Position numbers and translations under genes: made by a program
From: an uncultured archaeon
Lineage (GTDB): Archaea; Iainarchaeota; Iainarchaeia; Iainarchaeales; VGJJ01
Assembly: GCA_964480705.1 (NCBI GenBank)
Contig: CAYZPC010000002.1
Coordinates: 22,254 to 86,253 of the forward strand
Length of the DNA stretch: 64,000 bases
Reading direction: 5' to 3'
Shown: piece by piece, positions 1-64,000 of the stretch
Layout of the letters: every line of letters begins with the position of its first letter
How positions within the stretch are numbered: position 1 is the stretch's first letter
The notes under the pieces: generated by a model
Databases searched by the model: none
Seen by the model: the letters and a program-made list of their open reading frames with translations, nothing else
What the model was told of the DNA's origin: nothing

Positions 1-1
1 G

Positions 2-126
2 CGCATGGAACAATTGAGTAAAGATGTTGTTGAAACGAAGGCATTGGCGTTGGCCTTGCAATCTTTGTTGCAGAAAATTTTGGAGACGAATCAGCAATTG
101 TTGTTCGAGATGAAGAACAAGAAGTG
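2..126 (+). CDS. 3' end of an upstream ORF (partial; coiled-coil-like C-terminus), function unknown
   Basis: Open frame from window edge to TGA at 124-126 (...LLQKILETNQQLLFEMKNKK*); no start inside window. Confidence 0.25.
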
Positions 127-127
127 A

Positions 128-634
128 TTGATGATGCCTCAGCCAAAACGCGTGAGAGTTTTTTCAAGAACTCCAACCAATGGAGTGGCAGTGGACAAAG
201 TGATTTATGAAGGCCCTGAAAGAAGAAAAGTTTCCGCGCAAAATGTTTGGTCGGGTCGCCGTTCGGCTAGTGGATGGAGGAAAATGAAATTAAGCGATGT
301 AGAGCGCTATCTTCCTGAGGCGGCAAAACAGCAAGCTGAAAAATCAGCTAAACAAATTAATGAAATTGTTGAAAAGTTGAAAAGCCGACACGGGACAAAC
401 ACTGGTAAAATTACGGGAGAATTAATTAGGAGAGTGGGCCAGAGTAATGTTGCCAAAGATGGAGATATTTTTGTCGGAATTTACGTGGGAAAAGGAGGAG
501 CTGTTCTTGCCAATTCGGCCCCAATGTTTTTTTCAATTGTTTACAATCCATTCATAAATAAGTTTTTTTTTCAAACCACGCGGCGAAGAAATGGTTTTCA
601 CACGGAAGAAATTCACCGCGCGCATGAAGGGTAA
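128..634 (+). CDS. hypothetical protein (168 aa)
   Basis: ORF track; starts ATGATGATG immediately after the preceding stop; no recognisable family motif. Confidence 0.4.
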   Translation: MMMPQPKRVRVFSRTPTNGVAVDKVIYEGPERRKVSAQNVWSGRRSASGWRKMKLSDVERYLPEAAKQQAEKSAKQINEIVEKLKSRHGTNTGKITGELIRRVGQSNVAKDGDIFVGIYVGKGGAVLANSAPMFFSIVYNPFINKFFFQTTRRRNGFHTEEIHRAHEG

Positions 635-1048
635 TTATTTGCTGAACAGTTTTCCCAAACCATCGAGTATTTTGTTGGCGGTGTCGCTCAAGAATATTCC
701 AACATTTTTTTCTTTGGGTTTCCACACAAAGTTTGCGGCATCCGCGTATGATTTTGCTTTCGCGGGAACCATTGCTTCGTTTACTTTTTCCATCGCGGCT
801 TTTCCAACGGAATCATAAAATTTAGCGGGATATTTTCCGGTGACTTTTTCGGCTTCTCCTAATTCTCCGGCGTAAATATCCTTTGTTTTTTTCACCGCGC
901 CCTTAATTCCGCGTGACGTGGAGCGTGCGACGAATGCAAATGAGTACGCGAGCAGAGTGAGTGCGGCGAGAATAATCCAAAACACTTGGCCCGTGTTAAA
1001 TAGGATGAATATGAACACGAGCAAAATGACTAATGTAACGGGGCGCAT
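635..1048 (-). CDS. small membrane protein (2 predicted N-terminal TM helices + soluble Lys-rich domain)
   Basis: ORF track; hydrophobic N-terminus MRPVTLVILLVFIFILF...WIILAALTLLAY. Confidence 0.45.
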   Translation of the reverse strand: MRPVTLVILLVFIFILFNTGQVFWIILAALTLLAYSFAFVARSTSRGIKGAVKKTKDIYAGELGEAEKVTGKYPAKFYDSVGKAAMEKVNEAMVPAKAKSYADAANFVWKPKEKNVGIFLSDTANKILDGLGKLFSK

Positions 1049-1399
1049 TCAATATCCCCCCATTCCACCCATGCCGCCCATTCCTCCGCCGGGTCCACCG
1101 AGTCCTTGCAGCGCGGCCATCATATCAGGGCTCATTCCCCCGGGTTGTTCTTCCGAGGGTTTGACTCCAATGAAGTAGGCAAGTGCGGTGAGTGCGATGG
1201 CAATATACAACACTTCTCCCTGCAGGTCGCTTCCCATGATGAAAAACACGACCCCTGTAACCAGTGTGAGTAAAATTCCCGATACGGAGCGTAAGCTAAT
1301 CAGGAGAAAAATAATGACGGCGAGTGCGGCCCAGAGTATTTGGTATTGCACCGCGAACGCGAGCATGAAAATGGCAACCAAATAGGTGAATGTGTCCAT
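1049..1399 (-). CDS. small membrane protein with C-terminal Gly-Met repeat tail (GGMGGMGGMGGY)
   Basis: ORF track; 3 hydrophobic segments then PGGGMGGMGGMGGY tail. Confidence 0.45.
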   Translation of the reverse strand: MDTFTYLVAIFMLAFAVQYQILWAALAVIIFLLISLRSVSGILLTLVTGVVFFIMGSDLQGEVLYIAIALTALAYFIGVKPSEEQPGGMSPDMMAALQGLGGPGGGMGGMGGMGGY

Positions 1400-1421
1400 G
1401 CGTGCATCTTTTCGTCAACAA

Positions 1422-1667
1422 TTACTTGTCGAACGCTCCAATTTTTTGAAAAATATCCTTTCCGAATGTGGCGAACGCCCACAATCCCACGAGTGCCCAT
1501 ACGAGTTCGGGAAACTGGTAGAATGTCAAAAACATAATCACAATCGCCGTGACGAGTGCGAGCTTTGCACTGCCCACATTTCCTTTAGCCCAGTTGTATA
1601 TCCAAATGAAAATGAAGATAGTCACCGCTAAGTGAATGTTTTCCCACAATGCATTGTAGAGGAGCAT
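1422..1667 (-). CDS. small membrane protein (81 aa, 2 TM)
   Basis: ORF track; highly hydrophobic; weak support. Confidence 0.35.
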   Translation of the reverse strand: MLLYNALWENIHLAVTIFIFIWIYNWAKGNVGSAKLALVTAIVIMFLTFYQFPELVWALVGLWAFATFGKDIFQKIGAFDK

Positions 1668-1765
1668 ACGCAGTATTTCGAACCAGAACCCCTATTTAAG
1701 GGACGCGTTCGCGGGGTGAAATAGTTTGTGCCAAAATAGCCATTCACGCGTTATGGGTTTGCGTA

Positions 1766-3340
1766 TTACTGATCATACACTCGTCCGAGGATTTTTTGCT
1801 GGTGTCTAAACCATGCGTCCTTGGATAGTGCATTTCCCGTGGGAGTGGGGTATTTTCCATTTAGGCAGGCCATGCAGAGCTGCGTGTTTGGCAGACGGAG
1901 CGCGCGAATCAAACCATCCATGCTTTGGTAGCGCAGCGAGTCGGTGCCCAATTCGTTGGAAATGCGCGCGGTTTCTTCATCATTTAGAGTGATGCGCGTG
2001 CGTTCATCGTGTTGGGCAGCGTGTTTGGCAGCGATGAGTTCTCCAAACGTCGTCATGTCAATGCCATAAAAGCACGGGTTGAGAATGGGCGGGCAAGAGA
2101 TGCGTGCGTGCACGCTCAATGCGTTTCCTTCTTCTTTGAGTTTAAGCACGAGTTCGCGCAGGGTGCTTCCTCTCACCACCGAGTCTTCGACTAAAATAAC
2201 ATTTTTTCCATCGATGGCGCTTTTATTTATAGTAAATTTTTCTTTTACTTTGTCCTGCCACTTTCCTCCTTCAATGAATGTTCGTCCAACATACCGGTTG
2301 CGCAGCAGTCCTTCTTTGGCAGGAATTTGGAGTGTGAATGCATACGCGTCCGCGGCGGGTTTGCTCGTGTCGGGGACATTCACCACGACAAAATCGCTTG
2401 CACGGGTTGAGAGTGTTTCCGCGCGCGCCAATTCTTCTCCCAACCTCCAGCGAACATCATACACGTTGCTTCCCTGAATGACGCTTCCGGCGGATGCAAA
2501 ATACACCCATTCGAACATGCAGTGGGAAATGGTTTGCGTCGATGCGGCAAATCGTGAACGAATGAGTTTGTTTTCATGCACGCGAATCATTTCGCCCGGA
2601 TTCATATCTTTGATGCCGCTTTTGACAAAGGGATGGATGGCCACGCTCTCACTCGCGGCGAGGAAAAAATCATCCGTGTCCACGTAAACCAGCGGCTTGA
2701 ATCCGTGTTTGTCGCGCACGACACATAATTCTCCTTTCGCGTTGAGGAAAGTAATATTGTATGCGCCGTCCGCTTGCTGCGCGAGCCCTGCGAAGGCATT
2801 TTCTAATGAGTTGGGGGAGTCCGTTCCAAGATAGTGTGCGATGGTGTGCATCAGCACTTCTGTGTCCGTGTTTGATTTGAAGTGGTAATCTTTTGTTTTC
2901 AAATCCACTCGAATGTCCGGCGCATTCGCCACGTTTCCATTGAATGCAAATGCGAACCATTTCCATAATCGCGAGTGCACGCGTTCATAGGGTTGCGCGT
3001 CCTCACAACCGACGGTGCCACTCGTGGCATAGCGTGTGTGTCCGATTCCAATTCTTCCCGAGTGCGTGTCGAATAATTTTTGGGCTTTTTCTTCATCGCT
3101 GAGTTGAAAAACTTCATTCACGAGGCCGTTGGCTTTGTATGTTTTCAGACGCTCTGATTGAGCGTCATCAAAAATAGTAAATCCCGCAGAGAGTTGTCCG
3201 CGGTGCTGCAACTGAAGGAGCATTTTTTGGAGAAAAAAGAGTGCGCCTCCTTTGGGGTAGTGGGAGAGGTCTTTTTTCAAATACACGGCAGCCACGCCGC
3301 ATTCTTCTTTTGGTTTGTCGGAAAGAATGGGGAGTGCCAT
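1766..3340 (-). CDS. purF: amidophosphoribosyltransferase (glutamine PRPP amidotransferase)
   Basis: N-terminal Cys nucleophile (EECGVAAVY), GIGHTRYATSG class-II GATase motif, PRTase motif VILVEDSVVRGST, C-terminal Cys cluster. Confidence 0.9.
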   Translation of the reverse strand: MALPILSDKPKEECGVAAVYLKKDLSHYPKGGALFFLQKMLLQLQHRGQLSAGFTIFDDAQSERLKTYKANGLVNEVFQLSDEEKAQKLFDTHSGRIGIGHTRYATSGTVGCEDAQPYERVHSRLWKWFAFAFNGNVANAPDIRVDLKTKDYHFKSNTDTEVLMHTIAHYLGTDSPNSLENAFAGLAQQADGAYNITFLNAKGELCVVRDKHGFKPLVYVDTDDFFLAASESVAIHPFVKSGIKDMNPGEMIRVHENKLIRSRFAASTQTISHCMFEWVYFASAGSVIQGSNVYDVRWRLGEELARAETLSTRASDFVVVNVPDTSKPAADAYAFTLQIPAKEGLLRNRYVGRTFIEGGKWQDKVKEKFTINKSAIDGKNVILVEDSVVRGSTLRELVLKLKEEGNALSVHARISCPPILNPCFYGIDMTTFGELIAAKHAAQHDERTRITLNDEETARISNELGTDSLRYQSMDGLIRALRLPNTQLCMACLNGKYPTPTGNALSKDAWFRHQQKILGRVYDQ

Positions 3341-3425
3341 ACCCTATGACAGTCTCGTGGATACTTAATCGTTGCTTCCGCGGTAAAATAAAGTAAAAAA
3401 AAGAGAAATAATGGGAGCGGGGCGA

Positions 3426-4163
3426 TTAGTTTCGTTCGCCGCCGCCGAGTCCGGCCGCTTCTTCTAATCGGTTGCGTCGGCCGCGGAACTCTCTGCGTTT
3501 GCGTTTTTGTCCTTGGTCTTCGGATTCTCCGTCTTTTAACGGATATTCGAATTCTTCCAGGGTTTTAGGAAATGCTTCGTCATTGGGAATGTTTCCCGTG
3601 ACTTTCAAATATTCTTTGGCGAGCAACCAATAGACTAATGCTAATGATTTTCGTCCCTTGTTGTTGATGGGGATGGCAATGTCGATGTTGGCCAACGAGT
3701 TGTTAGTAGAGGCGAGGGCCACGACCACGGCTTTGGCGCGTGCGGCTTCAGCGATGGCTTGGGCATCGGATTCAGGTTCGGTAATGATAACTACTTTCGG
3801 CTGGATGAATTCTTTTCCTTGAGGGTTGGTGAATGTTCCAGGAACGAATCGTCCGGTGAGTGAGAGTGCTCCAATGGCTTTGGCGAATTCTTCCGCGGGT
3901 GTTTTTCCGTACACTTTTCGGGAGACAATCACAATGGATTTGGGTGAATATTTGGACAAAAATTGGGCAACTTGTTTCACGCGTTCGTCAATGACTTGGA
4001 CGTCTAAGACTTTCAATCCGTCTTTGCGCTGCTTGTAAATGTATCGCGCCATGTCTCCTGATTTGAAGCGTGTTCCGATGTGCGCTCCCGTGGTGAGATA
4101 TTTTTCAATCACTGGATTGGTGGCAACCACTTGTTGTGTGTTTTCGTCGGTTTTTTCACTCAT
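3426..4163 (-). CDS. rps2: 30S ribosomal protein uS2, with ~30-aa charged C-terminal tail
   Basis: YLTTGAHIGTRF..., GLKVLDVQ, canonical uS2 core; terminal position of the alpha/L13 operon. Confidence 0.9.
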   Translation of the reverse strand: MSEKTDENTQQVVATNPVIEKYLTTGAHIGTRFKSGDMARYIYKQRKDGLKVLDVQVIDERVKQVAQFLSKYSPKSIVIVSRKVYGKTPAEEFAKAIGALSLTGRFVPGTFTNPQGKEFIQPKVVIITEPESDAQAIAEAARAKAVVVALASTNNSLANIDIAIPINNKGRKSLALVYWLLAKEYLKVTGNIPNDEAFPKTLEEFEYPLKDGESEDQGQKRKRREFRGRRNRLEEAAGLGGGERN

Positions 4164-4187
4164 ATTTTTCCCTCATTTTTTTCTTCG

Positions 4188-4382
4188 TTAAACGTTATAC
4201 TTTAGCACGTCGTCCATGACATCCACGTGTGCGAGGAGCATGCGTCGGCAGCAATAGCGCGTGATTCCCAATGTTTGGAAGATTTCGTCCATTTTTTCCC
4301 CTTTCTTTAATCGATTTTTCATCTCTTCGTAGTGGCCCGCAATGGGTTTTCCGCATGAAAAGCATCGGACAGGGATTATCAT
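4188..4382 (-). CDS. rpoN: DNA-directed RNA polymerase subunit N (Rpo10)
   Basis: MIIPVRCFSCGKPI...YCCRRM zinc-binding signature, 64 aa. Confidence 0.9.
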   Translation of the reverse strand: MIIPVRCFSCGKPIAGHYEEMKNRLKKGEKMDEIFQTLGITRYCCRRMLLAHVDVMDDVLKYNV

Positions 4383-4408
4383 GGTTGTTTTCCTCCGTTT
4401 TCTCCAGG

Positions 4409-4825
4409 TTATCGTTTCGAGTGCTGCTTTCGCTTACGCGCTTTGGGTCCCAAGGGTTTCTTTGGTTCCACGCGCCGGGGGTCATCCACCAACAGCATTC
4501 GATCGTATTCAATGTATCGTTTGCGCAATTTTTCGTCTCCGGTAAATTCGACGAGAGACTTGGCAATAGCCCCGCGCGCAGCGATGGCTTGTGACATGGC
4601 TCCGGATCCGGCAACATTCACAGAGATGTTGACTCCCTGCGCGGCGTCTCCCGCAAGGTGGATGGGTTCCATCATTAATGCTTTCAGTTGAGCGGGCTCA
4701 ATGAGGTTGATGTTGCGTGAGTTAATGCGCACCACTCCTTTTCCCACGCGAATCGTGGCTTGGGCGGTGGCCTCTTTCTTTTTGGCTTTGAATAGGGTTT
4801 GTTTCTTTCGTTTGGCCATAATCAT
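4409..4825 (-). CDS. rps9: 30S ribosomal protein uS9
   Basis: GKGVVRINSRNINLIEP...LVDDPRRVEPKKP...KRKQHSKR uS9 C-terminus. Confidence 0.9.
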   Translation of the reverse strand: MIMAKRKKQTLFKAKKKEATAQATIRVGKGVVRINSRNINLIEPAQLKALMMEPIHLAGDAAQGVNISVNVAGSGAMSQAIAARGAIAKSLVEFTGDEKLRKRYIEYDRMLLVDDPRRVEPKKPLGPKARKRKQHSKR

Positions 4826-5316
4826 TACTCCTTGATCTCATTGTATCCTAATGCGCGGGCGAGGGATAACACGGTAGTAACGCCCTTTGTTTTGGAGTTT
4901 TTGGCTTCTTCGAGTGCTTTGAAGGGTTTTCCTTCTAACACAGCGGGCTTTCCAATATACACTCGCAAGCGGCGCATGGCTTCTACTCCGCGTTCGCGGC
5001 GGTGGGGAACCATTCCTTCAATAATTTCTCGCACGATGCGATCGGGCATTCGTGAGAAGCGGGGTCCTGTTTCAGGGTTTCCGCGTGGGCGTAAATCTAA
5101 GCGTGTCTGCCAAAGTTTTTGGAGAACGACGGGGTTTCCGGTGAACACGGCTTTTTCGGCGTGGGCAATCACAACGGTTTCTCCGAGCAATAATTTTTCA
5201 GCCACGAGACTGGCCATGCGTCCAACGATTAAGTTGTTGGCGTCCACGTAAATGGTTTCGCGCGCAGTCATTTTAGCGGGAGTTGTTTTTTTGGAAGGTT
5301 TTTTGGTCGTTGACAT
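4825..5316 (-). CDS. rpl13: 50S ribosomal protein uL13 (start chosen at internal Met MSTTKK; long ORF extends to 5382)
   Basis: ETIYVDANNLIVGRMASLVAEKLL uL13 motif; MSTTKK ATG directly abuts eL18 stop at 5319. Confidence 0.85.
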   Translation of the reverse strand: MSTTKKPSKKTTPAKMTARETIYVDANNLIVGRMASLVAEKLLLGETVVIAHAEKAVFTGNPVVLQKLWQTRLDLRPRGNPETGPRFSRMPDRIVREIIEGMVPHRRERGVEAMRRLRVYIGKPAVLEGKPFKALEEAKNSKTKGVTTVLSLARALGYNEIKE

Positions 5317-5318
5317 AT

Positions 5319-5687
5319 TTATTTCACCAGAATCATTTTGTTGGCAGGCACGTTGTGCTTGACGAGGTCTTCTAATGTCCATGCTTTTCCTTTCGCTGCT
5401 TCAATTTTTTGTTTAGCGGTTTGGGAAAATGCGAAGGCGGCGATGTGCACGCTGGATGTGATTTCTCCGTTGGATAAAACTTTTCCGGGAACCACGAGGA
5501 CTTTGTCCTTGTAGGTTTCGCTCATCTTGTTTAAGTGTGACACGCTCACTTGAGTCCGTTCACGGGTGGACATTCCCATCATGTCAGAGAGCAAGCGGTA
5601 AACGTCTTGTTTGCTTGACTTTCCATATTTGTCTAATTGCACGACGAGGTCGCGTGTTCGGGTGTTGGTGGGTCCGGTTCGTTTCAT
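5319..5687 (-). CDS. rpl18e: 50S ribosomal protein eL18 (L18e)
   Basis: VLVVPGKVLSNGEI...VHIAAFAFSQTAKQKIEAAKG matches L18e family. Confidence 0.85.
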   Translation of the reverse strand: MKRTGPTNTRTRDLVVQLDKYGKSSKQDVYRLLSDMMGMSTRERTQVSVSHLNKMSETYKDKVLVVPGKVLSNGEITSSVHIAAFAFSQTAKQKIEAAKGKAWTLEDLVKHNVPANKMILVK

Positions 5688-5787
5688 AATGATCAGTTTT
5701 GGCTTTTTGCGTTTTTTTGTTTTTTGTTTTCCCGTTTTTCTTTTTGACTGGGCGATTTTTTGATTGAACTTTTTTTGAAAAAGTTCA

Positions 5788-5871
5788 TGCAGGAGACAGG
5801 ATTCGAACCTGTGAAGGCACTAAGCCACGGGATCTTAAGTCCCGCCCCTTTGACCGCTCGGGAACTCCTGC
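5788..5871 (-). tRNA. tRNA-Leu (anticodon UAA), class II long variable arm, no encoded CCA
   Basis: Minus-strand read GCAGGAG-TT-CCCGAGCGGTCAAAGGG-G-CGGGA-CTTAAGA-TCCCG-[TGGCTTAGTGCCTTC]-ACAGG-TTCGAAT-CCTGT-CTCCTGC-A; 7-bp acceptor, 5-bp anticodon stem, TAA anticodon, G37. Confidence 0.85.
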
Positions 5872-5928
5872 TGCTTTTTAGCAAAAGGGTTGCGATGCGA
5901 TTAAGAAGCCTCCTTTTTTACGCGTTTT

Positions 5929-6720
5929 TTAGAGCCCCTCCTTGATTTGTTCAGTAAATTCATCTGCTTTTTGTGCGATTATTTCGCATGCTTGGTGGAG
6001 GATTTCCTTAGTGGAGAGTGCGCCGGTGGATTCCATCATGAGGATGAATCCGGTGTCGTCGGCATCCACTTGGATGTTTTGGCTTCCTCCGATTTCTTCG
6101 CAGGCACCGCAGAGTGTACAATCCGCTTCTTGCGTGATGGAGAGTTTCTTTCCTTTTGTTTCAATGATTTTGACGGGGCAGCTGGCGACAATTTTTTGCA
6201 TCATTTCGGAGCTGATTTCATCATTAATCGTGAACACGGGCAGTGCTCTAAATCCAATCATGCAGGGTTGGAATTTGGCGTGGTCTTTTCCGGTTCCCAC
6301 CACAGCTTCTCCTTCAATTCGGATGCGTTGGTCGGCTTTAAGTTTTGTCAATGGAATTTTTTTGTCTAACACATCGACAACCGTGTCGTCGAATTTGATT
6401 TCGGAAGAGTAGATGGTTCCCGGTCCGGACACATCAATGGTGAACTTTGCTTTGTCTCCGAGTTTGAATCCTTTTGAATCCATTTTGATGGGGATGAGTC
6501 CCAATCGGTGTCCTAAGAATTCATCGAATAACACGCCATTGTTTTCGTAAATGCCCAATTCTTCTATTGCGAGGACGGGGACTTCGCTCATAGCCGTGCG
6601 TCGGATTGCATTGATGGTGGCGGTGGTCGTGCCTTTAATCAAAATGTGGGCGGTATTGCCCTTGTCTTGAAGCACTTTCACTGCATTTCGAGCCATGTGT
6701 GTTCCTCCTTTTTTCCTCAT
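5929..6720 (-). CDS. rpoD: DNA-directed RNA polymerase subunit D (Rpo3), with C-terminal Cys-rich (Fe-S-like) insertion
   Basis: Position after uS11; ...ILIKGTTTATINAIRR...GLIP...; CTLCGACEE cysteine cluster. Confidence 0.9.
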   Translation of the reverse strand: MRKKGGTHMARNAVKVLQDKGNTAHILIKGTTTATINAIRRTAMSEVPVLAIEELGIYENNGVLFDEFLGHRLGLIPIKMDSKGFKLGDKAKFTIDVSGPGTIYSSEIKFDDTVVDVLDKKIPLTKLKADQRIRIEGEAVVGTGKDHAKFQPCMIGFRALPVFTINDEISSEMMQKIVASCPVKIIETKGKKLSITQEADCTLCGACEEIGGSQNIQVDADDTGFILMMESTGALSTKEILHQACEIIAQKADEFTEQIKEGL

Positions 6721-6760
6721 CTTTTTGATTTTTTGATCAAACTTTTTTCAAAAAAGTTTG

Positions 6761-7156
6761 TTAGACTTTCTTACTCCGATGTTTCTTTTTCTTTCGTGTT
6801 CCATCGTGGGGCGTCGGTGTGACGTTTTCGATAGACACAATGCGAATTCCATTTCGTGTCAGGCTTCGAATCGCGGCTTCGGCACCTTGTCCGGGGTTTC
6901 GCGGTCGAATTCCACCTTTTGCGCGGACGCGGACGTGAACCATGGACACGCCTTTTTCGCGTGCCTTTTGGGCAATCGTTTCGGCGATTTTCATAGCCGC
7001 ATACGGACTTCCTTCTTTGTGTTGTGTTTTTACGACAACTCCACCGGAGCACTTGGCGAGTGTTTCTGCTCCCGTCAAGTCGGTGAGTAACATGATGGTG
7101 TTGTTGTGCGTCGCGAAAATGTGCACCAATCCTACTTTGGTATCTTTGTCAGCCAT
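6761..7156 (-). CDS. rps11: 30S ribosomal protein uS11
   Basis: GLVHIFATHNNTIMLLTDLTG...GSPYAAM uS11 core. Confidence 0.9.
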   Translation of the reverse strand: MADKDTKVGLVHIFATHNNTIMLLTDLTGAETLAKCSGGVVVKTQHKEGSPYAAMKIAETIAQKAREKGVSMVHVRVRAKGGIRPRNPGQGAEAAIRSLTRNGIRIVSIENVTPTPHDGTRKKKKHRSKKV

Positions 7157-7162
7157 GGTGAA

Positions 7163-7816
7163 TCACTTTCCCTCCGCTTGAGCTTCGCGAACAGCTTCGG
7201 CGGCATCGGGGGTTTCAGGGGCTTCGTCGGTTTCTCCGGCGAGTTTTCCTTCAGTTCCTGTTGGCTCGCCTCGCATTTCGGCGAAGTCTTTGGCGATTTG
7301 TTTGGTGTCTTTCAACTGTTGTTGAGGTGTTTTCAGCACCATGGGCTTTCCATGATAGGCAATGCTCGCTTCTTCGTCTTTCGTGACAAAGTAAGAGGGC
7401 ACGGTGACCTTTGTTCCATTCACGGAGATGTGTCCGTGCGTGATGAATTGTCGCGATTGTTTAATCGTGTTCGCGAGATTCTTGCGCCACACAATCGTTT
7501 GCAATCGTCTTTCGAGGAATGATTCTAAACTCAATGAGAGCACGTCTTGGAGCGTGGGCTTTCCGCGCATGACTCCTAATCGTACGAGTGAGTCGAGCAA
7601 TTCTTTTTCTTTTGCCGCGCGGTTTTCCAATGGAATAGCTAACACTTGCTTGGCGTTGCGTCGCTTTCCTCGGACAATGGCTTCCATACTTCGGATTTCG
7701 CGCTTGTTACGCAAACCATATGTCTCGCGGAGCGTCTTTTCAGTCTCTAAGAGCTTCTTATCCCAAGGCTTCTTGGGGGTTCCATATTTTTTTCGTGCGA
7801 ATTTTGGGTCACCCAT
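7163..7816 (-). CDS. rps4: 30S ribosomal protein uS4, with acidic C-terminal tail
   Basis: MGDPKFARKKYGTPKKPWDK..., S4 RNA-binding domain FITHGHISVNG. Confidence 0.9.
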   Translation of the reverse strand: MGDPKFARKKYGTPKKPWDKKLLETEKTLRETYGLRNKREIRSMEAIVRGKRRNAKQVLAIPLENRAAKEKELLDSLVRLGVMRGKPTLQDVLSLSLESFLERRLQTIVWRKNLANTIKQSRQFITHGHISVNGTKVTVPSYFVTKDEEASIAYHGKPMVLKTPQQQLKDTKQIAKDFAEMRGEPTGTEGKLAGETDEAPETPDAAEAVREAQAEGK

Positions 7817-7828
7817 AATTGTTCACCT

Positions 7829-8320
7829 TTACTTTTTGGCCTCTGCTTTGGGGGCAGGCTTTGCTTCGACTTTCTTTTCGACGCCGACTGTCTTTCCTTT
7901 GCTTCGTCCGGCCGTGCGTGTGCGTTGTCCTCGTACCGTGAGTCCGAGCGCGTGGCGCAATCCTTTGTATGATTTGAGTTTCTTCATCGTCTGCAAATCA
8001 TTTCGAATAGCAAAATCGAGATCGTTCATCACCATGTGAGTGGGTTTTCCATCCATGGCTTTGCTTCGGTTAGCCGTCCACGTGGGGAGTCCGTGTTTTT
8101 GGGGCGCGAGCACAATGGCTTCGAGTTGCGCATCCATGTTTTCGGGTAATTGTCCTAAGGGCAAATCGTACGCGATGTGGTGTTCTTTTTGGAATTGGTA
8201 CGCAATCATGCGTGCCATTCGGATTCCCACGCCTTTGATTCCTGTCAAAGCGCGATAGATGGGAATGCTTCCATTCAAGTCTTTGTTGGCAATACGAACA
8301 ATGTATCTTACTTCAGCCAT
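7829..8320 (-). CDS. rps13: 30S ribosomal protein uS13
   Basis: IVRIANKDLNGS...ALTGIKGVGIRMA...GLRHALGLTVRGQRTRT. Confidence 0.9.
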   Translation of the reverse strand: MAEVRYIVRIANKDLNGSIPIYRALTGIKGVGIRMARMIAYQFQKEHHIAYDLPLGQLPENMDAQLEAIVLAPQKHGLPTWTANRSKAMDGKPTHMVMNDLDFAIRNDLQTMKKLKSYKGLRHALGLTVRGQRTRTAGRSKGKTVGVEKKVEAKPAPKAEAKK

Positions 8321-8322
8321 GT

Positions 8323-8556
8323 TTATTCACCCTTTCCTAATGCTTTTGTCAAGTCTGCGCGCGTGTAGCCGCTGGATAATGATACTGTTTCCGTTGTCGG
8401 GAGCAAGTGGTTCACGTTGCATTTTCCTTTTTTAGTGAAGATTCCTTCCACGATTGCAAATCCGTTTTTGGCGTTTTCGACGACGACTACTTTCTTTCCC
8501 GCGTCGCGGCCGGTTGTTTTGTAGCAAACTCTTCCTGTAGTAAAAATGGCTGCCAT
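8323..8556 (-). CDS. rpl14e: 50S ribosomal protein eL14 (L14e, KOW)
   Basis: GRVCYKTTGRDAGKKVVVV...KGKCNVNHLLPT similar to L14e. Confidence 0.8.
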   Translation of the reverse strand: MAAIFTTGRVCYKTTGRDAGKKVVVVENAKNGFAIVEGIFTKKGKCNVNHLLPTTETVSLSSGYTRADLTKALGKGE

Positions 8557-8557
8557 G

Positions 8558-8896
8558 TTATTTCACCTGCTTCTCGATTTGAGCTAAATAGGGTCGAATA
8601 GAAATTTTGGTATCAACCATTTTTTTGACGCCGGCTTTGACTTTAGCCATTTCCACGACGAGCATTCGTTTGCACGTGTTACAAACAATTCCGCCCAACA
8701 TTCCTGTGGGTCTGCGTTGTGATTTTGCTTGTTTGGCCATGCGTGAGCGGTTGGCTCCGTGGGCTACTCCGTGCAGTACGCTTTTGCAGATAGCGCAGCG
8801 GAGTTTCTTGTGTTTCTTTCCTTTAGTCACCATGCGGGTGGCTTTAGCAGTTCGTCGGAAGCCGCGGAGTTTTCGTCGTTCGGATTTATTGGGCAT
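8558..8896 (-). CDS. rpl34e: 50S ribosomal protein eL34 (L34e)
   Basis: Basic N-terminus, zinc-ribbon CAICKS...CNTC. Confidence 0.85.
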   Translation of the reverse strand: MPNKSERRKLRGFRRTAKATRMVTKGKKHKKLRCAICKSVLHGVAHGANRSRMAKQAKSQRRPTGMLGGIVCNTCKRMLVVEMAKVKAGVKKMVDTKISIRPYLAQIEKQVK

Positions 8897-9365
8897 TGTT
8901 CATCGTTCCTTGTTTTTTTTCATTTTTTTCATCATACATGTTCAGCACATGGTTCACAACCATTGAGATGAGGAAACTGCATAGCACGTAGAACCAGAAC
9001 CAATCTCCTTGCGCCCAAACTAAATTGAGCGGAAAAAAGAGGTTGACTTTTGTTCCATTGTATGCGCTTGAAACCAAACCAAATAATGGGAGAAACACCA
9101 CCATGTTGACTATCATCAACTTGGGCATGCTCTTCATTGTTTGCGTGGACAAATCCAACATTTCTTTTTGGACGCGTTCCACTTCATTTTTGTCGGCTTG
9201 GTCTCCTTTTTTCATCAACTCCTTGAATTCTGCGTTTTTGACCTTCATTGCTTTTTGAACGCGGCGCATTTCCTTTCGGTTTCCAAAAACCAATTGGACC
9301 ACTTGTGTAATGACCGCGAATGCCGCGGAAATCAGCACGAGTTGCATGGCCGGATTCTCAAACAT
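8886..9365 (-). CDS. DUF106-family membrane protein (archaeal Oxa1/YidC/EMC3-like insertase homologue)
   Basis: 3 TM segments flanking a charged coiled region; canonical position between secY and eL34 in archaeal genomes. Confidence 0.65.
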   Translation of the reverse strand: MFENPAMQLVLISAAFAVITQVVQLVFGNRKEMRRVQKAMKVKNAEFKELMKKGDQADKNEVERVQKEMLDLSTQTMKSMPKLMIVNMVVFLPLFGLVSSAYNGTKVNLFFPLNLVWAQGDWFWFYVLCSFLISMVVNHVLNMYDEKNEKKQGTMNNAQ

Positions 9366-9485
9366 AGGGGTTTTTGCTGGTCGATTGCTCCTATTTTTAG
9401 ACCCCTTTTTGGGGGTCGTTCCAAGGTAATTCCCTGGGGGAACGTTTTAAAACATTGGGAATTATTCGACCATTTTCCTCCTCTT

Positions 9486-10871
9486 TTATTTCTCTCCGAA
9501 GAATCCCTTCAGCGCGGGGTGCATATCCATGAGTTGCGCCTTGGCTAATTCTTCGTACAATCGGTATACTATTCCACATGCGAGCAAGACTCCGGTTCCA
9601 GAGACCAAGGAGGCCACCGTAATATCGGATAATCCCGCGAGCAGGGCCACGAAAACAGAGCCCAACACGGTGACGTGTGGAATATAGCGGTCGAGGACCT
9701 TTTGCATAATGCGGGGATCGCGTCGGAAGCCGGGAATGCTCATTCCGCTGCGGTCGAGTTGTTCCGACACGGCTTTGCTTCCTTGTCCGCCTAATTCAAT
9801 CCAAAATTTTCCAAAAATAACACACGTGATGATGAGCACGAGCAAATACACGATGGCTTGTGCAATCTCCATGGCAGTGGTGGATGTAATTCCAAGCGTG
9901 AGCAATCCTTCCAGCAGAGAAAAACTTCCTCCCACGCGCGGGGAAGTAGTCATCCATGAAAGCCCGGAGAAGAGTGTATTCACGTACGGAATTCCTGCGG
10001 TGAGTGCTGTCCACAATTGGATGTTGGCAAATAGCGCCGCGGCCAGAATGACAGGCATGTTTGACACGTACAAAAATTTCACAGGGTATCGTCCGCCCGC
10101 GCCGGATTGTCCCATGGCAATGGGAATGTTCACGTGCATTCCTTCCGCAAAAACAACGGCGAGGAAAATCAATATGACAAACAATATTGGAACGAGTCCC
10201 ACAAACGCAGCGTACGCGTTTCCTTCAATGAGGGATTGTCCAATCGTGAAAATTCGTCCTGCGCTTCCGAATGCATCAACCGGTCTAAACACTTGCCAGA
10301 AGAATCCTTGTGCGACTCCTCCTGCAATGAATAATCCAATTCCGCTTCCAATTCCCCATTTTGAAACGAGTTCATCTAAGTAAAGTAAAATGATGGAGCC
10401 TAATGCAATTTGCAAAACGACAAACAAAAACATTCCCGGTGCGGCGGATAAGAATCCTACGCCCGGCAATCCAAATCCTAAGAAGGCAGCTCCTTCAAAG
10501 AATGATAATAGAATCGCGAGCAATTTCTGCGTCGCGGTAAAGCGTGCTTTGTTTTCGGGGATGGATAAATCAAATTGAATGATTCCTCCACCCACGAGCA
10601 ATTGTAACACAATGGATGCAAGCACAATCGGACCAATTCCAACCGTGATGAGCGAACCAATGTCGGATGCGAGAATCGTTTGCAATGCTTCTACTTGCTG
10701 AACCGATTGTCCTGAAAGTCCAATGAGTTCGATTTGTCCCATGATGAAAAATAAGAGCAATGCTAATCCGGAGAATAACATTTTCTGCATCAACGGGGGA
10801 GCAGTGGTAGGTCTACGTACTTCAGGAAGTAATTTTAGAATGGGGTCGAGACGCTCGAAGAACGAAGTCAT
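9486..10871 (-). CDS. secY: preprotein translocase subunit SecY
   Basis: 10-TM protein, 461 aa, downstream of uL15 as in all archaea. Confidence 0.9.
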   Translation of the reverse strand: MTSFFERLDPILKLLPEVRRPTTAPPLMQKMLFSGLALLLFFIMGQIELIGLSGQSVQQVEALQTILASDIGSLITVGIGPIVLASIVLQLLVGGGIIQFDLSIPENKARFTATQKLLAILLSFFEGAAFLGFGLPGVGFLSAAPGMFLFVVLQIALGSIILLYLDELVSKWGIGSGIGLFIAGGVAQGFFWQVFRPVDAFGSAGRIFTIGQSLIEGNAYAAFVGLVPILFVILIFLAVVFAEGMHVNIPIAMGQSGAGGRYPVKFLYVSNMPVILAAALFANIQLWTALTAGIPYVNTLFSGLSWMTTSPRVGGSFSLLEGLLTLGITSTTAMEIAQAIVYLLVLIITCVIFGKFWIELGGQGSKAVSEQLDRSGMSIPGFRRDPRIMQKVLDRYIPHVTVLGSVFVALLAGLSDITVASLVSGTGVLLACGIVYRLYEELAKAQLMDMHPALKGFFGEK

Positions 10872-11359
10872 TCAGCATCTCCTTCCCCAGCGGACGGGTC
10901 TCGGGCTTTCGCCTCGCCGCCGGCTGTTTCAAATTGGTCTGCAATTTCACCATTCGCTTCTTCGATTTTGGTGCGTGCTTTTTCGGTGACGCGGACGTTT
11001 TTCACATACCATTCGCCTTTCACGTCGCCGCTTCCAAGCAGAGTAGAAATTCCAATCTTTGATCCGTCAATGACAATCATTCCATCGTCTTCGACAACTT
11101 TTCCTTGTTTCATCCATTTGTCAATTTGAGTAGAAACTTGTCCCACGTTCACTGCTTTTCCTTTGGGGTGGAACGTGTGCAACGTTGTTTTGATTCCGAA
11201 TGTCATCCAGTATTTGGAGAACTTGTGCTTGTGTGAACCGGCGCGTCCGACACCACCGCGGTTTCCGGAACCTCTCCAGTTCTTCGTGTCTCCGTGTCCA
11301 TGAGTGCGTTCACCCAATTGTTTGTTGGCGCGTCTTCGTTTTCGTACAACCATAAGCAT
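10868..11359 (-). CDS. rpl15: 50S ribosomal protein uL15, acidic C-terminal tail
   Basis: RTHGHGDTKNWRGSGNRGGVGRAGSHKHK uL15/L27a motif. Confidence 0.9.
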   Translation of the reverse strand: MLMVVRKRRRANKQLGERTHGHGDTKNWRGSGNRGGVGRAGSHKHKFSKYWMTFGIKTTLHTFHPKGKAVNVGQVSTQIDKWMKQGKVVEDDGMIVIDGSKIGISTLLGSGDVKGEWYVKNVRVTEKARTKIEEANGEIADQFETAGGEAKARDPSAGEGDAE

Positions 11360-11367
11360 TCATCCTT

Positions 11368-11829
11368 TTACATCATTTTCAACAGTAAAGCGTCAATTCC
11401 ACTCTCGTGAAATCCAAGCGGGCCTTTTAATCCCACTCCTTGCTTGATTCCGATTCGACCAAATCCTTTGGAAGGAGAGTTGAGTCGGAACACAGGCTTG
11501 ATTCCAATTTTTTTCAGAGTGGTTTTTCCTTCCGCGAGTGCTTTGGCCAACGCGGCAATGGAATCCATTTTGTGGCTCTTCAAAAATTCCGTCGTGAGGG
11601 GTTTGTCTCCCTCTAATCGAGCGCGTTTTTCCAAGAGTGTCGTGAGTGTCTGCACGTTCACGGGACCATAGGCAGCGTGGTCTTTCACTTGGTGGAGCAT
11701 TCCATCCACGGATGGATTTTTTTCCACTAACACGCAGTGGTTTTTTCGGTCGAGCTGCAATGTTTGCAGTGCGCTGCGTGTTTCAGGTCGGACATTTTTG
11801 AGTCCTCGAATGCGGACAATGGCGTACAT
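11368..11829 (-). CDS. rpl30: 50S ribosomal protein uL30
   Basis: MYAIVRIRGLKNVRPE... L30/L7 family N-terminus. Confidence 0.9.
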   Translation of the reverse strand: MYAIVRIRGLKNVRPETRSALQTLQLDRKNHCVLVEKNPSVDGMLHQVKDHAAYGPVNVQTLTTLLEKRARLEGDKPLTTEFLKSHKMDSIAALAKALAEGKTTLKKIGIKPVFRLNSPSKGFGRIGIKQGVGLKGPLGFHESGIDALLLKMM

Positions 11830-12728
11830 TACTGGTGTCCCCCTGCGATTTGACTAAATTTGCGCTGCATATCCGGAGACATGCGCACACGGTTCAATTG
11901 TTCAATAGCATTGTAGGCGGCGCGAACATAGTTTAGTTTGGTGTCCGAGCTTCCTTTTGTTTTTCCCCAAACATCGGTGATTCCAGCAAATCGGAAAACG
12001 TCTTGAATTTGTTTTCCAACCACTAAGCCAGTTCCCTGCGGCGCAGGATAGAGTGTGACGCGCACCGAGCCGGCTTTTCCGGTTACTTTAAACGGAACAC
12101 TTCGTGTCGTGTTGGAAAAGTCTTCCCAACTTCCGCTGCCCACTTTCACAGGCATGAGTTTGAGTCGAGCGTCTCGTCCGGCTTTTCGAATGGCGGGAAA
12201 GCGTTCCTTGTCGGAGCCCATTCCTAATCCGATGTATTTTTTTCCGTCTCCCACTAAGACGAATGCGGCAAAGTTGAATTTTCGTCCAGAGGCTCGAACA
12301 TAGGTTGTTTTGCGCGTGTCAATCATTTGCTCTTGCAAATCCGGCACTAACATGTCGATGATTTCGCTTTCGAGGATGGGCAAGTGTCTCGACCACAATT
12401 CTTCCATGGTTTTGACTTCACCTGATTTGACAAGGCGTCCCGCTTCTGTTTTGGGAGTCCAATCGTCAATGACTTGCTGTTGCTCTCGAGATAATGAACC
12501 AGTGGCTGATGCTTCCATTTCTTTCAACTGTTCATCTGTCATGAGTTCTTTTCGAGAGACTTCTCCTCGTCGCGGTCCGCCGCGAGGTGCTCCGCGTGCT
12601 CCGCCGAATCCACCGCGTGCTCCGCCAAATCCGCCGCGTCCGCCTCTTCCTTCGCGAGGAGGTTTTCCGCGTGGAGCAAATCCACCAGGTCGTCCGGATC
12701 GGGGGGGTCGTTTCTTTTCGTCACTCAT
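11829..12728 (-). CDS. rps5: 30S ribosomal protein uS5 with ~75-aa RGG/Arg-Gly-rich N-terminal extension
   Basis: uS5 core (KYIGLGMGSDKERFPAIRKAGRDARLKLMPV; WGKTKGSSDT); N-terminus RGGRGGFGGARGGFGGARGAPRGGPRRG. Confidence 0.9.
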   Translation of the reverse strand: MSDEKKRPPRSGRPGGFAPRGKPPREGRGGRGGFGGARGGFGGARGAPRGGPRRGEVSRKELMTDEQLKEMEASATGSLSREQQQVIDDWTPKTEAGRLVKSGEVKTMEELWSRHLPILESEIIDMLVPDLQEQMIDTRKTTYVRASGRKFNFAAFVLVGDGKKYIGLGMGSDKERFPAIRKAGRDARLKLMPVKVGSGSWEDFSNTTRSVPFKVTGKAGSVRVTLYPAPQGTGLVVGKQIQDVFRFAGITDVWGKTKGSSDTKLNYVRAAYNAIEQLNRVRMSPDMQRKFSQIAGGHQ

Positions 12729-13312
12729 GCTTTAACACGCTCATCAATTGTTTTCTTGGTTGTTTCCACCATGGATGAAAATTTTTCCACGGAGACTTTT
12801 TCTTTCACGTATACTGCAAATTGGCTGCGATTCATTTTAGAAGGCTCCTTTTGCGCATACGCATCCACATGTTTTCCGGCTAATCGTTCAACTTTAGGGA
12901 ATGAAACGGGGTCGGCTTTCACGCTGATTCCTGCATCCACCATTCCTTTGATGGCGGCAAACAATCGTGTGCCGTGAATCGCGGGCTGAATACCTAAATC
13001 CACAATCACGTCGCCGCTCTTTTGTTTGACGGCGAGTTTTTTTCCGGCTAAGTATCCTGTCAAGTATGCGGCAGGAATGTTTCCGCCGTGTCCTTTGTAT
13101 GTGTATTCGGATAATTCTTTCGTGTGGGCTGCAACGACAATCGTGTCGTTTCCTTTTTCGGTTTGCACAAGCTGCACGCTCAAGTTGTTGGTTGACTTTC
13201 GAATCACGGCACGTGTGAGTCCGCCTTTGACGAAGGCCAATCTCTTGGTGTAATTCGTTCGTCCTTCAGCGCGTCGGCGGAAAGGAGTTTGGAATGTGCT
13301 TGTTTTACTCAT
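12725..13312 (-). CDS. rpl18: 50S ribosomal protein uL18
   Basis: FRRRAEGRTNYTKRLAFVKGGLTRAVIRKSTNNLSVQLV uL18/L5e signature. Confidence 0.9.
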   Translation of the reverse strand: MSKTSTFQTPFRRRAEGRTNYTKRLAFVKGGLTRAVIRKSTNNLSVQLVQTEKGNDTIVVAAHTKELSEYTYKGHGGNIPAAYLTGYLAGKKLAVKQKSGDVIVDLGIQPAIHGTRLFAAIKGMVDAGISVKADPVSFPKVERLAGKHVDAYAQKEPSKMNRSQFAVYVKEKVSVEKFSSMVETTKKTIDERVKA

Positions 13313-13746
13313 TTGGTTTCACCTTCCACCGTTTGCAATAAATGTTTCTTTCCGCGGAAATAATTTCCTTTGACGCGGCGATAATATTCGGAATAGGGTC
13401 CTTTCAATTTTCCTTCGGTCTTGAGAGAGCGAAGCGTGGTTCGCAATGCGCGCACGCGATCTTGCCACATTTTCTTGGGCTGTGAACGTGCTTTCTTGCT
13501 TCCGGTTCGTTTTCCTTGTCCTTGTTTTCGGCCCACGCGTTTCTTCGCATGTAAGATGCGTGCCGCTCCGCGGGAGTGACCTTGGTCTTTGCGCTTTCGC
13601 ACAATGCGTTGCGCAACCAGGTTGCGAATGTCGTCTCGCGTCATGGCTTCTAATGCTTTGGTCATCTGTGTCGGGTCCACCCAAATTTTGGTTTCTCCAA
13701 CGCCCATGATTTCGGCAGCCATTCGTTTGATTTTTCGGGGATTCAT
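13309..13746 (-). CDS. rpl19e: 50S ribosomal protein eL19 (L19e)
   Basis: MNPRKIKRMAAEIMGVGETKIWVDPTQ... L19e N-terminus. Confidence 0.9.
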   Translation of the reverse strand: MNPRKIKRMAAEIMGVGETKIWVDPTQMTKALEAMTRDDIRNLVAQRIVRKRKDQGHSRGAARILHAKKRVGRKQGQGKRTGSKKARSQPKKMWQDRVRALRTTLRSLKTEGKLKGPYSEYYRRVKGNYFRGKKHLLQTVEGETK

Positions 13747-13747
13747 G

Positions 13748-14407
13748 TTAGTTCAACACCTGGATTTTTTTCTCATTGGCTATTTTGATGAGTGCAATTT
13801 TCTTTTTGCGTCCAACCGTTCCTGAGATTCGGGCGGCTTCGTGAGGTTTCATCGTGTTGAAATCTCGCGCGGACTGAATCAACACTTCGCGATACCCTGA
13901 CGGATGCATGAAGCGAATCGCTTTGGGTGTGCGGTAGCCGGACTGCACGAGCATTCCGTCGTCTTTGCGCAACAGCATGTCTTCTCCGCGGGGCTTTCGC
14001 CACTTGTCATATTTTGGATTCTTTCGCGTGCGCAAATTCTTCTTTCCGAATCGTCCCCAGAAAACGGGTTTCCATTTTCCGAGCAAATCGTCTTGGTTTT
14101 CTTTAACGTCATCTGTTTTCTTGACTTTTTCTTTTTTGACCCAAGCTGCTTTCGTTCCTTTTTTCTTAGCAGGTTTGTTTCCAGCCGATGTTTTTTCGAC
14201 TTTGGTTTCTTTCGCGCTTGTTGTTTTTTCAGCTTTCTTAGCAGGTTTGGTTTCTGCTTTCGCTTCGTGCGCGTGAGTAACTTCTTTCGCTAAGGGAGGG
14301 TGCGTGTTTGTGTGCGTGTGCGAAACTTCTTTGGCTTGCGCCACAGGCGGATGCTTCGCCGGAGTCACTGTCGTGTTGGATGTGTTCATGTTTTTCTCCG
14401 TGCTCAT
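13748..14407 (-). CDS. rpl32e: 50S ribosomal protein eL32 (L32e) with ~105-aa Lys/Thr/Ala/His-rich N-terminal extension
   Basis: C-terminal 110 aa = L32e (LLRKDDGMLVQSGYRTPKAIRFMHPSGYREVLIQS); N-terminal half low complexity. Confidence 0.85.
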   Translation of the reverse strand: MSTEKNMNTSNTTVTPAKHPPVAQAKEVSHTHTNTHPPLAKEVTHAHEAKAETKPAKKAEKTTSAKETKVEKTSAGNKPAKKKGTKAAWVKKEKVKKTDDVKENQDDLLGKWKPVFWGRFGKKNLRTRKNPKYDKWRKPRGEDMLLRKDDGMLVQSGYRTPKAIRFMHPSGYREVLIQSARDFNTMKPHEAARISGTVGRKKKIALIKIANEKKIQVLN

Positions 14408-14946
14408 GCTGATTCTCCCTTGCTAGTAATGTAAATTCCATCTTGGAAGACGCGCTGGTCTTTCTTCGTATCGCGGGTCGCTTTTTCCATGTTGGCAGCG
14501 GTTTGTGAAACGTCTTCGACGTTGTTTCCCGTTACGGTAATGTCTTTTCCTTTGATTTCGACTTTGGTTTCTTTTCCAACAATCTTGCTTAATCGAGGAT
14601 TTTTTTCTCCTAAATAGTTGGAGACTTCCACGAGGTTTCCTTTGACTTTAATGTTCATGGGGAAGTGCGAGTGGACAACGGATAACTTGTACGTATATCC
14701 TTTTTCCAATCCCTGAATCAAATTTTTCACGTGTGATTCGATGGCGTTGAGAATGGCAAACGTGTGTCTTCGCTCGTTGAGGGGCGTGACTTTGATGTCT
14801 TGTCCGTGGACTTCAATGGTAACTTCGGGCGTGGCGAGTGCTTTGTGCACGGTCTTTCCGCCTTTGGTTAGCGTGAGCGTGCCGTGCTGGAAGCTAATAG
14901 CAATCCCTGCCGGAATGGCAATCGTGGTGTGGGTTGTTTTGGCCAT
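14404..14946 (-). CDS. rpl6: 50S ribosomal protein uL6
   Basis: IAIPAGIAISFQHGTLTLTKGG... two-domain uL6. Confidence 0.9.
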   Translation of the reverse strand: MAKTTHTTIAIPAGIAISFQHGTLTLTKGGKTVHKALATPEVTIEVHGQDIKVTPLNERRHTFAILNAIESHVKNLIQGLEKGYTYKLSVVHSHFPMNIKVKGNLVEVSNYLGEKNPRLSKIVGKETKVEIKGKDITVTGNNVEDVSQTAANMEKATRDTKKDQRVFQDGIYITSKGESA

Positions 14947-14971
14947 AGTGGTATCCTCGTGGGAATGTTTT

Positions 14972-15364
14972 TTAGTAGATGTAGGCGAGCAATCGTCCTC
15001 CGATGGCTTTCTCTTTACTTTCAGCGTGCGTCATCACACCTTGCGAGGTTGAAACAATAATAGTTCCAATGTCTCGCGCGGGTAAGTATCGCATTTCGAA
15101 GCGTTCAAACTCATTCTTTTTCACCGCGTAGCGGGGCTTGATGGCTGAAACGTGGTTGATTTTTCCGAGCAATTCAACTTTGTACATCTTTTTGTGTCGC
15201 TCTGCAACCTCTTCCACATTCGAAATGTATCCTTTTTCCTTCATCACGCGCAAAATTTGTCCCAATAATTTGGAACCGGGTTTAATGATAATGCTTCGTT
15301 TGGAGGCGGTCTCGCTGTTTTGAATGTGCGTCAGCGCATCGGCGATTGGATCGATTTGACTCAT
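14972..15364 (-). CDS. rps8: 30S ribosomal protein uS8
   Basis: DPIADALTHIQNSETASK...MKEKGYI. Confidence 0.9.
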   Translation of the reverse strand: MSQIDPIADALTHIQNSETASKRSIIIKPGSKLLGQILRVMKEKGYISNVEEVAERHKKMYKVELLGKINHVSAIKPRYAVKKNEFERFEMRYLPARDIGTIIVSTSQGVMTHAESKEKAIGGRLLAYIY

Positions 15365-15377
15365 CTTTTTTCCTCCA

Positions 15378-15560
15378 TTAACTGTACTTCTTGAAACCCA
15401 TCATTGGGGCGAATTGTTTGAAGCATCGTCTACACAAGTTGATGCCGTATTTGTGCACCATTCCCTTGTTGTTTCCGCAGTTCTTACAATAGCTATTTCT
15501 TCCTTCCTTGGGGCGCTTTTTTTGTTCAGCTTTCATTTTTGCTTTAGCTTCGTTTATCAT
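15378..15560 (-). CDS. rps14: 30S ribosomal protein uS14 (zinc-binding type)
   Basis: 60 aa, CKNCG...CRRCF zinc ribbon. Confidence 0.9.
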   Translation of the reverse strand: MINEAKAKMKAEQKKRPKEGRNSYCKNCGNNKGMVHKYGINLCRRCFKQFAPMMGFKKYS

Positions 15561-15566
15561 GCACCG

Positions 15567-16112
15567 TCACCCCTGGATTTTCTCCACAATGTTTGTTCCA
15601 AATGTCTCGTGAACGAAGTTCATGGCTTCGTCTTTCGTAATCATGTGTTTCTTTCCAATGCTCGCAGGTCGGACGCGTCGTTTTTTGATGCGGTAGCCAG
15701 GCCGTTCAAGTGTCACAAGGACATCGAATCCGCGAATTCCTAATTTAGGATCGTATTTTGCTCCGGGCAAATCAATGTATTCTTTGATTCCGAATCCAAA
15801 GTTTCCAACCTTGTCGAAGCAGCGCTTCGTGAGCGTGTTTTCTTTGGCTTGCAATGCGGTCTTCAAGAATGCGTGTGCTTTTGTTTTGCGCAGCGTGACT
15901 TTAAGTCCAATGGGCAGTCCTTCTCGGATTCCCCACGTGGGAATTTTCACTTTACAGCGCGTTTGCACAGGTGTCATTCCGGTGAGTTTCTTCATGATGT
16001 CAGAGGCCTTGTTCAAGGGTTCGCCGGTCTGTCCCACACCCATGTTAATGGTGACTTTCTCCACGCGAATGGCGCGCATCGTATTTTTGGTGTTAGTCGT
16101 TGTGGAAGTCAT
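15567..16112 (-). CDS. rpl5: 50S ribosomal protein uL5 (start at internal Met MTSTTTN abutting eS4 stop)
   Basis: MRAIRVEKVTINMGVGQ...GFGIKEYIDLPG uL5 motifs. Confidence 0.9.
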   Translation of the reverse strand: MTSTTTNTKNTMRAIRVEKVTINMGVGQTGEPLNKASDIMKKLTGMTPVQTRCKVKIPTWGIREGLPIGLKVTLRKTKAHAFLKTALQAKENTLTKRCFDKVGNFGFGIKEYIDLPGAKYDPKLGIRGFDVLVTLERPGYRIKKRRVRPASIGKKHMITKDEAMNFVHETFGTNIVEKIQG

Positions 16113-16852
16113 TTGGCTTTCACCCCATTTGTGAGTGTCTTCAACCAATCAGCGGTGTGAGAGTCAATGACCATCACATTCACAGCGGTTGTTTGGAATG
16201 TGGCATTTCCTTCAGAGAGGCTCACGAGTTTGTCGCGCTTCATCGTTCCTTCTAAGATGGATTCGATTTTGGCAACTTCTCCCACGTGAGATCCGCCGGT
16301 AATCAAAACGCGGTTTCCTTTGGCGAAAGATAAGTGTTCGCTGACTTTCGTTCCTTCCACGTTGGTCAAAACCGAATCGCCCACATTGATTTTTCCGTCA
16401 ATTCCGCGGAATGTTTTTCCGTCGTGCGTTTGAATCATGAGTTTGTTTCCTTTGGCGAGTTGTTTTGAAACCACTTTCACAGGTTTTGTTTTGAGTGCGT
16501 TCTCGCTGGCTTCCATCACTTTTAATCGTCCTTTATCATCCAGCACCATTCGGTAGTTCTTTTTCAGACTGGGAATAGTGAGCGTGTCAAATAATCCTAC
16601 GGAGAACTGGTGTGACTTTCGGACTTTTCCATCCACTAAAACAGTTCCTTTCGAAATAATTTGTTTGGCTTCGCGGAGTGTTTTTGCCATGTTCAGCATG
16701 TCGCGCACGATGAATCCTAATGGAACGCTCGTGAGTTGGTTATGCGTGCCGGGCTTCTGTCGAATCGTCCAAACGAATTCTTTTCGTTTGAGGTGGCGAA
16801 TCGTTCCGACGGAGAGTCGCTTTTGCTTGTTTACCGTTCCTTTGCTTGACAT
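16109..16852 (-). CDS. rps4e: 30S ribosomal protein eS4 (S4e)
   Basis: RHLKRKEFVWTIRQKPGTHNQLTSVPLGFIVRD; KOW region. Confidence 0.9.
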   Translation of the reverse strand: MSSKGTVNKQKRLSVGTIRHLKRKEFVWTIRQKPGTHNQLTSVPLGFIVRDMLNMAKTLREAKQIISKGTVLVDGKVRKSHQFSVGLFDTLTIPSLKKNYRMVLDDKGRLKVMEASENALKTKPVKVVSKQLAKGNKLMIQTHDGKTFRGIDGKINVGDSVLTNVEGTKVSEHLSFAKGNRVLITGGSHVGEVAKIESILEGTMKRDKLVSLSEGNATFQTTAVNVMVIDSHTADWLKTLTNGVKAK

Positions 16853-16855
16853 ATT

Positions 16856-17251
16856 TTACTGCTCCTTTCCACCTGTTTTTTTCTCAGCTTTTGCTGGAGT
16901 ACTTGAACTTTTTTTGAATCGTTTTTTGTCTTTCGCATCTACTGCGGTAATCATAATGTTGCTCGGTCGGAATGCGAGGAAGGCTTCTTTTCCATCCGTC
17001 TTTTTGCGCATCACGCCTTGAATGTAAACTTTGTTTCGCTTTCGGTCCACTTGGTTGACGTTTCCTGTTTTTCCAACGTAGTCTCCGCGCATGACTTTAA
17101 CGGTGTCTCCCACTCTCAAGGGGATGGAGCGCACCGCGTATTTCGTGCGGAGGTCCTTTGACAAGTGTGCAGCCATGTTGCTTCCTTGCAGTCGCAAGTC
17201 TGCTTCATACACGGCCTTGCGTTGCTTTCCGGGGTTAATCGTTCCATTCAT
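16856..17251 (-). CDS. rpl24: 50S ribosomal protein uL24
   Basis: VRSIPLRVGDTVKVMRGDYVGKTGNV KOW motif. Confidence 0.9.
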   Translation of the reverse strand: MNGTINPGKQRKAVYEADLRLQGSNMAAHLSKDLRTKYAVRSIPLRVGDTVKVMRGDYVGKTGNVNQVDRKRNKVYIQGVMRKKTDGKEAFLAFRPSNIMITAVDAKDKKRFKKSSSTPAKAEKKTGGKEQ

Positions 17252-17262
17252 ACACGTTCACC

Positions 17263-17661
17263 TTACACGACTCCGGCGGAAATTCCTGCAATCTTAGGAA
17301 AACGCTCGGCGACTTCTTTGGCAATGACTCCTTTCACTTCGGATGCTTTGGGCAATCCTTTTTCATCAACCAAAACAACGGCGTTGTCTTCGAATTTGAT
17401 GCGTGTTCCGTCCGGTCGCTTGTATTCTTTCTTCACGCGCACAATAACAGCTCGTTCAACTTTTGAGCGGATTTGAGGCTTTCCTGTTTTCACCACAATG
17501 TTCACCATGTCGCAGATTCCTGCTTTAGGCTGCATTCGCTTTCGAGCGGTGTGGCGGAACACAGAGATAATTTCCACAATCTTCGCACCTGAGTTGTCGG
17601 CGCAGAAGCATCGTGATTTTTTCGTGAGTCCTTTTACAGGAGAGGCACTAATGGCTTTCAT
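17263..17661 (-). CDS. rpl14: 50S ribosomal protein uL14
   Basis: CADNSGAKIVEIISV...VIVRVKKEYKRPDGTRIKFEDNAVVLV. Confidence 0.9.
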   Translation of the reverse strand: MKAISASPVKGLTKKSRCFCADNSGAKIVEIISVFRHTARKRMQPKAGICDMVNIVVKTGKPQIRSKVERAVIVRVKKEYKRPDGTRIKFEDNAVVLVDEKGLPKASEVKGVIAKEVAERFPKIAGISAGVV

Positions 17662-18038
17662 GCGGATTCCTCCAGGTGTGTTTTTTCTTCTTTAGTCTTC
17701 GTGTGCTTGACGGCTTCATTCATTTCTTCGTGCGTTGCTTCCAAGCGCGCGCGTCCGACGATTTCAGTCACAATGAATGCTTTGGTCTTGCTGATCTTGC
17801 GTGTCTCGCCAATTTTAACGATGTCATTTTCCTTCGCGTTGATGGTTTCAGGATTGTGCGCGTGTACTTTTGAGCGGACTTTCTTGTATCGTTCGAACTT
17901 CGGAATGTACACGACGATTTCGCGCAGCACGGTAACCATTTTGGGTGTTTTGGCACTAACGACTTTTCCAACAAATTCGTTTCCGCGAACGGGATACTCA
18001 GTTTGAGCTTTTTGAGCGTGTTTGGCTGTCTTAGGCAT
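17658..18038 (-). CDS. rps17: 30S ribosomal protein uS17
   Basis: FVGKVVSAKTPKMVTV...YKKVRSKVHAHNP...NDIVKIGETRKISKTKAF. Confidence 0.9.
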   Translation of the reverse strand: MPKTAKHAQKAQTEYPVRGNEFVGKVVSAKTPKMVTVLREIVVYIPKFERYKKVRSKVHAHNPETINAKENDIVKIGETRKISKTKAFIVTEIVGRARLEATHEEMNEAVKHTKTKEEKTHLEESA

Positions 18039-18330
18039 AGTGCTTTCCCCCGTTCTTTAATCGTTCAATCGGATTTCCCACTAATTCGTGTCCTTCGATT
18101 TCAACGATTTCTCCATCTAAGTCAAAGGCGAACGTGCTTTCGTTCTTGGGCAGTTTTTTTTCCGTGTTATTCATATCAATCACAATTGTTCGCTGTGTTT
18201 CGTCAACCATTTTTCCAAACAATCCTTTCTTGCTCGCGTCCACACTCTCAACGACTTTCACGTTCAGTCCGATGAGCTCGTGAATGGGAAGCACTTTCCC
18301 GGTGAGCGTGTAGTGGTTTGTTTTAATCAT
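18031..18330 (-). CDS. rnp1: RNase P protein component Rpp29 (Pop4 homologue)
   Basis: 99 aa between SUI1 and uS17 as in archaeal S10/spc clusters; GLNVKVVES...GKMVDETQRTIVIDMN pattern. Confidence 0.75.
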   Translation of the reverse strand: MIKTNHYTLTGKVLPIHELIGLNVKVVESVDASKKGLFGKMVDETQRTIVIDMNNTEKKLPKNESTFAFDLDGEIVEIEGHELVGNPIERLKNGGKHYA

Positions 18331-18622
18331 GGATTGAGTTCTCCTTGAAGCCTTCTTGGATGAGGATTTTTTTCACTTCTTTTTTGTGGTTTCCCTGCAA
18401 CTCGATGCGGCTTCCTTCCATGGTTCCGCCGCACGCAAGTTTGCTTTTCAACGTTTTTGCCACTTCTTTCGCAATGGATTCTTCCAGACCTTCCACGATG
18501 GTAATATATTTTTTGAATCGTCTCTGTTCTGTTCGAATCGTAATTTTTTGACTTTCCTTGGCGATTTGTCCGCAAACACAAATGTTTTTGGGCAATCCGC
18601 ACGTGGCGCATACCGTTTCCAT
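18323..18622 (-). CDS. translation initiation factor SUI1 (aSUI1/eIF1)
   Basis: CGLPKNICVCG...ITIRTEQRRFKKYITIVEGL...GGT.EG..IELQG SUI1 pattern; canonical position between uL29 and Rpp29. Confidence 0.8.
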   Translation of the reverse strand: METVCATCGLPKNICVCGQIAKESQKITIRTEQRRFKKYITIVEGLEESIAKEVAKTLKSKLACGGTMEGSRIELQGNHKKEVKKILIQEGFKENSIHD

Positions 18623-18624
18623 CC

Positions 18625-18894
18625 TTAGTGTTTCACCTCTCCTTTTTTGGCTGATTTATTTTTTGAAGAAACTGATTTGACAGCGTTCTTTTTCGCAGCC
18701 ATATCTTTCTCTTTCATAATGGTAAAGATTCGCGCGACTTGCTTGCGCAATCCTTTTGCTTTTCCGGGATTTTCCGGTCGTGTATTCGTTGACTTGGTTG
18801 CTTTCTCGCGTGCGAGCTCGTTCTTCAAGTCAGTAAGTTTGATGGTCAATTCCGACACACCCATGTTTCGAATTTCGGTCAGCTTCTTATTCAT
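18625..18894 (-). CDS. rpl29: 50S ribosomal protein uL29, Lys-rich C-terminal tail
   Basis: IRNMGVSELTIKLTDLKNELAREKA uL29 helix. Confidence 0.85.
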   Translation of the reverse strand: MNKKLTEIRNMGVSELTIKLTDLKNELAREKATKSTNTRPENPGKAKGLRKQVARIFTIMKEKDMAAKKNAVKSVSSKNKSAKKGEVKH

Positions 18895-19718
18895 GCGGCA
18901 TGACCTCCTTCCGTTTTGGTTGTTTCAGTGGTTGATTTTTCATCTGCTTTTTTAGCGTGCTTTTCTTTCTTCGCCGCTTTTTTGGTTTCTGTTTTTACTT
19001 CGGTCTTTTCAGCCGCTGTTTCTTCGGCTTTGGCTTCGGTAATCACTGCTGAAACCGCTTCTGTTTTCACTACGGCTGCATCGGTTGCGCTGGCAACAGG
19101 TGTAGGGTTTTTGCGCTCGCGCAAAACTTGTTTAACATCCACTTTGTCCGGGAAGAAAACGCCCGGTCGAATAATGCGAACCGTCACACCAATCGCACCC
19201 ACTTTAGGGTACGTTGTAACCTTGGCTTCGTCAACCAATTTAGTTTGGTCTCCGACTTTCTTCATGTATCCTTTGATGAAGCGCACTTGTTTCTTTCGTC
19301 CGCCTTTTCCAGCGAGCTTTCCGGAGAGAATGACTTCCATTCCTTGTGCGCCCGCGCGTTCAATGTCTTGAACCGTGCGGAATGCCACGCTTCTCCAGGC
19401 GAATCCGCGTTCAATCATGTTCTTCATTTTGTCGCAAACCGATTTGGCGTCCAAGTCAGGTGTAGTAATTTCTTTAATCTCGAGTTGGGGGTTGTCCACT
19501 CCATACACTTTGGAAATGGTTTCCGTGAGTGTGCGAATGTTTTGTCCGCCTTTTCCGATGGCTAATCCAGGTCGTGAAACGTTGACAATGATTCGTGTTA
19601 CAAGAGGTGTTTTCACCATGTCGAATCCAGTGAATCCGGCTCGGCCGAGTTCCTTTTTCAAGTACTGGTGCAATTGGACTTTTTTGAGTCCTTGTTTGAC
19701 GAACATTTTTTCAATCAT
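18891..19718 (-). CDS. rps3: 30S ribosomal protein uS3 with ~70-aa Lys/Glu/Thr/Ala-rich C-terminal tail
   Basis: KH domain ...VSRPGLAIGKGGQNIRTL...; C-terminal S3 domain; tail TEAVSAVITEAKAEETAAEKTEVKTETKKAAKKEKHAKK. Confidence 0.9.
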   Translation of the reverse strand: MIEKMFVKQGLKKVQLHQYLKKELGRAGFTGFDMVKTPLVTRIIVNVSRPGLAIGKGGQNIRTLTETISKVYGVDNPQLEIKEITTPDLDAKSVCDKMKNMIERGFAWRSVAFRTVQDIERAGAQGMEVILSGKLAGKGGRKKQVRFIKGYMKKVGDQTKLVDEAKVTTYPKVGAIGVTVRIIRPGVFFPDKVDVKQVLRERKNPTPVASATDAAVVKTEAVSAVITEAKAEETAAEKTEVKTETKKAAKKEKHAKKADEKSTTETTKTEGGHAA

Positions 19719-20201
19719 TTATCGCACCTCTCGGACAATAATTTCAATGTGCGTGCTCTTGGCTTTGCGCGCTTTTCCATTAATTCTTCCTTGCGCCTGG
19801 TTTCGGATGCGCTGGAATCCGACTGATGCGGTCGCGTGCACAATTTGCAATTTTTTAACATCCAATCCTTTTACATCCGCGTTAGCTCGAACGGAGTTCA
19901 ACAAGTTCAACCACACTTTACATGTGCGCTGAGGATATCGTCCTGCTTTCGTTCCTAATGTGGCTTGTCCTTTTCGGTGGGGGACTTTCTTGTGATATGT
20001 TCGCAAGGGCAAATATGTTTTTTGCTCGGCCACATCGTTCAAGAATTTCTCGCTCGCGTCCAACATTTTTCCTTTGAGGATGCGGGAGATTTCTAAACTA
20101 TATTTCACACTCGCCGGCTGGTTAGTCGAAATGGCTCGGGCCATGTGTTCAGCATCGAACGTTCCAACATAGTTGTAGTTTGTTTTGACCATCGTATTCA
20201 C
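19719..20201 (-). CDS. rpl22: 50S ribosomal protein uL22
   Basis: ...ARAISTNQPASVKYSLEISR... uL22 fold; position between uS19 and uS3. Confidence 0.9.
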   Translation of the reverse strand: MNTMVKTNYNYVGTFDAEHMARAISTNQPASVKYSLEISRILKGKMLDASEKFLNDVAEQKTYLPLRTYHKKVPHRKGQATLGTKAGRYPQRTCKVWLNLLNSVRANADVKGLDVKKLQIVHATASVGFQRIRNQAQGRINGKARKAKSTHIEIIVREVR

Positions 20202-20205
20202 GTCC

Positions 20206-20613
20206 TTACTTCGCTGTCACCGCAGACGAACTCTTTGTACTTCCAATTCCAGCTTTTCCGTGTTTGACTTGCTTTCGTGTCAAAACGTATTCTCCTAGAA
20301 CGTGTCCCAGCATCTCGGGCTGGATTTCCACGGGTTCGAATGAATTTCCTTTGTACACGGCCATCTTCAATCCCACCATTTGGGGGATGATGACGAAGTC
20401 TCGCGAGTGCGTCTTGATTGCCTTCGTGTTGGGGGGCAATTTGGCACCTTTGTATTGGGCGAATGCTTCCTGAACTTTTTCGAGCGTAGGCTTGTCGAGT
20501 CCGCGCACAATGCTTCGGCGGGCGCGCGAGTTTGTCAATTTGGCAAAATCGGCCAGCGTAAGCTGTTGCAATTCGTTGAGCGTCTTTCCCATGTAGGTAA
20601 ATTCTTTCGCCAT
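20206..20613 (-). CDS. rps19: 30S ribosomal protein uS19
   Basis: ...GHVLGEYVLTRK..HGKAGIG uS19 C-terminal signature. Confidence 0.9.
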   Translation of the reverse strand: MAKEFTYMGKTLNELQQLTLADFAKLTNSRARRSIVRGLDKPTLEKVQEAFAQYKGAKLPPNTKAIKTHSRDFVIIPQMVGLKMAVYKGNSFEPVEIQPEMLGHVLGEYVLTRKQVKHGKAGIGSTKSSSAVTAK

Positions 20614-20628
20614 ACGTTTTCGTCTCCG

Positions 20629-21354
20629 CTAGTTCTTCTTTCTCCGTCCAGTTCTCGATGAAGCAATCGCTCCAACCTTTCGTCCAGCCGGTGCTCCGCG
20701 AGCCGTTGACTTGGACTTTCCGGGATGGTGCTGTGATCCACCAAACGGATGAGAGTTGGGGTTCATGGCAACACCGCGCACAATGGAGTGTCTCTTCTTG
20801 CGCGCTTTCATCGCGTGGTGTTTCTTTCCAGCTTTAATGAAAGGCTTTTCGACGCGTGCGCCGCAGGAAACGCTTCCAATTGTGGCGCGTGCATCCGGGT
20901 GAACACGAATGGTTTTCGTGCTGGGAAGTTTGATGAGAACGTTGTTGGCTTCTTTCGTGACAACAAGTCCAAACACTCCGCTTCCGCGAACGAGTTTTCC
21001 ACCATCACCGGGTCGAACTTCCACGTTGAAAACGGGTGCTCCTTCCGGGATGTATTTTACAGGTAAAATGTTTCCGATTTTGACTTCGGCTGTTTTTCCC
21101 ATTTCAATGGTTTGTCCAACAGCTAATCCTTCCGCGGCAACATTGTATGTTTTGCGGTTGTCTTCGAGTTGAATGTGCGCAAGCACGGCTGTCTTCGTGG
21201 GGTCGTCCACAATGTCAATGACTTGTCCTAATACTTTTCCTTCGCGCTGAATAGGAGAGTAGGGCACGTAATGCAAATCCACGACTCCATTTTGACTCGC
21301 TTGAAAGCGGTTGGAGCCTTTTCCTCGGCGCTGGTGAATGAGTCGCTTACCCAT
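20629..21354 (-). CDS. rpl2: 50S ribosomal protein uL2
   Basis: MGKRLIHQRRGKGS...; ...MNPNSHPFGGSQHHPGKSKS uL2 C-terminus. Confidence 0.9.
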   Translation of the reverse strand: MGKRLIHQRRGKGSNRFQASQNGVVDLHYVPYSPIQREGKVLGQVIDIVDDPTKTAVLAHIQLEDNRKTYNVAAEGLAVGQTIEMGKTAEVKIGNILPVKYIPEGAPVFNVEVRPGDGGKLVRGSGVFGLVVTKEANNVLIKLPSTKTIRVHPDARATIGSVSCGARVEKPFIKAGKKHHAMKARKKRHSIVRGVAMNPNSHPFGGSQHHPGKSKSTARGAPAGRKVGAIASSRTGRRKKN

Positions 21355-21355
21355 A

Positions 21356-21757
21356 TTAGATCACTCCCAATTTCGCCGCGAGTTCTTCGGCTTTGAATTT
21401 CTTATTGAGTTTAACAGTAACTTTCTTTCGTCCTTTCATGTCATTCACGACATTCACTTTGTCCACTTTAACGTGGTAGACTTTTTCCACGAGTTTTTTG
21501 ATGTCCGTTTTCGTGGCTTTTTCAGTTGCAATAAAGGAGAGTTTGTTTTCTTTTTCGATGGCGGTAATAGCTTTTTCCGTCATGAGAGGATATTGAATTA
21601 ATCCAAAGTCAGCTAATTCCATGGCAAATCCTTTCGTGGATTTAGCAGGGGCTTTCTCTTCTTTCTTCGCGGTTGCTTTTTCGTCCGCGACTTTGGTCTT
21701 AGCCTTTTCTTCTAATTTCGCTTCTTGCGCGTTGGCAGCGAATGCTTTTTCAGCCAT
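21356..21757 (-). CDS. rpl23: 50S ribosomal protein uL23 with ~45-aa Lys/Ala-rich N-terminal extension
   Basis: ...IQYPLMTEKAITAIEKENKLSFIATEKATKTDIKKLVEKVYHVKVDKVNV. Confidence 0.85.
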   Translation of the reverse strand: MAEKAFAANAQEAKLEEKAKTKVADEKATAKKEEKAPAKSTKGFAMELADFGLIQYPLMTEKAITAIEKENKLSFIATEKATKTDIKKLVEKVYHVKVDKVNVVNDMKGRKKVTVKLNKKFKAEELAAKLGVI

Positions 21758-22563
21758 TATTGACCACCCTTCTTCGCGAGTGCGTGCACTGCTGATTCGG
21801 TCCAGATGGTTAAGCGTCCGGCCAATGCACCGGGAGCTAAGTGTTCGGCGTTCAAGCTTTGAACTTGCACCACTTCAACACCCGGCAAGTTTCGTCCGGC
21901 TTTGTAAACGGGCTTTGTTCCGTCGGTGACAATCAATAATGATTTTTTCATTCGGAATCGCATTCCGCGGTTTTTGTTTTTTCCCGCGCGCGTGCGTTTA
22001 CTGTCTTTGGCTTTTTCCACATCTTTCACAACGTGCAAAGCAGTTAATGCTTTGACAATATCTTTTGTCTTCGCTGTGTTTTCAAACGTGGCGTCCACAA
22101 TCAAAGGGAAGACTTTGTCATCAAATGTGTGTCCGCGTGCTTTGACAATTTTGGCGTTCACGGATGCAGCAATCGCAGAGGCAATGGCTTTCTTTCGTTC
22201 TTTCACATTGATGCGTTCTTCGGTAACCGTTTCAACTTTCGGACCGTGCGCGCGAGGTCCGCCTACGGCTTGAGGGACGGAAGCAACTTTTCCGTATAAG
22301 ATTCCGCGCTTGTTTCGCAAACGGGGCAAGCGGGCGTGTCCAACGTTAATTGTTTTGTGCATCGTGGGCTTTCCGCGGACACCGATGTATTCCGCAGTGT
22401 TCATGCGTCCGGCACCGCGTTTGTGTCCAAAAGGTTGGACGCGCGTGGATTGCACGGCAAGCACGGCTCGCTTGATGAGTGTAGGATCATAATGCGTAGT
22501 GAAAATGGTCGGGAGTTGAATGTCTTTGACTTTGACACCATCTCGAGAGAAAACGGCAGGCAT
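21757..22563 (-). CDS. rpl4: 50S ribosomal protein uL4 (start at internal Met; TAATG overlap with uL3 stop)
   Basis: MPAVFSRDGVKV...; uL4/L1e family; long ORF to 22641 overlaps uL3 C-terminus. Confidence 0.85.
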   Translation of the reverse strand: MPAVFSRDGVKVKDIQLPTIFTTHYDPTLIKRAVLAVQSTRVQPFGHKRGAGRMNTAEYIGVRGKPTMHKTINVGHARLPRLRNKRGILYGKVASVPQAVGGPRAHGPKVETVTEERINVKERKKAIASAIAASVNAKIVKARGHTFDDKVFPLIVDATFENTAKTKDIVKALTALHVVKDVEKAKDSKRTRAGKNKNRGMRFRMKKSLLIVTDGTKPVYKAGRNLPGVEVVQVQSLNAEHLAPGALAGRLTIWTESAVHALAKKGGQ

Positions 22564-23600
22564 TACAATGCACCTCCCGTCGTTGAAACATATTTCACGG
22601 GACCAATCTTGTAGTGGTTTGAAGGGTCGGGTCGAATACATTCGCGCATTCCCACGAGTCGCTTTACTGGACCCGGAATGCTTCCCACGAGGAGAATGAA
22701 TTCGTTGTTGACGTTTCCATAATGTTCGAATCCTGATTTAGGATTGAGTTTGGTGGCGTCGTTGCTAATCTTGAGAATGTGTTTGTTGAATTCGGTTCGA
22801 TTGTGATATCCTAATTGTCCGGGTCGTGCAACCGAGAACTGAACCGTTCGCGGGTTGAGCGGGGAAATACTTCCAACCGTTCGGATGTATTTTGCTTTAG
22901 GTCGGAATGTCTTAATTCCAAATCGTGCAATCACACCACCCATTCCAAATCCGCGCGTCACGGCTTTGACATCAATGGATTGGCTGTCTTTGAAAACTTC
23001 AGACACTGCAATGGTTTGTCCGAATTTTTGTTTGGCAAATGCGAGTTGTTCTTCAACCGTTCCGGATAATGCGACTTCTGCAATCTCGGCTTTTTTGGAA
23101 CCGAAAGAGGTTTTTTCCGGGTGCGTGTGTACGAGCAAGCGGATTTGGTCAATCTTTCCTTTCATTTCTTCTAATTTTTCAAATGTCAATGCGTGCTTGT
23201 CAACTTTAGAATGAGAAGCGTTCTTCTTGTGAGTAGATTTTGTTTTGAAATTTTTTAATTTTTTGAGAACAGGCTTTTCGAGTTTGTCTACGCTCAATTC
23301 ACCCATCACGTGCAAACCATATGCGTCGTGATTGTATGCGCGCACACCAAATACTTGTACAGGGGGGCATTCGATAACGGTGGTGGGGATTTGCATATCT
23401 TGCTTATCCATTTTTCCGCCGGCGTGCAACGATTGGGCGACTAAGTGGACCATTCCCACTTTGTATCCAAAAAAATTCAAGGGTTTCGAGGGGCCTTTCA
23501 GTTCGGGGAATGAGTTGAAGGAAGGCGTCTGCTTGTAAGCTCGCTTCCGGGGTCTGTGCATCAGACTTCCCTTACGGGGATTGTGTCGCGCGCGAACCAT
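22563..23600 (-). CDS. rpl3: 50S ribosomal protein uL3 (ATG at 23600; ORF track extends to a non-ATG codon at 23636)
   Basis: MVRARHNPRKGSLMHRPRKRA N-terminus typical of archaeal uL3; GAGGA 8 nt upstream of 23600. Confidence 0.85.
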   Translation of the reverse strand: MVRARHNPRKGSLMHRPRKRAYKQTPSFNSFPELKGPSKPLNFFGYKVGMVHLVAQSLHAGGKMDKQDMQIPTTVIECPPVQVFGVRAYNHDAYGLHVMGELSVDKLEKPVLKKLKNFKTKSTHKKNASHSKVDKHALTFEKLEEMKGKIDQIRLLVHTHPEKTSFGSKKAEIAEVALSGTVEEQLAFAKQKFGQTIAVSEVFKDSQSIDVKAVTRGFGMGGVIARFGIKTFRPKAKYIRTVGSISPLNPRTVQFSVARPGQLGYHNRTEFNKHILKISNDATKLNPKSGFEHYGNVNNEFILLVGSIPGPVKRLVGMRECIRPDPSNHYKIGPVKYVSTTGGAL

Positions 23601-23765
23601 GTTTTTTTCCTCGTGTGTTTGGCTTAAACGAGGCAAAAATGCGTCAGAAAAAGGGTATTTTTCTTCAGCAGTTACCGAACCTTTTTGAGAAAAAGGCTCA
23701 TTGAAAATGAACCTCTTCCAATCCGGCAGTTTGCCTCTATTCTAATCAAAATCCCTTGGGAAAGC

Positions 23766-23773
23766 TATATAAA
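23766..23773 (-). promoter_or_regulatory. candidate archaeal TATA box (TTTATATA on minus strand) upstream of the uL3...uS2 gene run
   Basis: Sequence only; ~165 nt upstream of uL3 ATG, implying a long leader; no BRE verified. Confidence 0.2.
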
Positions 23774-23833
23774 CAAACCGCCCGCGCGGCCGTTCATAAA
23801 ACACCCCCAATGGTCAATTTACCTTATTTTACT

Positions 23834-25807
23834 CTATTTTTGGCTTTTGGGGAGCCAAATTTCATCCATTTCATCAATGGGTGACTTTTCAGACCCCCTC
23901 ATTATGTAGTTTTCAGGGGCGTCATTAGATGCGTGTTGGGAAACGTACCAGAGGCCGATAACAGCCAATAACACGAGGATGCCCAACCAAAATCCCCCGC
24001 CCTGAACAACAAATCCAGTAATGGCGTTGGCAGCTGCAACAATCGGAATCTCATTCGTGGGTGCCGCACTCCCTTGGGAGGAAGGTGCAACGTTTTCCAA
24101 TTGAATCGTGTGCGTGTTGGTGTAACCGGCACTGATTACCTGCACGATTGCAATGCTTTTTCCCGCAAACATTTCAGCAGGAATGTACACGAGTGGCGTG
24201 TCTAATCCCGTGAGTTGAATTGTTTTTGAAAATGTTTGCGTTCCCGGTTTTGCAATCACATTCAGTGTGACTTCCTGCGTGAATGTGGATTTATTTTCTA
24301 ATTGCAATGCGAATTCGCGCGCACCATACAAGTTGAGCAGTGCGGGCGCGTTCACCAATTGCACCGGCGCATCATCCAATCCTGAAAACAACACGACACT
24401 TGTTTGGTCGGGTACCGTGCATCCTTGCAAATTTGTTTTGATAGTAATAATTTGTTCCGCATTGGTGTTTGAAACAAAAAGTGTTTGCAATTTCACCGTG
24501 TCGGCGGGAATAATTATTTTGGATGGAGAAATAGTTCCGCTCGTGCTTGAAATATACAGTGTTGCATCATATGCGAGAGGGTTGTTGAACAGCACATCAA
24601 TGCTTTTTTCTCCGCGCAGCACCGTAATGGGTTTCAATCCCGCATAAAATGAATTGCAGGATGCATTTTCCGTTCCAATGAAGCGGTATTCAAATCGTTT
24701 GGCATTCACGAGGCAGCTTCCTCCGTCCGTGAAGTGTCCTTTTACCGTGAGGAATGCATTTGCATCGAATGTTCCTGCATTGGAATATCCAATCGCGTCA
24801 AATGCAATTTCTTCCGAGGATTGTGATTCAACTTTCACAGGATTTGAAACCGGCTCGAATGCTACTTGGTAATTCTTATCTGCAAACGTGTATTCGTCCA
24901 CGTAAAAATGCTGGTCGGCATTATTGATGAGTGAGAACGTGTGTGAAGTTGTTTCGCCGGCACGCACGGAGACAAATGGAATGTTCACATTCAATTCAGT
25001 GCACACACCTGTTTGCACACCCGTGTCTTCTACCGTCACATCAAATGTTTCAGAGATGTCAGAGAATGAACAATCATATCCATTTTCAAATTCTCCGCGA
25101 ATTTCTACAAACACAGGATTTGTTTCATCGTCCGACACGCCTCGCGCGTCAATTTCAATCGTGTATGAATTCGTTCGGTTATTTTGAAGATTTTTTTCAA
25201 AATCAGAATCGGAAAAAGGAGGTTCCGCAGCGGCAGTGAATGAATCGCCGTCATCAAATACATCAAATCCTTGCAGAGTAAAATCATTGGAGGAATTGTT
25301 TGTCACGCGAACCGTGTGCAAAATAGTATCGTTTTCATTCAACGTCACATCATCGGCTTCAATTTGAATGAGTGAGCAAACATCGTCGCCGTCTTGAATA
25401 GTTACGTTCACCGTGAATGTTAAATCGGAAAATTCACAATCATCATTGTCTTCAAATTCTCCGCGGAGTTGAATGCGAAACGTTTCTTGTCGGTCGCCGT
25501 TTACATCGACGGTGTCGTAGCGCAGACGCAAGTCTTCGGATTCATCTTCGTTGATTTGATCCGGAAAATCATCCACGCTGATATCCAAAAAGGGACTTGA
25601 CTCTTGGACGCGCACGTCGTCTAATTCAAAGTCATCATTTCCATTGTTTTCAATGTCAAATGTAATCAAGCGGTTGTCGCGGTCTTCTGCAAACGTAACC
25701 GAAAGAGGAGAAATATCAATATCATTACACGAACTCGCAGCATAGCTCAATGAGAGCATACTGCCGAACATCAGGAGCAAAATTCCAAAGCGAAGGGCGT
25801 GAAGCAT
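23834..25807 (-). CDS. acidic repeat-containing cell-surface protein (signal peptide, three ~120-aa Cys-pair repeats, C-terminal TM anchor + cytoplasmic tail)
   Basis: N-terminus MLHALRFGILLLMFGSMLSLSYA; recurring (L/I)RGEFE(D/N)..DC.FSD motif; C-terminal GGGFWLGILVLLAVIGLWYV then 40-aa tail; very D/E/N rich. Confidence 0.6.
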   Translation of the reverse strand: MLHALRFGILLLMFGSMLSLSYAASSCNDIDISPLSVTFAEDRDNRLITFDIENNGNDDFELDDVRVQESSPFLDISVDDFPDQINEDESEDLRLRYDTVDVNGDRQETFRIQLRGEFEDNDDCEFSDLTFTVNVTIQDGDDVCSLIQIEADDVTLNENDTILHTVRVTNNSSNDFTLQGFDVFDDGDSFTAAAEPPFSDSDFEKNLQNNRTNSYTIEIDARGVSDDETNPVFVEIRGEFENGYDCSFSDISETFDVTVEDTGVQTGVCTELNVNIPFVSVRAGETTSHTFSLINNADQHFYVDEYTFADKNYQVAFEPVSNPVKVESQSSEEIAFDAIGYSNAGTFDANAFLTVKGHFTDGGSCLVNAKRFEYRFIGTENASCNSFYAGLKPITVLRGEKSIDVLFNNPLAYDATLYISSTSGTISPSKIIIPADTVKLQTLFVSNTNAEQIITIKTNLQGCTVPDQTSVVLFSGLDDAPVQLVNAPALLNLYGAREFALQLENKSTFTQEVTLNVIAKPGTQTFSKTIQLTGLDTPLVYIPAEMFAGKSIAIVQVISAGYTNTHTIQLENVAPSSQGSAAPTNEIPIVAAANAITGFVVQGGGFWLGILVLLAVIGLWYVSQHASNDAPENYIMRGSEKSPIDEMDEIWLPKSQK

Positions 25808-25917
25808 GTATATAATATCACCCAGAACCATTAAATAAGAATACTTTTCCCGTGAATGAGTGAAGAATTAAACGAGGGAATAACGGCCATTAACGAAGTG
25901 TTTGAACGAACCCGCCC

Positions 25918-27801
25918 TTACTGCGGATGACCATCTTCTTCCATCATTTGCTTCAACCGACGCAAAATCTCTTGTTTTTCGTCATTTGTCGGTGTTTTGG
26001 AAGTTTGTGGGGCGGTGGTTAGTGCTCCTTCCAATTGGGAGGATTGTCGCTGAAGGGTGTTTTTGAGCTCGCTGGGGATTCCCACATCATTGTCTTTTTC
26101 TTCTTGGGCTTTACGGTGTTCTTTTTCTTTCTGGGATAAATAGTCCAAATCCGAGGCAGATAGTCCTTCCACATCCTCGAAGGGCAAACTCTCCAGCGCT
26201 TCTTCTTCACTAATTTCCTGCTCCATCGCCGATTCCATTCCACTTGAATGCGCGGGCGCCGAGGGGGCGGTGTAGGCATCAGCGTCTTCGACTTTCAATT
26301 CTTCATCAATAGACGCGCGTATTTTTTTCTCAGGTAAAACAGGTCGAGCCGCAGTATCTATGGTTGCAATTGAATTTTCGCGCGAGTGAGATGAATCATC
26401 AGTTGAGTGTGTTCCAAATGGTTGTTTCCACGGCATGGCATCACTCACGGAAGATGAAGGCGATTGTGCTTGGGGAGTGGTGCGTGCCACCCAGGGCGGA
26501 ACATAGGGTGCTGATTTCGCAGCAGGAGATGGTGCGGACACTCGTGTAGGAATGGTTGCGGGTGAGGGAGTTGAAATGATTGGATTTTTTTCTGCAGTTG
26601 GCAATGGTGTGTTTACGCGCGGCGCGGGAGTAAATTCTTTTTTGGTTTCGATTGGCTCGCGCGCAGTATTCATGGGCAACGGAGCAGTAGGGTAAATGGA
26701 TTTTTTTTCGTGAATGACCGCAGGCACGGGCTGAGTAAGCGCAGGCACATTTGTTTTTTCGCGTGCGATAGTTGCAATGTCAACTCGCGCAATGGAGGGA
26801 GGTGTTTGAGTAGTTTTCACGGGCGAAATGTCAGATGTTTTTTCACTTAATGGAGAAACGGTGCTCGCGGCTCGTGGAATAGGTGCGATGGGAGCAATGG
26901 GTTCTATGCTCGCGCGCGCGTTGGCAACAGCAGGGTTGCGTGCAGCCGCGGCATAAGGTGATGGAGCAGTTGATTTAATCGGGCTGGGCGAGACAGCAGG
27001 TGCAGTGGGAGGAGTTTGTTTTTCTCCAAATATTTTTTTCCAAAAAGATTGTTTGGGTGCAGATGATTTTGCTGCGAGCGTTGGCGTAGGAGATGGTTGC
27101 GCAGGCAGTCGTTGTGCGGGCGCAGGTGTTTGAGTGAGCATGCGTGCGGTTGGAATCGTTCGTTCTCCTGGAGGTAGAATGGGAGTCACGCGCGGCGCAG
27201 GGGAAGATGGGGGTGCGGCCTGTCGTGGAGAGGAAATGGGTGGAGCGAGTGGTTTGTTGGATGGAAGGGGTGTTGATGAAACGGGCGGCGCGCGCGGGGG
27301 AGCAGCGGCTTGTGCAGCAGTGGGAGATGGTTTGGGCAGGGTGGCAAGTCCGCGCTGAATGTAGGGCGGGTAAGGCATGTTGGAATAATAGTGTGGAACG
27401 CGCGGCGCGGGAGGCGCAGGTGATGAAGTTGTTGGTGTGGATGCGGGAGTGCGATTGGGTGCTTGTGGCAAGGACGGTGAAGCAAATGCTGATTTGGATG
27501 TTGTCGGATATACATTTTTGAGCGGCGCAGTGGGCGAGGGGCGAGAAGTGGTTGCGAGGTGAGTGTCCATTATTTCATCCAGTTGCTGCCGCATCGCTGC
27601 CTGTGCTTGCGTGCTGGCAACGGTAGGTTGAGTGCTTTGTAATGGAACTTTTTCTACGCGCGGTTTTCCAAACACGGCTAGAGAAATTTTTTTAGCAAAT
27701 CCTGGAGTGAAATCGTTTCGGGGCAATTCGCCGAGGCGTTGTTTCTCTCTTCTTTTTTGGAGAAACTCATTGATTTCATCCACTTCTTCTTGGGCGGGCA
27801 T
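25918..27801 (-). CDS. proline/alanine/serine/threonine-rich low-complexity protein (627 aa), charged N-terminal 50 aa, acidic C-terminal ~120 aa; no signal peptide
   Basis: 1.9-kb uninterrupted frame; PAP/APP/SPT repeats throughout; all competing ORFs in the region are short. Confidence 0.55.
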   Translation of the reverse strand: MPAQEEVDEINEFLQKRREKQRLGELPRNDFTPGFAKKISLAVFGKPRVEKVPLQSTQPTVASTQAQAAMRQQLDEIMDTHLATTSRPSPTAPLKNVYPTTSKSAFASPSLPQAPNRTPASTPTTSSPAPPAPRVPHYYSNMPYPPYIQRGLATLPKPSPTAAQAAAPPRAPPVSSTPLPSNKPLAPPISSPRQAAPPSSPAPRVTPILPPGERTIPTARMLTQTPAPAQRLPAQPSPTPTLAAKSSAPKQSFWKKIFGEKQTPPTAPAVSPSPIKSTAPSPYAAAARNPAVANARASIEPIAPIAPIPRAASTVSPLSEKTSDISPVKTTQTPPSIARVDIATIAREKTNVPALTQPVPAVIHEKKSIYPTAPLPMNTAREPIETKKEFTPAPRVNTPLPTAEKNPIISTPSPATIPTRVSAPSPAAKSAPYVPPWVARTTPQAQSPSSSVSDAMPWKQPFGTHSTDDSSHSRENSIATIDTAARPVLPEKKIRASIDEELKVEDADAYTAPSAPAHSSGMESAMEQEISEEEALESLPFEDVEGLSASDLDYLSQKEKEHRKAQEEKDNDVGIPSELKNTLQRQSSQLEGALTTAPQTSKTPTNDEKQEILRRLKQMMEEDGHPQ

Positions 27802-27890
27802 GCGCCAAAAGACCGAGTTTGAGAATAAAAAAGAACTGTTTAAACGTGAAAAAAAGTGTAGGAAAAAGGTTTCCCTTTTTCCTTAGGTAT

Positions 27891-28691
27891 TTACTGTTTT
27901 CGTCCGCGCCAGGCAAATATGCCAAACACAAGGAGCACGAGCAGTCCTAACCAGGGTAGGTTGGCGCCGGTGAATAGTCCTGTGAGTGATGCAGTGGTTG
28001 CCGCGGGGGCGGGAGCAAATACTTCTTCTGGAACACTTCTTCCATCGGCCTGTCCAATGATGAGGGGATTAGGACCCGTTTCGGTTAGTTCGATGGGAAT
28101 AGGATTAGTCACGAGTGTCCCTGCGCTTGGATTGCTCGGCTTCACCGGGCCCACGACCCATAATGGGTTGAATGAAAAGAGCGGGGTGAATTCTTCTTCC
28201 GGAGAATTTTCTTCGGGTTGAATTGGGGGCTCGGGCTGCGGCTGGCAGAATACCGTATCGGCTGCTAAGCATGGATCAATGGGGCATCCGATAGTGTCAC
28301 TGACAGTACATGGTGCAGGAGATGGAGGCACGGGTCCGACGGGCACACACCCGCCAGGAACAGTGCACGGGTCATTATTTCCGGTCGAAACTATTTTGGG
28401 AGTGCGGTGTTTTCGTCCCGACTCTGCCGGAACTATTTCTACCGCGTCAACAGCAGAATCATTTATCGAATTAATTTTACTTTCATTTTGTTTTTCATCT
28501 ACGGTTTCATTTTCATTTATTTTTTCAGTTGAGTTTGTTGTTTCACTCGCGTCAGAAGAATTAGTTTCCGAAGGTGTTGCTTCGTTTTCTGCTGACGAGG
28601 AAGTAGCGTCGCTGGTCACTTCTTGCGCGTGAACAGTGGAGAATAGTGTCGCCATCACAAGTAATAGAATTACAAATGTTATTTGTCTCAT
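27891..28691 (-). CDS. secreted Ser/Thr/Pro-rich protein with Cys-Pro cluster and C-terminal TM anchor ending in RGRKQ
   Basis: Start at MRQITFVILLLVMATLFSTVHA (GGAGGT 7 nt upstream); C-terminus LPWLGLLVLLVFGIFAWRGRKQ resembles archaeosortase-type sorting signals. Confidence 0.55.
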   Translation of the reverse strand: MRQITFVILLLVMATLFSTVHAQEVTSDATSSSAENEATPSETNSSDASETTNSTEKINENETVDEKQNESKINSINDSAVDAVEIVPAESGRKHRTPKIVSTGNNDPCTVPGGCVPVGPVPPSPAPCTVSDTIGCPIDPCLAADTVFCQPQPEPPIQPEENSPEEEFTPLFSFNPLWVVGPVKPSNPSAGTLVTNPIPIELTETGPNPLIIGQADGRSVPEEVFAPAPAATTASLTGLFTGANLPWLGLLVLLVFGIFAWRGRKQ

Positions 28692-28778
28692 GCAATTACC
28701 TCCAGTAATATACCGAGTGTGCGTCAATACCTGTTTTAATGAATCGGAAAAATGGTCGTATTAAGTGCGTTAACTCGC

Positions 28779-29723
28779 TTACCATTTTCCTCCGGCTCCA
28801 CCGCCGCCACTCATTCCTCCGCCGAAGCCTCCGCCTCCTCCTCCAAATCCGCCCGTTCCTCCAAACCCACCTCTGCCAAATCCTCCGAATCCAGTTCCAG
28901 ATGTTGCGGCGGCAGCCAAACTGGTTACGAGAGGATGTCCTGTGATGACAAAATAGAGAAAAATAAGCGCCACGGCGGTGAGACCGTAGAATGTTCCAAA
29001 TAGAAAAAGAGTAACAAAACCAATGAAGCCCGTCATCCATATTCCCATGAAGAAAAGCAAAAAGGCGTTAGGGATAATGAGCGCACGCGGCAGGGATTTT
29101 TTTTGAATTGTTTGATAGATGCGAAACAGCGCGGCGAAAAATAAAATAATCACTGCAAAAATAAGTGTGAAACCCAATCCGAATAATTCACTATTTTCAA
29201 ACGGGTCTGTTTCCTCATACTTTGACACCACGCTCGGATCATTTCGAATGTATGATTCCGCTTCACTCACTACCGCATTAATTCCATTCCCGTATTCTCC
29301 TGCACGAAAATTCGGAACCAAAATCTCTCGGCCCATTCGGCCTAACACAATGTCGGGCAACGTTCCTTCCAAACCATACCCTGTTTGAAAAAAATATTCG
29401 CGGTCATTTAGTGAAACGAGAATCAGCAGTCCATTATCCACGTCCGCTTGTCCAATTTTCCATGTGTCAAATACGCGTCCGGCGTAGAGAGAAACATCTT
29501 CCCCCTCCAGTGAGGGAATGGTAAGCACGGCAATCTCCACACTCGTATCTGTTTCTAATTGCTGCAAGCGTTGCTCGAGCGCGCTTTCGTATTCTCGCAA
29601 TATTCCCGCGTCATCGCGCACAAAACCATCCGGAGATGGAACATCGAGCGCGTGCACGCTGGATAATGTAAAAAGTGAAATGAAAATAAAAAAAAGAATA
29701 AGGGGAATGTTTTTCACAAACAT
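28779..29723 (-). CDS. TPM-domain (TLP18.3/Psb32/MOLO-1; YgcG-like) membrane protein with Gly-rich C-terminal tail
   Basis: Signal/TM, DDAGIL...LEQRL..L......IAVLT..SL TPM motif, 4 TM helices, tail GFGGFGRGGFGGTGGFGGGGGGFGGG. Confidence 0.75.
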   Translation of the reverse strand: MFVKNIPLILFFIFISLFTLSSVHALDVPSPDGFVRDDAGILREYESALEQRLQQLETDTSVEIAVLTIPSLEGEDVSLYAGRVFDTWKIGQADVDNGLLILVSLNDREYFFQTGYGLEGTLPDIVLGRMGREILVPNFRAGEYGNGINAVVSEAESYIRNDPSVVSKYEETDPFENSELFGLGFTLIFAVIILFFAALFRIYQTIQKKSLPRALIIPNAFLLFFMGIWMTGFIGFVTLFLFGTFYGLTAVALIFLYFVITGHPLVTSLAAAATSGTGFGGFGRGGFGGTGGFGGGGGGFGGGMSGGGGAGGKW

Positions 29724-29729
29724 TCCTCC

Positions 29730-30323
29730 TTACGAAAAGTCGCTTGGAACCGTTGGAACGGTGCTCGCTCCTTCATCTGATTTGAAGAAGGGTTTGGGCG
29801 CATTTCCACCTACAAAAATACTATTGGGAATGAGAGAAATGTAGATGTTGTATTCTCCCACCGTCTCGTTGTAGCGTGTGCGTTCCGTGCTGATGCGATT
29901 TTCCGTTCCTTCTAATTGCACCATCAAATCTTGAAACGCGGCAGTGGCTTTCAACTCGGGATAATTTTCCGTAATCACGAGCAATTTTGAAAGTGTTGAC
30001 TCAAATTGATTCGCCGTGTTGATTCGGTCATTCACATTTGTTTGTGTTTGCCACTGCGAGCGCAATGCTGTTAATTCAGTAAGCGTATCTTGCTCAAATC
30101 CTGCAACGCCTTTTACTGTGTTCACTAAATTTGGAATTAAATCGAAGCGTCGTTGATATTGTACTTCTACATTTGCCCATGCCCCGTTCACTTGTTGTTC
30201 GCGGATGGTTTCTCCATTGTATATTCCTACAACCCACATTCCAAGAATGAGTACGATAACAATTCCCGCGGCCAATGGTGCCCAGGATGGTAGTTGATTA
30301 TTTTTTTCAGCCATGATTAACAC
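29730..30323 (-). CDS. lemA: LemA-family membrane protein
   Basis: N-terminal TM then ...QYQRRFDLIPNLVNTVKGVAGFEQDTL...LRSQW LemA signature; 6-bp gap to TPM gene. Confidence 0.8.
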   Translation of the reverse strand: MLIMAEKNNQLPSWAPLAAGIVIVLILGMWVVGIYNGETIREQQVNGAWANVEVQYQRRFDLIPNLVNTVKGVAGFEQDTLTELTALRSQWQTQTNVNDRINTANQFESTLSKLLVITENYPELKATAAFQDLMVQLEGTENRISTERTRYNETVGEYNIYISLIPNSIFVGGNAPKPFFKSDEGASTVPTVPSDFS

Positions 30324-30437
30324 CCCTTACAGTAGCACTGTGTTTTCAGTGTTAAAAAATGGCGGGGTAAAATGCGATAAAAAGAGTGAAAAAAAAGATA
30401 AGGATGGGCTTTCGCCCATTCCTTGTTTTATTTTAAT

Positions 30438-30809
30438 TTAATGACCGGAGGCCATATTCCACACGGCTTTGATTCCCACAATTACTGCGGCGGGAGCCAT
30501 GAGGCTGGCGATGTTGGCGAAGATGCTTCCGAGCATGCTTCCAACCGTCGGGATGAGAGCCCAATTAACGCTTCCTGCTACGAGCAATGCGACCACTGCC
30601 ACTAAGAAGGATGTAATTTCTTTGTCGCTAATATTGAGCAATCCGATGATGATTCCCAAAATGACGAAGACTAATGGCAAGGTACTGGCAAATCCGCCAA
30701 AGACACCTGAACCCAAGAGTCCGATAATGATGGCCAACACCACTCCGATGATGAAAGCCCAAGAACCGTATTTTTGATCGATCATGGTTGAGACACCTCC
30801 TCGTGTCAA
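30438..30809 (-). CDS. small polytopic membrane protein (123 aa, ~4 TM)
   Basis: ORF track; hydrophobic, Gly/Ile/Leu-rich. Confidence 0.45.
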   Translation of the reverse strand: MTRGGVSTMIDQKYGSWAFIIGVVLAIIIGLLGSGVFGGFASTLPLVFVILGIIIGLLNISDKEITSFLVAVVALLVAGSVNWALIPTVGSMLGSIFANIASLMAPAAVIVGIKAVWNMASGH

Positions 30810-30974
30810 ACTAAACTAACCCTGCAAGTGATGGTTTAAAAGAAAAACGTCAAACGCACAACTATTGTTCGGCGATGGGCGTAATTATGTGGTTAGTTAA
30901 TGATGCAAAAAAATGTAAATATTCGAAGAAGACGATAAAAAAAATAGTTAAAAAAAATTAGAATAAAATCGACT

Positions 30975-31286
30975 TCACTTGTCTTTGAAATCGATTTTGA
31001 TTTGAACATCTTCGGGAATGTCAATTCGCATTACTCGGCGTAACGTACGATCGTCTGATTCGACATCGATCATTCGCTTGTGCACGCGCATCTGCCATCG
31101 CTCATATGTTTCTGTTCCACCGCCACAAGGTGACTTGCGCGTGGGGATGAGCAATTTTTTCGTGGGCAAGGGGATAACACCCGAGTGTTTTACTCCGGTT
31201 TTATCCGCAACGTCCACAATTTTTCCGCAGATGTCGGACAAGGTGTCGTAGCTCGGGCTTGTTAATGTGATTCGGGCTTTTTGCAT
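30975..31286 (-). CDS. rps10: 30S ribosomal protein uS10
   Basis: KARITLTSPSYDTLSDICGKIVDVADKTGVKHSGVIPLPTK... Confidence 0.9.
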   Translation of the reverse strand: MQKARITLTSPSYDTLSDICGKIVDVADKTGVKHSGVIPLPTKKLLIPTRKSPCGGGTETYERWQMRVHKRMIDVESDDRTLRRVMRIDIPEDVQIKIDFKDK

Positions 31287-31323
31287 ATCAGTTTCACCTT
31301 GTTCCGTTTTTCATCCAAAGAAA

Positions 31324-32592
31324 TTATTCGCGGGGCGTGACCTTCAACACGACTCCCGCTGCGACTGTTTGTCCCATGTCTCGAACAGCAAATCGTCCGA
31401 GCGAGGGGAAGAGTTTGAATTCTTCAACCACCAAAGGCTTCTGCGGAATGATTTTCACTAACGCAGCGTCTCCGGCTTTCAAGAACTTGGGGTTCTCTTC
31501 TTGCACGGCACCCGTCTTCGGGTCCATTCGCTTCTTCAATTCTGCTAATGTGCAGGACATCTGAGCGGTGTGCATGTGGAACACAGGCGTGTATCCCACA
31601 GGGATGGCTGTCGGATGGTTCAACACGACAATTTGGGCTTCGAAGTCTTTCGCAACCATAGGGGGGTGTGTTTGGTGTCCAACCACATCTCCGCGGTTAC
31701 AATCCTTTCGTTCCAATCCACGCACGTTGAATCCGATGTTGTCACCGGGAAGTGCTTGCGGTAATTGTTCGTGGTGGGCTTCAAGAGACTTGACTTCTCC
31801 GACTGCCTTTGAGGGCATGAAGATAATCTTGTCGTTGGGCTTGATGATTCCCGTTTCTACTCGTCCAACAGGCACTGTTCCAACTCCCTTAATGGAGTAG
31901 ACATCCTGAATGGGCAAGCGCAAGGGCTTGTCGGTAGGCAATTTTGGAGCGGACAATGAATCCAATCGTTCTAACAACGTGGGACCGGTGTACCAGGGCA
32001 TGTTGGTGCTTTTCTTAGCAACATTATCTCCCATCCACGCGGACACGGGGACGACTAAGAATTGTTCGTCGCGGAATCCGGCCATCTTTACAAGTTTGGT
32101 GGCTTCTTCTTTCACGCGTTTGAAGTCTTCTTCTTTGTATCCCATTTCATCCATCTTGTTGATGGCAACGGTGAGTTGTTTGATTCCCATCACGTTGGCC
32201 AAGAAAGCGTGTTCCTTGGTTTGCATCTGAGGACCGTCTTTACACGAGATAACCAAAACAGCGGCATCTGCTTGAGATGTTCCTGTAATCATGTTCTTGA
32301 CGAAGTCTCTGTGTCCAGGCGCGTCAATAATCGTGAAGTTGTTGTTCTTTCCAGCAAATTTCTTGTAGGAAACGTCAATCGTAACTCCGCGTTCGCGTTC
32401 TTCTTTCAAATTATCCATGACGTAAGCGAAGGCAAATGAACCTTTTCCTCGGGCATCGGCTTCTTCCTTAATTTTGCGGTATTCGTTTTCCGCTAATGCT
32501 CCTGAATCGTACAGGAATCGTCCAACTAATGTGGATTTACCATGGTCGACGTGACCAATGAAAATTAAATTGATATGGGGCTTTTCTGCCAT
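31324..32592 (-). CDS. tuf: translation elongation factor 1-alpha (aEF-1A)
   Basis: [18 protein letters not shown] GTPase motifs; 422 aa. Confidence 0.95.
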
Positions 32593-32740
32593 TTTTTATT
32601 CCTCCAGAACCTTTTTGTTGTTTGCAACCAACACTAAAGGGGAATTGCCACCCTTTCCGGCGCGGTATAAAACAAAAACCCCGGGCAACCATTTAAATAG
32701 GTAATGGGCGCAAAACGCGCAAAAGACCTTCCAAAGAAGG

Positions 32741-34237
32741 TTAGGGAGCCAATTTAGTAAATGTCACGGGCACCCGTACGAGGTTTCGGCGCAAGCCCCA
32801 CCCGCCCGGGTTGTGATTGTCTTGGTTCTGCATCCAGTACAAATACACCGTGTCATTGGCCGTTTCAAAATTTCGGCTCGTGGAATCGTGGTCGATGATA
32901 GATGGATATGCTTCTTGGTCGATGCTCAATGCTTGCTGGGCGAGTGTGGGGTTGTCGCACGGCGGCCATCCTAAAACGGTTTCACGCAACAAGTGGGGTT
33001 TGCTCCACGTGATCAAATCACTAGACAGAATATACCAGAATCCGCACGTCAAAACCCCTGCGTCATTGTTCAACGTAGCTGCGCCCACGATCATGTACCG
33101 TTGCAAATACGTGTTGTACGTCAAGCTTCCATTCAGCGAACCATTTTTGGGCAGCACCACGGGAGTACAGAATAAATCCTGCGGATTTGCCGGTTCATTC
33201 GGATACGGATTAGTAAGTGGAATCGAAAAACTTTCTCCATTCCAAAATTTCCAGGAGGAAGGATCGCTCAAATTATTCGTGCGCATCACACACGCCACAT
33301 CATCTCCTCCTTTTGGATTAGACAAGCGCCGCACCATCGCGTAATAGAATCCATCTTCTCGTTTCACAATGGTGGAGGGTTCCATGTACCCGTACGGCGC
33401 GGGTCGGTCAAATTTTTGCAAGCGCTGATTGTAATTTCCCGAGTTCGCATCCCACTGCAGAGGGAGGATGGCCACCAAATGGTTGGGGCTGGTAGGTTGA
33501 GTAAACGTGTGTCCGCCGTCCGTTGAGCGCGCGTAGGAAATAAAATTATACCAGCATCGGTTGCTCGGATCGGTAACACCAGGCAGGCACAATGGAGAGT
33601 AGGGGTCGTGATACTCGTTGTGCACGAGCGCATGAATGGTTTTTCCATCTTCCGTGTATGTGGGACCGACCCACTCTTGATGGTCAAATGTTTCAACCGG
33701 CCATTTATCTCCGCTGCGCAGCACGGGTGTGCAGTCTCGGTGCAAATCATTGAAAGTAGTGCCGTACATCCAATAATTATCCGGCGCGTTTCCTGATGCG
33801 AGAACTAATTCTCCGAGATGATTGCGAAAGGGATGCGCCACCATGTCGGGCAAATCCATTTGAGCGCACGCATCTTCTTGATAATCAAAAACCGTTTCTT
33901 CGCTACCGAGGGTGAGCGTGAGTGGAACATCCGCAGCTTCTTCTGGAGTAATCACACGGCAGTCTGCGGCGCATAATATTTCATTTTCAATTCCTTCGCA
34001 CACACCATCTCCGCACACGGGAACGGGTGGAGAAACACACGTTTGAATAGTAGCAGGTTTGTTCACGGTTGTTCCGCAGGCATTGGCATCCGAGCATGCG
34101 CGTGTTTGAGAATTATTTTCGCAGGTTGACCAATCGTTACACGACCAATTTTCCGTACATGATTCCGGCGGCGTCACGCATCCGGAAATAAAAATGAGTA
34201 AAATGAATGAAAAAAATAGAATGGGGCGCGGGAACAT
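32741..34237 (-). CDS. secreted Cys-rich protein with an Asp-box (BNR-like SxDxGxTF) motif, possibly a beta-propeller glycosidase-like fold; probable lipoprotein
   Basis: Start at MFPRPILFFSFILLIFISGC (upstream 70 codons of the track ORF overlap EF-2); 12 Cys in first 80 mature residues; YARSTDGGHTF; many Trp. Confidence 0.5.
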   Translation of the reverse strand: MFPRPILFFSFILLIFISGCVTPPESCTENWSCNDWSTCENNSQTRACSDANACGTTVNKPATIQTCVSPPVPVCGDGVCEGIENEILCAADCRVITPEEAADVPLTLTLGSEETVFDYQEDACAQMDLPDMVAHPFRNHLGELVLASGNAPDNYWMYGTTFNDLHRDCTPVLRSGDKWPVETFDHQEWVGPTYTEDGKTIHALVHNEYHDPYSPLCLPGVTDPSNRCWYNFISYARSTDGGHTFTQPTSPNHLVAILPLQWDANSGNYNQRLQKFDRPAPYGYMEPSTIVKREDGFYYAMVRRLSNPKGGDDVACVMRTNNLSDPSSWKFWNGESFSIPLTNPYPNEPANPQDLFCTPVVLPKNGSLNGSLTYNTYLQRYMIVGAATLNNDAGVLTCGFWYILSSDLITWSKPHLLRETVLGWPPCDNPTLAQQALSIDQEAYPSIIDHDSTSRNFETANDTVYLYWMQNQDNHNPGGWGLRRNLVRVPVTFTKLAP

Positions 34238-34274
34238 GAGTGTTCCACGCGCTCCCTGATTATTAATGCTTGCT

Positions 34275-36467
34275 TTATTCGAGGAAGAAATGATACGCCT
34301 TGACTTCGGGGTCCATTCCTTTTCGCTTTCGCACTTCTTCAACCGTTTTGCGCTGCAATTCAGGAGGCAAAATTTCATATCCGTGATATTCAGCTGTCCA
34401 AATAACACGTCCTTGTGCCGCACCACGAATGGCTTGAGAGAATCCAATTAATTCTTTCACGGGCGCGAGTCCAATAATAATCGTCGCGTCTCCTTCGTTT
34501 TTGATTTCAGTGATTTGCGTGCGTCGCTGCTGCAATTCTTTACTCACGGCACCCATGTATTCTTCAGGGGTGGTGATTGTGAGCAATTGTTTTGGTTCTT
34601 GCAACACTGCTTTGGCCGCGAGCATACACGCGAAAATCGTGCGTGACACCACTGGAATAATTTGCGAGGGACCGCGATGGATAGCGTCTTCGTGGAGTTT
34701 TGCATCCACTAATGTGACCTTCACGCCGTGGACTTCTTCCTTGGCAAGAGGGCCGCCGTGCATAGCTTCTTGGAATCCCTGAATCACGAGTTCGCGGATT
34801 TCGTGCAAGGCTTGAATTCCTTTGGTTCCATCCACGAGCAAATTGTAGTTTTCAATCGCCCATACTTTTTTGGATTCGTCAATGTCGATTCCCGCATTCT
34901 GGAATTTTTCAATCCATTCTTTGTCTTTCAACTTGACTTTTCCTTGAACTTTGTTTTCAATTAACTTGTTTTGAATTTCGGCAGGAATGGGTTCAACCAT
35001 CATCAACAATTTGTTGTGCTTGTTGGGAGACTTTCCTTCCAATTCGGGAGAAGTTCCTGTGATGGTTTCGTGATACACCACAATCGGCGGAGACACGGTA
35101 ATTCCAACGCCGTGTGTTTTCTCAATACGGTATTGGTTGATTTCCAAGTGCAATTCTCCCATTCCCGAAAGTAAATGTTCTCCGGTTGTTTGGTTGATGC
35201 TTGCTCGAAGGTTAGGGTCTTCTTTCGTGAGCTGTCGAATCACTTCAATCAACTTAGGCAAGTCCTTTGTTTGCTTGGCTTCGATTGAAACCGTAATAAC
35301 CGGTTCAACGTTTGTTTTGAATGATTCAAATTCGCGCATTTCTTCTTCAGCAACGGTTTGTCCAGCGTATGCTTCGCGCAAACCCACAATCGCTCCAATG
35401 GAGCCGGCAGGAATGGCTTCTACTTCCACGAATTCGGGCCCCATGTACACTCCCACGCGGTTAATCTGAGCTTCTTTTTGCGACCCAACGAGTTTCACTT
35501 TCACTCCTTTTTTGAGTGTTCCAGAGTACACGCGTCCAGTGGCAATGTCTCCCGCGTGCGGGTCTACTGAAACATCGGTAACCATCATGGCAACGGGACC
35601 ATTTTGGTTGCATGCAATCATGGACTTTCCAACTTCACTTTCTTGTTCGCCTGTCCAAATAACGGGTGTGCGGTATTTTTGTGCTTCCGTGGGGTTGGGC
35701 AAATGTTTGACGACCATTTCAAAGATGGTGTCTTCGAGCGGTGATTTTTGTGCCAATTCTTTTTGCTTGTCTGTTTTCATTAAATCGTACACTTGTTTGA
35801 AATTAATTCCCGTGCGTGCCATGGAGGTGATGGACACAGCCCAGTGGTTGTATGCACTACCAAAGCAAACGCTTCCATTTCCGGGATTGACTTGCCATAA
35901 TTCTTCTTTTCCGGCGGGGGCGTTTTTTCGAATGAGATTGTTAACTTGTGTGATTGTTTTCACGAAGCGTTTTTGCATTTCGGCTTCATCCACTTGCAAT
36001 TCGTTGATGAGTCGGTCCACTTTGTTGATGAACAAGGTGGGTTTGACATTTTCGCGCAATGCTTGTCGAATAACGGTTTCGGTTTGAGGCATGACTCCTT
36101 CAACCGAGTCCACGACCAGAATGACTCCGTCCACGGCTCGCATGGCTCGGATAACTTCTCCACCGAAGTCCACGTGTCCGGGCGTGTCAATTAAGTTGAG
36201 CAAATATTGTTTTCCGTGCACCGTGGGAACAAGTGAGATGTTTGCCGCGTTGATGGTGATTCCGCGTTCTTGTTCTTGATCTTCAAAATCCATGAACTGC
36301 TGCTTTCCAGCGAGTTCTTTGTTGATGAGTCCGGCAGCCGCGATGAGGTTGTCAGAGAGAGTTGTCTTACCGTGATCGATGTGGGCAACGATTCCTAAGT
36401 TTCGGACATCTTGCTGTCCACCCATCAGTTTTTGTGCGGCTGCGGCCATTTCTTCTTTTCGACCCAT
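34275..36467 (-). CDS. fusA: translation elongation factor 2 (aEF-2)
   Basis: AHIDHGKTTL, DTPGHVDF GTPase motifs; domain IV loop DAIHRGPSQIIP. Confidence 0.95.
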   Translation of the reverse strand: MGRKEEMAAAAQKLMGGQQDVRNLGIVAHIDHGKTTLSDNLIAAAGLINKELAGKQQFMDFEDQEQERGITINAANISLVPTVHGKQYLLNLIDTPGHVDFGGEVIRAMRAVDGVILVVDSVEGVMPQTETVIRQALRENVKPTLFINKVDRLINELQVDEAEMQKRFVKTITQVNNLIRKNAPAGKEELWQVNPGNGSVCFGSAYNHWAVSITSMARTGINFKQVYDLMKTDKQKELAQKSPLEDTIFEMVVKHLPNPTEAQKYRTPVIWTGEQESEVGKSMIACNQNGPVAMMVTDVSVDPHAGDIATGRVYSGTLKKGVKVKLVGSQKEAQINRVGVYMGPEFVEVEAIPAGSIGAIVGLREAYAGQTVAEEEMREFESFKTNVEPVITVSIEAKQTKDLPKLIEVIRQLTKEDPNLRASINQTTGEHLLSGMGELHLEINQYRIEKTHGVGITVSPPIVVYHETITGTSPELEGKSPNKHNKLLMMVEPIPAEIQNKLIENKVQGKVKLKDKEWIEKFQNAGIDIDESKKVWAIENYNLLVDGTKGIQALHEIRELVIQGFQEAMHGGPLAKEEVHGVKVTLVDAKLHEDAIHRGPSQIIPVVSRTIFACMLAAKAVLQEPKQLLTITTPEEYMGAVSKELQQRRTQITEIKNEGDATIIIGLAPVKELIGFSQAIRGAAQGRVIWTAEYHGYEILPPELQRKTVEEVRKRKGMDPEVKAYHFFLE

Positions 36468-36679
36468 CGTAAATCACATCTCCAATCTTGAAACAAGTTT
36501 CCCCAAAAGGGGGGTTCAATACTCTAAAAGCCCGGAAGAACGTTTTTAAACGCGTGGCCAAGCCTGGCGAAAAAAACAAAATACTCCAAAACGCTGGCGT
36601 GTTTATCGCGCAGCCATTTGGTTAAGCTTTGCTCGCAAAGGTTGTCGCGAAGCCTTTTGATTAAACTTTTTCTAAAAGT

Positions 36680-37294
36680 TTATCGTGAGGCGAGTGCGAT
36701 TCGCTCAACTTCATTGCGGCGTTTGATGGACATCGCGTTGTTGTCGTCTTTCGCGGCTTGAACAAGTTCTTTGGCCAATGCTTCGGCGGCAGAGGTGTTG
36801 TTGTTGAAGCTTCCGTAGAATCCGGCGAGTGCAATGTTTTTCACACTTTCATCGACGCGTTTCATGGGTGCCACATCCACGGCTTGAGAGTAAGCGACTC
36901 CGCCTTTCTTCAATCGTGTAATGTCTTCGCGAGGGGCAGCGTTTTCGACTGCGCGCACGAGAATTTGTACCGGATTTTCTTTCGTTTGAGCGTGAACAAT
37001 ATCAAAAGCATCTTCTACAATGCGCATGGCTTGTAATTTTTTTCCGCAGCTTCCTCGACCGCGAATATATTTTCCGGAGAGTTTGCGTTTTCCTTGACCG
37101 GAGCGCATAATCTTGTTGACTAAACGTTCAACAATGTTGATTTTTTCTTTTCCAAATGCGCGTGTGGCACCTTTTCCGAATGTGTGGGGAACAATTTTAG
37201 GATTGAGAGCGATTTGTCGGACGAGTGTCTGGTCCTTCATCGTGATTCCGGTCACTTCCCATTTTCCAAAAACTTTTGTTTCCATGATTTTCAC
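36680..37294 (-). CDS. rps7: 30S ribosomal protein uS7
   Basis: ...ERLVNKIMRSGQGKRKLSGKYIRG... uS7 family. Confidence 0.9.
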   Translation of the reverse strand: MKIMETKVFGKWEVTGITMKDQTLVRQIALNPKIVPHTFGKGATRAFGKEKINIVERLVNKIMRSGQGKRKLSGKYIRGRGSCGKKLQAMRIVEDAFDIVHAQTKENPVQILVRAVENAAPREDITRLKKGGVAYSQAVDVAPMKRVDESVKNIALAGFYGSFNNNTSAAEALAKELVQAAKDDNNAMSIKRRNEVERIALASR

Positions 37295-37305
37295 ACTCTC
37301 AACAA

Positions 37306-37734
37306 TTATCGTTTAACCTTCTCTTTCTTACCCGTGCGGAGCATTTCTAATGATTGTCCGTTCACATGAGTAACGCGGTATTTGACTCCCCACTGCGAAC
37401 CGTATGGTCCACCTTGAGATCCGCCAATTCCTTCAATAATAACTTCATCGTGTTCATCCACAAACTTGATGGCACCATCGCGGGGGCAGAATGCGGTGAC
37501 TTGTTTTCCGTTCTTGATAAGCTGTACACGTACGCACTTCATGATACCTGAGTGCGGCTGCTTTTGGGTGACTCCCCGTTTTTCTAACACAATGGCTTTT
37601 GCTTGGGGCGCGCCTTCTAAGGGGTCGTGCTTCTCGCGCAATCGTAGAACGCGGCGTTTGTGGTACGGATCTTTCATCCGCCATTTGGCGCGTTTGTCTT
37701 CCAATTGTCGTGCTGCAAATTCACCTAGAGCCAT
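37306..37734 (-). CDS. rps12: 30S ribosomal protein uS12
   Basis: ...[42 protein letters not shown]... Confidence 0.9.
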
Positions 37735-37788
37735 TTTTGTTCACCAGATTAGAGTAATCGTCTCTCCGAAGTCTTTTAAATGCTTCAA

Positions 37789-38169
37789 TTAGACGCGTTT
37801 CTTTCTCCCTTTTTTTGTTGCTTCCGCAACTGCTTCGGATGCCTGTTGATGAACGGCATCTCCTAATTGTAACACTTTACTTTTTCCTTCATCCAAAACT
37901 AAGAGCGTGGAAATAACATAGGGTTTTCCACACACGTTTCCCAATTCCAAACCGTTTCCGGCGAATTTGTATACAGGAACATTGGCCAATGAAGCAATGT
38001 GAGCCATTTCTTCTAAATCAAGCGTGGGAGCGTTTTGCGTGACAACCAATAATTGTCCGTCGCCGTGTTTGAGGGAGTGGAGACTCTCCTTTCCACCAAA
38101 TAACACTTTTCCCGTGTCAACCGCACGGCGAATTTCTTTTCCTGCTTCGGCATGATCCATACTCCACAC
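37789..38169 (-). CDS. rpl30e: 50S ribosomal protein eL30 (L30e, L7Ae-fold)
   Basis: ...IRRAVDTGKVLFGGKES...VVTQNAP...VPVYKFAGNGLELGNVCGKPYVISTLLV; canonical position after rpoA''. Confidence 0.8.
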   Translation of the reverse strand: MWSMDHAEAGKEIRRAVDTGKVLFGGKESLHSLKHGDGQLLVVTQNAPTLDLEEMAHIASLANVPVYKFAGNGLELGNVCGKPYVISTLLVLDEGKSKVLQLGDAVHQQASEAVAEATKKGRKKRV

Positions 38170-38324
38170 CCCTCCTTGGGCACGTGTTTCTCATGGATTA
38201 AATGAGATTCTATACCTCAAACCCCTAGGAAAGGCATTTAAATCCGCTTCCCAGAGCCTGAAAGTAGCGGGCTCCTGAATGGCAGGCGCCCTCCACTTCT
38301 ACTCTATTATGGTTAATGACGAGT

Positions 38325-39536
<1,212 letters not shown>

Positions 39537-39540
39537 TCAC

Positions 39541-42174
39541 CTAATTTTTCTTTTCCTTGGTTGATTTGCGCTGCATATTTCGAATAATTTCATCCATGTT
39601 GGCAAAGTTTCCGCCACTCGTGCGTGCGGGGAAGACACCGTCTTCTCCGTAGCGGAATTGTACAACGTCCTTGTTGGCGGTTCGAACGGTTTCATCGTTC
39701 GCCACGTGCAAGTCCTTCAAGGAATTTGCCAGTCTTCGGTATAAGTATCCCGAAACCTTGGTGGCAACACCCGTGTCCACTTCACCTTGACGTCCACCCA
39801 TGGAGTGCATGAAGTATTCCGTGGGGTTCATTCCCTGTAGGAAGTTCGATGAAACGAATCCTCCAGCGCGGGGAGCGAGGTCGTTCTTCTCGTTCAATGC
39901 AATTAAGCGGCCCGTAAATCCTTTTTTGGGTCGTCCTGTTCGCACAGAGATTTGTCCCCAGAATCCGGACATGTTGGTCACATTCAGCATGCTTCCGCGT
40001 CCTCCGGAAACAATAATGGGCATCGTGTCCAGAGTGGGTCGTTTGGTGTCGAAGAGTTTTTTGAGTTTGTATTCTCCGAGCTTGGATTGTACTTTTGCTT
40101 TTGTTTTTCCACCTAAGCGGACCATCATGAGTTCGAAACTCTCTACCACTGTGCGTCCGGGAATCGGTTCGAGTTTTCCAGCAGCGAATTTCTCTGCCAA
40201 CTCGGTTCCTTCGCGGATTTCTTCTTCTAATGCTTCTTTTCGCACCGCATCCAATTCAGGAGTGTTTTCGAATTCCGCAATGCTAATCGTCAATCCTTTC
40301 GTTGTTAAGAGTTCGTGCGTCACGTGGGCCATGCGCGAATAGTATTGTTCCAATTCGTGCGCGGTGTAGTTTCGCAGAATACTTTCAACAAGGGCAGAAG
40401 ATGAATCAACGGTTCCTTGGATGAGTTTTCCGTCTTCAATTTTGACTTCCGACTCTTTGTACAGTGCTTCGTTTCCTTCGCGGGGAAGCTTGGCGACTTT
40501 CAATTGTCGCGCGGTGTTGTTCGAGTATTCTACGTTCAACTTCGCGGGCAATGCGTGCGAGTAGATGAGTTTTCCGGAGTATTTTTTTCCGCGATCGGGT
40601 TCGGGAAGCTCAGTAACACCCATGTTGTACAAATAGTGCATGGCTTCTTCTTTTGTGAATTCGGTCTGGTCCATCGTTAAGATGAATAATCCCGTCATGT
40701 CATCTTCTTGTCCGCCAATAACCGGCTGTCCGTGTCGGGGGGAGATAACTTGGTTTTCCACAAACATGAGTTCGCGCGCTTCGGAAATTCCTTCCTGTGT
40801 TTGCGGAACGTGCAAGTTCATTTCATCACCATCGAAGTCAGCGTTGTAGGGCTTACAAACCATCGGGTTCATTCGGATGGCCTTGTTGGGCACGACTTTG
40901 ACTTCGTGGGCAAGCATGGACAATCGATGCAGTGAGGGTTGTCGGTTGAACAACACGATGTCTCCGTCTTGGAGGACGCGTTCAACTTTGCTTCCCACTT
41001 CTAATTCGTCCGTGACTTCTTTTTTGTTGAGTTCGGTGACTTTCTTTCGCAATCCATTTGGTTTGGTCACGTACACAACCTTCTCACCCTTCTTGATGAG
41101 TTTCTTCATTTCTTCCATGTTCCATTCCGTCACGTGTTCGGGAACCGTGAGGTTGTTGGCAATGGGTTCGGGCACTCCCACTTGGTTAATGGACAAGTAG
41201 GGGTCTGGGATAATCGTTGATCGTGCCGCGTAATTGACTCGCTTTCCGGTCAAATTGTATCGGAAACGACCTTTCTTTCCTTTCAATCGCTGCAATAATG
41301 TTCGCAGGGAGCGTCCGGATCGGTGCTTGGCAGGAGGAACTCCTGCGGTGTCGTTGTCGAAGTACGTGGTGATGTGATACTGCAACAAGTCCCACAAGTC
41401 TTCAATGATGAGTTGCGGTGCACCAGCGTCAATGTTGTCTTTCAATCGCAAGTTAATGCGAATCACATCAACTAACTTGTGCGTCAAATCATCTTCGGAT
41501 TTGATTCCCGATTCCAATGTAATGGAGGGGCGAATCGTGATGGGGGGAACCTGCAACACGGTGAGAATGAACCATTCGGGTCGAAGTCGCGTGAGATCGT
41601 ATCCGAATAATTTCAAATCTTCTTCGGCAATTTTCTCCACCCATTCTCGGATTTGAGAGGGGTAGATTCGGTCCTTGTCTAAATAGAAGTTGGTGGGTTT
41701 GTCCAACAAAACTTCTGCGCGTGCCGCTCCGCAGTGGGGGCATTTGCGTTTGGTTTTGGTTTTTTTGACCAACAATTTGACGGCTTCTTCTTTGTCTAAT
41801 CGTTCGATGGATTTTTTGAAATCTTCAAGCGATTCGTCTTTCAGCGCGATTTTTCCGCATTCTTGACACGTTGCTTGTAGCAATTCTTCTAATTTGTTAG
41901 TAAATTTAGGGTGGGCAACCGGTCGCACGAGTTCGAGCGAGCCGAAGTGTCCGGGGCACTGCTTCATTTTTTGTCCGCAGGTTTTACAACGTAAAGAAGG
42001 GTTAATCACTCCCAAGTGCGGGTCCATGAGTCCGCCTTCCATGGGGTAACCATCTTTATCGTAGGTCTCTGGACTCTTGATTTCAATCGCAGACATTTTT
42101 CGCACGTTTTCCGGAGAAAGGACGCCGAATTCAATCAATTGGATTTTTTTCAACAACATGTTTGTTCCCTCCAT
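39541..42174 (-). CDS. rpoA1: DNA-directed RNA polymerase subunit A' (Rpo1N)
   Basis: Zn-finger CKTCGQKMKQCPGHFG; NADFDGDEMN catalytic motif. Confidence 0.95.
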   Translation of the reverse strand: MEGTNMLLKKIQLIEFGVLSPENVRKMSAIEIKSPETYDKDGYPMEGGLMDPHLGVINPSLRCKTCGQKMKQCPGHFGSLELVRPVAHPKFTNKLEELLQATCQECGKIALKDESLEDFKKSIERLDKEEAVKLLVKKTKTKRKCPHCGAARAEVLLDKPTNFYLDKDRIYPSQIREWVEKIAEEDLKLFGYDLTRLRPEWFILTVLQVPPITIRPSITLESGIKSEDDLTHKLVDVIRINLRLKDNIDAGAPQLIIEDLWDLLQYHITTYFDNDTAGVPPAKHRSGRSLRTLLQRLKGKKGRFRYNLTGKRVNYAARSTIIPDPYLSINQVGVPEPIANNLTVPEHVTEWNMEEMKKLIKKGEKVVYVTKPNGLRKKVTELNKKEVTDELEVGSKVERVLQDGDIVLFNRQPSLHRLSMLAHEVKVVPNKAIRMNPMVCKPYNADFDGDEMNLHVPQTQEGISEARELMFVENQVISPRHGQPVIGGQEDDMTGLFILTMDQTEFTKEEAMHYLYNMGVTELPEPDRGKKYSGKLIYSHALPAKLNVEYSNNTARQLKVAKLPREGNEALYKESEVKIEDGKLIQGTVDSSSALVESILRNYTAHELEQYYSRMAHVTHELLTTKGLTISIAEFENTPELDAVRKEALEEEIREGTELAEKFAAGKLEPIPGRTVVESFELMMVRLGGKTKAKVQSKLGEYKLKKLFDTKRPTLDTMPIIVSGGRGSMLNVTNMSGFWGQISVRTGRPKKGFTGRLIALNEKNDLAPRAGGFVSSNFLQGMNPTEYFMHSMGGRQGEVDTGVATKVSGYLYRRLANSLKDLHVANDETVRTANKDVVQFRYGEDGVFPARTSGGNFANMDEIIRNMQRKSTKEKKN

Positions 42175-42180
42175 TTCTCC

Positions 42181-44028
42181 TTATGCGCGGTCCATCAATT
42201 TCATTTTTGGATAAATTCCCAATGCTTTCAATTCGTCGAGCAAGAGTTTGAATCCGTATGACATTTGCACCGGGTACACGCTCGTACTCTCACACATGGG
42301 GCAGTATCTCTTCTTTCGGATTTGGTCATTCACGGCAATGACTCCGCAGTTATCACAAACGAGTTCGGTGACTTTGTCCGAATCATCAATGAACTTTTCC
42401 TGCAACAGCATGGCAGCACCGTGTCCAACCAAGGTTTCTCCTTCCATTTCTCCGAAACGGAGTCCGCCTTCCTTTTCTTTTCCTTCCGTAGGCTGGCGCG
42501 TGAGGATTTGCACCGGTCCGCGGGAGCGTGCTTGAAGCTTGTGCGCAACCATGTGGAATAATCGACGATAGGCAATGACACCCGTGTAGATTTCTCCTTC
42601 AATTTTCTTTCCAGTTCGTCCGTCGTAGAAGGCTTCTTTTCCATCGGAGCGGAAACCGAAGTGTTCCAAAATTTTCTTCGATTCTTCAACGGGATCCTCG
42701 TTAAACGGTGTTCCATCAATTGTTTTTCCGCCCAATGCAGCGGCTTTTCCGGTGAGCATTTCGAGCATGTGTCCAATGGTCATTCGCGTAGGAATGGCGT
42801 GCGGGTTCAGCATCAAGTCGGGTCGCACACCGCTTTCGGTGAAAGGCATGTCTTCTTCGGGAATGATTGCTCCCAATACTCCTTTTTGTCCGTGTTTGGA
42901 GGCAAATTTGTCGCCCGGTTCTGGCGTCATGCATGAGCGGACTTTCACTTTAGCAATGCGTGCACCCGATGTTCCTTCGGTTAAAATAACGCGGTCAACA
43001 ACTCCAGGCTTTCCTTTTCGGGGAAAGAGCGAGGCTTCGCGTCGTTTTTCTTGAATGACACCAAATTCGGTGATTTCTTCTAAGAATCGCGGCGGGGATG
43101 TTTTTCCAATAATCACGTCTTTGTCGGAGACCGATGTTTCCAACTCGGCCAAGCCATCAATTCCTAATTTTTTGTAGGGTTCTTCACCTAAATGTCCTAC
43201 CGCGTCTTCGGCGGGGATTTCAAATTTATCCACTTGTCCGCCGGGGTAGCGTGTTTCTTCGCTTTCGTAATTGCGGAAATAGGCAGCGCGTCCGAGTCCT
43301 CGGTCAACAGCGCCTTTGTTCAACACCACTGAGTCTAAAACGTTGAATCCCATGTAGGGCATGATGGCCACGACAAAGTTCTGAATCATCGGCCGTTGAT
43401 CGGTGTTCAAAAAATCCAGTGTTTTAGTTCGCACGAGTTCGCGCTGAGGATAATACAGCAAATAGGATTCGGTGTCCGTGCGCAAATTATAGTTGGCGGA
43501 GGGAATTCCCAATGCTTGTTTGAACACTTTGGCACCATGCAATGTTTTTCCAGCCAAGTTGTGTTCCAAAAAGGGAATCATGGATGAAATGACAGAGAAA
43601 ATTCCCATGGGGTTGATTTCCAAATGCGTTGTTTTGGGAGTAATGTCTTCTTCGCGGAGTGCGACTTGGGCGGTTTCTTCTTCTTCCGCATCCAAGTATT
43701 CAATATATCCCTGGTTGACTAAATCATTCCACGTGAGTTTGCCGTCTTTGATTTGTTTAATAGTTTCTTTTGTCACGCGGGGCTTTCCGCTCTCAACCAC
43801 GATAACGGGTCGCTGCACGCGTCCGGAGTCTGTGTTCACGTACAATTCAAAGTTGTCTTCGTGCAGGGCGATGTTGACATGCGCATCAATTTTTCCTGTG
43901 CGGCGCTTGTTCACCAAGTCTTTGGTCAACTTGTGAATGTCTTTATGGAAACCCACGAGTTTTCCATTCACGAACACTTTTCCTTCTTGTGCAGCCATGT
44001 TTTTTTCACCCCGTCCCTTTTTCTCCAA
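42181..44028 (-). CDS. rpoB1: DNA-directed RNA polymerase subunit B' (Rpo2C, C-terminal half of split RpoB)
   Basis: ...KFASKHGQKGV...; C-terminal Zn motif CDNCG...CPMCES. Confidence 0.9.
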   Translation of the reverse strand: MEKKGRGEKNMAAQEGKVFVNGKLVGFHKDIHKLTKDLVNKRRTGKIDAHVNIALHEDNFELYVNTDSGRVQRPVIVVESGKPRVTKETIKQIKDGKLTWNDLVNQGYIEYLDAEEEETAQVALREEDITPKTTHLEINPMGIFSVISSMIPFLEHNLAGKTLHGAKVFKQALGIPSANYNLRTDTESYLLYYPQRELVRTKTLDFLNTDQRPMIQNFVVAIMPYMGFNVLDSVVLNKGAVDRGLGRAAYFRNYESEETRYPGGQVDKFEIPAEDAVGHLGEEPYKKLGIDGLAELETSVSDKDVIIGKTSPPRFLEEITEFGVIQEKRREASLFPRKGKPGVVDRVILTEGTSGARIAKVKVRSCMTPEPGDKFASKHGQKGVLGAIIPEEDMPFTESGVRPDLMLNPHAIPTRMTIGHMLEMLTGKAAALGGKTIDGTPFNEDPVEESKKILEHFGFRSDGKEAFYDGRTGKKIEGEIYTGVIAYRRLFHMVAHKLQARSRGPVQILTRQPTEGKEKEGGLRFGEMEGETLVGHGAAMLLQEKFIDDSDKVTELVCDNCGVIAVNDQIRKKRYCPMCESTSVYPVQMSYGFKLLLDELKALGIYPKMKLMDRA

Positions 44029-44030
44029 CC

Positions 44031-45506
44031 TTACTTCAAATACACGTCCATTCCTTTCAGCAATTTTTCAACTGGTTCAGGATTCACATCCTGTGTAACT
44101 TCCGAGAACAATCCCAAATTCTTCACCAAACCACATTGGGGTCCGTCCGGCGTTTCAATACAGCAAAGTCTTCCCCAGTGCGTTCCGTGAACATCACGCG
44201 CTTCATACAGTTCGCGGTTTTTGTTCAACGGAGATTTAACTTTTCGGAATTCCGTGAGGGGTCCCAAATAGTTCACGCGGTCCATGAAGCGTGAAACACC
44301 TGTTGAGCGGCCAATCCAGTTTCCGGTGCTCATTCCGAACAGAATACGTTCAGTCACGGCGCCGGGGCGAACAACCGTTGAAATGTTTAATTTTCGTCTT
44401 CGTGTGACGGTTCGGTCGATTTGGAATGTCAAATCTTTAATGAAATATTTGAATGAATGTCGGAACAAATGTTCCATGAGTTTTCCCGATAATTCGAGTC
44501 GCTTGTTGGCGTAATGATCCTTGTCATCTTGTCCGCGCAATCCGTTGGCTCGTTCAATGGCACGTGTGGCCATGGTGGAGAGGAAGTATGCTTTCGCGCG
44601 GCGGTCATCTTTCTTGTCTCCGATGTGCGGGAGCAAGAATGCGTCGATGACTTCTTGCGCTCGTCGGAGGCGATAATCAATAACTTGTCCCGGCGCCACA
44701 TATTTACCGATTCGATCCAAGGCTTCTTCTTCATCTTTCACGTCCATGGCTTCCATGTTGATGATGACATCATTCATGATCTCATTGAGAGATGGGAATG
44801 CTTCGAGAATTTCTTTTTCGGTTTTGAGTCCTAATGCTTTCAACAGCACAAACAATCGCAGCTTGCGCGGAGAGGCTGGAAAACTGACGCTCAACAAACC
44901 ATCTTTAGCGCGTGTAACACGTACACGTCCTTTGAATGCACCTTTGGTGGAGATAACTTCGGCGCTTGTTTTGTCATCCGCTGATTCGGTGATGAGAATT
45001 CGGTCCGAGGAGAGAACTTCCTGCGCAGTCAATGCTTTTTCGCTTCCATTGATGACGAAGTATCCGCCGAAGTCCATGGGGTCTTCTCCCATTGAGATTA
45101 ATTCCTCAGCTGTTTTTCCTTGCAGGTGGCACAATTTTGATTTCAACATCACGGGCAGTTCGCCGATGTATGTTTTCTTCACGTCTTGTTCAACATCGCG
45201 TCGTAACAAGCGCATGGTGAGGAACAACGGTGCCGAGTATGTTCGGTTTCGCATGCGTGCTTCCATGGGATAAAAATCATTTCGCGGAGAACCATCGGCT
45301 TCCACGATGCGCGGTTTCAACACTTCAATGTCTTCGAGTTCAATTCGAACTTCTTCAATTTTCGGCGTAATGGTTTTGTTTTCGTGAATAATTTCAGTAA
45401 GTTTGTCATCTACAAATTGATTGTAGGAGTTGATGTTCATCTGCGCGAAGTTGCGAGACTTAAACCAGCTTTCTACGAGTGCGTATTGATCCCAACCTTG
45501 CGCCAT
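44031..45506 (-). CDS. rpoB2: DNA-directed RNA polymerase subunit B'' (Rpo2N, N-terminal half of split RpoB)
   Basis: 491 aa N-terminal RpoB domains; immediately upstream of B'. Confidence 0.9.
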   Translation of the reverse strand: MAQGWDQYALVESWFKSRNFAQMNINSYNQFVDDKLTEIIHENKTITPKIEEVRIELEDIEVLKPRIVEADGSPRNDFYPMEARMRNRTYSAPLFLTMRLLRRDVEQDVKKTYIGELPVMLKSKLCHLQGKTAEELISMGEDPMDFGGYFVINGSEKALTAQEVLSSDRILITESADDKTSAEVISTKGAFKGRVRVTRAKDGLLSVSFPASPRKLRLFVLLKALGLKTEKEILEAFPSLNEIMNDVIINMEAMDVKDEEEALDRIGKYVAPGQVIDYRLRRAQEVIDAFLLPHIGDKKDDRRAKAYFLSTMATRAIERANGLRGQDDKDHYANKRLELSGKLMEHLFRHSFKYFIKDLTFQIDRTVTRRRKLNISTVVRPGAVTERILFGMSTGNWIGRSTGVSRFMDRVNYLGPLTEFRKVKSPLNKNRELYEARDVHGTHWGRLCCIETPDGPQCGLVKNLGLFSEVTQDVNPEPVEKLLKGMDVYLK

Positions 45507-45737
45507 TTACACCACTCTCCGATAGTATAATGTTTCTCCCGCCACGGGGGAGTTTCGAGTAATGCGAATAATGTCTCCCACTTTCGCACCAAGTTCTTGC
45601 GACATGGGATCTTCTTGTGAAATTTGAGGAAGTTTGTCTACGTCAATTCCAAATTGTAAAAAAAGTTTTTGCGTTTCATCTGCAGAAAGAATTTCGTGTT
45701 TAGGAACTAAATGGTGTTCAGATAGTGACTTCAGCAT
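45507..45737 (-). CDS. rpoH: DNA-directed RNA polymerase subunit H (Rpo5)
   Basis: 76 aa; HHLVPKHEILSADE...GDIIRITRNSPVAGETLYYRRVV. Confidence 0.85.
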   Translation of the reverse strand: MLKSLSEHHLVPKHEILSADETQKLFLQFGIDVDKLPQISQEDPMSQELGAKVGDIIRITRNSPVAGETLYYRRVV

Positions 45738-45887
45738 GTCCCCTCAGCTCCGTTTTTTTAGTACAGCGCTTGGAAAAAAAGGGACCGGTATTTCACGGAC
45801 TTTAAAACGATGAATCGTTCCCCACGTTAAACGTTAACCCAAACCGCTGCACAATCCTCAAAGGATACTCAAAGGTCCCAAGAAACC

Positions 45888-45895
45888 CTTATAAA
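45888..45895 (-). promoter_or_regulatory. candidate TATA box (CTTTATAAGG on minus strand) upstream of rpoH, putative start of the rpo/translation super-operon
   Basis: Sequence only; ~150 nt upstream of rpoH ATG. Confidence 0.25.
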
Positions 45896-45989
45896 GTTGT
45901 TCGTGTGCTGGAAAAAAATAGGTTAAAATGGGCAAAAATGACCCAAAATGAGGGTTTTAGAGGACGTTATGCTATGAGAAAAAGTTCTT

Positions 45990-46241
45990 TTAGCGTTTTT
46001 TCTTCTTCTTTTTCCGGGAAGACGGGCTCTTTGGGCTCCGCGCAATCATGTCCTCATGCACTTCCTTCATGGGGTTAGCGAAGAGTCCATAGAAAATAAT
46101 GGCCAGCAGGAGAACGAGCAGCCCCCACGTGCGATGGGTTTCCACGAGAAGCAGTGCAACGGCGAGCACGAGCAGGATGGCGACTCCAAAGAGGTATTGT
46201 TTCATACACCGCTCGTGTTTCCCGGAGTTAAAAAAACCCAA
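45990..46241 (-). CDS. small membrane protein (83 aa, 2 TM, poly-Lys C-terminus)
   Basis: ORF track; hydrophobic core; ends SRKKKKKKR. Confidence 0.35.
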   Translation of the reverse strand: MGFFNSGKHERCMKQYLFGVAILLVLAVALLLVETHRTWGLLVLLLAIIFYGLFANPMKEVHEDMIARSPKSPSSRKKKKKKR

Positions 46242-46342
46242 GCATGTGAAAAATCGCCCATATTCAACCGGCGAAAGCGCGTAATTCTAACGAATTTTTT
46301 GGCGAACAAAGCGTTGCACGAGCCCGAAATCAAGGATAAGGT

Positions 46343-46350
46343 ATTTATAG
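46343..46350 (+). promoter_or_regulatory. candidate TATA box (ATTTATAG) centred ~25 nt upstream of the GT2 ATG (leaderless-type promoter)
   Basis: Sequence aaggtATTTATAGgcgaattgggtccattccgccATG; spacing typical of archaeal leaderless transcripts. Confidence 0.35.
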
Positions 46351-46371
46351 GCGAATTGGGTCCATTCCGCC

Positions 46372-47367
46372 ATGAAAACCGCTCCCAGTACGTCCCAAAA
46401 CGAAATCGTTGTCCTAATGCCGGCACGCAACGAGTCGCGAAACATTCCGTCGGCACTCTACGCAGTCAATTCCTCTCAGAATGTGGATGGTTCCATTCAC
46501 ACGATTGTGGGCGCGAACGCATGCACCGACAACACGGTAGAAGTGCTGGAAACCCTTAAGCTTAAACAAAAAAATTTGGATTATGTGGTGGAGAGCGTTC
46601 CAGGAAAACCGCGTGCATTAAACGCATTAATTGATCGCGCGGAAAAAACGAGAAAAATGAGCGGAGACGATGTGGTTTTATTTTTGGATGCCAATGCCCA
46701 CGTGCAGGATTCCACTATTTCAGACTTGACGGTGATGTTGAAGCAAAACAAAAACCTCAACGCTGTCACTGCAAATGATGTAAGCCCCGTTCCTGCGAGC
46801 GGTTCAGTGTTGGAACACTTGTTGTTTGGCGTGAGTGAAATTTCATTATCATCGTTGGCATTGCGCGATCGAAAAGCATCGTGTATGGCGGTTCGCGCCA
46901 AAGCAGTGCGCGGAGTACGCTTCCCCGAGAATGTAATGGCGGATGATTTGTGGTTGCAAATGTATTTGGGCATTGACACCGTGGACACGCACCCCACCGC
47001 CGCAGTTACTGTGCAAGCCCCTCGAACATTTTTCCGCTTTGCCGAAGCACGAGTGAAACACATGATGGGATTGTATCAGCTTGAAGAATTTTTTTCTCCA
47101 CAACATGTTCGAGAAAATTTTCCCACGGGAACACACGAGCACGCAGAAGCATTGCTGCGCGACGGTGAGTTGCAGGATGAGTTTGTGAAACTTCCCGGAA
47201 TTTATCAAGCCGCCACTCTGCTCGCCATGCCCTTGCATGCCGCATTCAAAGTAGCCGCATGGGTGGGATATCGAATGTCTCCTCAGATGAAGAATCATTC
47301 AAAGCCCATTCCTCAAATGACTGAAGCGCGTTCACGCGCCAAGTCTAGACGCCCCGCGCACGCATAA
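46372..47367 (+). CDS. family-2 glycosyltransferase (possible carotenoid/isoprenoid glycosyltransferase given context)
   Basis: N-terminal VVLMPARNESRNI...; DxD-like region FLDANAHV; GT-A fold pattern. Confidence 0.75.
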   Translation: MKTAPSTSQNEIVVLMPARNESRNIPSALYAVNSSQNVDGSIHTIVGANACTDNTVEVLETLKLKQKNLDYVVESVPGKPRALNALIDRAEKTRKMSGDDVVLFLDANAHVQDSTISDLTVMLKQNKNLNAVTANDVSPVPASGSVLEHLLFGVSEISLSSLALRDRKASCMAVRAKAVRGVRFPENVMADDLWLQMYLGIDTVDTHPTAAVTVQAPRTFFRFAEARVKHMMGLYQLEEFFSPQHVRENFPTGTHEHAEALLRDGELQDEFVKLPGIYQAATLLAMPLHAAFKVAAWVGYRMSPQMKNHSKPIPQMTEARSRAKSRRPAHA

Positions 47368-47421
47368 TTATCACGCGTCGCGTGTGCGCAGGCTAATATA
47401 CTTTTTTTCATTCATACACGT

Positions 47422-47745
47422 ATGAGTTTCACATACGCACTCTATTTGCTTTTCGCCCTCGCGGGGACGCTTGCATTTATGCGTGTGTTTACTATTTCAT
47501 TCACCACAAAGCAAATGAAAGCCATTTTATTTTCGCTGCTGGCAACGATGATTGTTTTCACCGCGTGGGATATGTGGGCCGTGGAACAAAAACACTGGTC
47601 ATTTGGTCTGCAGCACACGCTGAACATTTTGATTGGCAATCAACCCCTTGAAGAAATAGCATTTTTTCTCGTGATTCCATTTTTTGGAATCGTTTTGTGG
47701 GAGATGATGGGGAAATTCACCCAAACGAGGGCGAAAACAAAATGA
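47422..47745 (+). CDS. lycopene cyclase domain protein, subunit 1 of heterodimeric cyclase (CrtYc-like)
   Basis: ~100-aa 3-TM protein with conserved PLEEIAFFLVIPF (P.EE..FF) motif. Confidence 0.7.
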   Translation: MSFTYALYLLFALAGTLAFMRVFTISFTTKQMKAILFSLLATMIVFTAWDMWAVEQKHWSFGLQHTLNILIGNQPLEEIAFFLVIPFFGIVLWEMMGKFTQTRAKTK

Positions 47746-48035
47746 TGCAATACACACTCGCGGTTTCCATTGGATTTTTTCTCGTAATGGCACTTGACCG
47801 CGCGCTGCGCACGAATATTATTCGACTCACCCCCCAATTAGTGTTCACTACTCTAATTTTCCTCACATTTCAGCTTATTTTTGATAATTATTTTACCGCG
47901 CTAGGGATTTGGGTGTTCAATCCAAGCGAAACGCTTGGAATTTTTGTTCCATTCATTCCAATAGAAAATTTATTTTTCGGAATTGAAATGCTTTGGTTTA
48001 CACTAATTCTTTTTGAATGGTCGCAGAGGAAATGA
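47742..48035 (+). CDS. lycopene cyclase domain protein, subunit 2 (CrtYd-like); ATGA start/stop overlap with subunit 1
   Basis: 3-TM protein with PIENLFFGIEMLWF motif; track ORF begins earlier at 47697 in the same frame. Confidence 0.7.
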   Translation: MMQYTLAVSIGFFLVMALDRALRTNIIRLTPQLVFTTLIFLTFQLIFDNYFTALGIWVFNPSETLGIFVPFIPIENLFFGIEMLWFTLILFEWSQRK

Positions 48036-48568
48036 GAATGTGGAAAAAAATTCGCCGCAAGTGGGGCCGCGCCCTTTTTTTGAAAAATATTAATAAGCTC
48101 ACGCAGCGAATTGAACGCAATTATGCTGAGTTAGAACACATCTACGAACCATTAGGTGACATTGAAAATATGTTTGCGCTGAATAAAAAAATTGGCGCAG
48201 ACATACAGCAGATTGAGCACGAAAAACTGAAACGTAAAAAGGGATGGCGCGGCCTGATTCGCGCGGCGTGGGCATGGAGGGCCTATCGCGATTTGCGCGA
48301 ACAAAAATTTATCAAAAGCACCAGTTCAGAACAATACATCAAAGCTCGCGATGCATTGATTCGGATTGATTTATTGGAGCTGGGCCTGAAGAAAGAAATT
48401 CTCTCCGATAGAGAGGCATCTGAATTGTTTGTGCTTCGCCGTCAAAAAAAGAATTTTGAGAAGGCAGTTGCTAATTATCAAAAAGCGGTTGTGCTGGCAG
48501 CTGCGCGAAAAGAAAGGAAGTCTATTTCTTCGCGAAAATCTTCTCCGCACACGTCCGGGCAGAAATAA
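48017..48568 (+). CDS. hypothetical basic alpha-helical protein (183 aa)
   Basis: ORF track only; overlaps CrtYd by 19 bp and the convergent crtI 3' end by 47 bp. Confidence 0.3.
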   Translation: MVAEEMRMWKKIRRKWGRALFLKNINKLTQRIERNYAELEHIYEPLGDIENMFALNKKIGADIQQIEHEKLKRKKGWRGLIRAAWAWRAYRDLREQKFIKSTSSEQYIKARDALIRIDLLELGLKKEILSDREASELFVLRRQKKNFEKAVANYQKAVVLAAARKERKSISSRKSSPHTSGQK

Positions 48569-50072
48569 GCACCATGGGCATTCCTCCCCCTGGATGGGTG
48601 CTCGCACCCACAAAATACAAATGGTTGAATTCTTCGCTTTTTTGAGAGGGTCGGAAAACGCTGCTCTGCATGAATGTGGGAGAAAGTCCAAACGTCGCGC
48701 CGAAATTCATTCCGCTCAGCGCTTCCCACTCATTTGGAGTGAGCATTTCCTGCATGCGGATGTGTTTTTTCAAATTAGTGAGACCATTTTTTTCAAGTTG
48801 CGCAATGATTTTTTCTGCAAACTCTTTTTTTATTGAATTCCAATCGATGGGATGTCCATTTTTGGGATCGTTGGAGGGAACGGGAACGAGCACATACAGC
48901 AAATGCTTTCCCTTCGGGGCTAATGTTGAGTTGGTGCGCGAGGGCACGTTCACATAAATGCTTGGACTTGTTGAGAGTACTTTTTGTTCGAATAATTCGT
49001 GGAAGTTTTTCAAAAAATCCTCGCAGAAAAACACATTGTGATGCAGCAGCTGCGGGTAATCCGTGTCCACTCCCAGATAGAGCATGAATGCCGAGCACGT
49101 GTATTCGAGTTTTTTTAATTTTTCATCGGAATATTTTTTCCGAGATGTAGCGTGAATCAATTTTGAATACGTGGCCGGCAAATCCACATCGGACACTATT
49201 TTTTCCGCGCGAATAACTTCATTTGTATCGAGGCGAATTCCCGTTGCGGTGTTATTTTCAATCACAATCTCGGAAACATTTTTTCCATAATGGATTTTTA
49301 CTCCTAATTCGAGCGCGAGTTTTTCTATTTCGCTCACAATGGAGTATATTCCATTTTGGGGGTACCACACGCCCTGCGCTAATTCCACGTAGGGGACAAT
49401 GGTGTATGTTGCCGGCGTTAAGAGTGGGCTTTGTCCTAAGTACATGCTCTGAAAGCTGAATGCGAGTTTTATTTTTGGATTCGTAAAAAAGGTTGACATG
49501 TGGTCCCACATCGAGTGGAAGCCGTCCGCGTGTAAGAATGATAAAAATTTTCCCGAGAGGACGATATCCCAAATGGATGTGGGGGATTGGGCGATGAAAT
49601 TGGAGTAAACGTTTTCATACACCTCGTATTCGTGTTCGAGAAAGCGCAAAAACCCTCGCGCATCTTCAGGAGAAACGCGTTTTATTTCGCGGAGCATTTC
49701 GGGAAGATTCGAACTTACATCTAAGTGTTGTGCGTCCCAAAAATGCAAGCGGTACGATGGGGTGAGCAGGTTGATGGGCAGCACATCCTGCATTTTTTTT
49801 CCGCAGTAAGCAAATAACTCTTCAAATTCTCCCGGCATGAGGAGGAAAGTCGGTCCCAAATCAATGGTGTATCCTTTTACCTTTCGCTGCGCCGCTCTTC
49901 CCCCGGGAAAAGCGTTTTTTTCGTATATTTCCACGCGCTTACCCTGTTTAGCGAGGCGGCATGCGAGGGCAAGCCCCCCGAGTCCGGCGCCAATAATGAT
50001 GATTTCAGGCTCCCCTGCCGGAGAAGAGTGGAGTGTTTTGGCTCGTGTGCGGGAAGAAGATGGGGCTGCCAT
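48522..50072 (-). CDS. crtI: phytoene desaturase family FAD oxidoreductase (CrtI-like)
   Basis: IIIIGAGLGGLALACRLAKQGKRVEIYEKNAFPGGRA dinucleotide fold; ~500-aa CrtI length; downstream of crtB. Confidence 0.85.
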   Translation of the reverse strand: MAAPSSSRTRAKTLHSSPAGEPEIIIIGAGLGGLALACRLAKQGKRVEIYEKNAFPGGRAAQRKVKGYTIDLGPTFLLMPGEFEELFAYCGKKMQDVLPINLLTPSYRLHFWDAQHLDVSSNLPEMLREIKRVSPEDARGFLRFLEHEYEVYENVYSNFIAQSPTSIWDIVLSGKFLSFLHADGFHSMWDHMSTFFTNPKIKLAFSFQSMYLGQSPLLTPATYTIVPYVELAQGVWYPQNGIYSIVSEIEKLALELGVKIHYGKNVSEIVIENNTATGIRLDTNEVIRAEKIVSDVDLPATYSKLIHATSRKKYSDEKLKKLEYTCSAFMLYLGVDTDYPQLLHHNVFFCEDFLKNFHELFEQKVLSTSPSIYVNVPSRTNSTLAPKGKHLLYVLVPVPSNDPKNGHPIDWNSIKKEFAEKIIAQLEKNGLTNLKKHIRMQEMLTPNEWEALSGMNFGATFGLSPTFMQSSVFRPSQKSEEFNHLYFVGASTHPGGGMPMVLISARTCAEKIFAKK

Positions 50073-50093
50073 ACTGAAATATACTTTTGCACC

Positions 50094-50978
50094 CTATTTT
50101 GTTTTAATGTGCGCGGAAAGCGCTGTTTTTTCGGCGTGCAATAATTCTTTTTTTCGTTCATCTGAAACGTAAACGCGTTCCGTGTACACATCGTAGTTTC
50201 TTTTTTCTATCTCATTCAGTATTTCACGGTAGAATACGAGGCTGAGGCGCATTCCTAATTGTGCTTCGCGCGGAAGGTGTGCAATTCCTTCTTCGGAGCG
50301 CGTGTAATAGTCCCGCGCCCGCGTGATTTGATAATGCATCATTTTTCGAAAGGCGTCATTTTGTTCGCGCGATGCAATTTGGGAGTGAGTGTAATTGAAT
50401 TGTTTCAACTCGTCCTGGGGCAAATATACTCTTCCTGCATCGTGGTCTTCTTTTACGTCGCGCAGAATATTAGTGAGTTGCATCGCCACACCTAATTCAA
50501 TTGCATGTTCTAATGCGGAATGCGGCGCGCGGAGGACGTATGCCATGAGCAATCCGGGGATTGCTGCGGCAGAGAAGCAGTATTCGTATAGTTCGTCAAA
50601 ATTTTCATATGATTTTTTGTCTAAATCTTTTTCCAACCCATCCATTAGGCGGAAACCCCATTCGCGTGGAATAGCATACTGTCTGCACGTCTGCACAAAC
50701 GCATGCAAAATAGGGTCGGGGGAGGTTTCATTCTCCCACGCCAGAGTGAGATTGTTTCTCCACTCATTCAATCGAAGTTTTTTTTCCGCGAGCGATAAAT
50801 TTCCATCCACGATTTGATCAGTAACACGGCAAAAACCATAGGTTGCGTACGCGGCTAAGCGTTCTTTTTCAGGCAGATGCTCGGCAGCAAGGGAAAAACT
50901 AGTGGCGTGTTTTCGGCAAAGTTTTTCGGAATGAGAAAAATCAATGGCGGAAGTGTCCATTGTATTGGAAAGGCTCAT
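50094..50978 (-). CDS. crtB: phytoene synthase (squalene/phytoene synthase family)
   Basis: YCFSAAAIPG and QLTNILRDVKEDHDAGRVYLP motifs. Confidence 0.85.
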   Translation of the reverse strand: MSLSNTMDTSAIDFSHSEKLCRKHATSFSLAAEHLPEKERLAAYATYGFCRVTDQIVDGNLSLAEKKLRLNEWRNNLTLAWENETSPDPILHAFVQTCRQYAIPREWGFRLMDGLEKDLDKKSYENFDELYEYCFSAAAIPGLLMAYVLRAPHSALEHAIELGVAMQLTNILRDVKEDHDAGRVYLPQDELKQFNYTHSQIASREQNDAFRKMMHYQITRARDYYTRSEEGIAHLPREAQLGMRLSLVFYREILNEIEKRNYDVYTERVYVSDERKKELLHAEKTALSAHIKTK

Positions 50979-51053
50979 TGATACTATGTGGGTTTTTGAT
51001 TTAATAAAAGTGCTCTCGCACGCGCGAGAAGATGCGTGAATTAGAATGGGGAA

Positions 51054-52253
51054 TTACCACCCGTAATGGGCAGCGCGCGAGTATCCGAATGCGAGGAATG
51101 CATCCACCACGCCTTTTTGGTATAAGTCATAGTTGTGCGAGAGCACGTTGAATCCGACTTTTGCTTTATCCACGGCAGTCAGGTTGGATAATTCTTGAGG
51201 CATTAAGTGTCCAATGCGGTTTAACTCGTCTTCGGTAAAATTGTAGAGCGCATTTTTTCCTTTGATTATTTTTCCATAGGAGGGGAATTCATTGCGCCAC
51301 TTTTTTTCATACGTTGACAAAAAAGTTTTTGAAAAATTGGAATGAGTGAATGCGTCTTTTGCTACTTCCGCAGCCATGCGTCCGCTGACTAATCCTAATT
51401 GGGTTCCCCCTTCAAATAGTGGAGAAGTGAATCCCGCCGCATCGCCAATCAAAATGATTCCATCTCCCACCGTGTTTTGCACGGGTCCCGATGAGGGAAT
51501 GGGTCCGCCGAATGTTTTCACTATTTTTTTGTTTTGCCAATTCATTTCTTTCACGAATTGGTCCAAATACATTTTTGCTTTGGTGATATCAGTAGTCACA
51601 AGCCCCACATTGGCTCGCCCATCATTTTTGGGAATCATCCACAAATAGCCATGGGGAGAGAGTCGAGGCCACAAATAAAAGTCTAAATAATTTTCATGTG
51701 GAATATCAAGCATTTCATATTGGATTCCTGTCGTGACACTAAAGCGTGGGTTCATGTTAAGCATGCGGTTGGCCACTCCCGCGGCGCCGGAAGCGTCGAT
51801 AACCATGCGTGCGCGCACCATTCCTTGAGATGTTTGAATCTCCCACACATCATTTGTTCGGGCTAAACTGGTTACGCGCGTGGATAATGATAAGTGTGTG
51901 CCCGCATTCTGTGCCTCGTTTGAAAGCCATTTTTCAAACGCGTGTTTCTCTAAAACATATCCGGCTTCAGTTAATTTCACTTTGTGCGAGTCGGGAAAAA
52001 TAACATTGACTCCTTTGACCGGAAGGGCGATGACTTCTTTGGGAAATTTCATGTTGATGCGAACTTCAGCCATTTCACTTAAGCATTCCCCGCAGTGCAC
52101 CGGGTCTCCCACGCTGGCGTGTTCTTCAAGAATTACTGTCTTGAGCCCCATTTTAGACGCATGAATCGCCGCACTTCCCCCAGCGGGGCCTGCACCAATG
52201 ATGGCAATATCATACAGTGTCTGCGTGTCTAAGGTCATAGTATCATCGGCCAT
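51054..52253 (-). CDS. geranylgeranyl reductase family FAD-dependent oxidoreductase
   Basis: YDIAIIGAGPAGGSAA, HCGECLS motif characteristic of archaeal GGR. Confidence 0.8.
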   Translation of the reverse strand: MADDTMTLDTQTLYDIAIIGAGPAGGSAAIHASKMGLKTVILEEHASVGDPVHCGECLSEMAEVRINMKFPKEVIALPVKGVNVIFPDSHKVKLTEAGYVLEKHAFEKWLSNEAQNAGTHLSLSTRVTSLARTNDVWEIQTSQGMVRARMVIDASGAAGVANRMLNMNPRFSVTTGIQYEMLDIPHENYLDFYLWPRLSPHGYLWMIPKNDGRANVGLVTTDITKAKMYLDQFVKEMNWQNKKIVKTFGGPIPSSGPVQNTVGDGIILIGDAAGFTSPLFEGGTQLGLVSGRMAAEVAKDAFTHSNFSKTFLSTYEKKWRNEFPSYGKIIKGKNALYNFTEDELNRIGHLMPQELSNLTAVDKAKVGFNVLSHNYDLYQKGVVDAFLAFGYSRAAHYGW

Positions 52254-52292
52254 AAAAAAGAATTAAAAGGCACCCGAGTAAGGGGGGCAGGA

Positions 52293-52904
52293 TTAGTGTC
52301 CTGCGGCCTTTCGTCCTTCCATGAGGCGCATGTTCTGAACAAACGTCTCGGGGTTTTTCCAATTAAGATTTTTCATGAAGGCTTCAATGTAGTCTTTGCG
52401 TTTCGTTCCATAATCCAAAAAGTACGCGTGTTCATACACGTCGAGTATGAGAACAGGAGAGCAAGACCAAATTCCACCGTGGTTGTGCACGTCCGCAATG
52501 TAGTTGTGTAACTTCATGTCTTCCCAATCGAATGCGAGCACAACCCATCCGCGTGCGCATAATCCCAATGCCTTAAACTCGGCTTCCCATTTTTCATAGG
52601 AACCAAAATCTTGCTCAATCATATGAAGCAAATCCCCTGCTGGTTTTCCACCGTTTCCACCCATCGCGGCAAAATATCCTTCGTGCAAGCGCACCCCATT
52701 CACGGCAAATCCTTCTTCAAGTTTGAGTTCGCGCAAATCGGAGTGTGTTCCATTGGCTTTCGTCAAATCCACTGTTTTCAATTTTTCGCGGATTTCATCT
52801 GTTTTTTTCACGTACCCCACGTACAACACGTCGTGGTGCTCGGCCAATTGTTTTTCGGTTAGACCATTGAGGGCTTTGTAGGTTAAGGGTTTGGGTTCGG
52901 TCAT
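52293..52904 (-). CDS. sod: Fe/Mn superoxide dismutase (start at internal Met MTEPKPL)
   Basis: ...LDVYEHAYFLDY signature; upstream 110 codons of the track ORF overlap the methyltransferase gene. Confidence 0.85.
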   Translation of the reverse strand: MTEPKPLTYKALNGLTEKQLAEHHDVLYVGYVKKTDEIREKLKTVDLTKANGTHSDLRELKLEEGFAVNGVRLHEGYFAAMGGNGGKPAGDLLHMIEQDFGSYEKWEAEFKALGLCARGWVVLAFDWEDMKLHNYIADVHNHGGIWSCSPVLILDVYEHAYFLDYGTKRKDYIEAFMKNLNWKNPETFVQNMRLMEGRKAAGH

Positions 52905-52974
52905 GAGAATCACTCCTATCGTGAACGATATGTAACATTCGTTAATCAAAATGGCTTTAAACGACACCTCGTGT

Positions 52975-53634
52975 TTAGCGGGGGCGCATAAAAAGCACCA
53001 CGTATCCAGCCGAAAGCGGTTGGGCGTGCGTGCGCAGCGCAGGGGAGGTCGTTTCTGCCACGGGAACCTTTTCCACGAGGACGCGGCACCCCTCAAGAGA
53101 CGAAAGGGTGGAGAGTTTTTCCAAATACGCTTCTTCAACGCGGGACATTTCTCCCTCAAACGCATGCGTTCCGTGTGCGTCGCGGAAACGAATCCATAGG
53201 TAGGCACGCCCCCCGGGGGCGAGAGCGTGAGCAATGCGCGGCAATAGAGTGGAAAAGTTTCCTATTTCATGCAGGGCGCGAAAACTAACTATAATATCGC
53301 ACTCCCTCGACAGTGGAACCGTGTGCACATCCCCCTGAATGAATTCATCCAGCATGCGAGAGTCTTCGAGCGGGAGCAAGTCCACCCCTACCGTATGCAC
53401 TAAACTGCTCACGTGTTGCTTGACTTCGTGCAGCGCTTGTCCATTTCCGCAGCCAATGTCCAATATTCGACACGACCCTTTTTGGCGAATATATTCGGCC
53501 GCCATTTTTTCCAGAGGAGTGTTTTCTCCGAGGTTTTGCAGAAAGGTGTTGTATTGTTTTAGCGTCTGGTCGCGGAGAATGACTCCTTGCGCGTACCGTT
53601 CGCGGTATTTTTGGGCAGTATTTTCGAATGTCAT
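52975..53634 (-). CDS. class I SAM-dependent methyltransferase (start at internal Met MTFENT)
   Basis: ILDIGCGNGQAL motif I; post-I acidic residue VGVDL. Confidence 0.7.
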   Translation of the reverse strand: MTFENTAQKYRERYAQGVILRDQTLKQYNTFLQNLGENTPLEKMAAEYIRQKGSCRILDIGCGNGQALHEVKQHVSSLVHTVGVDLLPLEDSRMLDEFIQGDVHTVPLSRECDIIVSFRALHEIGNFSTLLPRIAHALAPGGRAYLWIRFRDAHGTHAFEGEMSRVEEAYLEKLSTLSSLEGCRVLVEKVPVAETTSPALRTHAQPLSAGYVVLFMRPR

Positions 53635-53662
53635 GAGTGTCCTACTGAATTGAAACGAATCA

Positions 53663-54091
53663 TTATTGCAGTGCGCGCTGCTGTTCGGATATTTTTTCTT
53701 TAAGTTGTGAAATGGGAATGCGTCCGGACTTTCCCGATAATTCATCGTGATAATACAATATGGTTGGTTCGTCAAATTGCCAGCATAATAATATTTCTCT
53801 ATTTTCAAATGTGGAATAAAAATCCACTAACCCTTGGGTGACGTCTTTTACATAGCACCCCAATCGAGTGAGTGCTTCCAACTCCGCAAAATATTTGAAT
53901 GATAATTCATGATAGCGTTTGTTGATGTTGATTGCCAAAAGGTGAGCCTGCCAGTCGAATGTGTCGGCGTGCACTTTCACTCCCGACAGTGCGGAGAGTT
54001 CATCGTGAATAGACATGAGCTTCTCCAAGTGTAACTTCACTTTGGGAAGCAGCCGCTCGGCTTCGTGCAATGTAAAATACCGGTGAGCCAT
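53663..54091 (-). CDS. conserved hypothetical protein (DUF2203-like)
   Basis: N-terminus MAHRYFTLHEAERLLPKVK resembles DUF2203 proteins; assignment from memory only. Confidence 0.4.
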   Translation of the reverse strand: MAHRYFTLHEAERLLPKVKLHLEKLMSIHDELSALSGVKVHADTFDWQAHLLAININKRYHELSFKYFAELEALTRLGCYVKDVTQGLVDFYSTFENREILLCWQFDEPTILYYHDELSGKSGRIPISQLKEKISEQQRALQ

Positions 54092-54129
54092 TCTCGTATT
54101 CGTTTTCTTTTCTTTTTAAGAGTGTCCGC

Positions 54130-55647
54130 TCATCGTGCGAATTTTTGCACACGCGCGCGGATTTTCTTGTACGCGGTGCGTGCCTGAATGGTTTGTGCAA
54201 GTTTTTCATCCGTTTTTTGCGGTCGTGTGAGATTTTCAGGGCGCATTATTTTTTCTATTTCAGTCGGGGTCAGAAGTCCTTCGGCTCGAATGATTTTTTC
54301 TACACTCACATGATTAGCCATGGCCTTTTTCACCATGAATGCGACCACATCATATCCTAAGTATGGATTCAGTGCAGTAGCGGTGGAGACGCTTTGTTGC
54401 AGCAGCATGTTCATGCGCGGCGTGGGGCGAATTTTTTTCAAACATTTTTCGCGGAACATTTTCAATCCGTTTGTTAAAAGTTCTTGCGACTCAAACAAGT
54501 TGCTTCCCATCACGGGCGTCATGACATTCAATTCAAGCTGCGTTGCCTCGCAGCTCAAACGGATGGTTTCATGATTTCCCTGCACGTGCAACGCGATCAT
54601 TTTCATTGCTTCTAAAATACTTGGGTTGATTTTTCCCGGCATGATGCTGCTTCCCGGTTCCACTTCCGGCAAGTGAATTTCTCCTATTCCAGCATACGGG
54701 TCTGAACCCAGGAGTATCCAGTCATTCATCCAAATCAGTAAGTCGCTCGCAAGTGTTGAGAGTGCATCCGAGTAGCGTTGAAACACACTCATGTGGCTCG
54801 TGTGATACATTTTTCGGTGCGAGGGGTAGAATGGAATGCCCGTCTCGCTGCGCAAGCGTTTAACCACTGCCACATCATACCCTGGTTCAGCGGTTATGCC
54901 CGTTCCGACTGCCGTCCCCCCAAGTGAGAGTTCGTGCATTTTTTCCTTGGTGGAGCGGATGCTCTGCCAGTCCTCGCGGAGGGATTGGGCGTACACGTAC
55001 AATTCTTGTCCAAATGTCACAGGCACGGCTGTTTGCAAGTGAGTGCGCCCTGTTTTGCTGGTGGTGCGGTAGTGGTGAGAAAGTTCCTCCGCGGCGTGAA
55101 TTGTTTCCATGAGTTCTTTTTCCAAGTGCGCAGAATACGATAATGTCGTGAGGCGAAGCGCCGTGGGAATGACATCATTAGTGGACTGCGCCATATTCAC
55201 ATGAATGTTTGGATGTATGCGCGCGTATTTTCCTTTGCGTTCTCCCAGCATTTCGAGCGCGCGATTGGCGATGATTTCATTCATCATCATGTTCAACGGT
55301 GTTCCCGCGCCGGCTTGAAACACATCTAAGTCAAACAGCTCATCAAATTTTCCGCGTTGAACTTCCTGTGCCGCGCGCACAATGGCATTTCCTTCTTTTG
55401 GTGGTAGTCTGCCCGCGTGCACATGTTCTTGCGCGGCAACCTGTTTCAATAATGCTAATCCATGATAGAAAGAGATGGGAAACCGTCTTGTTGAAAGTGA
55501 AAAGTTTTCATGAGCACGTGCGGAGAATATTCCTGTGTATGAATTAGCGGGAATGATTTTGGTGCCAATGGAATCTTGTTCGTGCCGCACTGTTTTGGAT
55601 GTGCGTCGTTTAGCGTGAGTGGGCATGTGTTTTTCTCCATTTTTCAT
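54130..55647 (-). CDS. class II fumarate hydratase / aspartate ammonia-lyase family enzyme (fumarase favoured by context)
   Basis: GSSIMPGKINPSILEA signature loop; ...GTAVGTGITAEPGYD...; 4-bp ATGA overlap with sdhB stop. Confidence 0.8.
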   Translation of the reverse strand: MKNGEKHMPTHAKRRTSKTVRHEQDSIGTKIIPANSYTGIFSARAHENFSLSTRRFPISFYHGLALLKQVAAQEHVHAGRLPPKEGNAIVRAAQEVQRGKFDELFDLDVFQAGAGTPLNMMMNEIIANRALEMLGERKGKYARIHPNIHVNMAQSTNDVIPTALRLTTLSYSAHLEKELMETIHAAEELSHHYRTTSKTGRTHLQTAVPVTFGQELYVYAQSLREDWQSIRSTKEKMHELSLGGTAVGTGITAEPGYDVAVVKRLRSETGIPFYPSHRKMYHTSHMSVFQRYSDALSTLASDLLIWMNDWILLGSDPYAGIGEIHLPEVEPGSSIMPGKINPSILEAMKMIALHVQGNHETIRLSCEATQLELNVMTPVMGSNLFESQELLTNGLKMFREKCLKKIRPTPRMNMLLQQSVSTATALNPYLGYDVVAFMVKKAMANHVSVEKIIRAEGLLTPTEIEKIMRPENLTRPQKTDEKLAQTIQARTAYKKIRARVQKFAR

Positions 55648-56486
55648 GTTCTTCTTCGTTTAGGAGAGTTTTTCTCTTTTTGAAGGGCGCTCATTTCACG
55701 AATGCGGTCTCCAGGGGCAATGTTCCGGGGGCACCAATTGGCCTTTTCCAAGGAATAGTGCACGGGGAGCATGGTCGAGTACCCTTCCACGCGTCGAGTA
55801 TCCCCATCCCGCATGTCAAACGTGTAGCGGTAGGCCTTTACCCACGCGGCCGGCCCTATCTCTCCGGCGTTTTTTCCATTCGTTTGAACAGAAGAAACAT
55901 TGGCATTGCAGAGTCCGCAGAGGATGCACTCCTGCGTCCGTGAGAGTTTTTTGACGTCATTTACTCCCATTTTGTGGTGTCTTCGCTCATCGTGTTTGCG
56001 CGGCACCACCCAGGGTTTGATTCGCAGTAATTCATCGAAGAATGGTTTTTCATCCACCACCAAATCTTTTATCACGCGCTCCACGTCTAAGGGTTCAATC
56101 CGCAGCGTGCGCGCGTGCGTGTCCATAGCATCGGAGACTTGTGTCACGCACCCCAATACGGGTTTTCCATTCACTTTTACTCCGCATGAACCGCATCCCC
56201 CGTAGCCGCAGCTTCCTCGAAAGGTCAAGCTTCCATCCTGCGTGTGTTTGATGCGCGTGAGTAAATCCAACACGCTTTCTCCTGGGTTTGCGTGGAGCGC
56301 ATATTCGTGGGTGCGCGGGTAGAAGTCCATTTCGGGATTGAATCGCGTCACGCGAACGTGCATAAGTGAATGTGTTTCCGTACGAATAGTGGCCGCGCGC
56401 GTGGATGCGCGTGTTTTCTTTTTTCGCACTATCTTTCGAGTCGCTTTTTTCGATTTTGAAGAGGATGAGCGTGTTTTTTTGGCCAT
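55644..56486 (-). CDS. sdhB: succinate dehydrogenase/fumarate reductase iron-sulfur subunit, atypical (8 Cys only), basic N-terminal extension
   Basis: [2Fe-2S] CGYGGCGSCGV...C and CILCGLC...WCP; canonical [3Fe-4S] ligand positions are V and absent. Confidence 0.8.
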   Translation of the reverse strand: MAKKTRSSSSKSKKATRKIVRKKKTRASTRAATIRTETHSLMHVRVTRFNPEMDFYPRTHEYALHANPGESVLDLLTRIKHTQDGSLTFRGSCGYGGCGSCGVKVNGKPVLGCVTQVSDAMDTHARTLRIEPLDVERVIKDLVVDEKPFFDELLRIKPWVVPRKHDERRHHKMGVNDVKKLSRTQECILCGLCNANVSSVQTNGKNAGEIGPAAWVKAYRYTFDMRDGDTRRVEGYSTMLPVHYSLEKANWCPRNIAPGDRIREMSALQKEKNSPKRRRT

Positions 56487-56487
56487 A

Positions 56488-58200
56488 CTAGTAGTGCCTC
56501 GCCTCAGGAGAATATCCTTTGATGATAACAGGTTTGTAATTCAGCTGAACATTTTCCCCGTGTTGAGTGGCGAGCGTGTGTTTCAGCCATTTTTGATCAT
56601 TGCGCGTAGGATAGTCTGTTCGCGCGTGGCTGCCTCTTGTTTCCGTTCGCGCAAGTGCGCTCGCGAGAATGGATTGGGAAAATGTCACGAGGTTTTGGCA
56701 TTCGAGTGCGGCGATTAAGTCCGTGTTGAATGTGTGTGAGGTGTCTTCGGCACGAATAGCACGTGCTGGCGTGTGGAGTTTTTTCCACGCGTTCATGGCG
56801 CGAGTCAAACTTGCTTTGTTTCGATACACGCCGCAGTCATTCATCATCACGCGCTGGAGTTTCTCTTGAATAATGTGGCTTTTTTCTCCCCGTTGCGCGG
56901 TGAGAATGGTTTGAATCCGTTCGCGGGCTTTTTCAACATGTTCGGTTGAAATGGGTGCGTGGTTTTTTCCGTGTTCGCGCACGTATGCAGCCATTTGCTG
57001 TCCGGCGATGCGTCCGAATACTAATGTTTCAAGCAGAGAGTTTCCTCCCAGGCGGTTGGCGCCGTGCACGCTCGCGCAGGCCACTTCTCCTGCGGCAAAT
57101 AATCCATGCAGGGGAGTGTTGTGCGCGTCAGTAGTTACACGTGTGTGAATGTCCGTGGGCACGCCCCCCATACTATAGTGAGCAGTGGGTACCACAGGGA
57201 TGAGTTCGCGCACGCAGTCTATTCCGAGTTGTTCGTGCACTGTTTTTCGTATTTCGGGGATTTTTTCCATAATGGTTTTTTCTCCCAAATGTCGAACGTC
57301 CAAGTACACGTGGTCTTTTTTTTCTCCCGCGCCTCTTCCTTGGAGTATTTCAGTGGCAATGGCGCGCGCAATCACGTCGCGTGAGGCAAGTTCCATTTTT
57401 TGCGGAGCATATTTTTGCATGAATCGTTCATTTTTTCCATTGAGCAAAAAGGCTCCTTCTCCGCGCGAGGCTTCACTCACAAGAAATCCTTTTCCATACA
57501 TCCCACTCGGATGAAACTGGACCATTTCCATATCTTCTAATGGCAATCCCGCGTTATACGCGAGTACGAGTCCGTCTCCCGTGCAGATTCGCGCATTTGA
57601 AGTAGTGGAGAATGCTCTCCCATATCCTCCCGTCGCTAGCAGCGTGGCGTGGGCGCGTGCCACCAGTAGTTTTCCTTTTTCCATGTCCCACAACACCGCG
57701 CCCTTGCACGCGTTGTTTTCAATGATGAGAGAAAGCGCGTAATATTCTGGATACACCGTCGGGTGTGCTTTCAGGAGTTGGTCATACGTCGTGTGCAAGA
57801 GCATGTGCCCCGTGCGGTCGGACGCATAGCATGTGCGTGCCACACTTTGTCCGCCGAATGGGCGTTGGGCAATTTCTCCTTTGGTTGTGCGTGAAAAAAC
57901 CACTCCCCAGGATTCCATTTCGCGTATTCGCGCGGGGGCGTCTTTGCATAATAGTTCAACCGCATCCTGGTCTGCGAGAAAATCGCTCCCATACACGGTG
58001 TCGCGGAAGTGGGCTTTCCAGTCATCATCTGCAGAGAGTGCGGCATTAATCCCTCCCGCGGCGGCTACCGAGTGTGAACGCACGGGATGAACTTTGGAAA
58101 TGATTCCCACATCCATGTTTTGGTTGCGCGCTTCAATCGCCGCGCGTTGTCCCGCGAGTCCGGCGCCAATGATGAGCACATCGTGTGTGAGTTGGGACAT
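56488..58200 (-). CDS. sdhA: succinate dehydrogenase/fumarate reductase flavoprotein subunit
   Basis: LIIGAGLAGQRAA; RSHSVAAAGGINAA (covalent-FAD His); FHPSG; LGGNSLLE. Confidence 0.9.
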   Translation of the reverse strand: MSQLTHDVLIIGAGLAGQRAAIEARNQNMDVGIISKVHPVRSHSVAAAGGINAALSADDDWKAHFRDTVYGSDFLADQDAVELLCKDAPARIREMESWGVVFSRTTKGEIAQRPFGGQSVARTCYASDRTGHMLLHTTYDQLLKAHPTVYPEYYALSLIIENNACKGAVLWDMEKGKLLVARAHATLLATGGYGRAFSTTSNARICTGDGLVLAYNAGLPLEDMEMVQFHPSGMYGKGFLVSEASRGEGAFLLNGKNERFMQKYAPQKMELASRDVIARAIATEILQGRGAGEKKDHVYLDVRHLGEKTIMEKIPEIRKTVHEQLGIDCVRELIPVVPTAHYSMGGVPTDIHTRVTTDAHNTPLHGLFAAGEVACASVHGANRLGGNSLLETLVFGRIAGQQMAAYVREHGKNHAPISTEHVEKARERIQTILTAQRGEKSHIIQEKLQRVMMNDCGVYRNKASLTRAMNAWKKLHTPARAIRAEDTSHTFNTDLIAALECQNLVTFSQSILASALARTETRGSHARTDYPTRNDQKWLKHTLATQHGENVQLNYKPVIIKGYSPEARHY

Positions 58201-58237
58201 ATGGGAAACAAAATTGGGGCCAATTTAAGGGTGATGG

Positions 58238-59377
58238 CTATTGCACGGAATGATAGAGTCGCAGCCATTCGGTGGCAATGGCTTTTTTGCTGTAGTGCTT
58301 GACCCATTTTCGCGCATTCGTGGAGAGTTTTTTCCGAAGTTTGGCGTCTTTTATTATTTTTTCTATTTTTTCAGCGCAGTCTTCCACGTTGTTTGTTTCA
58401 AATAGCAGGCCGCGCTCATTTTTTCCCAATGCAACCGGAATCGCGCGCGCATTTGCTCCAACGACACTCAAGCCGGCAGCCATGGCTTCTAACACATACA
58501 ATCCCTGCGTCTCCATGGGAGAGGGCGCAATGAGAATATGGTTTTGTTTCACCGCGCGTGCCAATTCTTTTCCGCGCTTGGGTCCTAAAAAGTGCACGAT
58601 TGTTTCAATTCCTAATTCGCGCGCCGTGTGTTTTAACGAATCTTCCGCGGGGCCCGAACCAATAATGTTCAATTCCACATTCGAATATTTTTTTCGCAAT
58701 AAAAAAAGCGCTTCCAGCGCCACATCAATTCGTTTCTCAAAACTCACGCGGCCAAAATAACACAACTTAATTTTCTTTCCCCATGCGGCGTTTTTTCCGC
58801 GGGAAAATTGTTCATAATCAATTGCATTGGTGAGCACGTGCACGTTTTTGAATCCGTGTTGGTGAAGCTCATCCGCCAATACGTTTGTTGGCGTCGTGAT
58901 GACATCGCATCGCTTGTAGAAATGTTGCGTGTACACCCACGTGAGTTTTTTCATGATGGGATTGTTTTTGATTTTGGGAATAGGAACATATTCTAAAAAT
59001 TCGGACACGAGCGTGTGAAAGGTTCCCACCACAGGTATTTTTTTTCGCCGAGCATATTGAATTCCTTTCTCCGCCACAAAAAAGGGGGTGTGCACGTGAA
59101 CAATGTCCGCGTGAAAGTCATTGAATGCTTTTTTCGCAGAAGGTGGAATGAGATAGGCCATCAAATAATCCGTGTACGTGGGAAGCGGTTCCGCAGGCAG
59201 CCAAACAATGCGCGTGTTTTTGAGTTGGGGCTCGGGTCCCGGAAATTTTTTGGGTTTAGGAGTGAAAATAATGAAGTGATGTCCCTGCTCCGAGAGCTGG
59301 CTCACCGTGTTGAGGATACTTGTCGTGACACCATTGATTTGCGGCCAGAAAGAATCCGTGAAAATGGCAATGCGCAT
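58238..59377 (-). CDS. family-4 glycosyltransferase
   Basis: MRIAIFTDSFWPQINGV N-terminus; C-terminal GT-B nucleotide-sugar domain ...PSPMETQGLYVLEAMAAGLSVV. Confidence 0.8.
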   Translation of the reverse strand: MRIAIFTDSFWPQINGVTTSILNTVSQLSEQGHHFIIFTPKPKKFPGPEPQLKNTRIVWLPAEPLPTYTDYLMAYLIPPSAKKAFNDFHADIVHVHTPFFVAEKGIQYARRKKIPVVGTFHTLVSEFLEYVPIPKIKNNPIMKKLTWVYTQHFYKRCDVITTPTNVLADELHQHGFKNVHVLTNAIDYEQFSRGKNAAWGKKIKLCYFGRVSFEKRIDVALEALFLLRKKYSNVELNIIGSGPAEDSLKHTARELGIETIVHFLGPKRGKELARAVKQNHILIAPSPMETQGLYVLEAMAAGLSVVGANARAIPVALGKNERGLLFETNNVEDCAEKIEKIIKDAKLRKKLSTNARKWVKHYSKKAIATEWLRLYHSVQ

Positions 59378-59413
59378 GCAGTTTTCATCCCATTCGGGCT
59401 TTTTAATGCGCGG

Positions 59414-60181
59414 TTAGTCCCGCACATCCTCGTATTTTCGTGCCGCTTTCCCCGTGAGGTGGTAGCGCACCCCATTCATGAGGTGAAATCCCACGTATTT
59501 CATGTATCCCCACTTTTTTACGCGGCGTGCGGAAACGTAGTGCTTCAAGTGCGTGTGATAGTGGAGCTTCCCATGTTGCGCGGCGCGCTTTCCCAAATCC
59601 AAATCCTCGCATGTAATATACCGCGTGTCAAACCCTCCAATTGTTTCAAACACATCGCGGCGAATCGCTAAGTTTGAACCAATGGGGTTGTGCATTTTCA
59701 GCACACTCATCAAGCGCAAAAATTTTGGCATGAAGAAGGTGGAAATCCACTGTTCGTTTTCAGACACATCCGAGTAAAACACCGGGCCGTATAGCAGGGC
59801 AATGTCTGCGTTTTTTTCAAATGTGTCGTGGATTTTTTGCACCCAATCTTTGGGAGCGCGCGAATCGGCATCCGTGAATGCGATTATTTTTCCTTTTGCA
59901 ACGCGTGCACCGGCTTGTCGTTCGAATGCAATGCTGCGTTTTTTTTCAATCACTATTTTGTCGGCAAATGGTTTGGCGAGTTTTACGGTGTTGTCTTCCG
60001 AGTTTCCATCCGCGAGAATAATTTCATAGTTTCCAGAAAATTCTTGGTCGCGCAGCGCACGCAAACATCCCTCAATGTTTTTTTCTTCATTGAGCGTGCA
60101 GACAACAATGGAAACATCCATTTTTTTTGCGAGAGGCATAATCCAACCACTCGTGAATGGAATTAAAACCCTCTGGAACAA
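59414..60181 (-). CDS. family-2 glycosyltransferase (true start probably at MPLAKK or MDVSIVV, 60139 or 60121)
   Basis: VSIVVCTLNEEKNI...ILADGNSEDNT...FTDADS GT-A motifs. Confidence 0.75.
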   Translation of the reverse strand: MFQRVLIPFTSGWIMPLAKKMDVSIVVCTLNEEKNIEGCLRALRDQEFSGNYEIILADGNSEDNTVKLAKPFADKIVIEKKRSIAFERQAGARVAKGKIIAFTDADSRAPKDWVQKIHDTFEKNADIALLYGPVFYSDVSENEQWISTFFMPKFLRLMSVLKMHNPIGSNLAIRRDVFETIGGFDTRYITCEDLDLGKRAAQHGKLHYHTHLKHYVSARRVKKWGYMKYVGFHLMNGVRYHLTGKAARKYEDVRD

Positions 60182-60207
60182 ATCCCAAAGAATAGTGATG
60201 CTCGCGC

Positions 60208-61473
60208 TTACGCGAGCAGGACTTTCAAGTAGAACATGGGCGAGATGAAGGACTTGCGTGCTTCTTCATTCACGAGCATTCCACTAATCGTGTCGCGGAT
60301 TTCTTTGCTGCGAGAGGCTTTTCCAATGACCATGTTCAGCAACCACTTGTGTCGGCCCATCTTTTGGAGCAAGTACGAGGTGTGCAACTCGGGTCCAATT
60401 TCTTTCCACAATCGCTCATCATACTGTGCCATATGCTCGAGTGAGAAATTGTTTGTTTTGAATGCTTCATCGATGATTTCCGAAACGTATTTTCCGGATG
60501 TCATGGCGTTTCCCACTCCTTCTCCGGAGAACGGGTCAACCAATGAAGCGGCATCTCCCACCAAAAACCATCCTTTGCCATGTAATTTGCGCTTGAATGA
60601 TCCAAAGGGAAGAGTCCATCCTTTAACATCCGTGAGTTTCGTGGCGTTTTTGAATCGCTCTTTGAACAAAGGGTGTTCTACAATCACGCGCTCGGTTTCG
60701 GCAACCAAGTTTACGCCTTTCTTTTGTCGGTCGGTGGAGACCATTCCTAATCCAACGTTGGCTTTTCCATTTTCGAGTGGAAAAATCCAAAAGTATCCAG
60801 GCATAACAGAGTCAATGAAATGAATTTCAATATTGGGGGACATGCCGGTGATGCCTTGATAGTACACGCGCGTCGCCATGCACAAATGGTCATCGGGAAT
60901 TTTTTCGGCACCCACTTTATTGGCAACAAGTGATGTTGCACCATCGGCTCCAATCACAAACTTGGCGCGGAATTCATGGGCTTCTTTTGTTTTCATGTCC
61001 GTGGCTTTTACGCCTACTACCGTATCGCCTTCCCAAATCAGGTCGTTCACTGTGTATTCTTCTCGCGCGTCCACCATTTTTTTGGTGTGAGAGAACAAAA
61101 AATTATCAAAAACAATTCTTCGGCAAACATATCCGCGTGCTTTTGTTTTTCCTTCGCCGTCTTTCACGGGGAACGGAATTTCGAGCATTTTTCCTTCGGG
61201 TGAAGAGAAAACGAGTCCAAATACTTTGGCCGTGTCTAAGTCTTCCATCTCGTGTTCGATGCCGAGTTCTTTCAGCATTCCCACACTCTTTCCGGAAATG
61301 GCGTCTCCGCAAATCTTATCGCGGGGGTATTTTGCCTTATCCAAAAGCAGGACATTGTATCCTTTTTTGTGCAAAAACATCGCGGTGGAGTTTCCGCCCG
61401 GGCCCCCTCCGACGACGATGACATCATATGTGTTAGAGTCTTTGGCTGTGGAGGTGGCATTTGGTGCAGTCAT
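60208..61473 (-). CDS. geranylgeranyl reductase family FAD-dependent oxidoreductase (second paralogue)
   Basis: YDVIVVGGGPGGNSTA; KICGDAISG motif; ~420 aa. Confidence 0.8.
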   Translation of the reverse strand: MTAPNATSTAKDSNTYDVIVVGGGPGGNSTAMFLHKKGYNVLLLDKAKYPRDKICGDAISGKSVGMLKELGIEHEMEDLDTAKVFGLVFSSPEGKMLEIPFPVKDGEGKTKARGYVCRRIVFDNFLFSHTKKMVDAREEYTVNDLIWEGDTVVGVKATDMKTKEAHEFRAKFVIGADGATSLVANKVGAEKIPDDHLCMATRVYYQGITGMSPNIEIHFIDSVMPGYFWIFPLENGKANVGLGMVSTDRQKKGVNLVAETERVIVEHPLFKERFKNATKLTDVKGWTLPFGSFKRKLHGKGWFLVGDAASLVDPFSGEGVGNAMTSGKYVSEIIDEAFKTNNFSLEHMAQYDERLWKEIGPELHTSYLLQKMGRHKWLLNMVIGKASRSKEIRDTISGMLVNEEARKSFISPMFYLKVLLA

Positions 61474-61553
61474 AGGAGAAATGCACCCTGGAAAAGAGAT
61501 TTAAAGCGTGGGGGTAGAGCGGCGAAAACGGCGTGAATTATACGAAATGAGGG

Positions 61554-62915
61554 CTACTTAGCCTTCAACTCATGCACTTTGGCGTTCATCACGGCTTCCA
61601 AGTCCTTGAGTTGGCGGATTTGTCCCATGGTGGTGACGAATGTGATGGAAACGCCCTTTTTTCCCTTTCGAGCGGTTCGTCCGATGCGGTGGACATAGGT
61701 TTCATTTTCTTCCGGGAAGTCAAAATTAATCACGTGCGTAATGTCTTCGATGTGAATTCCCCGCGCAGCGATGTTGGTTGCGAGCAATAGAGAATATTTT
61801 CCCTCTTCGAAGTCCGCTAGGTTTCGTTGGCGTTGTACTTGTGACAAGTCTCCATGTATTTCTCCCACGCGGATTCCATTGTGATGCAATTGTCGCGCCA
61901 ACCAATCAACGGTTCGTTTTGTCGAGCAGAAAACAATTCCTTTGGTGATGTTAAAATGCTGAATTAATCCAAGCAGCATTGTCACGCGTTCGCGCGGGTC
62001 CACGTTCAAATAATATTGAGTGATTCCCTCTACTGTTAGAGTGTCCTCGCTCAAGTTGATTTCTTTGTAATCGTGCAAATATTTTTTGGCGAGCGATTTA
62101 ATTTCGGGCGGCATGGTGGCGGAGAACAATAGTGCTTGTCTCTCGTACGGCAATTGAGAGAAAATGGTTTCAATATCGTCTTTGAAACCCATGTCGAGCA
62201 TTTTGTCGGCTTCATCTAACACGGCAAAACGAACATGAGACAAATCCAATGTTCCTCGGCGCATGAAATCCATGAGTCTTCCGGGCGTTCCCACAATAAT
62301 TCCCGGTCCGGCGTGCAATCCTTCGGCTTGCATGTTCATGCTCGCTCCACCAAACACGGCGAGCACTCTAGTGTGCGTGTGTTTTCCAATGTTTTCTAAT
62401 TCATCCCTCACTTGCAGGGCGAGTTCGCGCGTGGGAACCACAATGAGTGCTTGGGGTTTGCGTATGGTTGCATTGACGTGTGTGAAAAGGGGAATTCCAA
62501 ATGCAGCTGTTTTTCCCGTGCCTGTTTTGGCTTGTCCTAACACATTTCGTCCGCTTAAAATATGGGGAATCGTTTCCGCTTGAATGGGAGTAGGATAAAT
62601 GTAGTTGAGTTCACGCAGTCCCTGTTGCACAGCTGGAGGGAGGTTCATGTCGGAAAAGCGCATGCCGCTTTCATGCGGGGCAGGAGAGTGGGAATGCGTG
62701 GGCGAATGAGAAGTGTTTTCGTGCGTTTGCACACTGGAAACGGGCGCGCGAGCCGGTGTTGCGTGCGGAGGAGAAGGTGTTTTTGTTTCCGCATGTGAAA
62801 TAGAAGGAATTTCTCCCGTGTGGGGTTGGGCGAGTGGAATTTTGCTCGTGGAGCGTTTTTGGGTTTTGGCCGTTTTTCCTTTGACGGCTTTGGGGGGTTT
62901 GGAGGCCTTGCTCAT
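61554..62915 (-). CDS. DEAD-box ATP-dependent RNA helicase with ~80-aa low-complexity N-terminal extension
   Basis: Q-motif, AKTGTGKT, PTRELA, VLDEAD, SAT, HRIGRTAR. Confidence 0.9.
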   Translation of the reverse strand: MSKASKPPKAVKGKTAKTQKRSTSKIPLAQPHTGEIPSISHAETKTPSPPHATPARAPVSSVQTHENTSHSPTHSHSPAPHESGMRFSDMNLPPAVQQGLRELNYIYPTPIQAETIPHILSGRNVLGQAKTGTGKTAAFGIPLFTHVNATIRKPQALIVVPTRELALQVRDELENIGKHTHTRVLAVFGGASMNMQAEGLHAGPGIIVGTPGRLMDFMRRGTLDLSHVRFAVLDEADKMLDMGFKDDIETIFSQLPYERQALLFSATMPPEIKSLAKKYLHDYKEINLSEDTLTVEGITQYYLNVDPRERVTMLLGLIQHFNITKGIVFCSTKRTVDWLARQLHHNGIRVGEIHGDLSQVQRQRNLADFEEGKYSLLLATNIAARGIHIEDITHVINFDFPEENETYVHRIGRTARKGKKGVSITFVTTMGQIRQLKDLEAVMNAKVHELKAK

Positions 62916-62961
62916 ATGATATCATCCATAGAGAAGAGAACATAAAGGCATGGTCTGCCCC

Positions 62962-63780
62962 TCACCTTTTTTTGGAATGTTTTTTACGCGAGGGAATGGT
63001 CTTTTTCCTCAGCGAAGAGACGTTTGAACGGGTTTTTTTCGTTTGGGTGCGAGAGGGTTTGGTGCGAATGCGTGCAGGGGATGCTTTGCGTGCGCGGGTT
63101 TTCGTTTTCTCTTTCGGCAAAAGGTACGCAGGGGTAATGTGGTGCTGTGCCGAGCGGAGCAGGTGCACAAAATCCTCTACCGGCAATGCCCCCGTAACAG
63201 GGAGGTGATTGATGAGGTAGGTGGGCACGCCCCTCACTCCATTGAGTTTGGCCACGCGCGTGAATTCTTCTACTTGCGCATGATTTTTTTCATCTTGAAT
63301 GAATAAAAGAAATTTTTCGACATCAAAATTAAGTTTGAGGGCGATGCGACGCAGCACGGCGAAAGATGAAATGTCCATCGTGTGTTCAAATGCGTGTGCG
63401 AACATTTCATCCATGTATTGTTCTTCTTTTTTTTCGTGTTGAGCGTACAAAAATCCAATGAGTGCGCGCTTGGAACTTGCTTCATATTTGGGAGGAAAAA
63501 TGAGTATGTTTTCTTTTTCCGCGAGGGGCGTCAGTTGTGCGTACACGTGATGCACATTCTCATGTCCAATTATTTTTTCTTTTTCCACGCGATGGTTTTG
63601 GTTATGCGCGTATAATTCAAACGGCACCCAGGTTATTTTGGTAGGAATGCGTGCGCGCTTCACCGCGTGTTTAATTCGCGCACGTGCGAGATACGACCAC
63701 GGGCACATGAAATCAAAGTAGGCAGTGATGTGCACCGGGTGTGCGTTTGCGTGTGGAGCGGGCATGCTACTCAAAATCAA
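62962..63780 (-). CDS. DsbA/FrnE-like thioredoxin-fold protein with CPWS (single-Cys) motif and basic C-terminal tail
   Basis: ITAYFDFMCPWSYLA near N-terminus; ~200-aa thioredoxin-like body; C-terminal 60 aa Lys/Arg/Thr/Ser-rich. Confidence 0.6.
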   Translation of the reverse strand: MILSSMPAPHANAHPVHITAYFDFMCPWSYLARARIKHAVKRARIPTKITWVPFELYAHNQNHRVEKEKIIGHENVHHVYAQLTPLAEKENILIFPPKYEASSKRALIGFLYAQHEKKEEQYMDEMFAHAFEHTMDISSFAVLRRIALKLNFDVEKFLLFIQDEKNHAQVEEFTRVAKLNGVRGVPTYLINHLPVTGALPVEDFVHLLRSAQHHITPAYLLPKEKTKTRARKASPARIRTKPSRTQTKKTRSNVSSLRKKTIPSRKKHSKKR

Positions 63781-63861
63781 AGGGTGTTTTTAAGGCCGAG
63801 CAACAGCAACTTATGTATAATACAACGTGTCTTTTTCTTTCCTTACGCGCGTTCCCACTTC

Positions 63862-64000
63862 ATGAAAATAAGTCGCATTCCTTCACACCTGCGTCCGCGT
63901 GAGCGCGCGTGGAGTGTGGGCGTGCAAAACCTTTCGGATGTTGAATTAGTCGCCATTATTTTGCGCTCGGGAAAGAAGGGACGCAGTGCAGTAGAGCAGG
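63862..64000 (+). CDS. RadC-like (UPF0758/JAMM) protein, N-terminal fragment continuing past window end
   Basis: MKISRIPSHLRPRERAWSVGVQNLSDVELVAIILRSGKKGRSAVEQ resembles RadC HhH N-terminus; not in ORF track because no stop in window. Confidence 0.45.
   Translation, partial: MKISRIPSHLRPRERAWSVGVQNLSDVELVAIILRSGKKGRSAVEQ

Follow-up and report, generated by a model that had tools for sequence, protein, structure and literature searches.

In archaeal genomes, the str/L30e cluster ends with uS10, which always lies apart from uL3-uL4-uL23 (PMC10833476). In one published genome, AR10, the layout is given as "S10-5 hypothetical proteins-L3" (PMC10833476). We analyzed a 64,000-nucleotide stretch (hereafter, the window) of an Iainarchaeota (DPANN) genome, in which uS10 ends a str/L30e-type cluster (rpoA-L30e-S12-S7-EF2-...-EF1a-S10) and uL3 opens an S10-spc-type operon (L3-L4-L23-L2-S19-L22-...). 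The 7.4 kb between them contain six minus-strand ORFs, all co-oriented with the ribosomal genes, and no antisense genes. This confirms the six-gene observation of an earlier note, whose inventory and product descriptions are correct; its label "secreted/membrane protein genes" holds for five of the six products, which are predicted to be membrane or secreted, and fails for the Pro-rich g5, for which neither a signal peptide nor a TM helix is predicted. The genes, in the order of transcription, are:

30975..31286, minus strand: uS10, the upstream boundary of the gap (Pfam PF00338, E=2.7e-26)
30438..30785, minus strand: g1, 115 aa, about four predicted TM segments (Kyte-Doolittle)
29730..30314, minus strand: LemA-family protein, 194 aa, with an N-terminal TM anchor (Pfam PF04011, E=2.2e-48)
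28779..29723, minus strand: TPM-domain protein, 314 aa (PF04536, E=1.1e-36)
27891..28691, minus strand: g4, 266 aa, with a signal peptide, an S/T/P/E-rich ectodomain and a C-terminal TM helix
25918..27801, minus strand: g5, 627 aa, 16% Pro
23834..25807, minus strand: g6, 657 aa, a type-I membrane protein
22563..23600, minus strand: uL3, the downstream boundary of the gap (PF00297, E=2.5e-71)

This block probably represents a lineage-specific filling of an ancestral spacer that keeps two transcription units apart. Among related loci in which the flank fetched upstream of L3 includes S10, the uS10-uL3 gap was present in 36 out of 36, its length varying from 3.8 to 9.9 kb (median 6.8 kb), and in none of them did uS10 directly adjoin uL3. 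Hence the gap appears to be old, phylum-wide and situated between two distinct ribosomal-protein operons. Its content is layered, with g6 found phylum-wide, the order of g1, g4-type genes and g5 kept at the level of the clade, a mobile LemA-TPM pair, and hypervariable g4 and middle part of g5. In particular, of 64 loci searched with an HMM of the g6 family, 59 have a member no more than 5 kb upstream of uL3, and in 41 it is the immediate neighbour. With only 136 representatives among 1.84 billion, this family appears to be restricted to the phylum and placed almost always just upstream of uL3. The order g1, g4-like (STP-rich), g5, g6 is repeated in the 11 closest relative genomes; L021 and L022 carry the same genes rearranged, with g1 inverted and retained. 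In distant relatives, the gap is filled with RpiB or ACS, archease, RtcB, and a g6-like gene.

Conserved sequence elements suggest that the block is subdivided. The following candidate signals were identified:

30907..30957, minus strand: three oligo-T tracts (T8, T8, T7) at most 70 nt past the uS10 stop, resembling an archaeal terminator
30835..30840, minus strand: TATA-like element about 55 nt before the g1 start, TTTAAA here and TATAAA in relatives
30389..30421, minus strand: GC-rich hairpin GGAATGGGC-GAAA-GCCCATCC followed by T8, terminator-like, 3' of g1
27849..27883, minus strand: 10-bp hairpin followed by T7, terminator-like, 3' of g4
27839-27844, minus strand: TTTAAA upstream of g5, 43 nt before its start
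25808..25868, minus strand: conserved promoter block TTCACTnATTCACnGGAAAAGT...CTATTTAA...ATTATATAC-ATG upstream of g6
23766..23773, minus strand: TTTATATA, which matches the archaeal TATA-box consensus, about 170 nt before the uL3 start codon
23601..23765, minus strand: long leader (roughly 140 nt) at the 5' end of the uL3 operon, with a candidate conserved long-range helix GAGGCAAA / TTTTGCCTC

The T-rich tract 3' of S10 is conserved across the phylum: T-runs of at least six were found after S10 in 23 of 41 relatives' loci, compared with 21 of 343 (6%) coding control windows. The TATA-like element of g1 is conserved in six relatives, the surrounding spacer having diverged, and is followed by an invariant Shine-Dalgarno sequence, GAGGAGGTGT, which supports the g1 start at 30785. 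Upstream of g6, an alignment of five relatives contains approximately 60 nearly invariant nucleotides between diverged flanks; the TATA-like TTATTTAA lies 24-31 nt ahead of the ATG, suggesting that the g6 mRNA is leaderless or nearly so. An alternative g6 start at ATG 25831, proposed earlier, was rejected, as three relatives have AAG there. The uL3 element TTTATATA does not vary among six aligned relatives and occurs in exact form in all 11 distinct relatives with uL3 at least 70% identical, and a TATA octamer at positions -260..-120 of uL3 was found in 41 of 81 loci (51%), compared with 0.2% and 2.1% of control windows. The uL3 leader had no Rfam match; RNAalifold on six relatives yielded 27 pairs, nine of them with compensatory changes.

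The spacing of genes is also uneven, as block spacers span 86-233 nt, except for the 6 nt between lemA and the TPM gene, and the genes from uL3 to uS3 are separated by -1 to 15 nt. Intergenic DNA makes up 9% of the 45-kb co-oriented array but contains 10 of its 18 T-runs of at least six, and seven of these ten fall in block spacers. A generic terminator and promoter scan of the whole region gave no enrichment over shuffled sequence. Neither a T-run nor a clear TATA was found in the 87-nt TPM-g4 spacer or, besides the g6 promoter block, in the g5-g6 spacer, and so the number of transcription units is uncertain.

If these motifs are read as transcript boundaries, the block would consist of four to six small, consecutive transcription units with their own signals rather than one co-transcribed insert. 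The upstream str/L30e-type unit, ending with EF-1alpha-uS10, would stop at the T-run terminator; g1 would follow with its promoter and the hairpin/T8 terminator, then lemA-TPM as a coupled pair, g4 with its hairpin/T7 terminator, and g5. Next, g6 would be transcribed from the conserved leaderless-type promoter, and TTTATATA and the leader would precede uL3 and the remaining S10-spc-type operon.

By function, the block is best explained as a cell-envelope neighbourhood. The g1 product, 68-77% identical in relatives with uL3 identities of 65-82%, appears to be a conserved small multi-pass membrane protein of an orphan family. No Pfam domain covers it among the 78 clusters found, and its all-helical AlphaFold model (pLDDT 86) had no Foldseek match in PDB. 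The LemA-family protein has a TM helix at residues 14-32 and an NCBIfam match to MamQ below the cut-off. The TPM protein comprises a signal peptide, the TPM domain, TM helices, and a Gly-rich tail. As its start lies 6 nt past the lemA stop, with GGAGGA as the spacer, the two genes are probably translationally coupled. Among unrelated LemA loci from metagenomes, TPM is adjacent in 53 of 61; among the relatives considered here, the pair is missing from many and has moved beside uL3 in L021 and L022. The two genes thus seem to form a widespread membrane-associated module that moves as a unit.

The g5 product is predicted to be a cytoplasmic disordered protein with conserved termini, namely an N-terminus of about 80 aa and an acidic helical C-terminus of about 100 aa (EISEEEALExLPFEDVEGLS...EILRRLKxMMEE), whose profile recovered only 14 clusters among 5.8 billion proteins. 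The middle part is hypervariable, disordered and rich in Pro, Ala, Ser, and Thr, with 36-67% nucleotide identity and many indels in relatives, while an intact ORF of 384-675 aa is present in 13 of 13 relative loci examined. In the clade with an acidic-PWMxP motif on the g6 tails, g5 always precedes g6, and hence may bind the g6 tail, a purely correlative suggestion.

The g4 gene, with GGAGG 7 nt ahead of its start, is predicted to encode a hypervariable, mucin-like anchored surface protein. The mature part has six Cys, five N-X-S/T sequons lie near the N-terminus, and the C-terminus combines an 'ANLPWLG' motif, the TM helix, and an RGRKQ end, an arrangement resembling a sorting signal. In relatives, the protein is between 215 and 426 aa long and retains nothing but the signal peptide and the C-terminal anchor. 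Compared with L002, nucleotide identity is 55% in g4 and 61% in g5, versus 94-96% in uS10, g1, EF-1alpha, and uL3. These observations could indicate that the g4-g5 core (about 28650-26250) is a hotspot of diversifying selection driven by interaction with a host, phages or predators, the rest being conserved housekeeping envelope machinery. We consider this possible but rather doubtful, as low-complexity disordered sequence drifts fast by slippage or relaxed constraint even without positive selection, and g5 has no export signal.

Archaeal oligo-T terminators leak, and therefore transcription may to some extent continue past uS10 into the block, or past g6 into uL3. Were such read-through substantial, the strong str-cluster promoter would make the block, and especially g1, partly track ribosomal expression. 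This agrees with the shared orientation, the absence of antisense genes, the 189 nt between uS10 and g1, the retention of g1 after S10 in 11 relative genomes, and the CAI of g1 (0.70). The CAI of the remaining genes is 0.67 for g6, 0.62 for LemA, 0.60 for g5, 0.58 for TPM, and 0.52 for g4, the lowest in the window; hence, the values vary across the block and mostly lie below those of the r-protein genes (0.73+-0.04). However, three consecutive T7-T8 runs follow uS10, a conserved TATA element and a Shine-Dalgarno sequence precede g1 itself, and inversion of g1 in L021 and L022 did not lead to its loss, making extensive read-through into otherwise separate units unlikely.

Still less credible is the model drawn from the earlier note, that a recent accessory island of surface genes had been inserted into a contiguous S10 operon and, by co-transcription, would tie envelope remodelling to growth rate. 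Co-orientation of the six genes, the r-protein-like CAI of g1, and leaky terminators are compatible with it, but uS10 and uL3 are adjacent neither in the 36 related loci nor in the archaea surveyed in PMC10833476, and g6 and the clade-level gene order have kept their position. Moreover, we found no flanking or att-like repeats, tRNA genes, integrase, or GC and compositional break around the block, and the CAI differs among its genes. The old gap and the apparent promoters and terminators of its genes argue against an island inside one operon and against co-transcription with the ribosomal genes. The same note held that an identical block in relatives lacking secretion signals would point to an ancestral insert; the block is indeed ancestral at this position, and the secretion signals are present. 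Its guess of a small-genome archaeon proved right, since uL3 homologues are named Ca. Diapherotrites/Iainarchaeum and the complete genome of a relative is 1.05 Mb. As a whole, its interpretation is partly supported.

Although assemblies of ribosomal clusters in MAGs have been questioned (PMC10833476), a chimeric contig joining two such clusters is hardly conceivable, since the same or nearly the same arrangement is carried by independent Logan and ENA assemblies (L001, L003, L005, L006, L009), the S10-g1-LemA-TPM-...-L3 order being found in different runs and pipelines (Logan SRR31228764, SRR34411021, SRR34411017, SRR31228765; ENA ERZ27258493), and dozens of independent genomes, complete chromosomes among them, share the S10...L3 linkage.

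The ancestral spacer thus remains the preferred reading, and the locus is ordinary genome architecture holding uncharacterised surface-protein families, of which only g4 and g6 may be candidates for a role in host interaction. The g6 product is acidic (102 D+E versus 36 K+R), with a predicted signal peptide and three tandem repeats of about 120 aa (D1 and D2 30% identical, E=4e-12). Its AlphaFold model (pLDDT 83) comprises five Ig-like beta-sandwich domains, the first three being the Cys-bracketed acidic repeats. The domains are followed by a disordered stalk, a TM helix, and, on the cytoplasmic side, a tail of 32 aa with an acidic ...DEIWLP motif at its end. A TM helix at the C-terminus is shared by 50 of 51 family members. 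No S-layer domain was found in g6 in Pfam or NCBIfam, N-glycosylation sequons are not enriched (seven observed, 7.2 expected), and the CAI is only intermediate. In Foldseek searches, the model matched tandem-Ig arrays, including the H. volcanii S-layer protein 7ptp, a likeness generic for such arrays; tentatively, and with its abundance at the surface presumed, g6 could be the best candidate for a major, S-layer-like surface component.

Between uS10 and uL3, the window contains six minus-strand ORFs (23834-30809), oriented in the same way as the 45-kb transcription/translation gene array around them. The array comprises, in order, rpoA'/A'', an L30e/L7Ae-family gene, S12, S7, EF-2, a 498-aa gene, EF-1alpha, uS10 and the block, followed downstream by uL3, L4, L23, L2, S19, L22 and on. 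The gene models were refined by hydropathy analysis and by comparison with relatives. In transcription order, the block and its flanks are:

30975-31286, minus strand: uS10, recognised by Pfam; upstream flank of the block
30438-30785, minus strand: g1, 115 aa; about four predicted transmembrane (TM) segments (hydropathy and relatives)
29730-30314, minus strand: LemA, 194 aa; N-terminal TM anchor (hydropathy and relatives)
28779-29723, minus strand: TPM, 314 aa; signal peptide, TPM domain, TM helices and Gly-rich tail (hydropathy and relatives)
27891-28691, minus strand: g4, 266 aa; signal peptide, S/T/P/E-rich region with Cys, C-terminal TM helix and basic end
25918-27801, minus strand: g5, 627 aa; 16% Pro; without signal peptide or TM helix (hydropathy and relatives)
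23834-25807, minus strand: g6, 657 aa (model refined by relatives)
22563-23600, minus strand: uL3, recognised by Pfam; downstream flank of the block

The earlier note had listed six secreted or membrane proteins here. The six-gene inventory is correct, except that g5 is, by hydropathy, neither secreted nor a membrane protein. The ATG at 25831, initially taken as the start of g6, is AAG in three relatives. Within the block, Pfam recognised only LemA (E=2e-48) and TPM (E=1e-36). When the g5 termini, g4, g1 and the 498-aa protein were searched against Pfam at lax thresholds, the output was noise, and NCBIfam had no match for g1, g5, g6 or the 498-aa protein. A look-up of the exact uS10 protein retrieved independent assemblies, stemming from several sequencing runs, in which the genes have the same order; therefore, an assembly artefact is ruled out. 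Homologues of uL3 are annotated as Candidatus Diapherotrites/Iainarchaeum. An alignment-based scan of species-representative genomes gave 80 loci, nearly all from Iainarchaeota MAGs, with one complete 1.05-Mb chromosome.

The block had been proposed to be inserted into a contiguous core operon, and this does not hold. In a tblastn survey of fetched loci, uS10 was found upstream of uL3 on the same strand in 36 loci, at a distance of 3.8-9.9 kb (median 6.8 kb), and the two genes were adjacent in none of these. In both Asgard and non-Asgard archaea, uS10 is always apart from uL3-uL4-uL23, and the layout of the DPANN genome GW2011_AR10 has been given as "...EF1a-S10 - 5HPs - L3-L4-L23-L2..." (Tirumalai et al., 2023, PMC10833476). 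The archaeal uS10/uL3 junction is an operon boundary, and hence the genes residing there interrupt nothing. The architecture is ordinary for archaea and has been mentioned in passing before for AR10; the block is most likely an envelope-gene neighbourhood within an ancestral inter-operon spacer. This corrects a bacteria-derived reading and is relevant to automated scans that flag ribosomal-operon insertions. What remains new is the g6 family, with its phylum-wide linkage to uL3, together with its orphan neighbours.

The 11 most closely related genomes, with uL3 65-97% identical, share the gap order g1, g4-like, g5, g6 and then uL3; two of the fetched loci are incomplete and cover only the g5-g6 end. 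Among distant members, whose uL3 is about 47-49% identical, the gap is occupied by RpiB or an ADP-forming acetyl-CoA synthetase/GNAT fusion, followed by archease, RtcB and a protein of ∼750 aa without Pfam domains. Archease and RtcB, i.e. the tRNA ligase and its activator, occupy positions 3203-5112 and 5519-7402 in two such loci (L091 and L092, respectively). They are also present in the related locus L022 (2495-5182); both here and in L021, they are interspersed with g4-like, g5 and g6 genes. The window's lineage has lost both genes from the gap.

The block had also been regarded as an accessory island. However, g6 is present across the phylum, the order g1, g4-like, g5, g6 recurs in the closest relatives, and only the LemA-TPM pair is patchy. 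Direct or inverted repeats flanking the block were limited to chance-length matches, and genuine repetition is confined to the domains within g6, spaced by 366 nt. A search for RNA genes or a riboswitch with Rfam (gathering thresholds) and ARAGORN gave nothing in the block and detected only tRNA-Leu at 5788-5871, and Pfam detected no recombinase domain in the block. The GC content of the block (0.42-0.52) is inside the range of the window, with no discontinuity. On these grounds, we reject a mobile island. A defence system was likewise rejected, as PADLOC had no match for the six block proteins or the 498-aa neighbour.

The spacing of the genes bears on a further proposal, namely that the block is co-transcribed with the ribosomal genes. 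Spacers inside the block are 86-233 nt long, with the exception of lemA-TPM (6 nt), while those from uL3 through uS3 measure -1 to 15 nt. Three T-runs (T8, T8 and T7) lie 3' of uS10, all within 70 nt; a GC hairpin with T8 is found downstream of g1, and a 10-bp hairpin with T7 downstream of g4, all of them terminator-like. Ten of the 18 coding-strand runs of T6 or longer in the 45-kb array are intergenic, although intergenic DNA makes up only 9% of the array, and seven of these ten fall in block spacers. Across the phylum, T-runs of at least six within 150 nt 3' of the uS10 stop were found in 23 of 41 distinct loci, compared with 21 of 343 coding control windows. Oligo-T terminators can leak. 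A generic scan for sigma-70 promoters and intrinsic terminators gave totals no higher than in shuffled sequence and served only for locating hairpins.

Promoter-like motifs were found at several positions. The uL3 gene has the consensus TTTATATA ∼170 nt 5' of its start, invariant in six aligned relatives despite the diverged surrounding spacer and exact in 11/11 distinct relatives with uL3 at least 70% identical. More broadly, 41 of 81 loci have one of three canonical TATA octamers at -260..-120 of uL3, whereas the frequency in control windows is 0.2% (coding) and 2.1% (upstream). Upstream of g1, the element T(T/A)TAAA is conserved, and the Shine-Dalgarno sequence GAGGAGGTGT is invariant. Upstream of g6, a stretch of ∼60 nt is nearly invariant and includes the TATA-like TTATTTAA 24-31 nt 5' of the ATG, a spacing that is as expected for a putative leaderless mRNA. 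According to RNAalifold on six relatives, the long uL3 leader (23601-23765, minus strand) may form a conserved long-range helix, GAGGCAAA/TTTTGCCTC, with A-U to G-C compensatory changes, enclosing a stem whose insert varies in length. It has no Rfam family match, and it could be an autoregulatory r-protein leader.

Codon adaptation is uneven over the six block genes. With the r-protein and EF genes of the window as the reference (codon adaptation index, CAI, 0.73±0.04; ordinary genes, 0.59-0.66), the values are 0.70 for g1, 0.67 for g6, 0.62 for LemA, 0.60 for g5, 0.58 for TPM and 0.52 for g4. The wide spacers, the terminator-like signals, the promoter-like motifs and the uneven CAI oppose co-transcription with the ribosomal genes and, as sequence-level signals, argue for several independent units. 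The conserved motifs of promoters, leader and terminators can be used as guides when transcripts are annotated in Iainarchaeota.

Other junctions of the array also carry extra genes. The 498-aa gene (32741-34237, minus strand) lies between EF-2 and EF-1alpha, and starts 37 nt past the EF-2 stop. Its product contains 19 Cys, its signal peptide (…FISGC) is lipobox-like, and Pfam, NCBIfam and PADLOC had no match for it. Most relatives lack it, with EF-2 and EF-1alpha about 130-220 nt apart. As a lineage-specific insertion within a ribosomal cluster, it is more genuine than the flagged block. EF-1alpha is preceded by a 148-nt spacer (32593-32740, minus strand) with the elements TTTAAA and TTTATA and a strong Shine-Dalgarno sequence (GGAGG), which suggests that EF-1alpha-uS10 may be a transcription unit of its own downstream of the 498-aa gene. 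Between the L30e/L7Ae-family gene and S12 there is only a 54-nt spacer (37735-37788) without nusA, which occupies this position in the canonical archaeal cluster and in AR10 (PMC10833476). In L002, a closely related strain with an identical uS10 protein, the cargo at cluster junctions differs (1710-2272, 3957-5092 and 7810-8556). In particular, L002 has a PemK/MazE toxin-antitoxin pair between rpoA'' and L30e, two ORFs (191 and 139 aa) between S7 and EF-2, and a 248-aa methyltransferase-like gene in the position of the 498-aa gene. Sub-operon junctions are therefore hotspots of variable genes.

Among the block genes, LemA and TPM are the only ones with recognised families. LemA matches PF04011 with 164.3 bits (cut-off 26.2) over profile positions 1-147 of 149 and has a single N-terminal TM anchor at residues 14-32; the TPM gene starts 6 nt downstream. 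The full-domain score, the single anchor and the pairing with TPM are all features of the LemA family. TPM matches PF04536 (TLP18.3/Psb32/MOLO-1) with 126 bits (cut-off 22.1) over positions 1-124 of 125, but is not a Psb32 equivalog, scoring 26 bits against the NCBIfam cut-off of 160. A metagenome scan with the LemA alignment gave 80 loci from gut and environmental samples, with 42-55% identity. A TPM-domain ORF was present in 53 of the 61 unrelated metagenomic lemA loci with enough flank, in most of them directly adjoining and on the same strand. The pair is a known widespread membrane module. Reported roles of TPM domains are diverse and include phosphatase, ATPase and adapter functions (PMC13456599); the only literature found on LemA and TPM together was an envelope-stress transcriptome in which both were induced. 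The pair is present in some relatives only, and in the related loci L021 and L022 it is located between g6 and uL3, with g1 inverted. Given this patchiness and relocation, it behaves as a mobile two-gene module. As for g1, it is most likely an orphan small membrane protein; it and g5 are two orphan partners of the g6 family.

Divergence is concentrated in g4 and g5. Nucleotide identity of the window to L002 is 95% for EF-1alpha, 96% for uS10, 96% for g1, 89% for LemA, 83% for TPM, 55% for g4, 61% for g5 (36-67% in the middle and 78-86% at the ends), 89% for g6 and 94% for uL3. Most likely, the g4 product is an anchored, mucin-like protein that evolves fast. The C-termini of g4 (27891-27970, minus strand) and of its positional homologues in related loci (L013-L024) share a conserved arrangement of A-N-x-P-[LW]-[LI]-G, a TM helix and a basic end. 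Being both hypervariable and anchored, g4 could be checked for host or virus interaction.

The g5 gene forms an intact ORF of 384-675 aa with conserved N- and C-terminal islands and many indels in 13/13 relative loci examined, which excludes a gene-calling artefact. Public gene calls split it: database entries with the C-terminal domain are 70-182 aa long, and the L002 annotation at this position has genes of 179 and 241 aa plus two antisense ORFs. The GC skew of the plus strand in the g5 region (25918-27801) is up to 0.22-0.36, and the Pro-rich, C-skewed sequence seems to mislead gene finders. The product is most likely a cytoplasmic disordered protein.

The g6 protein is acidic (102 D+E vs 36 K+R), and its first three domains, of ∼120 aa each, are tandem repeats (domains 1 and 2, E=4e-12; 2 and 3, E=1e-5). 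In its AlphaFold model (33 homologues, pLDDT 83), a signal helix is followed by five beta-sandwich domains, then by a disordered stalk, and finally by a TM helix with a cytoplasmic tail. The structures matched in Foldseek are tandem-Ig arrays of a generic kind, with hydin/CFAP ASH-domain arrays on top and the Haloferax volcanii S-layer protein (7ptp_A, E=4.6e-11) lower in the list. Of 64 loci searched with a family HMM, 59 have a same-strand g6 member no farther than 5 kb upstream of uL3, and in 41 of the 59 it is the immediate neighbour of uL3; 50 of the 51 family members adjoining uL3 have a C-terminal TM helix. The ∼750-aa gap protein of distant members is a g6 homologue (L091, E=4e-36; L092, E=5e-5). 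Among 1.84 billion clusters, the family has 136 representatives. Most likely, g6 is a type-I membrane-anchored, acidic surface protein with five Ig domains, and the conserved anchor of the neighbourhood.

The g6 tail (23834-23930, minus strand; residues 634-665 of the 665-aa model, ending in ...SPIDEMDEIWLPKSQK) has at its end an acidic stretch and then (E/P)xW(M/L)xP, an arrangement kept in 12/12 close-relative loci. Many distant family members have a Trp 8-15 residues after the TM helix, and others end directly in a basic cluster. Among the sampled genomes, g5 is found only in the clade with acidic-PWMxP g6 tails (12/12 loci). This hints at an interaction of g5 with the g6 tail, the association being only correlative.

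It is plausible but unproven that g6 is a major surface-layer component. The signal peptide, the multi-domain beta-rich ectodomain and the membrane anchor of the AlphaFold model are those of the S-layer functional class, and the CAI of g6 (0.67), taken as a proxy for abundance, is between those of ordinary genes and r-proteins. On the other hand, g6 has no S-layer match in Pfam or NCBIfam, and its N-glycosylation sequons are not enriched (7 observed vs 7.2 expected), providing no support for an S-layer role. If g6 does form such a layer, its gene would have kept its place immediately 5' of the promoter of the uL3 operon ever since the diversification of the phylum. The g5 protein of the window's clade would then be a Pro-rich scaffold in the cytoplasm, bound to the conserved acidic-PWMxP tail, and the two proteins could provide a link from the surface to the cytoplasm across the membrane. 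The linkage to uL3 would in that case reflect selection for a shared high-expression chromosomal context and not co-transcription. We consider this full combination (a major S-layer-type protein of Iainarchaeota, a g5 scaffold bound to its tail, and uL3 linkage through shared high expression) rather unlikely to be right in all its parts. The g6 family, being nearly always linked to uL3, is an easily located candidate for the cell-surface layer of uncultivated Iainarchaeota.

Compared with known gene arrangements, the window does not resemble the bacterial-type S10 operon, in which uS10-uL3-uL4-uL23-uL2 form one unit: uS10 and uL3 are not adjacent, and the interval between them is not free of signals, as the T8, T8 and T7 runs and TTTATATA are both conserved. 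It has the gene order of the archaeal str/L30e cluster (...L30e-(nusA)-S12-S7-EF2-EF1a-S10) with the 498-aa gene added. Similar to AR10, it has rpoA-L30e-S12-S7-EF2-EF1a-S10, then hypothetical genes, then L3...secY and the tRNA-Leu-containing cluster, with uS10 separate from uL3 as in all archaea surveyed (PMC10833476). Unlike in AR10, there are six genes in the gap instead of five hypothetical proteins, EF-2 and EF-1alpha are separated by an additional gene, and nusA does not lie between L30e and S12. The earlier study only counted the five hypothetical proteins (PMC10833476), while here the gap is documented for all related loci containing both uS10 and uL3, and its content and the promoter and terminator motifs are described.

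The LemA-TPM pair has the typical architecture of the LemA-TPM/YgcG-like module of bacteria and archaea, with the genes 6 nt apart and moving as a unit, but its placement between ribosomal operons is lineage-specific and variable. The tripartite C-terminus of g4 (motif, TM helix, basic cluster) resembles, at the sequence level, the sortase-type signals of archaeosortase/exosortase substrates (PGF-CTERM etc.); however, its motif is not PGF, PEF or VPXXXP, and no NCBIfam sorting-signal model matches it.

The best Pfam match of g6 domain 3 is to the HYDIN/CFA65/VesB-like (ASH/PapD-like) Ig domains (PF22544, E=7e-5), although with 23.4 bits it is under the gathering cut-off of 25.5. Moreover, the Cys-bracketed acidic repeat of g6 ends in (R/K)G-x-F-x-(D/N)G-x-x-C, which sets it apart as a distinct phylum-restricted family. 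Unlike archaeal S-layer glycoproteins, g6 has no S_layer_N/C or TIGR01564/01567 domain; the S-layer protein of Micrarchaeota, which differs from g6 in this respect, belongs to a different domain family and was rejected as a model. With the csg protein of H. volcanii (PDB 7PTP), g6 shares the signal peptide, several Ig-like beta-sandwich domains in a row, an acidic ectodomain, a Ser/Ala/Pro-rich flexible stalk and a C-terminal TM anchor, while it differs from csg in having no PGF-CTERM signal, given its tail of 32 aa.

Follow-up and report, generated by a model that had tools for sequence, protein, structure and literature searches.

The window, meaning the whole 64-kb stretch of DNA analysed here, comes from an uncultured archaeon of the Iainarchaeia and carries a genuine, conserved protein-coding gene for a long, proline-rich protein that is predicted to be largely disordered. 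We tentatively suggest that this protein serves as an adaptor or tether beneath the cytoplasmic membrane, linked to the envelope proteins that are encoded on either side of it.

The proline-rich gene and its family

25918..27801, minus strand: CDS of the proline-rich protein, 627 aa, complete, with an ATG start and a TAA stop
27818..27831, minus strand: TATA-box-like element TTTTTATTCTCAAA of the proline-rich gene, 17–30 nt 5' of the ATG
27860..27883, minus strand: terminator-like hairpin and T-run after the upstream STP-rich gene, from a consensus scan only
25828..25847, minus strand: BRE/TATA-like promoter AAAGTATTCTTATTTAATGG of the downstream surface-protein gene

The first-pass annotation had taken this ORF for a real gene, and examination of the orthologous loci for in-frame stops bears this out. 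Of the 14 orthologues tested, 13 keep the entire frame open, and the other has one stop, in a contig at 4x coverage. Across the middle region, all 14 loci are free of stops in the proline-rich frame and have 2–29 stops in each of the other frames, and full-length orthologous ORFs of 444–668 aa are found in 13 further loci. Among unsaturated pairs, dN/dS is 0.00–0.04 for the N-terminal module, about 0.25 for the proline-rich middle and 0.06–0.22 for the C-terminal module; over both ends it ranges from 0.00 to 0.22 and is mostly below 0.1. The encoded protein is rich in proline (15.9%), alanine (12.8%), serine (10.5%) and threonine (9.1%) and has no cysteine. Its proline content is an outlier (z = 6.4) compared to the remaining 44 genes in the window (mean 4.4 ± 1.8%).

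An alternative explanation, that this is not a gene and merely a long ORF arising by chance in a compositionally skewed stretch with a C-rich coding strand, has practically no chance of being correct. The GC skew is indeed strong, and gene callers often discard most of the ORF and call antisense ORFs in its place, but a frame that stays open in divergent orthologues while every other frame is closed, dN/dS values far under 1 in all three regions, a conserved start codon and promoter, and strongly conserved terminal modules together refute it.

The promoter elements were found by comparative alignment of the upstream DNA across orthologous loci. A TATA-like element occurs at the same position in 16 of 16 loci, with variant forms in the two divergent loci L016 and L017, and, judging from archaeal promoter architecture, TTTTTATTCTCAAA may act as the promoter of the proline-rich gene. 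Its spacing from the ATG suggests a leaderless or near-leaderless mRNA. The terminator-like hairpin separates the STP-rich upstream gene from this promoter. Downstream, AAAGTATTCTTATTTAATGG is conserved in 12 orthologous loci at an equal distance from the ATG of the surface-protein gene and, since that gene carries a BRE/TATA-like element of its own, the two genes appear to be transcribed from separate promoters and are therefore best described as conserved neighbours, not as a proven operon.

An exhaustive phmmer search of 1.84 billion representative proteins, using the joined N- and C-terminal modules as the query, retrieved 18 matches, apparently all of one narrow Iainarchaeia/Diapherotrites family. 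The protein is apparently confined to the Iainarchaeia, a small set of DPANN archaea known only from uncultured members. The full protein matches no family in Pfam, NCBIfam, PHROGs or PADLOC, nor any RNA- or DNA-binding motif or family. The isolated N- and C-terminal modules gave a best E-value of 0.17 in the family searches, PDB sequence profiles gave best E-values of 0.1 and 0.96, and a Foldseek search of PDB with the C-terminal module gave 5.5. A likeness to eukaryotic or bacterial linker proteins had been noted earlier; with no homology to known families found, it is one of analogy only. The accompanying remark that such a protein is unusual for an archaeon agrees with the published figure of about 2% of archaeal proteins having long disordered regions (PMC9693201). 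Gene callers systematically truncate members of the family and call spurious antisense ORFs across them, and for this reason the family is largely invisible in current annotations.

Three-part architecture of the protein

27547..27801, minus strand: N-terminal module, aa 1–85, conserved and predicted to be helical
27664..27705, minus strand: basic amphipathic helix PGFAKKISLAVFGK, aa 33–46, with a pattern conserved in orthologues (AF2 helix at 33–44)
26332..27546, minus strand: basic Pro/Ala/Ser/Thr-rich spacer, aa 86–490 (about 405 aa), 21.5% proline, net charge +24
27346..27405, minus strand: aromatic island a, PRVPHYYSNMPYPPYIQRGL, aa 133–152, clade-specific
27022..27048, minus strand: aromatic/basic island b, SFWKKIFGE, aa 252–260 (AF2 helix at 253–257)
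26482..26505, minus strand: island c, YVPPWVAR, aa 433–440, universal motif Y-x-PPW-[VI]-x-[RK]
26413..26436, minus strand: island d, MPWKQPFG, aa 456–463 (KPWV[ST]G in the other subclade)
25921..26331, minus strand: acidic C-terminal module, aa 491–627, predicted to be helical, net charge -17
26113..26217, minus strand: acidic core E[IL]SEEEA[LI]..LPF[ED][ED]VEGLS.SDL.YL..KEKEH, aa 529–563
25936..25986, minus strand: predicted amphipathic helix NDEKQEILRRLKQMMEE at the extreme C-terminus, aa 606–622, the element best conserved across the family

Modelling with AF2 indicates an N-terminal helical module, a long, disordered, basic spacer and an acidic, helical C-terminal module, with net charges of 0, +24 and -17, respectively. 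The protein had been described before as a long, proline-rich, intrinsically disordered protein with charged, helix-prone ends, and the models agree, with pLDDT values of about 30–37 over residues 86–490 and helices at both ends. The division into three parts also stands, with revised boundaries: the N-terminal part spans about 85 aa (not about 50), the middle about 405 aa and the C-terminal part about 137 aa. Column conservation is 0.22–0.47, with gaps, along the spacer and mostly 0.7–0.85 at the ends, and the corresponding dN/dS comparison is 0.25 to 0.02–0.06. In functional terms, the protein falls within the class of disordered proteins that have conserved end modules and short linear motifs.

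Three helices (aa 4–22, 33–44 and 62–85; pLDDT 67–85) are predicted by AF2 in the N-terminal module, which aligns without gaps at a mean column conservation of 0.71–0.82 and has the consensus MPxxEEVDEINE[FY]L...GELP...P.F.K[KR]...A[IL][FW]GK...LQSxQPTYxS..AQxA[MV]R.QL.E[IV]M. The basic helix PGFAKKISLAVFGK is a candidate for binding a membrane or a partner. The predicted helices show no unusual occupancy of heptad a/d positions and no sign of a coiled coil.

The spacer contains many indels, the intervening segment varying from 230 to 461 aa among orthologues, and its net charge is positive in each of the 13 orthologues for which it was measured. It had been annotated as consisting of PAP/APP/SPT/PPR repeats, a description that does not hold: TRF finds no tandem array in the ORF and no 6-mer recurs, so the pattern reflects compositional bias and not true repeats. 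Short words do recur, such as PAPRV (three times), and there are 25 repeated 4-mers compared to 10 ± 3.4 in shuffled sequences.

Dispersed along the spacer are four aromatic islands. Island a is kept in the subclade of the window (L001, L004, L006, L008, L009 and L010), and the other subclade has IPR[YF]PESNVW instead. Island b is the sole helix predicted by AF2 within the spacer and also the most favourable 8-mer of the protein on the Wimley-White interfacial scale; an equivalent aromatic patch (FWKK, WGFW or FQYFF) ranks first on the same scale in 13 of 14 orthologues. The motif of island c is found in essentially all family members examined, including the most divergent, with L002 and L012 retaining just the PPWV core. 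Across the family, 36 of the 70 tryptophan residues are preceded by proline, where about 11 would be expected.

In the C-terminal module, column conservation is 0.6–0.85 and AF2 predicts helices at aa 492–507, 549–571, 576–595 and 606–622. Modelled alone, the module reaches pLDDT values of 94–95 but a pTM of only 0.27, and the combination of confident helices, low pTM and no Foldseek match is more in keeping with helices for binding or oligomerisation than with an enzyme. Columns of the acidic core are invariant in 13–16 sequences; the most divergent members (P0028 and P0030) have lost LPFEEVEGL and retain L[ST]..D[LW].YLE.KEKEH. The pattern K.[EA]IL.RL[KR].M[MI] of the C-terminal helix is present in every member, including P0019, P0024, P0028 and P0030, and no other helix of the protein exceeds this one (EILRRLKxMM; AF2 pLDDT about 89) in hydrophobic moment (0.77). 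Acidic residues flank it, which makes binding to the membrane itself a disfavoured role.

Neighbouring genes and cellular location

23834..25807, minus strand: downstream surface-protein gene, 657 aa (665 aa from the first ATG)
23837..23944, minus strand: predicted cytoplasmic tail (36 aa) of the downstream surface protein, with the acidic-Trp motif DEMDEIWLPKSQK at its end
27891..28727, minus strand: upstream STP-rich secreted protein, a conserved neighbour

The gene order is fixed, running from the anchored STP-rich protein through the proline-rich gene and the Ig-like surface protein to the L3 operon, and it holds in all loci long enough to show it, the most divergent members included. The cassette as a whole is bordered by the EF1a-S10 and L3-L4 operons, both of them universally conserved. 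Both flanking genes are as the first-pass annotation described them, one for an anchored STP-rich protein and one for a surface protein; the former lies upstream and is anchored at its C-terminus, and the latter lies downstream and is Ig-like. The upstream protein ends in an anchor- or sorting-like signal, [TS]G[LF]F[TS]GAN followed by a TM segment and R.RK; it is enriched in sequons (30 compared to 18 expected), contains cysteines, and family searches gave no assignment for it.

The surface-protein gene directly follows the proline-rich gene in each locus that reaches that far. From a comparison of orthologues, its start is probably the second ATG. The product has a signal peptide, Ig-like domains (with a weak Pfam match), a C-terminal TM helix and a short tail; it has 148 sequons compared to 97 expected, about 8 cysteines per protein, and no sequence relative in PDB. 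The signal peptide and single C-terminal TM helix indicate that the tail is cytoplasmic. Its motif, a [DE]-rich stretch followed by W[ML]x0-1P, is found in each of the 13 complete orthologues. Elsewhere in the available contigs no credible gene carries it, the sole other match being to a likely spurious ORF on the plus strand at 15697-16134. A conserved intracellular tail motif of this kind implies an intracellular reader.

The proline-rich protein is probably cytoplasmic, as indicated by the lack of a signal peptide, TM segment, cysteines and sequon enrichment. The earlier report of no signal peptide or TM segment extends to all 14 orthologues, in which no 19-mer reaches a Kyte-Doolittle value of 0.9 and the N-terminus is not hydrophobic. 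Sequons in the family number 42 compared to 36 expected, and cysteines are absent, whereas both neighbours are enriched in sequons and have about 7–8 cysteines each. All orthologues begin with a conserved, acidic MPxxEEVDEI. Two locations had been offered for the protein, and of these the cytoplasmic linker or scaffold is favoured. The other, that it leaves the cell by a non-classical route and acts in the envelope as a pseudo-periplasmic spacer or matrix protein, would suit a gene with envelope proteins on both sides and a Pro/Ser/Thr-rich product, a composition common in wall-spanning or glycosylated extracellular segments. It is nevertheless highly improbable given the acidic N-terminus, the absence of export signals in 14 of 14 orthologues, the cysteine and sequon counts, so different from those of both neighbours, and the helices rich in charged Lys, Arg and Glu at both ends.

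Possible functions and comparison with known systems

Because the gene always adjoins that of a surface protein with a conserved intracellular Trp-motif tail, the most likely role for the proline-rich protein is that of a sub-membrane, disordered adaptor or tether for the envelope-protein cassette, a reading we hold tentatively and rate at somewhat short of an even chance. The protein would resemble two heads on a long string, its N- and C-terminal modules being linked by a basic, disordered spacer of about 400 aa that drifts freely in length and sequence and retains a few Trp/aromatic motifs (FWKK, YxPPWVxR and PWKQPFG/KPWV). It would work as a flexible tether at the inner face of the cytoplasmic membrane, with the aromatic-basic patches and the basic spacer holding it near the anionic membrane. 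One helical module would engage the acidic W[ML]xP tail of the downstream Ig-like surface protein, and the opposite end, for which the C-terminal amphipathic helix is the likeliest candidate, may bind a cytoplasmic partner or self-associate. Membrane proximity, tail binding and the tether function are what we infer from these features. That the protein is specifically the cytoplasmic reader of the [DE]-rich W[ML]xP tail on the major Ig-like (S-layer-like) surface protein of the Iainarchaeia is a rather unlikely extension of this reading.

Several considerations weigh against a tether. The proline-rich gene and the surface-protein gene have separate promoters, unrelated, lineage-specific genes could accumulate and stay linked between two conserved operons, and the segments proposed to bind the membrane do not stand out by hydrophobic moment. 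Targeting helices of the MinD, FtsA and SepF type are short, net positive and amphipathic and can partition into the membrane interface. Here, the FWKKIFG-type islands are favourable on the interfacial scale, but the candidate helices (33–44 and 253–257) are internal and not terminal, and neither ranks in the top 12 by Eisenberg hydrophobic moment.

Hardly anything is known of the way in which the envelope of DPANN archaea is organised from within, and a literature search on Iainarchaeia envelope biology, or on a link between DPANN surface-protein tails and disordered proteins, found nothing relevant. Long, motif-binding disordered proteins are considered rare in archaea, and the family provides a clean, conserved example of one, in which a disordered spacer under purifying selection, with conserved ends and Trp motifs, is tied to a tailed surface protein. 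If the protein does read the tail motif, this would be the first described case of an archaeal surface-layer protein coupled via a short linear motif to a disordered sub-membrane tether, a link functionally comparable to adhesin-cytoskeleton coupling in the attachment organelles of Mycoplasma or tail-adaptor coupling in eukaryotes, and one that could position or cluster envelope proteins or pass on cell-contact signals in a DPANN archaeon. A real coupling would also offer a testable handle on communication between envelope and cytoplasm in an uncultured archaeal lineage.

In bacterial division or membrane tethers of the ZipA and TonB type, a membrane-proximal end is followed by a long, flexible, proline-rich spacer of variable length and then by a conserved module for binding. 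The proline-rich protein would be analogous in having a drifting, proline-rich linker between conserved ends; unlike these tethers, it has no TM anchor and no globular C-terminal domain (pTM 0.27), and it also differs in showing no similarity of sequence or fold, in being archaeal and confined to one DPANN class, and in its linkage to surface-protein and not division genes. A second analogy is with the terminal-organelle proteins HMW1, HMW3, P65 and P200 of Mycoplasma, which are cytoplasmic, have acidic, proline-rich (APR) domains and lie under the membrane with large, tailed adhesins. These also are largely disordered, proline-rich proteins of a host with a small genome, with a surface partner that has a cytoplasmic tail. 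Unlike them, the archaeal protein has a basic proline-rich region (+24), no EAGR-box or Pfam match and no homology, and its host is an archaeon.

Other cytoplasmic roles can be set beside the tether. The protein could be a block polyampholyte that forms a scaffold or condensate and has nothing to do with its neighbours, with the +24 middle and -17 C-terminal module driving self-association or the binding of nucleic acid or ribosomes, and its site beside ribosomal operons reflecting only high, growth-coupled expression. A charge-block architecture conserved throughout the orthologues, a long disordered region with helical 'stickers', a location between the EF1a-S10 and L3 operons and a promoter separate from those of the neighbours are all consistent with this, but it leaves both the strict adjacency to the tail-motif surface protein and the Trp-Pro islands unexplained, no RNA- or DNA-binding match accompanies it, and we consider it unlikely. 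Somewhat less likely again is a cytoskeleton or division tether (an analogue of ZipA, FtsA or SepF) or an ESCRT-like client, in which the C-terminal helix would dock on machinery in the cytoplasm, such as FtsZ or, in MIM1-like fashion, an ATPase with an MIT domain, and the N-terminal module and aromatic patches would keep the protein on the membrane. Division tethers typically combine a flexible, proline-rich linker with a terminal binding peptide, a layout also seen here, and the C-terminal helix is both the most conserved element and the one of highest hydrophobic moment. Its position at the extreme C-terminus, its hydrophobic face built on Leu and its charged Arg/Lys residues give it a resemblance, in form only, to the amphipathic MIM1 helix of ESCRT-III proteins of the Vps2/CHMP1 class (PMC5840170). 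The resemblance spans about 9 residues and is statistically weak; the Snf7 helical-hairpin core of ESCRT-III, matches to the family and a MIM2-like Pro motif are all absent from the protein, no gene for an MIT-domain partner (Vps4/CdvC), other MIT/AAA protein or FtsZ lies within the 64-kb window, and a review reports that ESCRT machinery is absent in DPANN archaea (PMC10117752).

The acidic core contains a further resemblance. The tail of archaeal aP1 has the form ..SEEEAL..L..LF-G, and E[IL]SEEEAL..LPF has eight residues in a row like it, in a gene that lies near those for EF2 and EF1a. If it mimicked the tail of the ribosomal stalk, the protein might recruit aEF1A/aEF2 towards, or away from, a site at the membrane. 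This was rejected and is scarcely credible, since the stalk C-terminal domain is distinguished by a long helix, a strictly conserved, adjacent L106-F107 pair and a free carboxylate on the C-terminal Gly108 that forms a salt bridge with aEF1A (PMC4267659), but in the proline-rich protein the segment is internal (aa 529–545 of 627, about 85 residues from the end), a proline splits the Leu and Phe, and AF2 predicts a helix of just four residues (532–535). In addition, Pfam Ribosomal_60s (P1/P2) is not matched even at E ≤ 10, and the motif is lost from divergent family members. No aP1 or aP0 gene is present in the window or the orthologous loci.

Eukaryotic endocytic and adaptor proteins that are intrinsically disordered carry Trp motifs of the DPW/WxxF type. 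The proline-rich protein would be analogous to these, purely at the level of motifs, in its long disorder, dotted with a few conserved Pro-Trp motifs, and differs from the endocytic systems in that a receptor domain of the appendage or ear type is not known for it, nor was one found here. In one subclade, the surface-protein tail literally reads [DE]PW (EEPWMHP), a three-residue match that carries no statistical weight.

Reading frame and distribution of the proline-rich protein

The proline-rich ORF of the first-pass annotation (25918..27801, minus strand) was confirmed, with an ATG start, a TAA stop and a length of 627 aa. In the encoded protein Pro makes up 15.9% of residues, Ala 12.8%, Ser 10.5% and Thr 9.1%, and Cys is absent. 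Among the 45 window genes it is an extreme outlier in Pro content (others 4.4 ± 1.8%, z = 6.4) and the lowest in order-promoting residues. The PAP/APP/SPT/PPR repeats previously ascribed to it were not found, as Tandem Repeats Finder detected none in the ORF and no hexapeptide recurs; short words such as PAPRV do recur, and there are 25 repeated 4-mers (10 ± 3.4 in shuffled sequences).

A search with the protein retrieved a 98%-identical protein, a 41%-identical protein of 659 aa from a Diapherotrites MAG, and a 564-aa relative, and a profile of the C-terminal part added 14 'short' proteins of 70–182 aa. Inspection of their contigs revealed truncated gene calls. In two of these loci (L004, 2503..4515; L003, 8777..10375) the long frame is fully open, and the gene callers had placed small antisense ORFs over the proline-rich part. 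The same fault is systematic (database entries P0004–P0017; L003 9100–10029; L004 3000–3725): family members are cut to their last 70–182 residues and spurious antisense ORFs are called; the annotation lesson is that gene callers have missed this family. GC skew is strong over the proline-rich part (+0.35 to +0.51 at window positions 26500–27500).

Fourteen orthologues were rebuilt at full length (444–668 aa), all with the conserved start MPxxEEVDEINE. Stops in orthologous loci had been named as the observation that would count against the gene, and the outcome favors it: the variable middle is free of stops in the annotated frame in 14/14 orthologues, and each of the other five frames has 2–29 there. 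The single exception elsewhere is a lone in-frame stop near nt 1859–1861 of the L008 orthologue (contig CAZKAN010000075.1, 4.1 kb, ~4x coverage), within the conserved EISEEEALE*LPFEEVEGL and with the frame unchanged beyond it, which is probably a sequencing error or a recent pseudogene. The dN/dS values (Nei-Gojobori, unsaturated pairs) are 0.00–0.04 for the N-terminal module, about 0.25 for the middle and 0.06–0.22 for the C-terminal module. Upstream, TTTTTATTCTCAAA ends 17 nt before the ATG, and it or a close variant (as in L016 and L017) is kept in 16/16 loci; it may be an archaeal TATA box, at a spacing that would suit an mRNA with little or no leader. Given the open frame, the dN/dS values and the conserved upstream element, a spurious ORF is excluded, and we are highly confident that this is a real gene for a protein with the architecture of an intrinsically disordered protein (IDP).

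With one genome scanned for each GTDB species, 10 loci were recovered, labeled Candidatus Iainarchaeum or 'uncultured archaeon', with one labeled Thaumarchaeota by its submitter. An exhaustive phmmer search with the joined N- and C-terminal modules of the window protein against 1.84 billion cluster representatives (E ≤ 0.001) returned only 18 proteins, apparently all of the same family. The most divergent of these (P0024, 384 aa; P0028, 646 aa; P0019; P0030) retain the N-terminal module, the PPW island, the ..D[LW].YLE.KEKEH.. segment and the C-terminal helix; LPFEEVEGL is absent from P0028 and P0030. Pfam, NCBIfam, PHROGs, PADLOC and PDB profiles were all negative. The family is a new, narrowly distributed orphan, confined to Iainarchaeia/Diapherotrites-type MAGs.

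Anatomy of the protein

The three-part layout proposed earlier was upheld by alignments and by AlphaFold2 (mean pLDDT 46.7), which agree with each other, although its boundaries had to be corrected:

aa 1–85: N-module, strongly conserved, helices 4–22, 33–44 (basic and amphipathic, PGFAKKISLAVFGK) and 62–85
aa 86–490: middle, pLDDT ~30–37, 21.5% Pro, net charge +24
aa 491–627: C-module, acidic (net −17), helices 492–507, 549–571, 576–595 and 606–622

The C-module has a conserved core, E[IL]SEEEA[LI]..LPF..VEGLS.SDL.YL..KEKEH, and its last helix, the near-invariant K.EILRRLK.M[MI]EEE, has the top helical hydrophobic moment in the protein (0.77). Modeled alone, the module gives confident helices (pLDDT up to 95), yet a pTM of 0.27, and Foldseek found no match to it (best E = 5.5), so the models point to helices for binding or oligomerization rather than a compact domain. 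Heptad occupancy of the protein's helices is unremarkable.

In the middle, column conservation is 0.22–0.47 with many indels, and the intervening segment varies from 230 to 461 aa among orthologues; its net charge is positive in 13/13 orthologues measured. The disordered part carries several aromatic islands:

PRVPHYYxxMPYPPYIQRGL: one subclade
[SP]FWKK[IL]F: replaced by WGFWNK in the other subclade
Y-x-PPW-[VI]-x-[RK]: essentially universal
LPWKQPFG / KPWV[ST]G

Trp directly follows Pro at 36 of the 70 Trp residues in 18 family members (~11 expected). On the Wimley-White scale the islands are the most favorable membrane-interface patches in each orthologue; the Eisenberg hydrophobic-moment test did not single them out.

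Neighboring genes and the tail of the surface protein

The window covers a housekeeping part of an archaeal chromosome with every gene on the minus strand, in the order split RNA polymerase B and A subunits, S7, EF-2, EF-1alpha, LemA, TPM-domain protein, STP-rich anchored protein, the proline-rich protein, Ig-like surface protein, and L3-L4-L2 through to SecY, with S2 further on. In every locus that is long enough, the family gene is followed by that of a 656–758-aa protein and then the L3 operon. On the 5' side, where sequence exists, there is usually the STP-rich protein, often preceded by LemA and TPM proteins. The features around the gene are:

23837–23944 (−): cytoplasmic tail of the surface protein, 35–45 aa across orthologues
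25828–25847 (−): BRE/TATA of the surface-protein gene, AAAGT..TATTTAAGG, conserved
25852–25864 (−): direct repeat just 5' of the BRE/TATA, ATTAAC-N2-ATTAAC in most orthologues, TTCACTCATTCAC in the window
27891–28727 (−): STP-rich anchored protein (also L003 7616–8659 and L004 1625–2470), conserved GPDPAI[IV]..ADGR motif
28779–29723 (−) and 29730–30323 (−): LemA and TPM-domain proteins, found ahead of the cassette in several genomes (window, L004, L016); a long Gly-rich tail, GFGGFGRGGFGGTGGFGGGGGGFGGGMSGGGGAGGKW, lies at the end of the TPM protein

The STP-rich protein ends in [TS]G[LF]F[TS]GAN, a TM helix and R.RK, a tripartite signal resembling the archaeosortase/exosortase type; NCBIfam sorting-domain models did not match it. 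The downstream protein opens with a signal peptide and a conserved mature start (SCNDI[DE]I), followed by Ig-like repeats (weak Pfam hit), one C-terminal TM helix and the tail. The second ATG (25807), rather than 25831, is the probable start of its gene. Since this gene has its own conserved BRE/TATA, it and the proline-rich gene appear to be conserved neighbors with separate promoters rather than a demonstrated operon, and the direct repeat may be bound by a transcription factor.

In 13/13 complete orthologues (window, L001–L004, L009–L015, L017) the tail closes with an acidic run followed by W[ML]x0-1P, for example DEMDEIWLPKSQK in the window, EEEDEPWMHPRR and FDEVWMPSPKE; no other credible gene of the contigs at hand carries the motif. 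Such conservation in the cytoplasmic part of a surface protein would imply a cytoplasmic reader. The proline-rich protein is the sole conserved cytoplasmic protein in the cassette, and itself bears PW-type motifs.

Location and possible function

Two functional options had been offered earlier, a cytoplasmic linker and an exported spacer. No orthologue has a TM segment or signal-like N-terminus, the family has no Cys, and N-x-S/T sequons are not in excess (42 observed, 36 expected), whereas both neighbors are sequon-enriched (148 vs. 97; 30 vs. 18) with ~7–8 Cys each. The lack of export signals and this contrast contradict the exported spacer and support the linker: the proline-rich protein, encoded between two exported ones, is likely cytoplasmic.

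We propose that it may act as a sub-membrane disordered adaptor or tether. The aromatic-basic patches and basic spacer would hold it close to the anionic membrane. The acidic-Trp tail of the surface protein would be read by one of its helical modules. The opposite end, for which the invariant C-terminal amphipathic helix is the likeliest candidate, would self-associate or bind a second cytoplasmic partner. The spacer drifts in length and sequence with its composition, charge sign and reading frame maintained, which suggests that it may set reach and flexibility. Functional coupling to the neighboring envelope protein is a tentative idea, which we rate at somewhat below even chances. The charge blocks would suit a condensate or polyampholyte scaffold acting independently of the neighbors, but such a scaffold does not account for the fixed synteny or the tail motif of the surface protein. 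The C-terminal helix might instead be a division- or ESCRT-type docking element, as it matches MIM1 in form (PMC5840170); against this, the protein has no ESCRT-III core, no MIT candidate lies within the window, and DPANN archaea reportedly lack ESCRT (PMC10117752). Mimicry of the ribosomal stalk tail, which is defined by an adjacent LF pair, a long helix, the extreme C-terminus and a free carboxylate (PMC4267659), was rejected, the segment concerned being internal, Pro-split and dispensable in divergent members.

In design the protein is similar to proline-rich tethers such as ZipA or TonB and to the cytoplasmic proline-rich scaffold proteins of Mycoplasma attachment organelles, with anchors, domains and sequence not shared; its proline-rich part is basic, not acidic. 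It belongs to the functional class of IDPs that combine conserved terminal modules with short linear motifs, a class common in eukaryotes and rare in archaea. Long disordered regions occur in ~2% of archaeal proteins (PMC9693201). The main value of the family is a testable link to a conserved intracellular motif of a DPANN surface protein.

Elsewhere in the window, ribosomal protein uS5 (11829–12728, minus strand; 299 aa) has an N-terminal RGG/GAR-like extension, GRGGRGGFGGARGGFGGARGAPRGGPRRG, which is unusual for uS5 in archaea and similar to the RGG N-terminus found in eukaryotic uS5/RPS2. The ORF that lies between EF-2 and EF-1alpha (32741–34447, minus strand) matched nothing in Pfam or NCBIfam; its N-terminal region is Cys-rich and it bears a lipoprotein-like signal (LLIFISGC). 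Because the TTG listed as its start falls within the EF-2 gene, translation probably begins at the internal MFPRPILFF. Genes for a phytoene/squalene synthase, an amine-oxidase-type desaturase and a geranylgeranyl reductase-like protein lie at 48522–52253 and 54130–58200 (both minus strand), and succinate dehydrogenase/fumarase, an Fe/Mn superoxide dismutase domain and DsbA are encoded at other places in the window, a gene set that is metabolically rich and apparently oxygen-exposed for a DPANN archaeon.

Follow-up and report, generated by a model that had tools for sequence, protein, structure and literature searches.

A probable lipid-anchored, five-bladed propeller protein, most likely a glycosidase, encoded between EF-2 and EF-1alpha in Iainarchaeota

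Introduction

The junction between the genes for the elongation factors EF-2 and EF-1alpha is commonly considered fixed. In the window analysed here, a stretch of 64,000 nucleotides of DNA from an uncultured DPANN archaeon of the Iainarchaeota, the two genes are separated by a third (hereafter gene X), which raises the questions of what kind of protein is encoded at this site and whether its placement reflects any link with translation.

Results

Gene X and its locus

The genes of the locus are as follows:

34275 to 36467, minus strand: EF-2, the upstream neighbour (Pfam GTP_EFTU, EFG_III, EFG_IV and EFG_C)
32741 to 34237, minus strand: gene X, coding sequence including the stop codon, 498 aa from the ATG (ORF list and sequence)
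31324 to 32592, minus strand: EF-1alpha, the downstream neighbour (Pfam)
30975 to 31286: S10, 3′ of EF-1alpha

The preliminary description had placed a 498-aa gene between EF-2 and EF-1alpha, and its coordinates, flanking genes and gaps all check out, with 37 nt from the EF-2 stop to X and 148 nt from X to EF-1alpha. A longer, TTG-started ORF reaching 34447 is not credible, as it runs into EF-2 and its extra residues are not conserved, and two further ORFs within X, one antisense (32817-33344, plus strand) and one out of frame (33364-33750, minus strand), are by-products of the coding frame. Around X we found no mobile-element footprints, just short chance repeats on the flanks. Our searches retrieved 450 homologs of the gene.

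Export signal and Cys-rich modules

Three features precede the main domain of the protein:

34178 to 34237, minus strand: predicted signal peptide, residues 1-20, ending in the lipobox ISGC (pattern match, and a helix at 7-18 in the model)
34022 to 34171, minus strand: six-Cys, Trp-containing module, residues 23-72 (invariant columns; a small beta module in the model, pLDDT ~90)
33959 to 34015, minus strand: four-Cys mini-module CGDGVCEG...C..DC, residues 75-93 (kept in most full-length relatives; model confidence low to medium)

In the N-terminus, MFPRPILFFSFILLIFISGC, the hydrophobic core of the signal peptide is immediately followed by a match to the lipobox pattern [LVI][ASTVI][GAS]C, ISGC at residues 17-20, and 9 of 11 full-length relatives likewise have a Cys right behind their hydrophobic region. 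X shares this arrangement, an N-terminal hydrophobic segment followed by I-S-G-C, with the lipobox lipoproteins of bacteria and haloarchaea; the mature protein probably starts at Cys20, which would carry the lipid anchor and tether it to the membrane. The lipoprotein-like signal noted in the preliminary description is in keeping with this lipobox match, and the product does look secreted and Cys-rich, although the earlier count of 12 Cys in about 80 residues has to be corrected to 11 in residues 20-93, the lipobox Cys included.

The six Cys of the first module are C27, C33, C39, C48, C54 and C67, accompanied by conserved W31, W36, Q44 and R46, and tandem arrays of 6-10 such modules occur in other surface proteins with S-layer, CARDB or Kelch domains. 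It resembles the thrombospondin type-1 repeat (TSP1/TSR) in having six Cys in about 45 residues and the pattern W..W..C...Q-T-R-x-C, and its best-ranked Foldseek matches are the TSR-containing C8, C9, C6 and MIC2, none of them significant (best E 1.5, probability 0.25). It differs in its Trp spacing, and neither Pfam, TSP_1 included, nor the fold search gave a significant match to it. Elsewhere in the window there is a DsbA-like gene.

A predicted five-bladed propeller with two Asp-boxes

The remainder of the protein comprises one domain and two short motifs:

32744 to 33931, minus strand: predicted five-bladed beta-propeller of a glycosidase-like family, residues 103-498 (AF2 pLDDT mostly >90)
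33503 to 33526, minus strand: full Asp-box S238-T-D-G-G-H-T-F245 in blade 2, in the loop joining the third and fourth strands (supported by conservation)
33005 to 33025, minus strand: short Asp-box S405-S-D-L-I-T-W411 in blade 4, in the loop joining the third and fourth strands

In the AF2 model this all-beta domain (pLDDT 88) has a DSSP strand pattern of five four-stranded blades closed by N-terminal strands. The region is large and Trp-rich, as the preliminary description had it (12 W in 398 aa, 3.0%), and contains eight Cys; four of these (C124, C169, C228 and C316) are shared by at least 91% of homologs. The best PDB match in Foldseek searches is the GH183 enzyme EndoMA1 (E 1.6e-10), followed by GH159, GH62, GH117 and GH43, and among viral structures the second rank falls to the lysin of the Gordonia phage GMA6, whose domain is a DUF4185. 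As the E-values of the GH159, GH62, GH117 and GH43 enzymes lie within three orders of magnitude of that of GH183, the latter is not clearly singled out. Target-normalised TM-scores are 0.5-0.62 for the five-bladed furanosidases; in the comparison with sialidases, the five-bladed enzymes reach 0.58-0.62 and the sialidases 0.46. The beta-propeller resembling glycosidases that had been proposed at the outset is thus predicted with high confidence by the AF2 model and the Foldseek searches, and a fold without a propeller, named in the preliminary description as evidence against its reading, is not what the prediction shows.

The Asp-box consensus, (S/t)-x-(D/n)-x-G-x-(T/s)-(W/f/y), marks the hairpin of the two outer (third and fourth) strands of a blade, while the short form, S/t-x-D/n-x-x-x-W/f/y, is typical of five-bladed GH32 and GH43 propellers (PMC2716378; Quistgaard and Thirup 2009). 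The copy first spotted as YARSTDGGHTF is genuine: it has the full pattern S238-x-D-x-G-x-T-F245, which occurs in just 0.9% of shuffles of the domain, is flanked by strands 229-238 and 254-257, and is conserved across 245 homologs (S 99%, D 89%, G 93%). A second copy, overlooked in the earlier description, is the short box SSDLITW, flanked by strands 396-405 and 415-419 and conserved in the same set (S 99%, D 97%, W 100%). The weaker copies that had been suggested, TEDGKTI (195-201) and REDGFYY (293-299), are not Asp-boxes, as both the Ser and the aromatic residue are missing. The model shows them as ordinary hairpin turns from the first to the second strand of a blade, away from the third-fourth hairpin in which Asp-boxes are located.

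A large family with a candidate active site

The propeller belongs to a family with 4,535 relatives in a representative library (about 4,500 clusters at 50% identity), most of them bacterial. Searches of Pfam, NCBIfam and PDB sequences with X gave no match, and neither did the family profile against PDB sequences nor the propeller in tblastn against phage records; we found no characterised member of the family and no family-level activity. Across 245 divergent homologs five residues, D131, E208, D449, R319 and R488, are 98-100% conserved, and the three acids are candidates for the active site:

33845 to 33847, minus strand: codon of Asp131, putative nucleophile or catalytic base (242 of 245 homologs have D; matched by eye to the GH183 nucleophile Asp)
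33614 to 33616, minus strand: codon of Glu208, motif H-N-E-Y-H-D-P, putative catalytic acid (E in 245 of 245)
32891 to 32893, minus strand: codon of Asp449, motif Y-P-S-I-I-D-H, putative third active-site acid (D in 241 of 245)

In blade 1, Asp131 stands just ahead of the innermost strand. Fusions occur in some homologs, to a GH26 domain (weak match), to Big domains or to T9SS export tails, and they point to secreted carbohydrate-active proteins. The three bacterial gene neighborhoods of homologs that we inspected contain no recognisable polysaccharide-utilisation loci, and therefore indicate no substrate. Taken with the model, these sequence features suggest that X is probably an extracellular glycosidase, for which a furanoside-containing glycan is a possible candidate substrate.

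The furanosidases of GH43, GH62, GH117, GH159 and GH32 have the same fold as that predicted for X (target-normalised TM-scores as given above) and likewise a full or short Asp-box in the third-fourth strand loop (PMC2716378). Their acidic catalytic residues are on inner strands, and their domains measure about 300 aa versus about 395 aa in X. The Pfam models of these five families match neither X nor any of 60 relatives by sequence. The GH43-type catalytic triad consists of an Asp in blade 1, an Asp in blade 3 and a Glu in blade 4, whereas the conserved acids of X are in blades 1, 2 and 5 and have no obvious mapping onto it.

Transcription signals around gene X

We read the transcription signals by comparison of orthologous loci, which brought out three elements:

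34259 to 34267, minus strand: TATA-like box ATTAATAAT, -30 to -22 from the X ATG, within the 37-nt EF-2/X spacer (34238-34274)
32709 to 32740, minus strand: terminator-like hairpin CCTTCTTTGGAAGG followed by two T-runs, right after the X stop (read from the sequence; putative function)
32593 to 32701, minus strand: EF-1alpha upstream region with a CCTATTTAAAT box (32691-32701), a leader of ~80 nt and a GGAGG Shine-Dalgarno (nearly invariant in five loci)

All five orthologous loci compared have an A/T box 21-22 nt 5′ of the X ATG, and the unit-initial genes of this window have one at the same spacing. The spacer is identical at 37 of 37 positions to that of the closest relative (L073), versus differences at about 40% of synonymous sites in the flanking genes. 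X therefore appears to have its own leaderless-type promoter. Oligo-T is a known termination signal of the archaeal RNA polymerase, and the hairpin with its T-runs appears to be a terminator belonging to X. The EF-1alpha upstream region is nearly invariant in the five loci irrespective of the gene that precedes it, from which we infer a conserved promoter and leader proper to EF-1alpha; the leader has no family match in Rfam. We see no terminator in the interval from EF-2 to X, and transcription of the EF-2 operon may therefore read through into the gene. A scan for bacterial sigma-70 promoters and intrinsic terminators returned hits at chance level, these being bacterial models that are not applicable to an archaeon.

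Conservation and origin

In seven distinct Iainarchaeota lineages X is the next gene after EF-2, with a gap of 36-37 nt in four of them; because relatives carry X at the same inter-EF position, absence of the gene from all relatives, which the preliminary description had named as evidence against its reading, is not what the comparison shows. Small ORFs found 3′ of X in other loci have no counterpart in this window. The dN/dS ratio between X and its closest relative (0.086 overall, 0.064 in the propeller) is that of a gene under purifying selection, and X is 53-70% identical among relatives versus 86-97% for the neighbouring genes. Close relatives with an EF-2 about 90% identical have a methyltransferase-like or EamA-like gene at the site instead of X, and at a further locus (L013) the same interval is occupied by a 905-aa protein with a pilin-type signal. 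In a neighbor-joining tree the post-EF-2 archaeal copies form one clade (bootstrap 77%) nested in the mainly bacterial family, with 53% support for a sister relation to a T9SS-tailed bacterial clade. This topology suggests that X probably derives from one old acquisition, from bacteria, by the ancestor of the clade.

Alternative readings

As the nearest structural neighbour is EndoMA1, X might be a true, highly divergent GH183 (DUF4185) enzyme, a retaining endo-alpha-D-arabinofuranase acting on D-arabinan, for instance of actinobacterial cell walls. Like X, whose fold is predicted, the GH183 proteins (EndoMA1, PDB 8HHV/8IC1; the GMA6 lysin; Rv3707c) are five-bladed propellers, secreted or directed at the cell wall, and the two groups have in common an alignable blade bearing the Asp-box and, by an alignment made by eye, an invariant Asp just ahead of the first blade's innermost strand. 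EndoMA1 has been described as five-bladed and GH183 as mostly actinobacterial (PMC10509167), and the DUF4185 domain of the GMA6 lysin is a characterised GH183 endo-D-arabinanase (PMC10115798). Sub-threshold matches to PF13810, at best E 3e-5, occur in 8 of 60 family members, yet X has none even at E 1, and the best relative (P0119) reaches 29.2 bits, over just positions 128-246 of the 309 in the profile, against the Pfam gathering score of 39.5 bits and the 196.6 bits of the genuine GMA6 domain. Aligned with hhalign, 245 sequences of the X family and a profile of GMA6 plus 120 DUF4185 sequences (Neff 2.5) gave E 0.0042 and a probability of 8% over 66 columns at the Asp-box blade; the global mode gave nothing with this profile, and the single GMA6 domain gave too weak a match (E 0.2). 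The catalytic Asp pair of EndoMA1, D33 and D51, lies 17-18 residues apart near the N-terminus of the domain and is complemented by a third essential Glu. Alignment by eye sets D131 (99%) onto the nucleophile and the acid/base onto N150, a position that in the X family is N in 133, H in 43 and D in 38 of 245 sequences, so that in this alignment the second catalytic Asp does not appear to be kept; the family has instead its own invariant E208 and D449, and it extends over many bacterial phyla, CPR and DPANN. By sequence it is outside GH183/DUF4185, and with structural neighbours from other families close behind EndoMA1 we regard membership as improbable. A six-bladed BNR/Asp-box sialidase of the GH33 type, in line with the sialidase flavour given to X in the preliminary description, does share with X the canonical S-x-D-x-G-x-T-W/F Asp-box on a propeller glycosidase scaffold, and the sialidases Neu2 and M. 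viridifaciens are among the Foldseek matches (E ~1e-7 to 1e-6). These rank lower, however, with poorer TM-scores than the five-bladed enzymes, and the strand pattern of the model gives five blades. GH33 sialidases typically have 3-5 full Asp-boxes in successive blades, while X has one full (238-245) and one short copy (405-411). X also contains no F/Y-R-I-P motif ([FYW]R[IVL]P) and no match to Pfam BNR_2/sialidase models, and of 60 relatives just one, at E 0.18, matches the 12-residue BNR repeat model. The sialidase reading is largely refuted and has almost no likelihood left.

Catalysis itself might also be doubted, with X as a non-catalytic surface lectin or adhesin whose ligands would be glycans on particles or on the cells of a host or partner, the Cys-rich modules forming its stalk. 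Such a role would suit a contact-dependent DPANN lifestyle; surface proteins with S-layer, CARDB or Kelch domains carry tandem arrays of the Cys-rich module, the family has no known activity, the bacterial homologs lie amid other T9SS surface proteins and not in sugar-utilisation loci, and the GH183 acid/base position does not appear to be conserved. Against this, the residues conserved in 245 divergent homologs (a Glu that is invariant, two Asp that are nearly so, plus Arg and His) have the pattern of a catalytic center, the top structural matches are all enzymes, the GH26-like fusion suggests enzymatic teamwork, and Iainarchaeota may be free-living (PMC6349945); we consider a purely binding role unlikely. 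A functional tie of X to the elongation-factor cluster, either through co-transcription with EF-2 that tracks growth rate or through a translation-related role, would explain an adjacency kept in seven lineages, in four with nearly constant gaps, and would fit the lack of an obvious terminator from EF-2 to X. Yet the product is predicted to be exported, its gene has a TATA-like box of its own at leaderless spacing and evolves far faster than its neighbours, and the site holds methyltransferase-like or EamA-like genes in close relatives and other cargo, such as the 905-aa protein, elsewhere. With an apparent promoter and terminator for X, a promoter and leader for EF-1alpha and other genes at the site, the functional link implied by the preliminary description is not supported, and we judge it very improbable.

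Discussion

The account that we favor, and hold to be reasonably likely, is that X is a lipid-anchored, extracellular five-bladed propeller, most likely a glycosidase, which was acquired once and placed at an operon boundary with no link to translation. X would be exported by means of its signal peptide and tethered to the membrane as a lipoprotein through Cys20; disulfides would stabilise it, and the two small Cys-rich modules would serve as a stalk or spacer bearing the propeller. In structure the propeller family would be distantly related to the furanosidase-type propeller glycosidases, the GH183 endo-D-arabinanase being nearest, and an axial pocket would employ D131, E208 and D449 plus R319, R488 and H206 to cleave an extracellular or cell-surface polysaccharide. 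The gene would have landed where two transcription units, S12-S7-EF-2 and EF-1alpha-S10, meet, and would since have been passed on at that site under purifying selection, its placement being a historical accident at a permissive site. The site is unusual, the kind of protein is ordinary, and there is no sign of a role in translation.

More speculatively, the propeller could found a new CAZy family with an Asp131/Glu208/Asp449 center and several thousand clusters in bacteria, CPR and DPANN, in which the lipid-anchored Iainarchaeota copy is the main cutter of an abundant environmental or host-surface glycan and is tied to growth by read-through from EF-2; we advance this as a tentative proposal, less likely than not.

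The copy in the window is a clean, full-length member of a large family that has no Pfam or NCBIfam model and lies just outside GH183. With this representative and its sharply defined invariant residues, the family is a good candidate for biochemical characterisation. No general principle is altered: proteins of this type are familiar, and so is horizontal transfer into the genomes of DPANN archaea. The EF-2/EF-1alpha junction of Iainarchaeota is an operon boundary at which cargo genes are taken up and exchanged, and several of these encode surface proteins. X also gives DPANN biology a concrete, conserved surface protein of bacterial type, with a possible part in glycan foraging or cell contact.

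Genomic context and history of the inserted gene

We found that the ORF proposed between EF-2 and EF-1alpha in the preliminary description is a real, well-conserved gene in an unusual place, encoding a protein of an ordinary kind. It lies on the minus strand in the order L7Ae-family protein, S12, S7, EF-2, propeller gene, EF-1alpha and S10, with spacers of 37 nt to EF-2 and 148 nt to EF-1alpha. A longer reading frame from a TTG at 34447 was rejected, as it overlaps EF-2 and its extension is not conserved in relatives. GC and GC3 are just slightly higher than those of the neighbours, and no flanking repeats suggestive of a mobile element are seen at the gene.

Features of the cluster (window coordinates)
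37789-38169, minus, L7Ae-family protein, first in cluster order
37306-37734, minus, S12
36680-37294, minus, S7
34275-36467, minus, EF-2
32741-34237, minus, propeller gene (498 aa from ATG)
34022-34171, six-Cys W..W..C...QTR.C module (residues 23-72 of the propeller protein)
32593-32701, minus, EF-1alpha upstream region (CCTATTTAAAT box and ~80-nt leader)
31324-32592, minus, EF-1alpha
30975-31286, minus, S10

Among named genomes, the nearest is a MAG of Candidatus Iainarchaeum (Iainarchaeota, DPANN), whose EF-2 is 97% identical to that of the window. The same position recurs among relatives, with the gene directly after EF-2 in seven distinct lineages, the window included; identities to the window copy are 91% (locus L073), 70% (L001), 64% (L074 and L004), 56% (L005) and 53% (L003). 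The window, L073 and L001 are the only loci with EF-1alpha immediately next; L004 has a 185-aa ORF in between, L013 a 905-aa ORF and other sequence, and other genes come after the propeller gene in L003 and L005. This interval collects surface-protein genes. The 905-aa ORF (L013 856-3570) carries a signal of the archaeal pilin (class III) type (GQGALEYLLLIAG). Relatives with ~90% identical EF-2 lack the gene after EF-2, displaying instead a 254-aa ORF (L061) or an EamA-like gene (L066), which in L005 comes after the propeller gene; the classical adjacency of EF-2 and EF-1alpha is seen in L067, which is more distantly related.

In a neighbor-joining tree, the post-EF-2 copies form one clade (bootstrap 77% for the whole, 100% for an inner group) nested in a family of mostly bacterial members, to which CPR and other DPANN copies also belong; the clade's nearest neighbor is a T9SS-tailed bacterial clade, at 53% support only. 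The gene evolves much faster than its neighbors (53-70% versus 86-97% sequence identity across relatives). Judged from substitution rates between the window and L073, it is nevertheless clearly constrained (dN/dS 0.086, and 0.064 in the propeller, compared with 0.024 for EF-2 and 0.027 for EF-1alpha).

The EF-2 of one related archaeon (L005/L006/L012 3208-5964) is 918 aa long, with an intein (PF14890) near its N-terminus, and that of another (L064 3385-6048) carries a ~1.5-kb interruption at the corresponding site. In L005 (1456-3094), S7 and EF-2 are separated by three inserted ORFs of 104, 191 and 179 aa that are small, basic and related to one another and for which no Pfam family was found, constituting another break in the conserved cluster.

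Transcription signals

An A/T-rich TATA-like box precedes the ATG of the propeller gene by 21-22 nt in all five orthologous loci compared. The box of the window's propeller gene starts at -29; such boxes typically start at -28 to -32 in unit-initial genes of the window, those inside ribosomal operons displaying GGTGA or GGAGG sites instead. The window and L073 share the 37-nt spacer after EF-2 without a single difference, although their flanking genes have diverged at ~40% of synonymous sites. Downstream of the stop codon are a hairpin and two T-runs. The CCTATTTAAAT box and EF-1alpha leader (TATACCGCGCCGGAAAGGGTGGC...CCCTTTAGTGTTGGTTG.CAAACAACAAAAAGG...GGAGG) are nearly invariant in five loci regardless of the upstream gene (in relatives, L073 5060-5170, L001 7630-7779, L004 8480-8606 and L013 4140-4270), against differences at 20-40% of synonymous sites in the coding genes of the same loci. 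The leader has no Rfam match and two small predicted hairpins lacking covariation; it may regulate the EF-1alpha-S10 unit as a leader that has so far gone unrecognised.

Because of the TATA-like box, the 3′ hairpin and T-runs, and the EF-1alpha box and leader, we infer that this lineage has S12-S7-EF-2 and EF-1alpha-S10 as two distinct units, with the propeller gene as an independent unit at their boundary. Some read-through from EF-2 into the gene may also occur. The location probably reflects a long-past insertion at an operon boundary that tolerates such genes, rather than a tie to translation.

Secretion signal and Cys-rich module

The N-terminus reads MFPRPILFFSFILLIFISGC, in which ISGC matches the lipobox pattern, bearing out the lipoprotein-like signal noted from sequence; the product is probably lipid-anchored. 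The Cys-richness that was described next to it also stands, with 11 Cys in residues 20-93 rather than 12 in ~80 aa. A six-Cys pattern (C27-x5-C33-x5-C39-x8-C48-x5-C54-x12-C67) is kept in full-length relatives, as are W31, W36, Q44 and R46. The module, which has no Pfam model, occurs in 6-10 tandem copies in archaeal S-layer, CARDB or Kelch-domain proteins, and is seen in P0143, P0158, P0163, P0170, P0180, P0203 and P0231. It is an extracellular module of a generic kind, repeated in tandem in archaeal surface proteins and widespread among them. Residues 21-100, modelled separately (pLDDT 82.5), gave no significant match in a PDB structural search. The top-ranked, non-significant matches were all thrombospondin type-1 repeat proteins, and together with a likeness in sequence pattern these are only suggestive of kinship.

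A DsbA-like thiol-disulfide oxidoreductase gene (62962-63765, minus) fits an organism exporting disulfide-rich proteins such as this one. L020 has a Cys-rich module (5105-5329) 1.7 kb upstream of a second, divergent propeller copy (7001-8209, 38% identity), in the same MAG that carries L012 but elsewhere in the genome, pointing to a larger paralog with several domains. Two large ORFs (665 and 627 aa) with essentially no Pfam match and an adjoining secreted protein of low complexity, rich in Ser/Thr/Pro and ending in a hydrophobic anchor (jointly 23834-25831, 25918-27801 and 27891-28727, minus), are neighbours of the L3 ribosomal operon and may represent additional surface proteins. The window also has carotenoid-type genes (phytoene synthase, phytoene desaturase-like, geranylgeranyl reductase/lycopene cyclase-like), fumarase, succinate dehydrogenase/fumarate reductase subunits and a superoxide dismutase-like protein (jointly 48522-52253 and 54130-58200, minus); this set is a metabolism richer than that of most DPANN archaea.

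A predicted five-bladed propeller close to GH183

Searches of Pfam, NCBIfam and PDB sequences found nothing that matches the protein. A word-indexed search recovered 450 relatives and an exhaustive one 4,535 cluster representatives at E <= 0.001 (422 below 1e-30), sharing widely only the C-terminal ~395 aa. Bacterial versions of this domain are combined with T9SS sorting tails (PF18962) and Big_1/Big_2 domains, and a weak GH26 match accompanies it in proteins of ~840 aa. An AlphaFold2 model built from 60 sequences has high confidence (mean pLDDT 87.9, pTM 0.78) and shows a signal helix followed by a small beta module (residues 31-66, pLDDT ~90), a poorly defined linker including CGDGVCEG and an all-beta domain from ~residue 105. 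As read from the DSSP string of the model, this domain has five four-stranded blades (135-174, 187-257, 282-339, 371-419, 441-495), the ring being closed by N-terminal strands 106-117. The large Trp-rich domain of the preliminary description (3.0% Trp outside residues 20-93), suggested there to be a propeller, is modelled as one.

The full Asp-box S238-T-D-G-G-H-T-F245 in blade 2, likewise anticipated, arises in 0.9% of domain shuffles and is conserved family-wide. A review of Asp-boxes distinguishes the full consensus from a short form, S/t-x-D/n-x-x-x-W/f/y, typical of five-bladed GH32/GH43 propellers (PMC2716378); this short form is present in blade 4 as SSDLITW (S 99%, D 97%, W 100%). Each lies in the loop joining the third and fourth strands of its blade. 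The supposed weaker copies TEDGKTI and REDGFYY have neither the Ser nor the aromatic residue that define the motif and sit in turns joining first and second strands, and are therefore not Asp-boxes. Across 245 divergent homologs, E208 and R319 are invariant (245/245), and R488 (243), D131 (242), D449 (241), H206 (95%), D128 (91%) and R138 (90%) nearly so, alongside several near-invariant Trp and Tyr; this polar set constitutes a predicted active-site signature.

Foldseek returned 202 PDB matches at E <= 0.001. The top match is the GH183 endo-alpha-D-arabinanase EndoMA1 (8IC1/8HHV, E 1.6e-10), in keeping with the glycosidase-like propeller first proposed, followed by GH159 (7ZEI, 7e-9), the uncharacterised Dfer_1899 (5HX0, 2e-8), GH62, GH117 and GH43 (~1e-8 to 1e-6), and the sialidases Neu2 and that of M. 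viridifaciens (1e-7 to 1e-6). The sialidase alternative was rejected, with five blades in the model and a target-normalised TM-score of 0.46 for sialidases versus 0.58-0.62 for small five-bladed enzymes. In a viral structure library, the second-best match is a "putative lysin" of Gordonia phage GMA6 (KR063280), residues 710-1026 of which are a strong DUF4185 domain; this domain is PhageGH4185, shown to be an endo-D-arabinanase (PMC10115798). Independently, weak PF13810 (DUF4185) matches occur in 8 of 60 family members, so that three routes lead to GH183 as the closest family with characterised members.

Membership of GH183 itself was rejected: a Pfam search finds no PF13810 match in the protein, the highest-scoring relative has 29 bits, below the cut-off of 39.5 (profile positions 128-246 only), and profile-profile comparison of 245 family sequences with GMA6 and 120 DUF4185 proteins gives E 0.004 at 8% probability over just 66 columns at the Asp-box blade. 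GH183 catalysis uses two Asp 17-18 apart and a Glu (PMC10509167, PMC10115798), the Asp pair being seen in GMA6 as ATD-LG...FGD-TW. In a by-eye alignment, D131 can be placed on the first Asp, and the second then corresponds to N150, a variable position (N 133, H 43, D 38; n=245). By sequence criteria, this is an uncharacterised family close to but outside GH183, and the product is predicted to be a secreted, glycosidase-looking five-bladed propeller. The family would merit attention in the search for new CAZymes, and for archaeal comparative genomics it is useful to note that the EF-2/EF-1alpha junction is plastic in Iainarchaeota.
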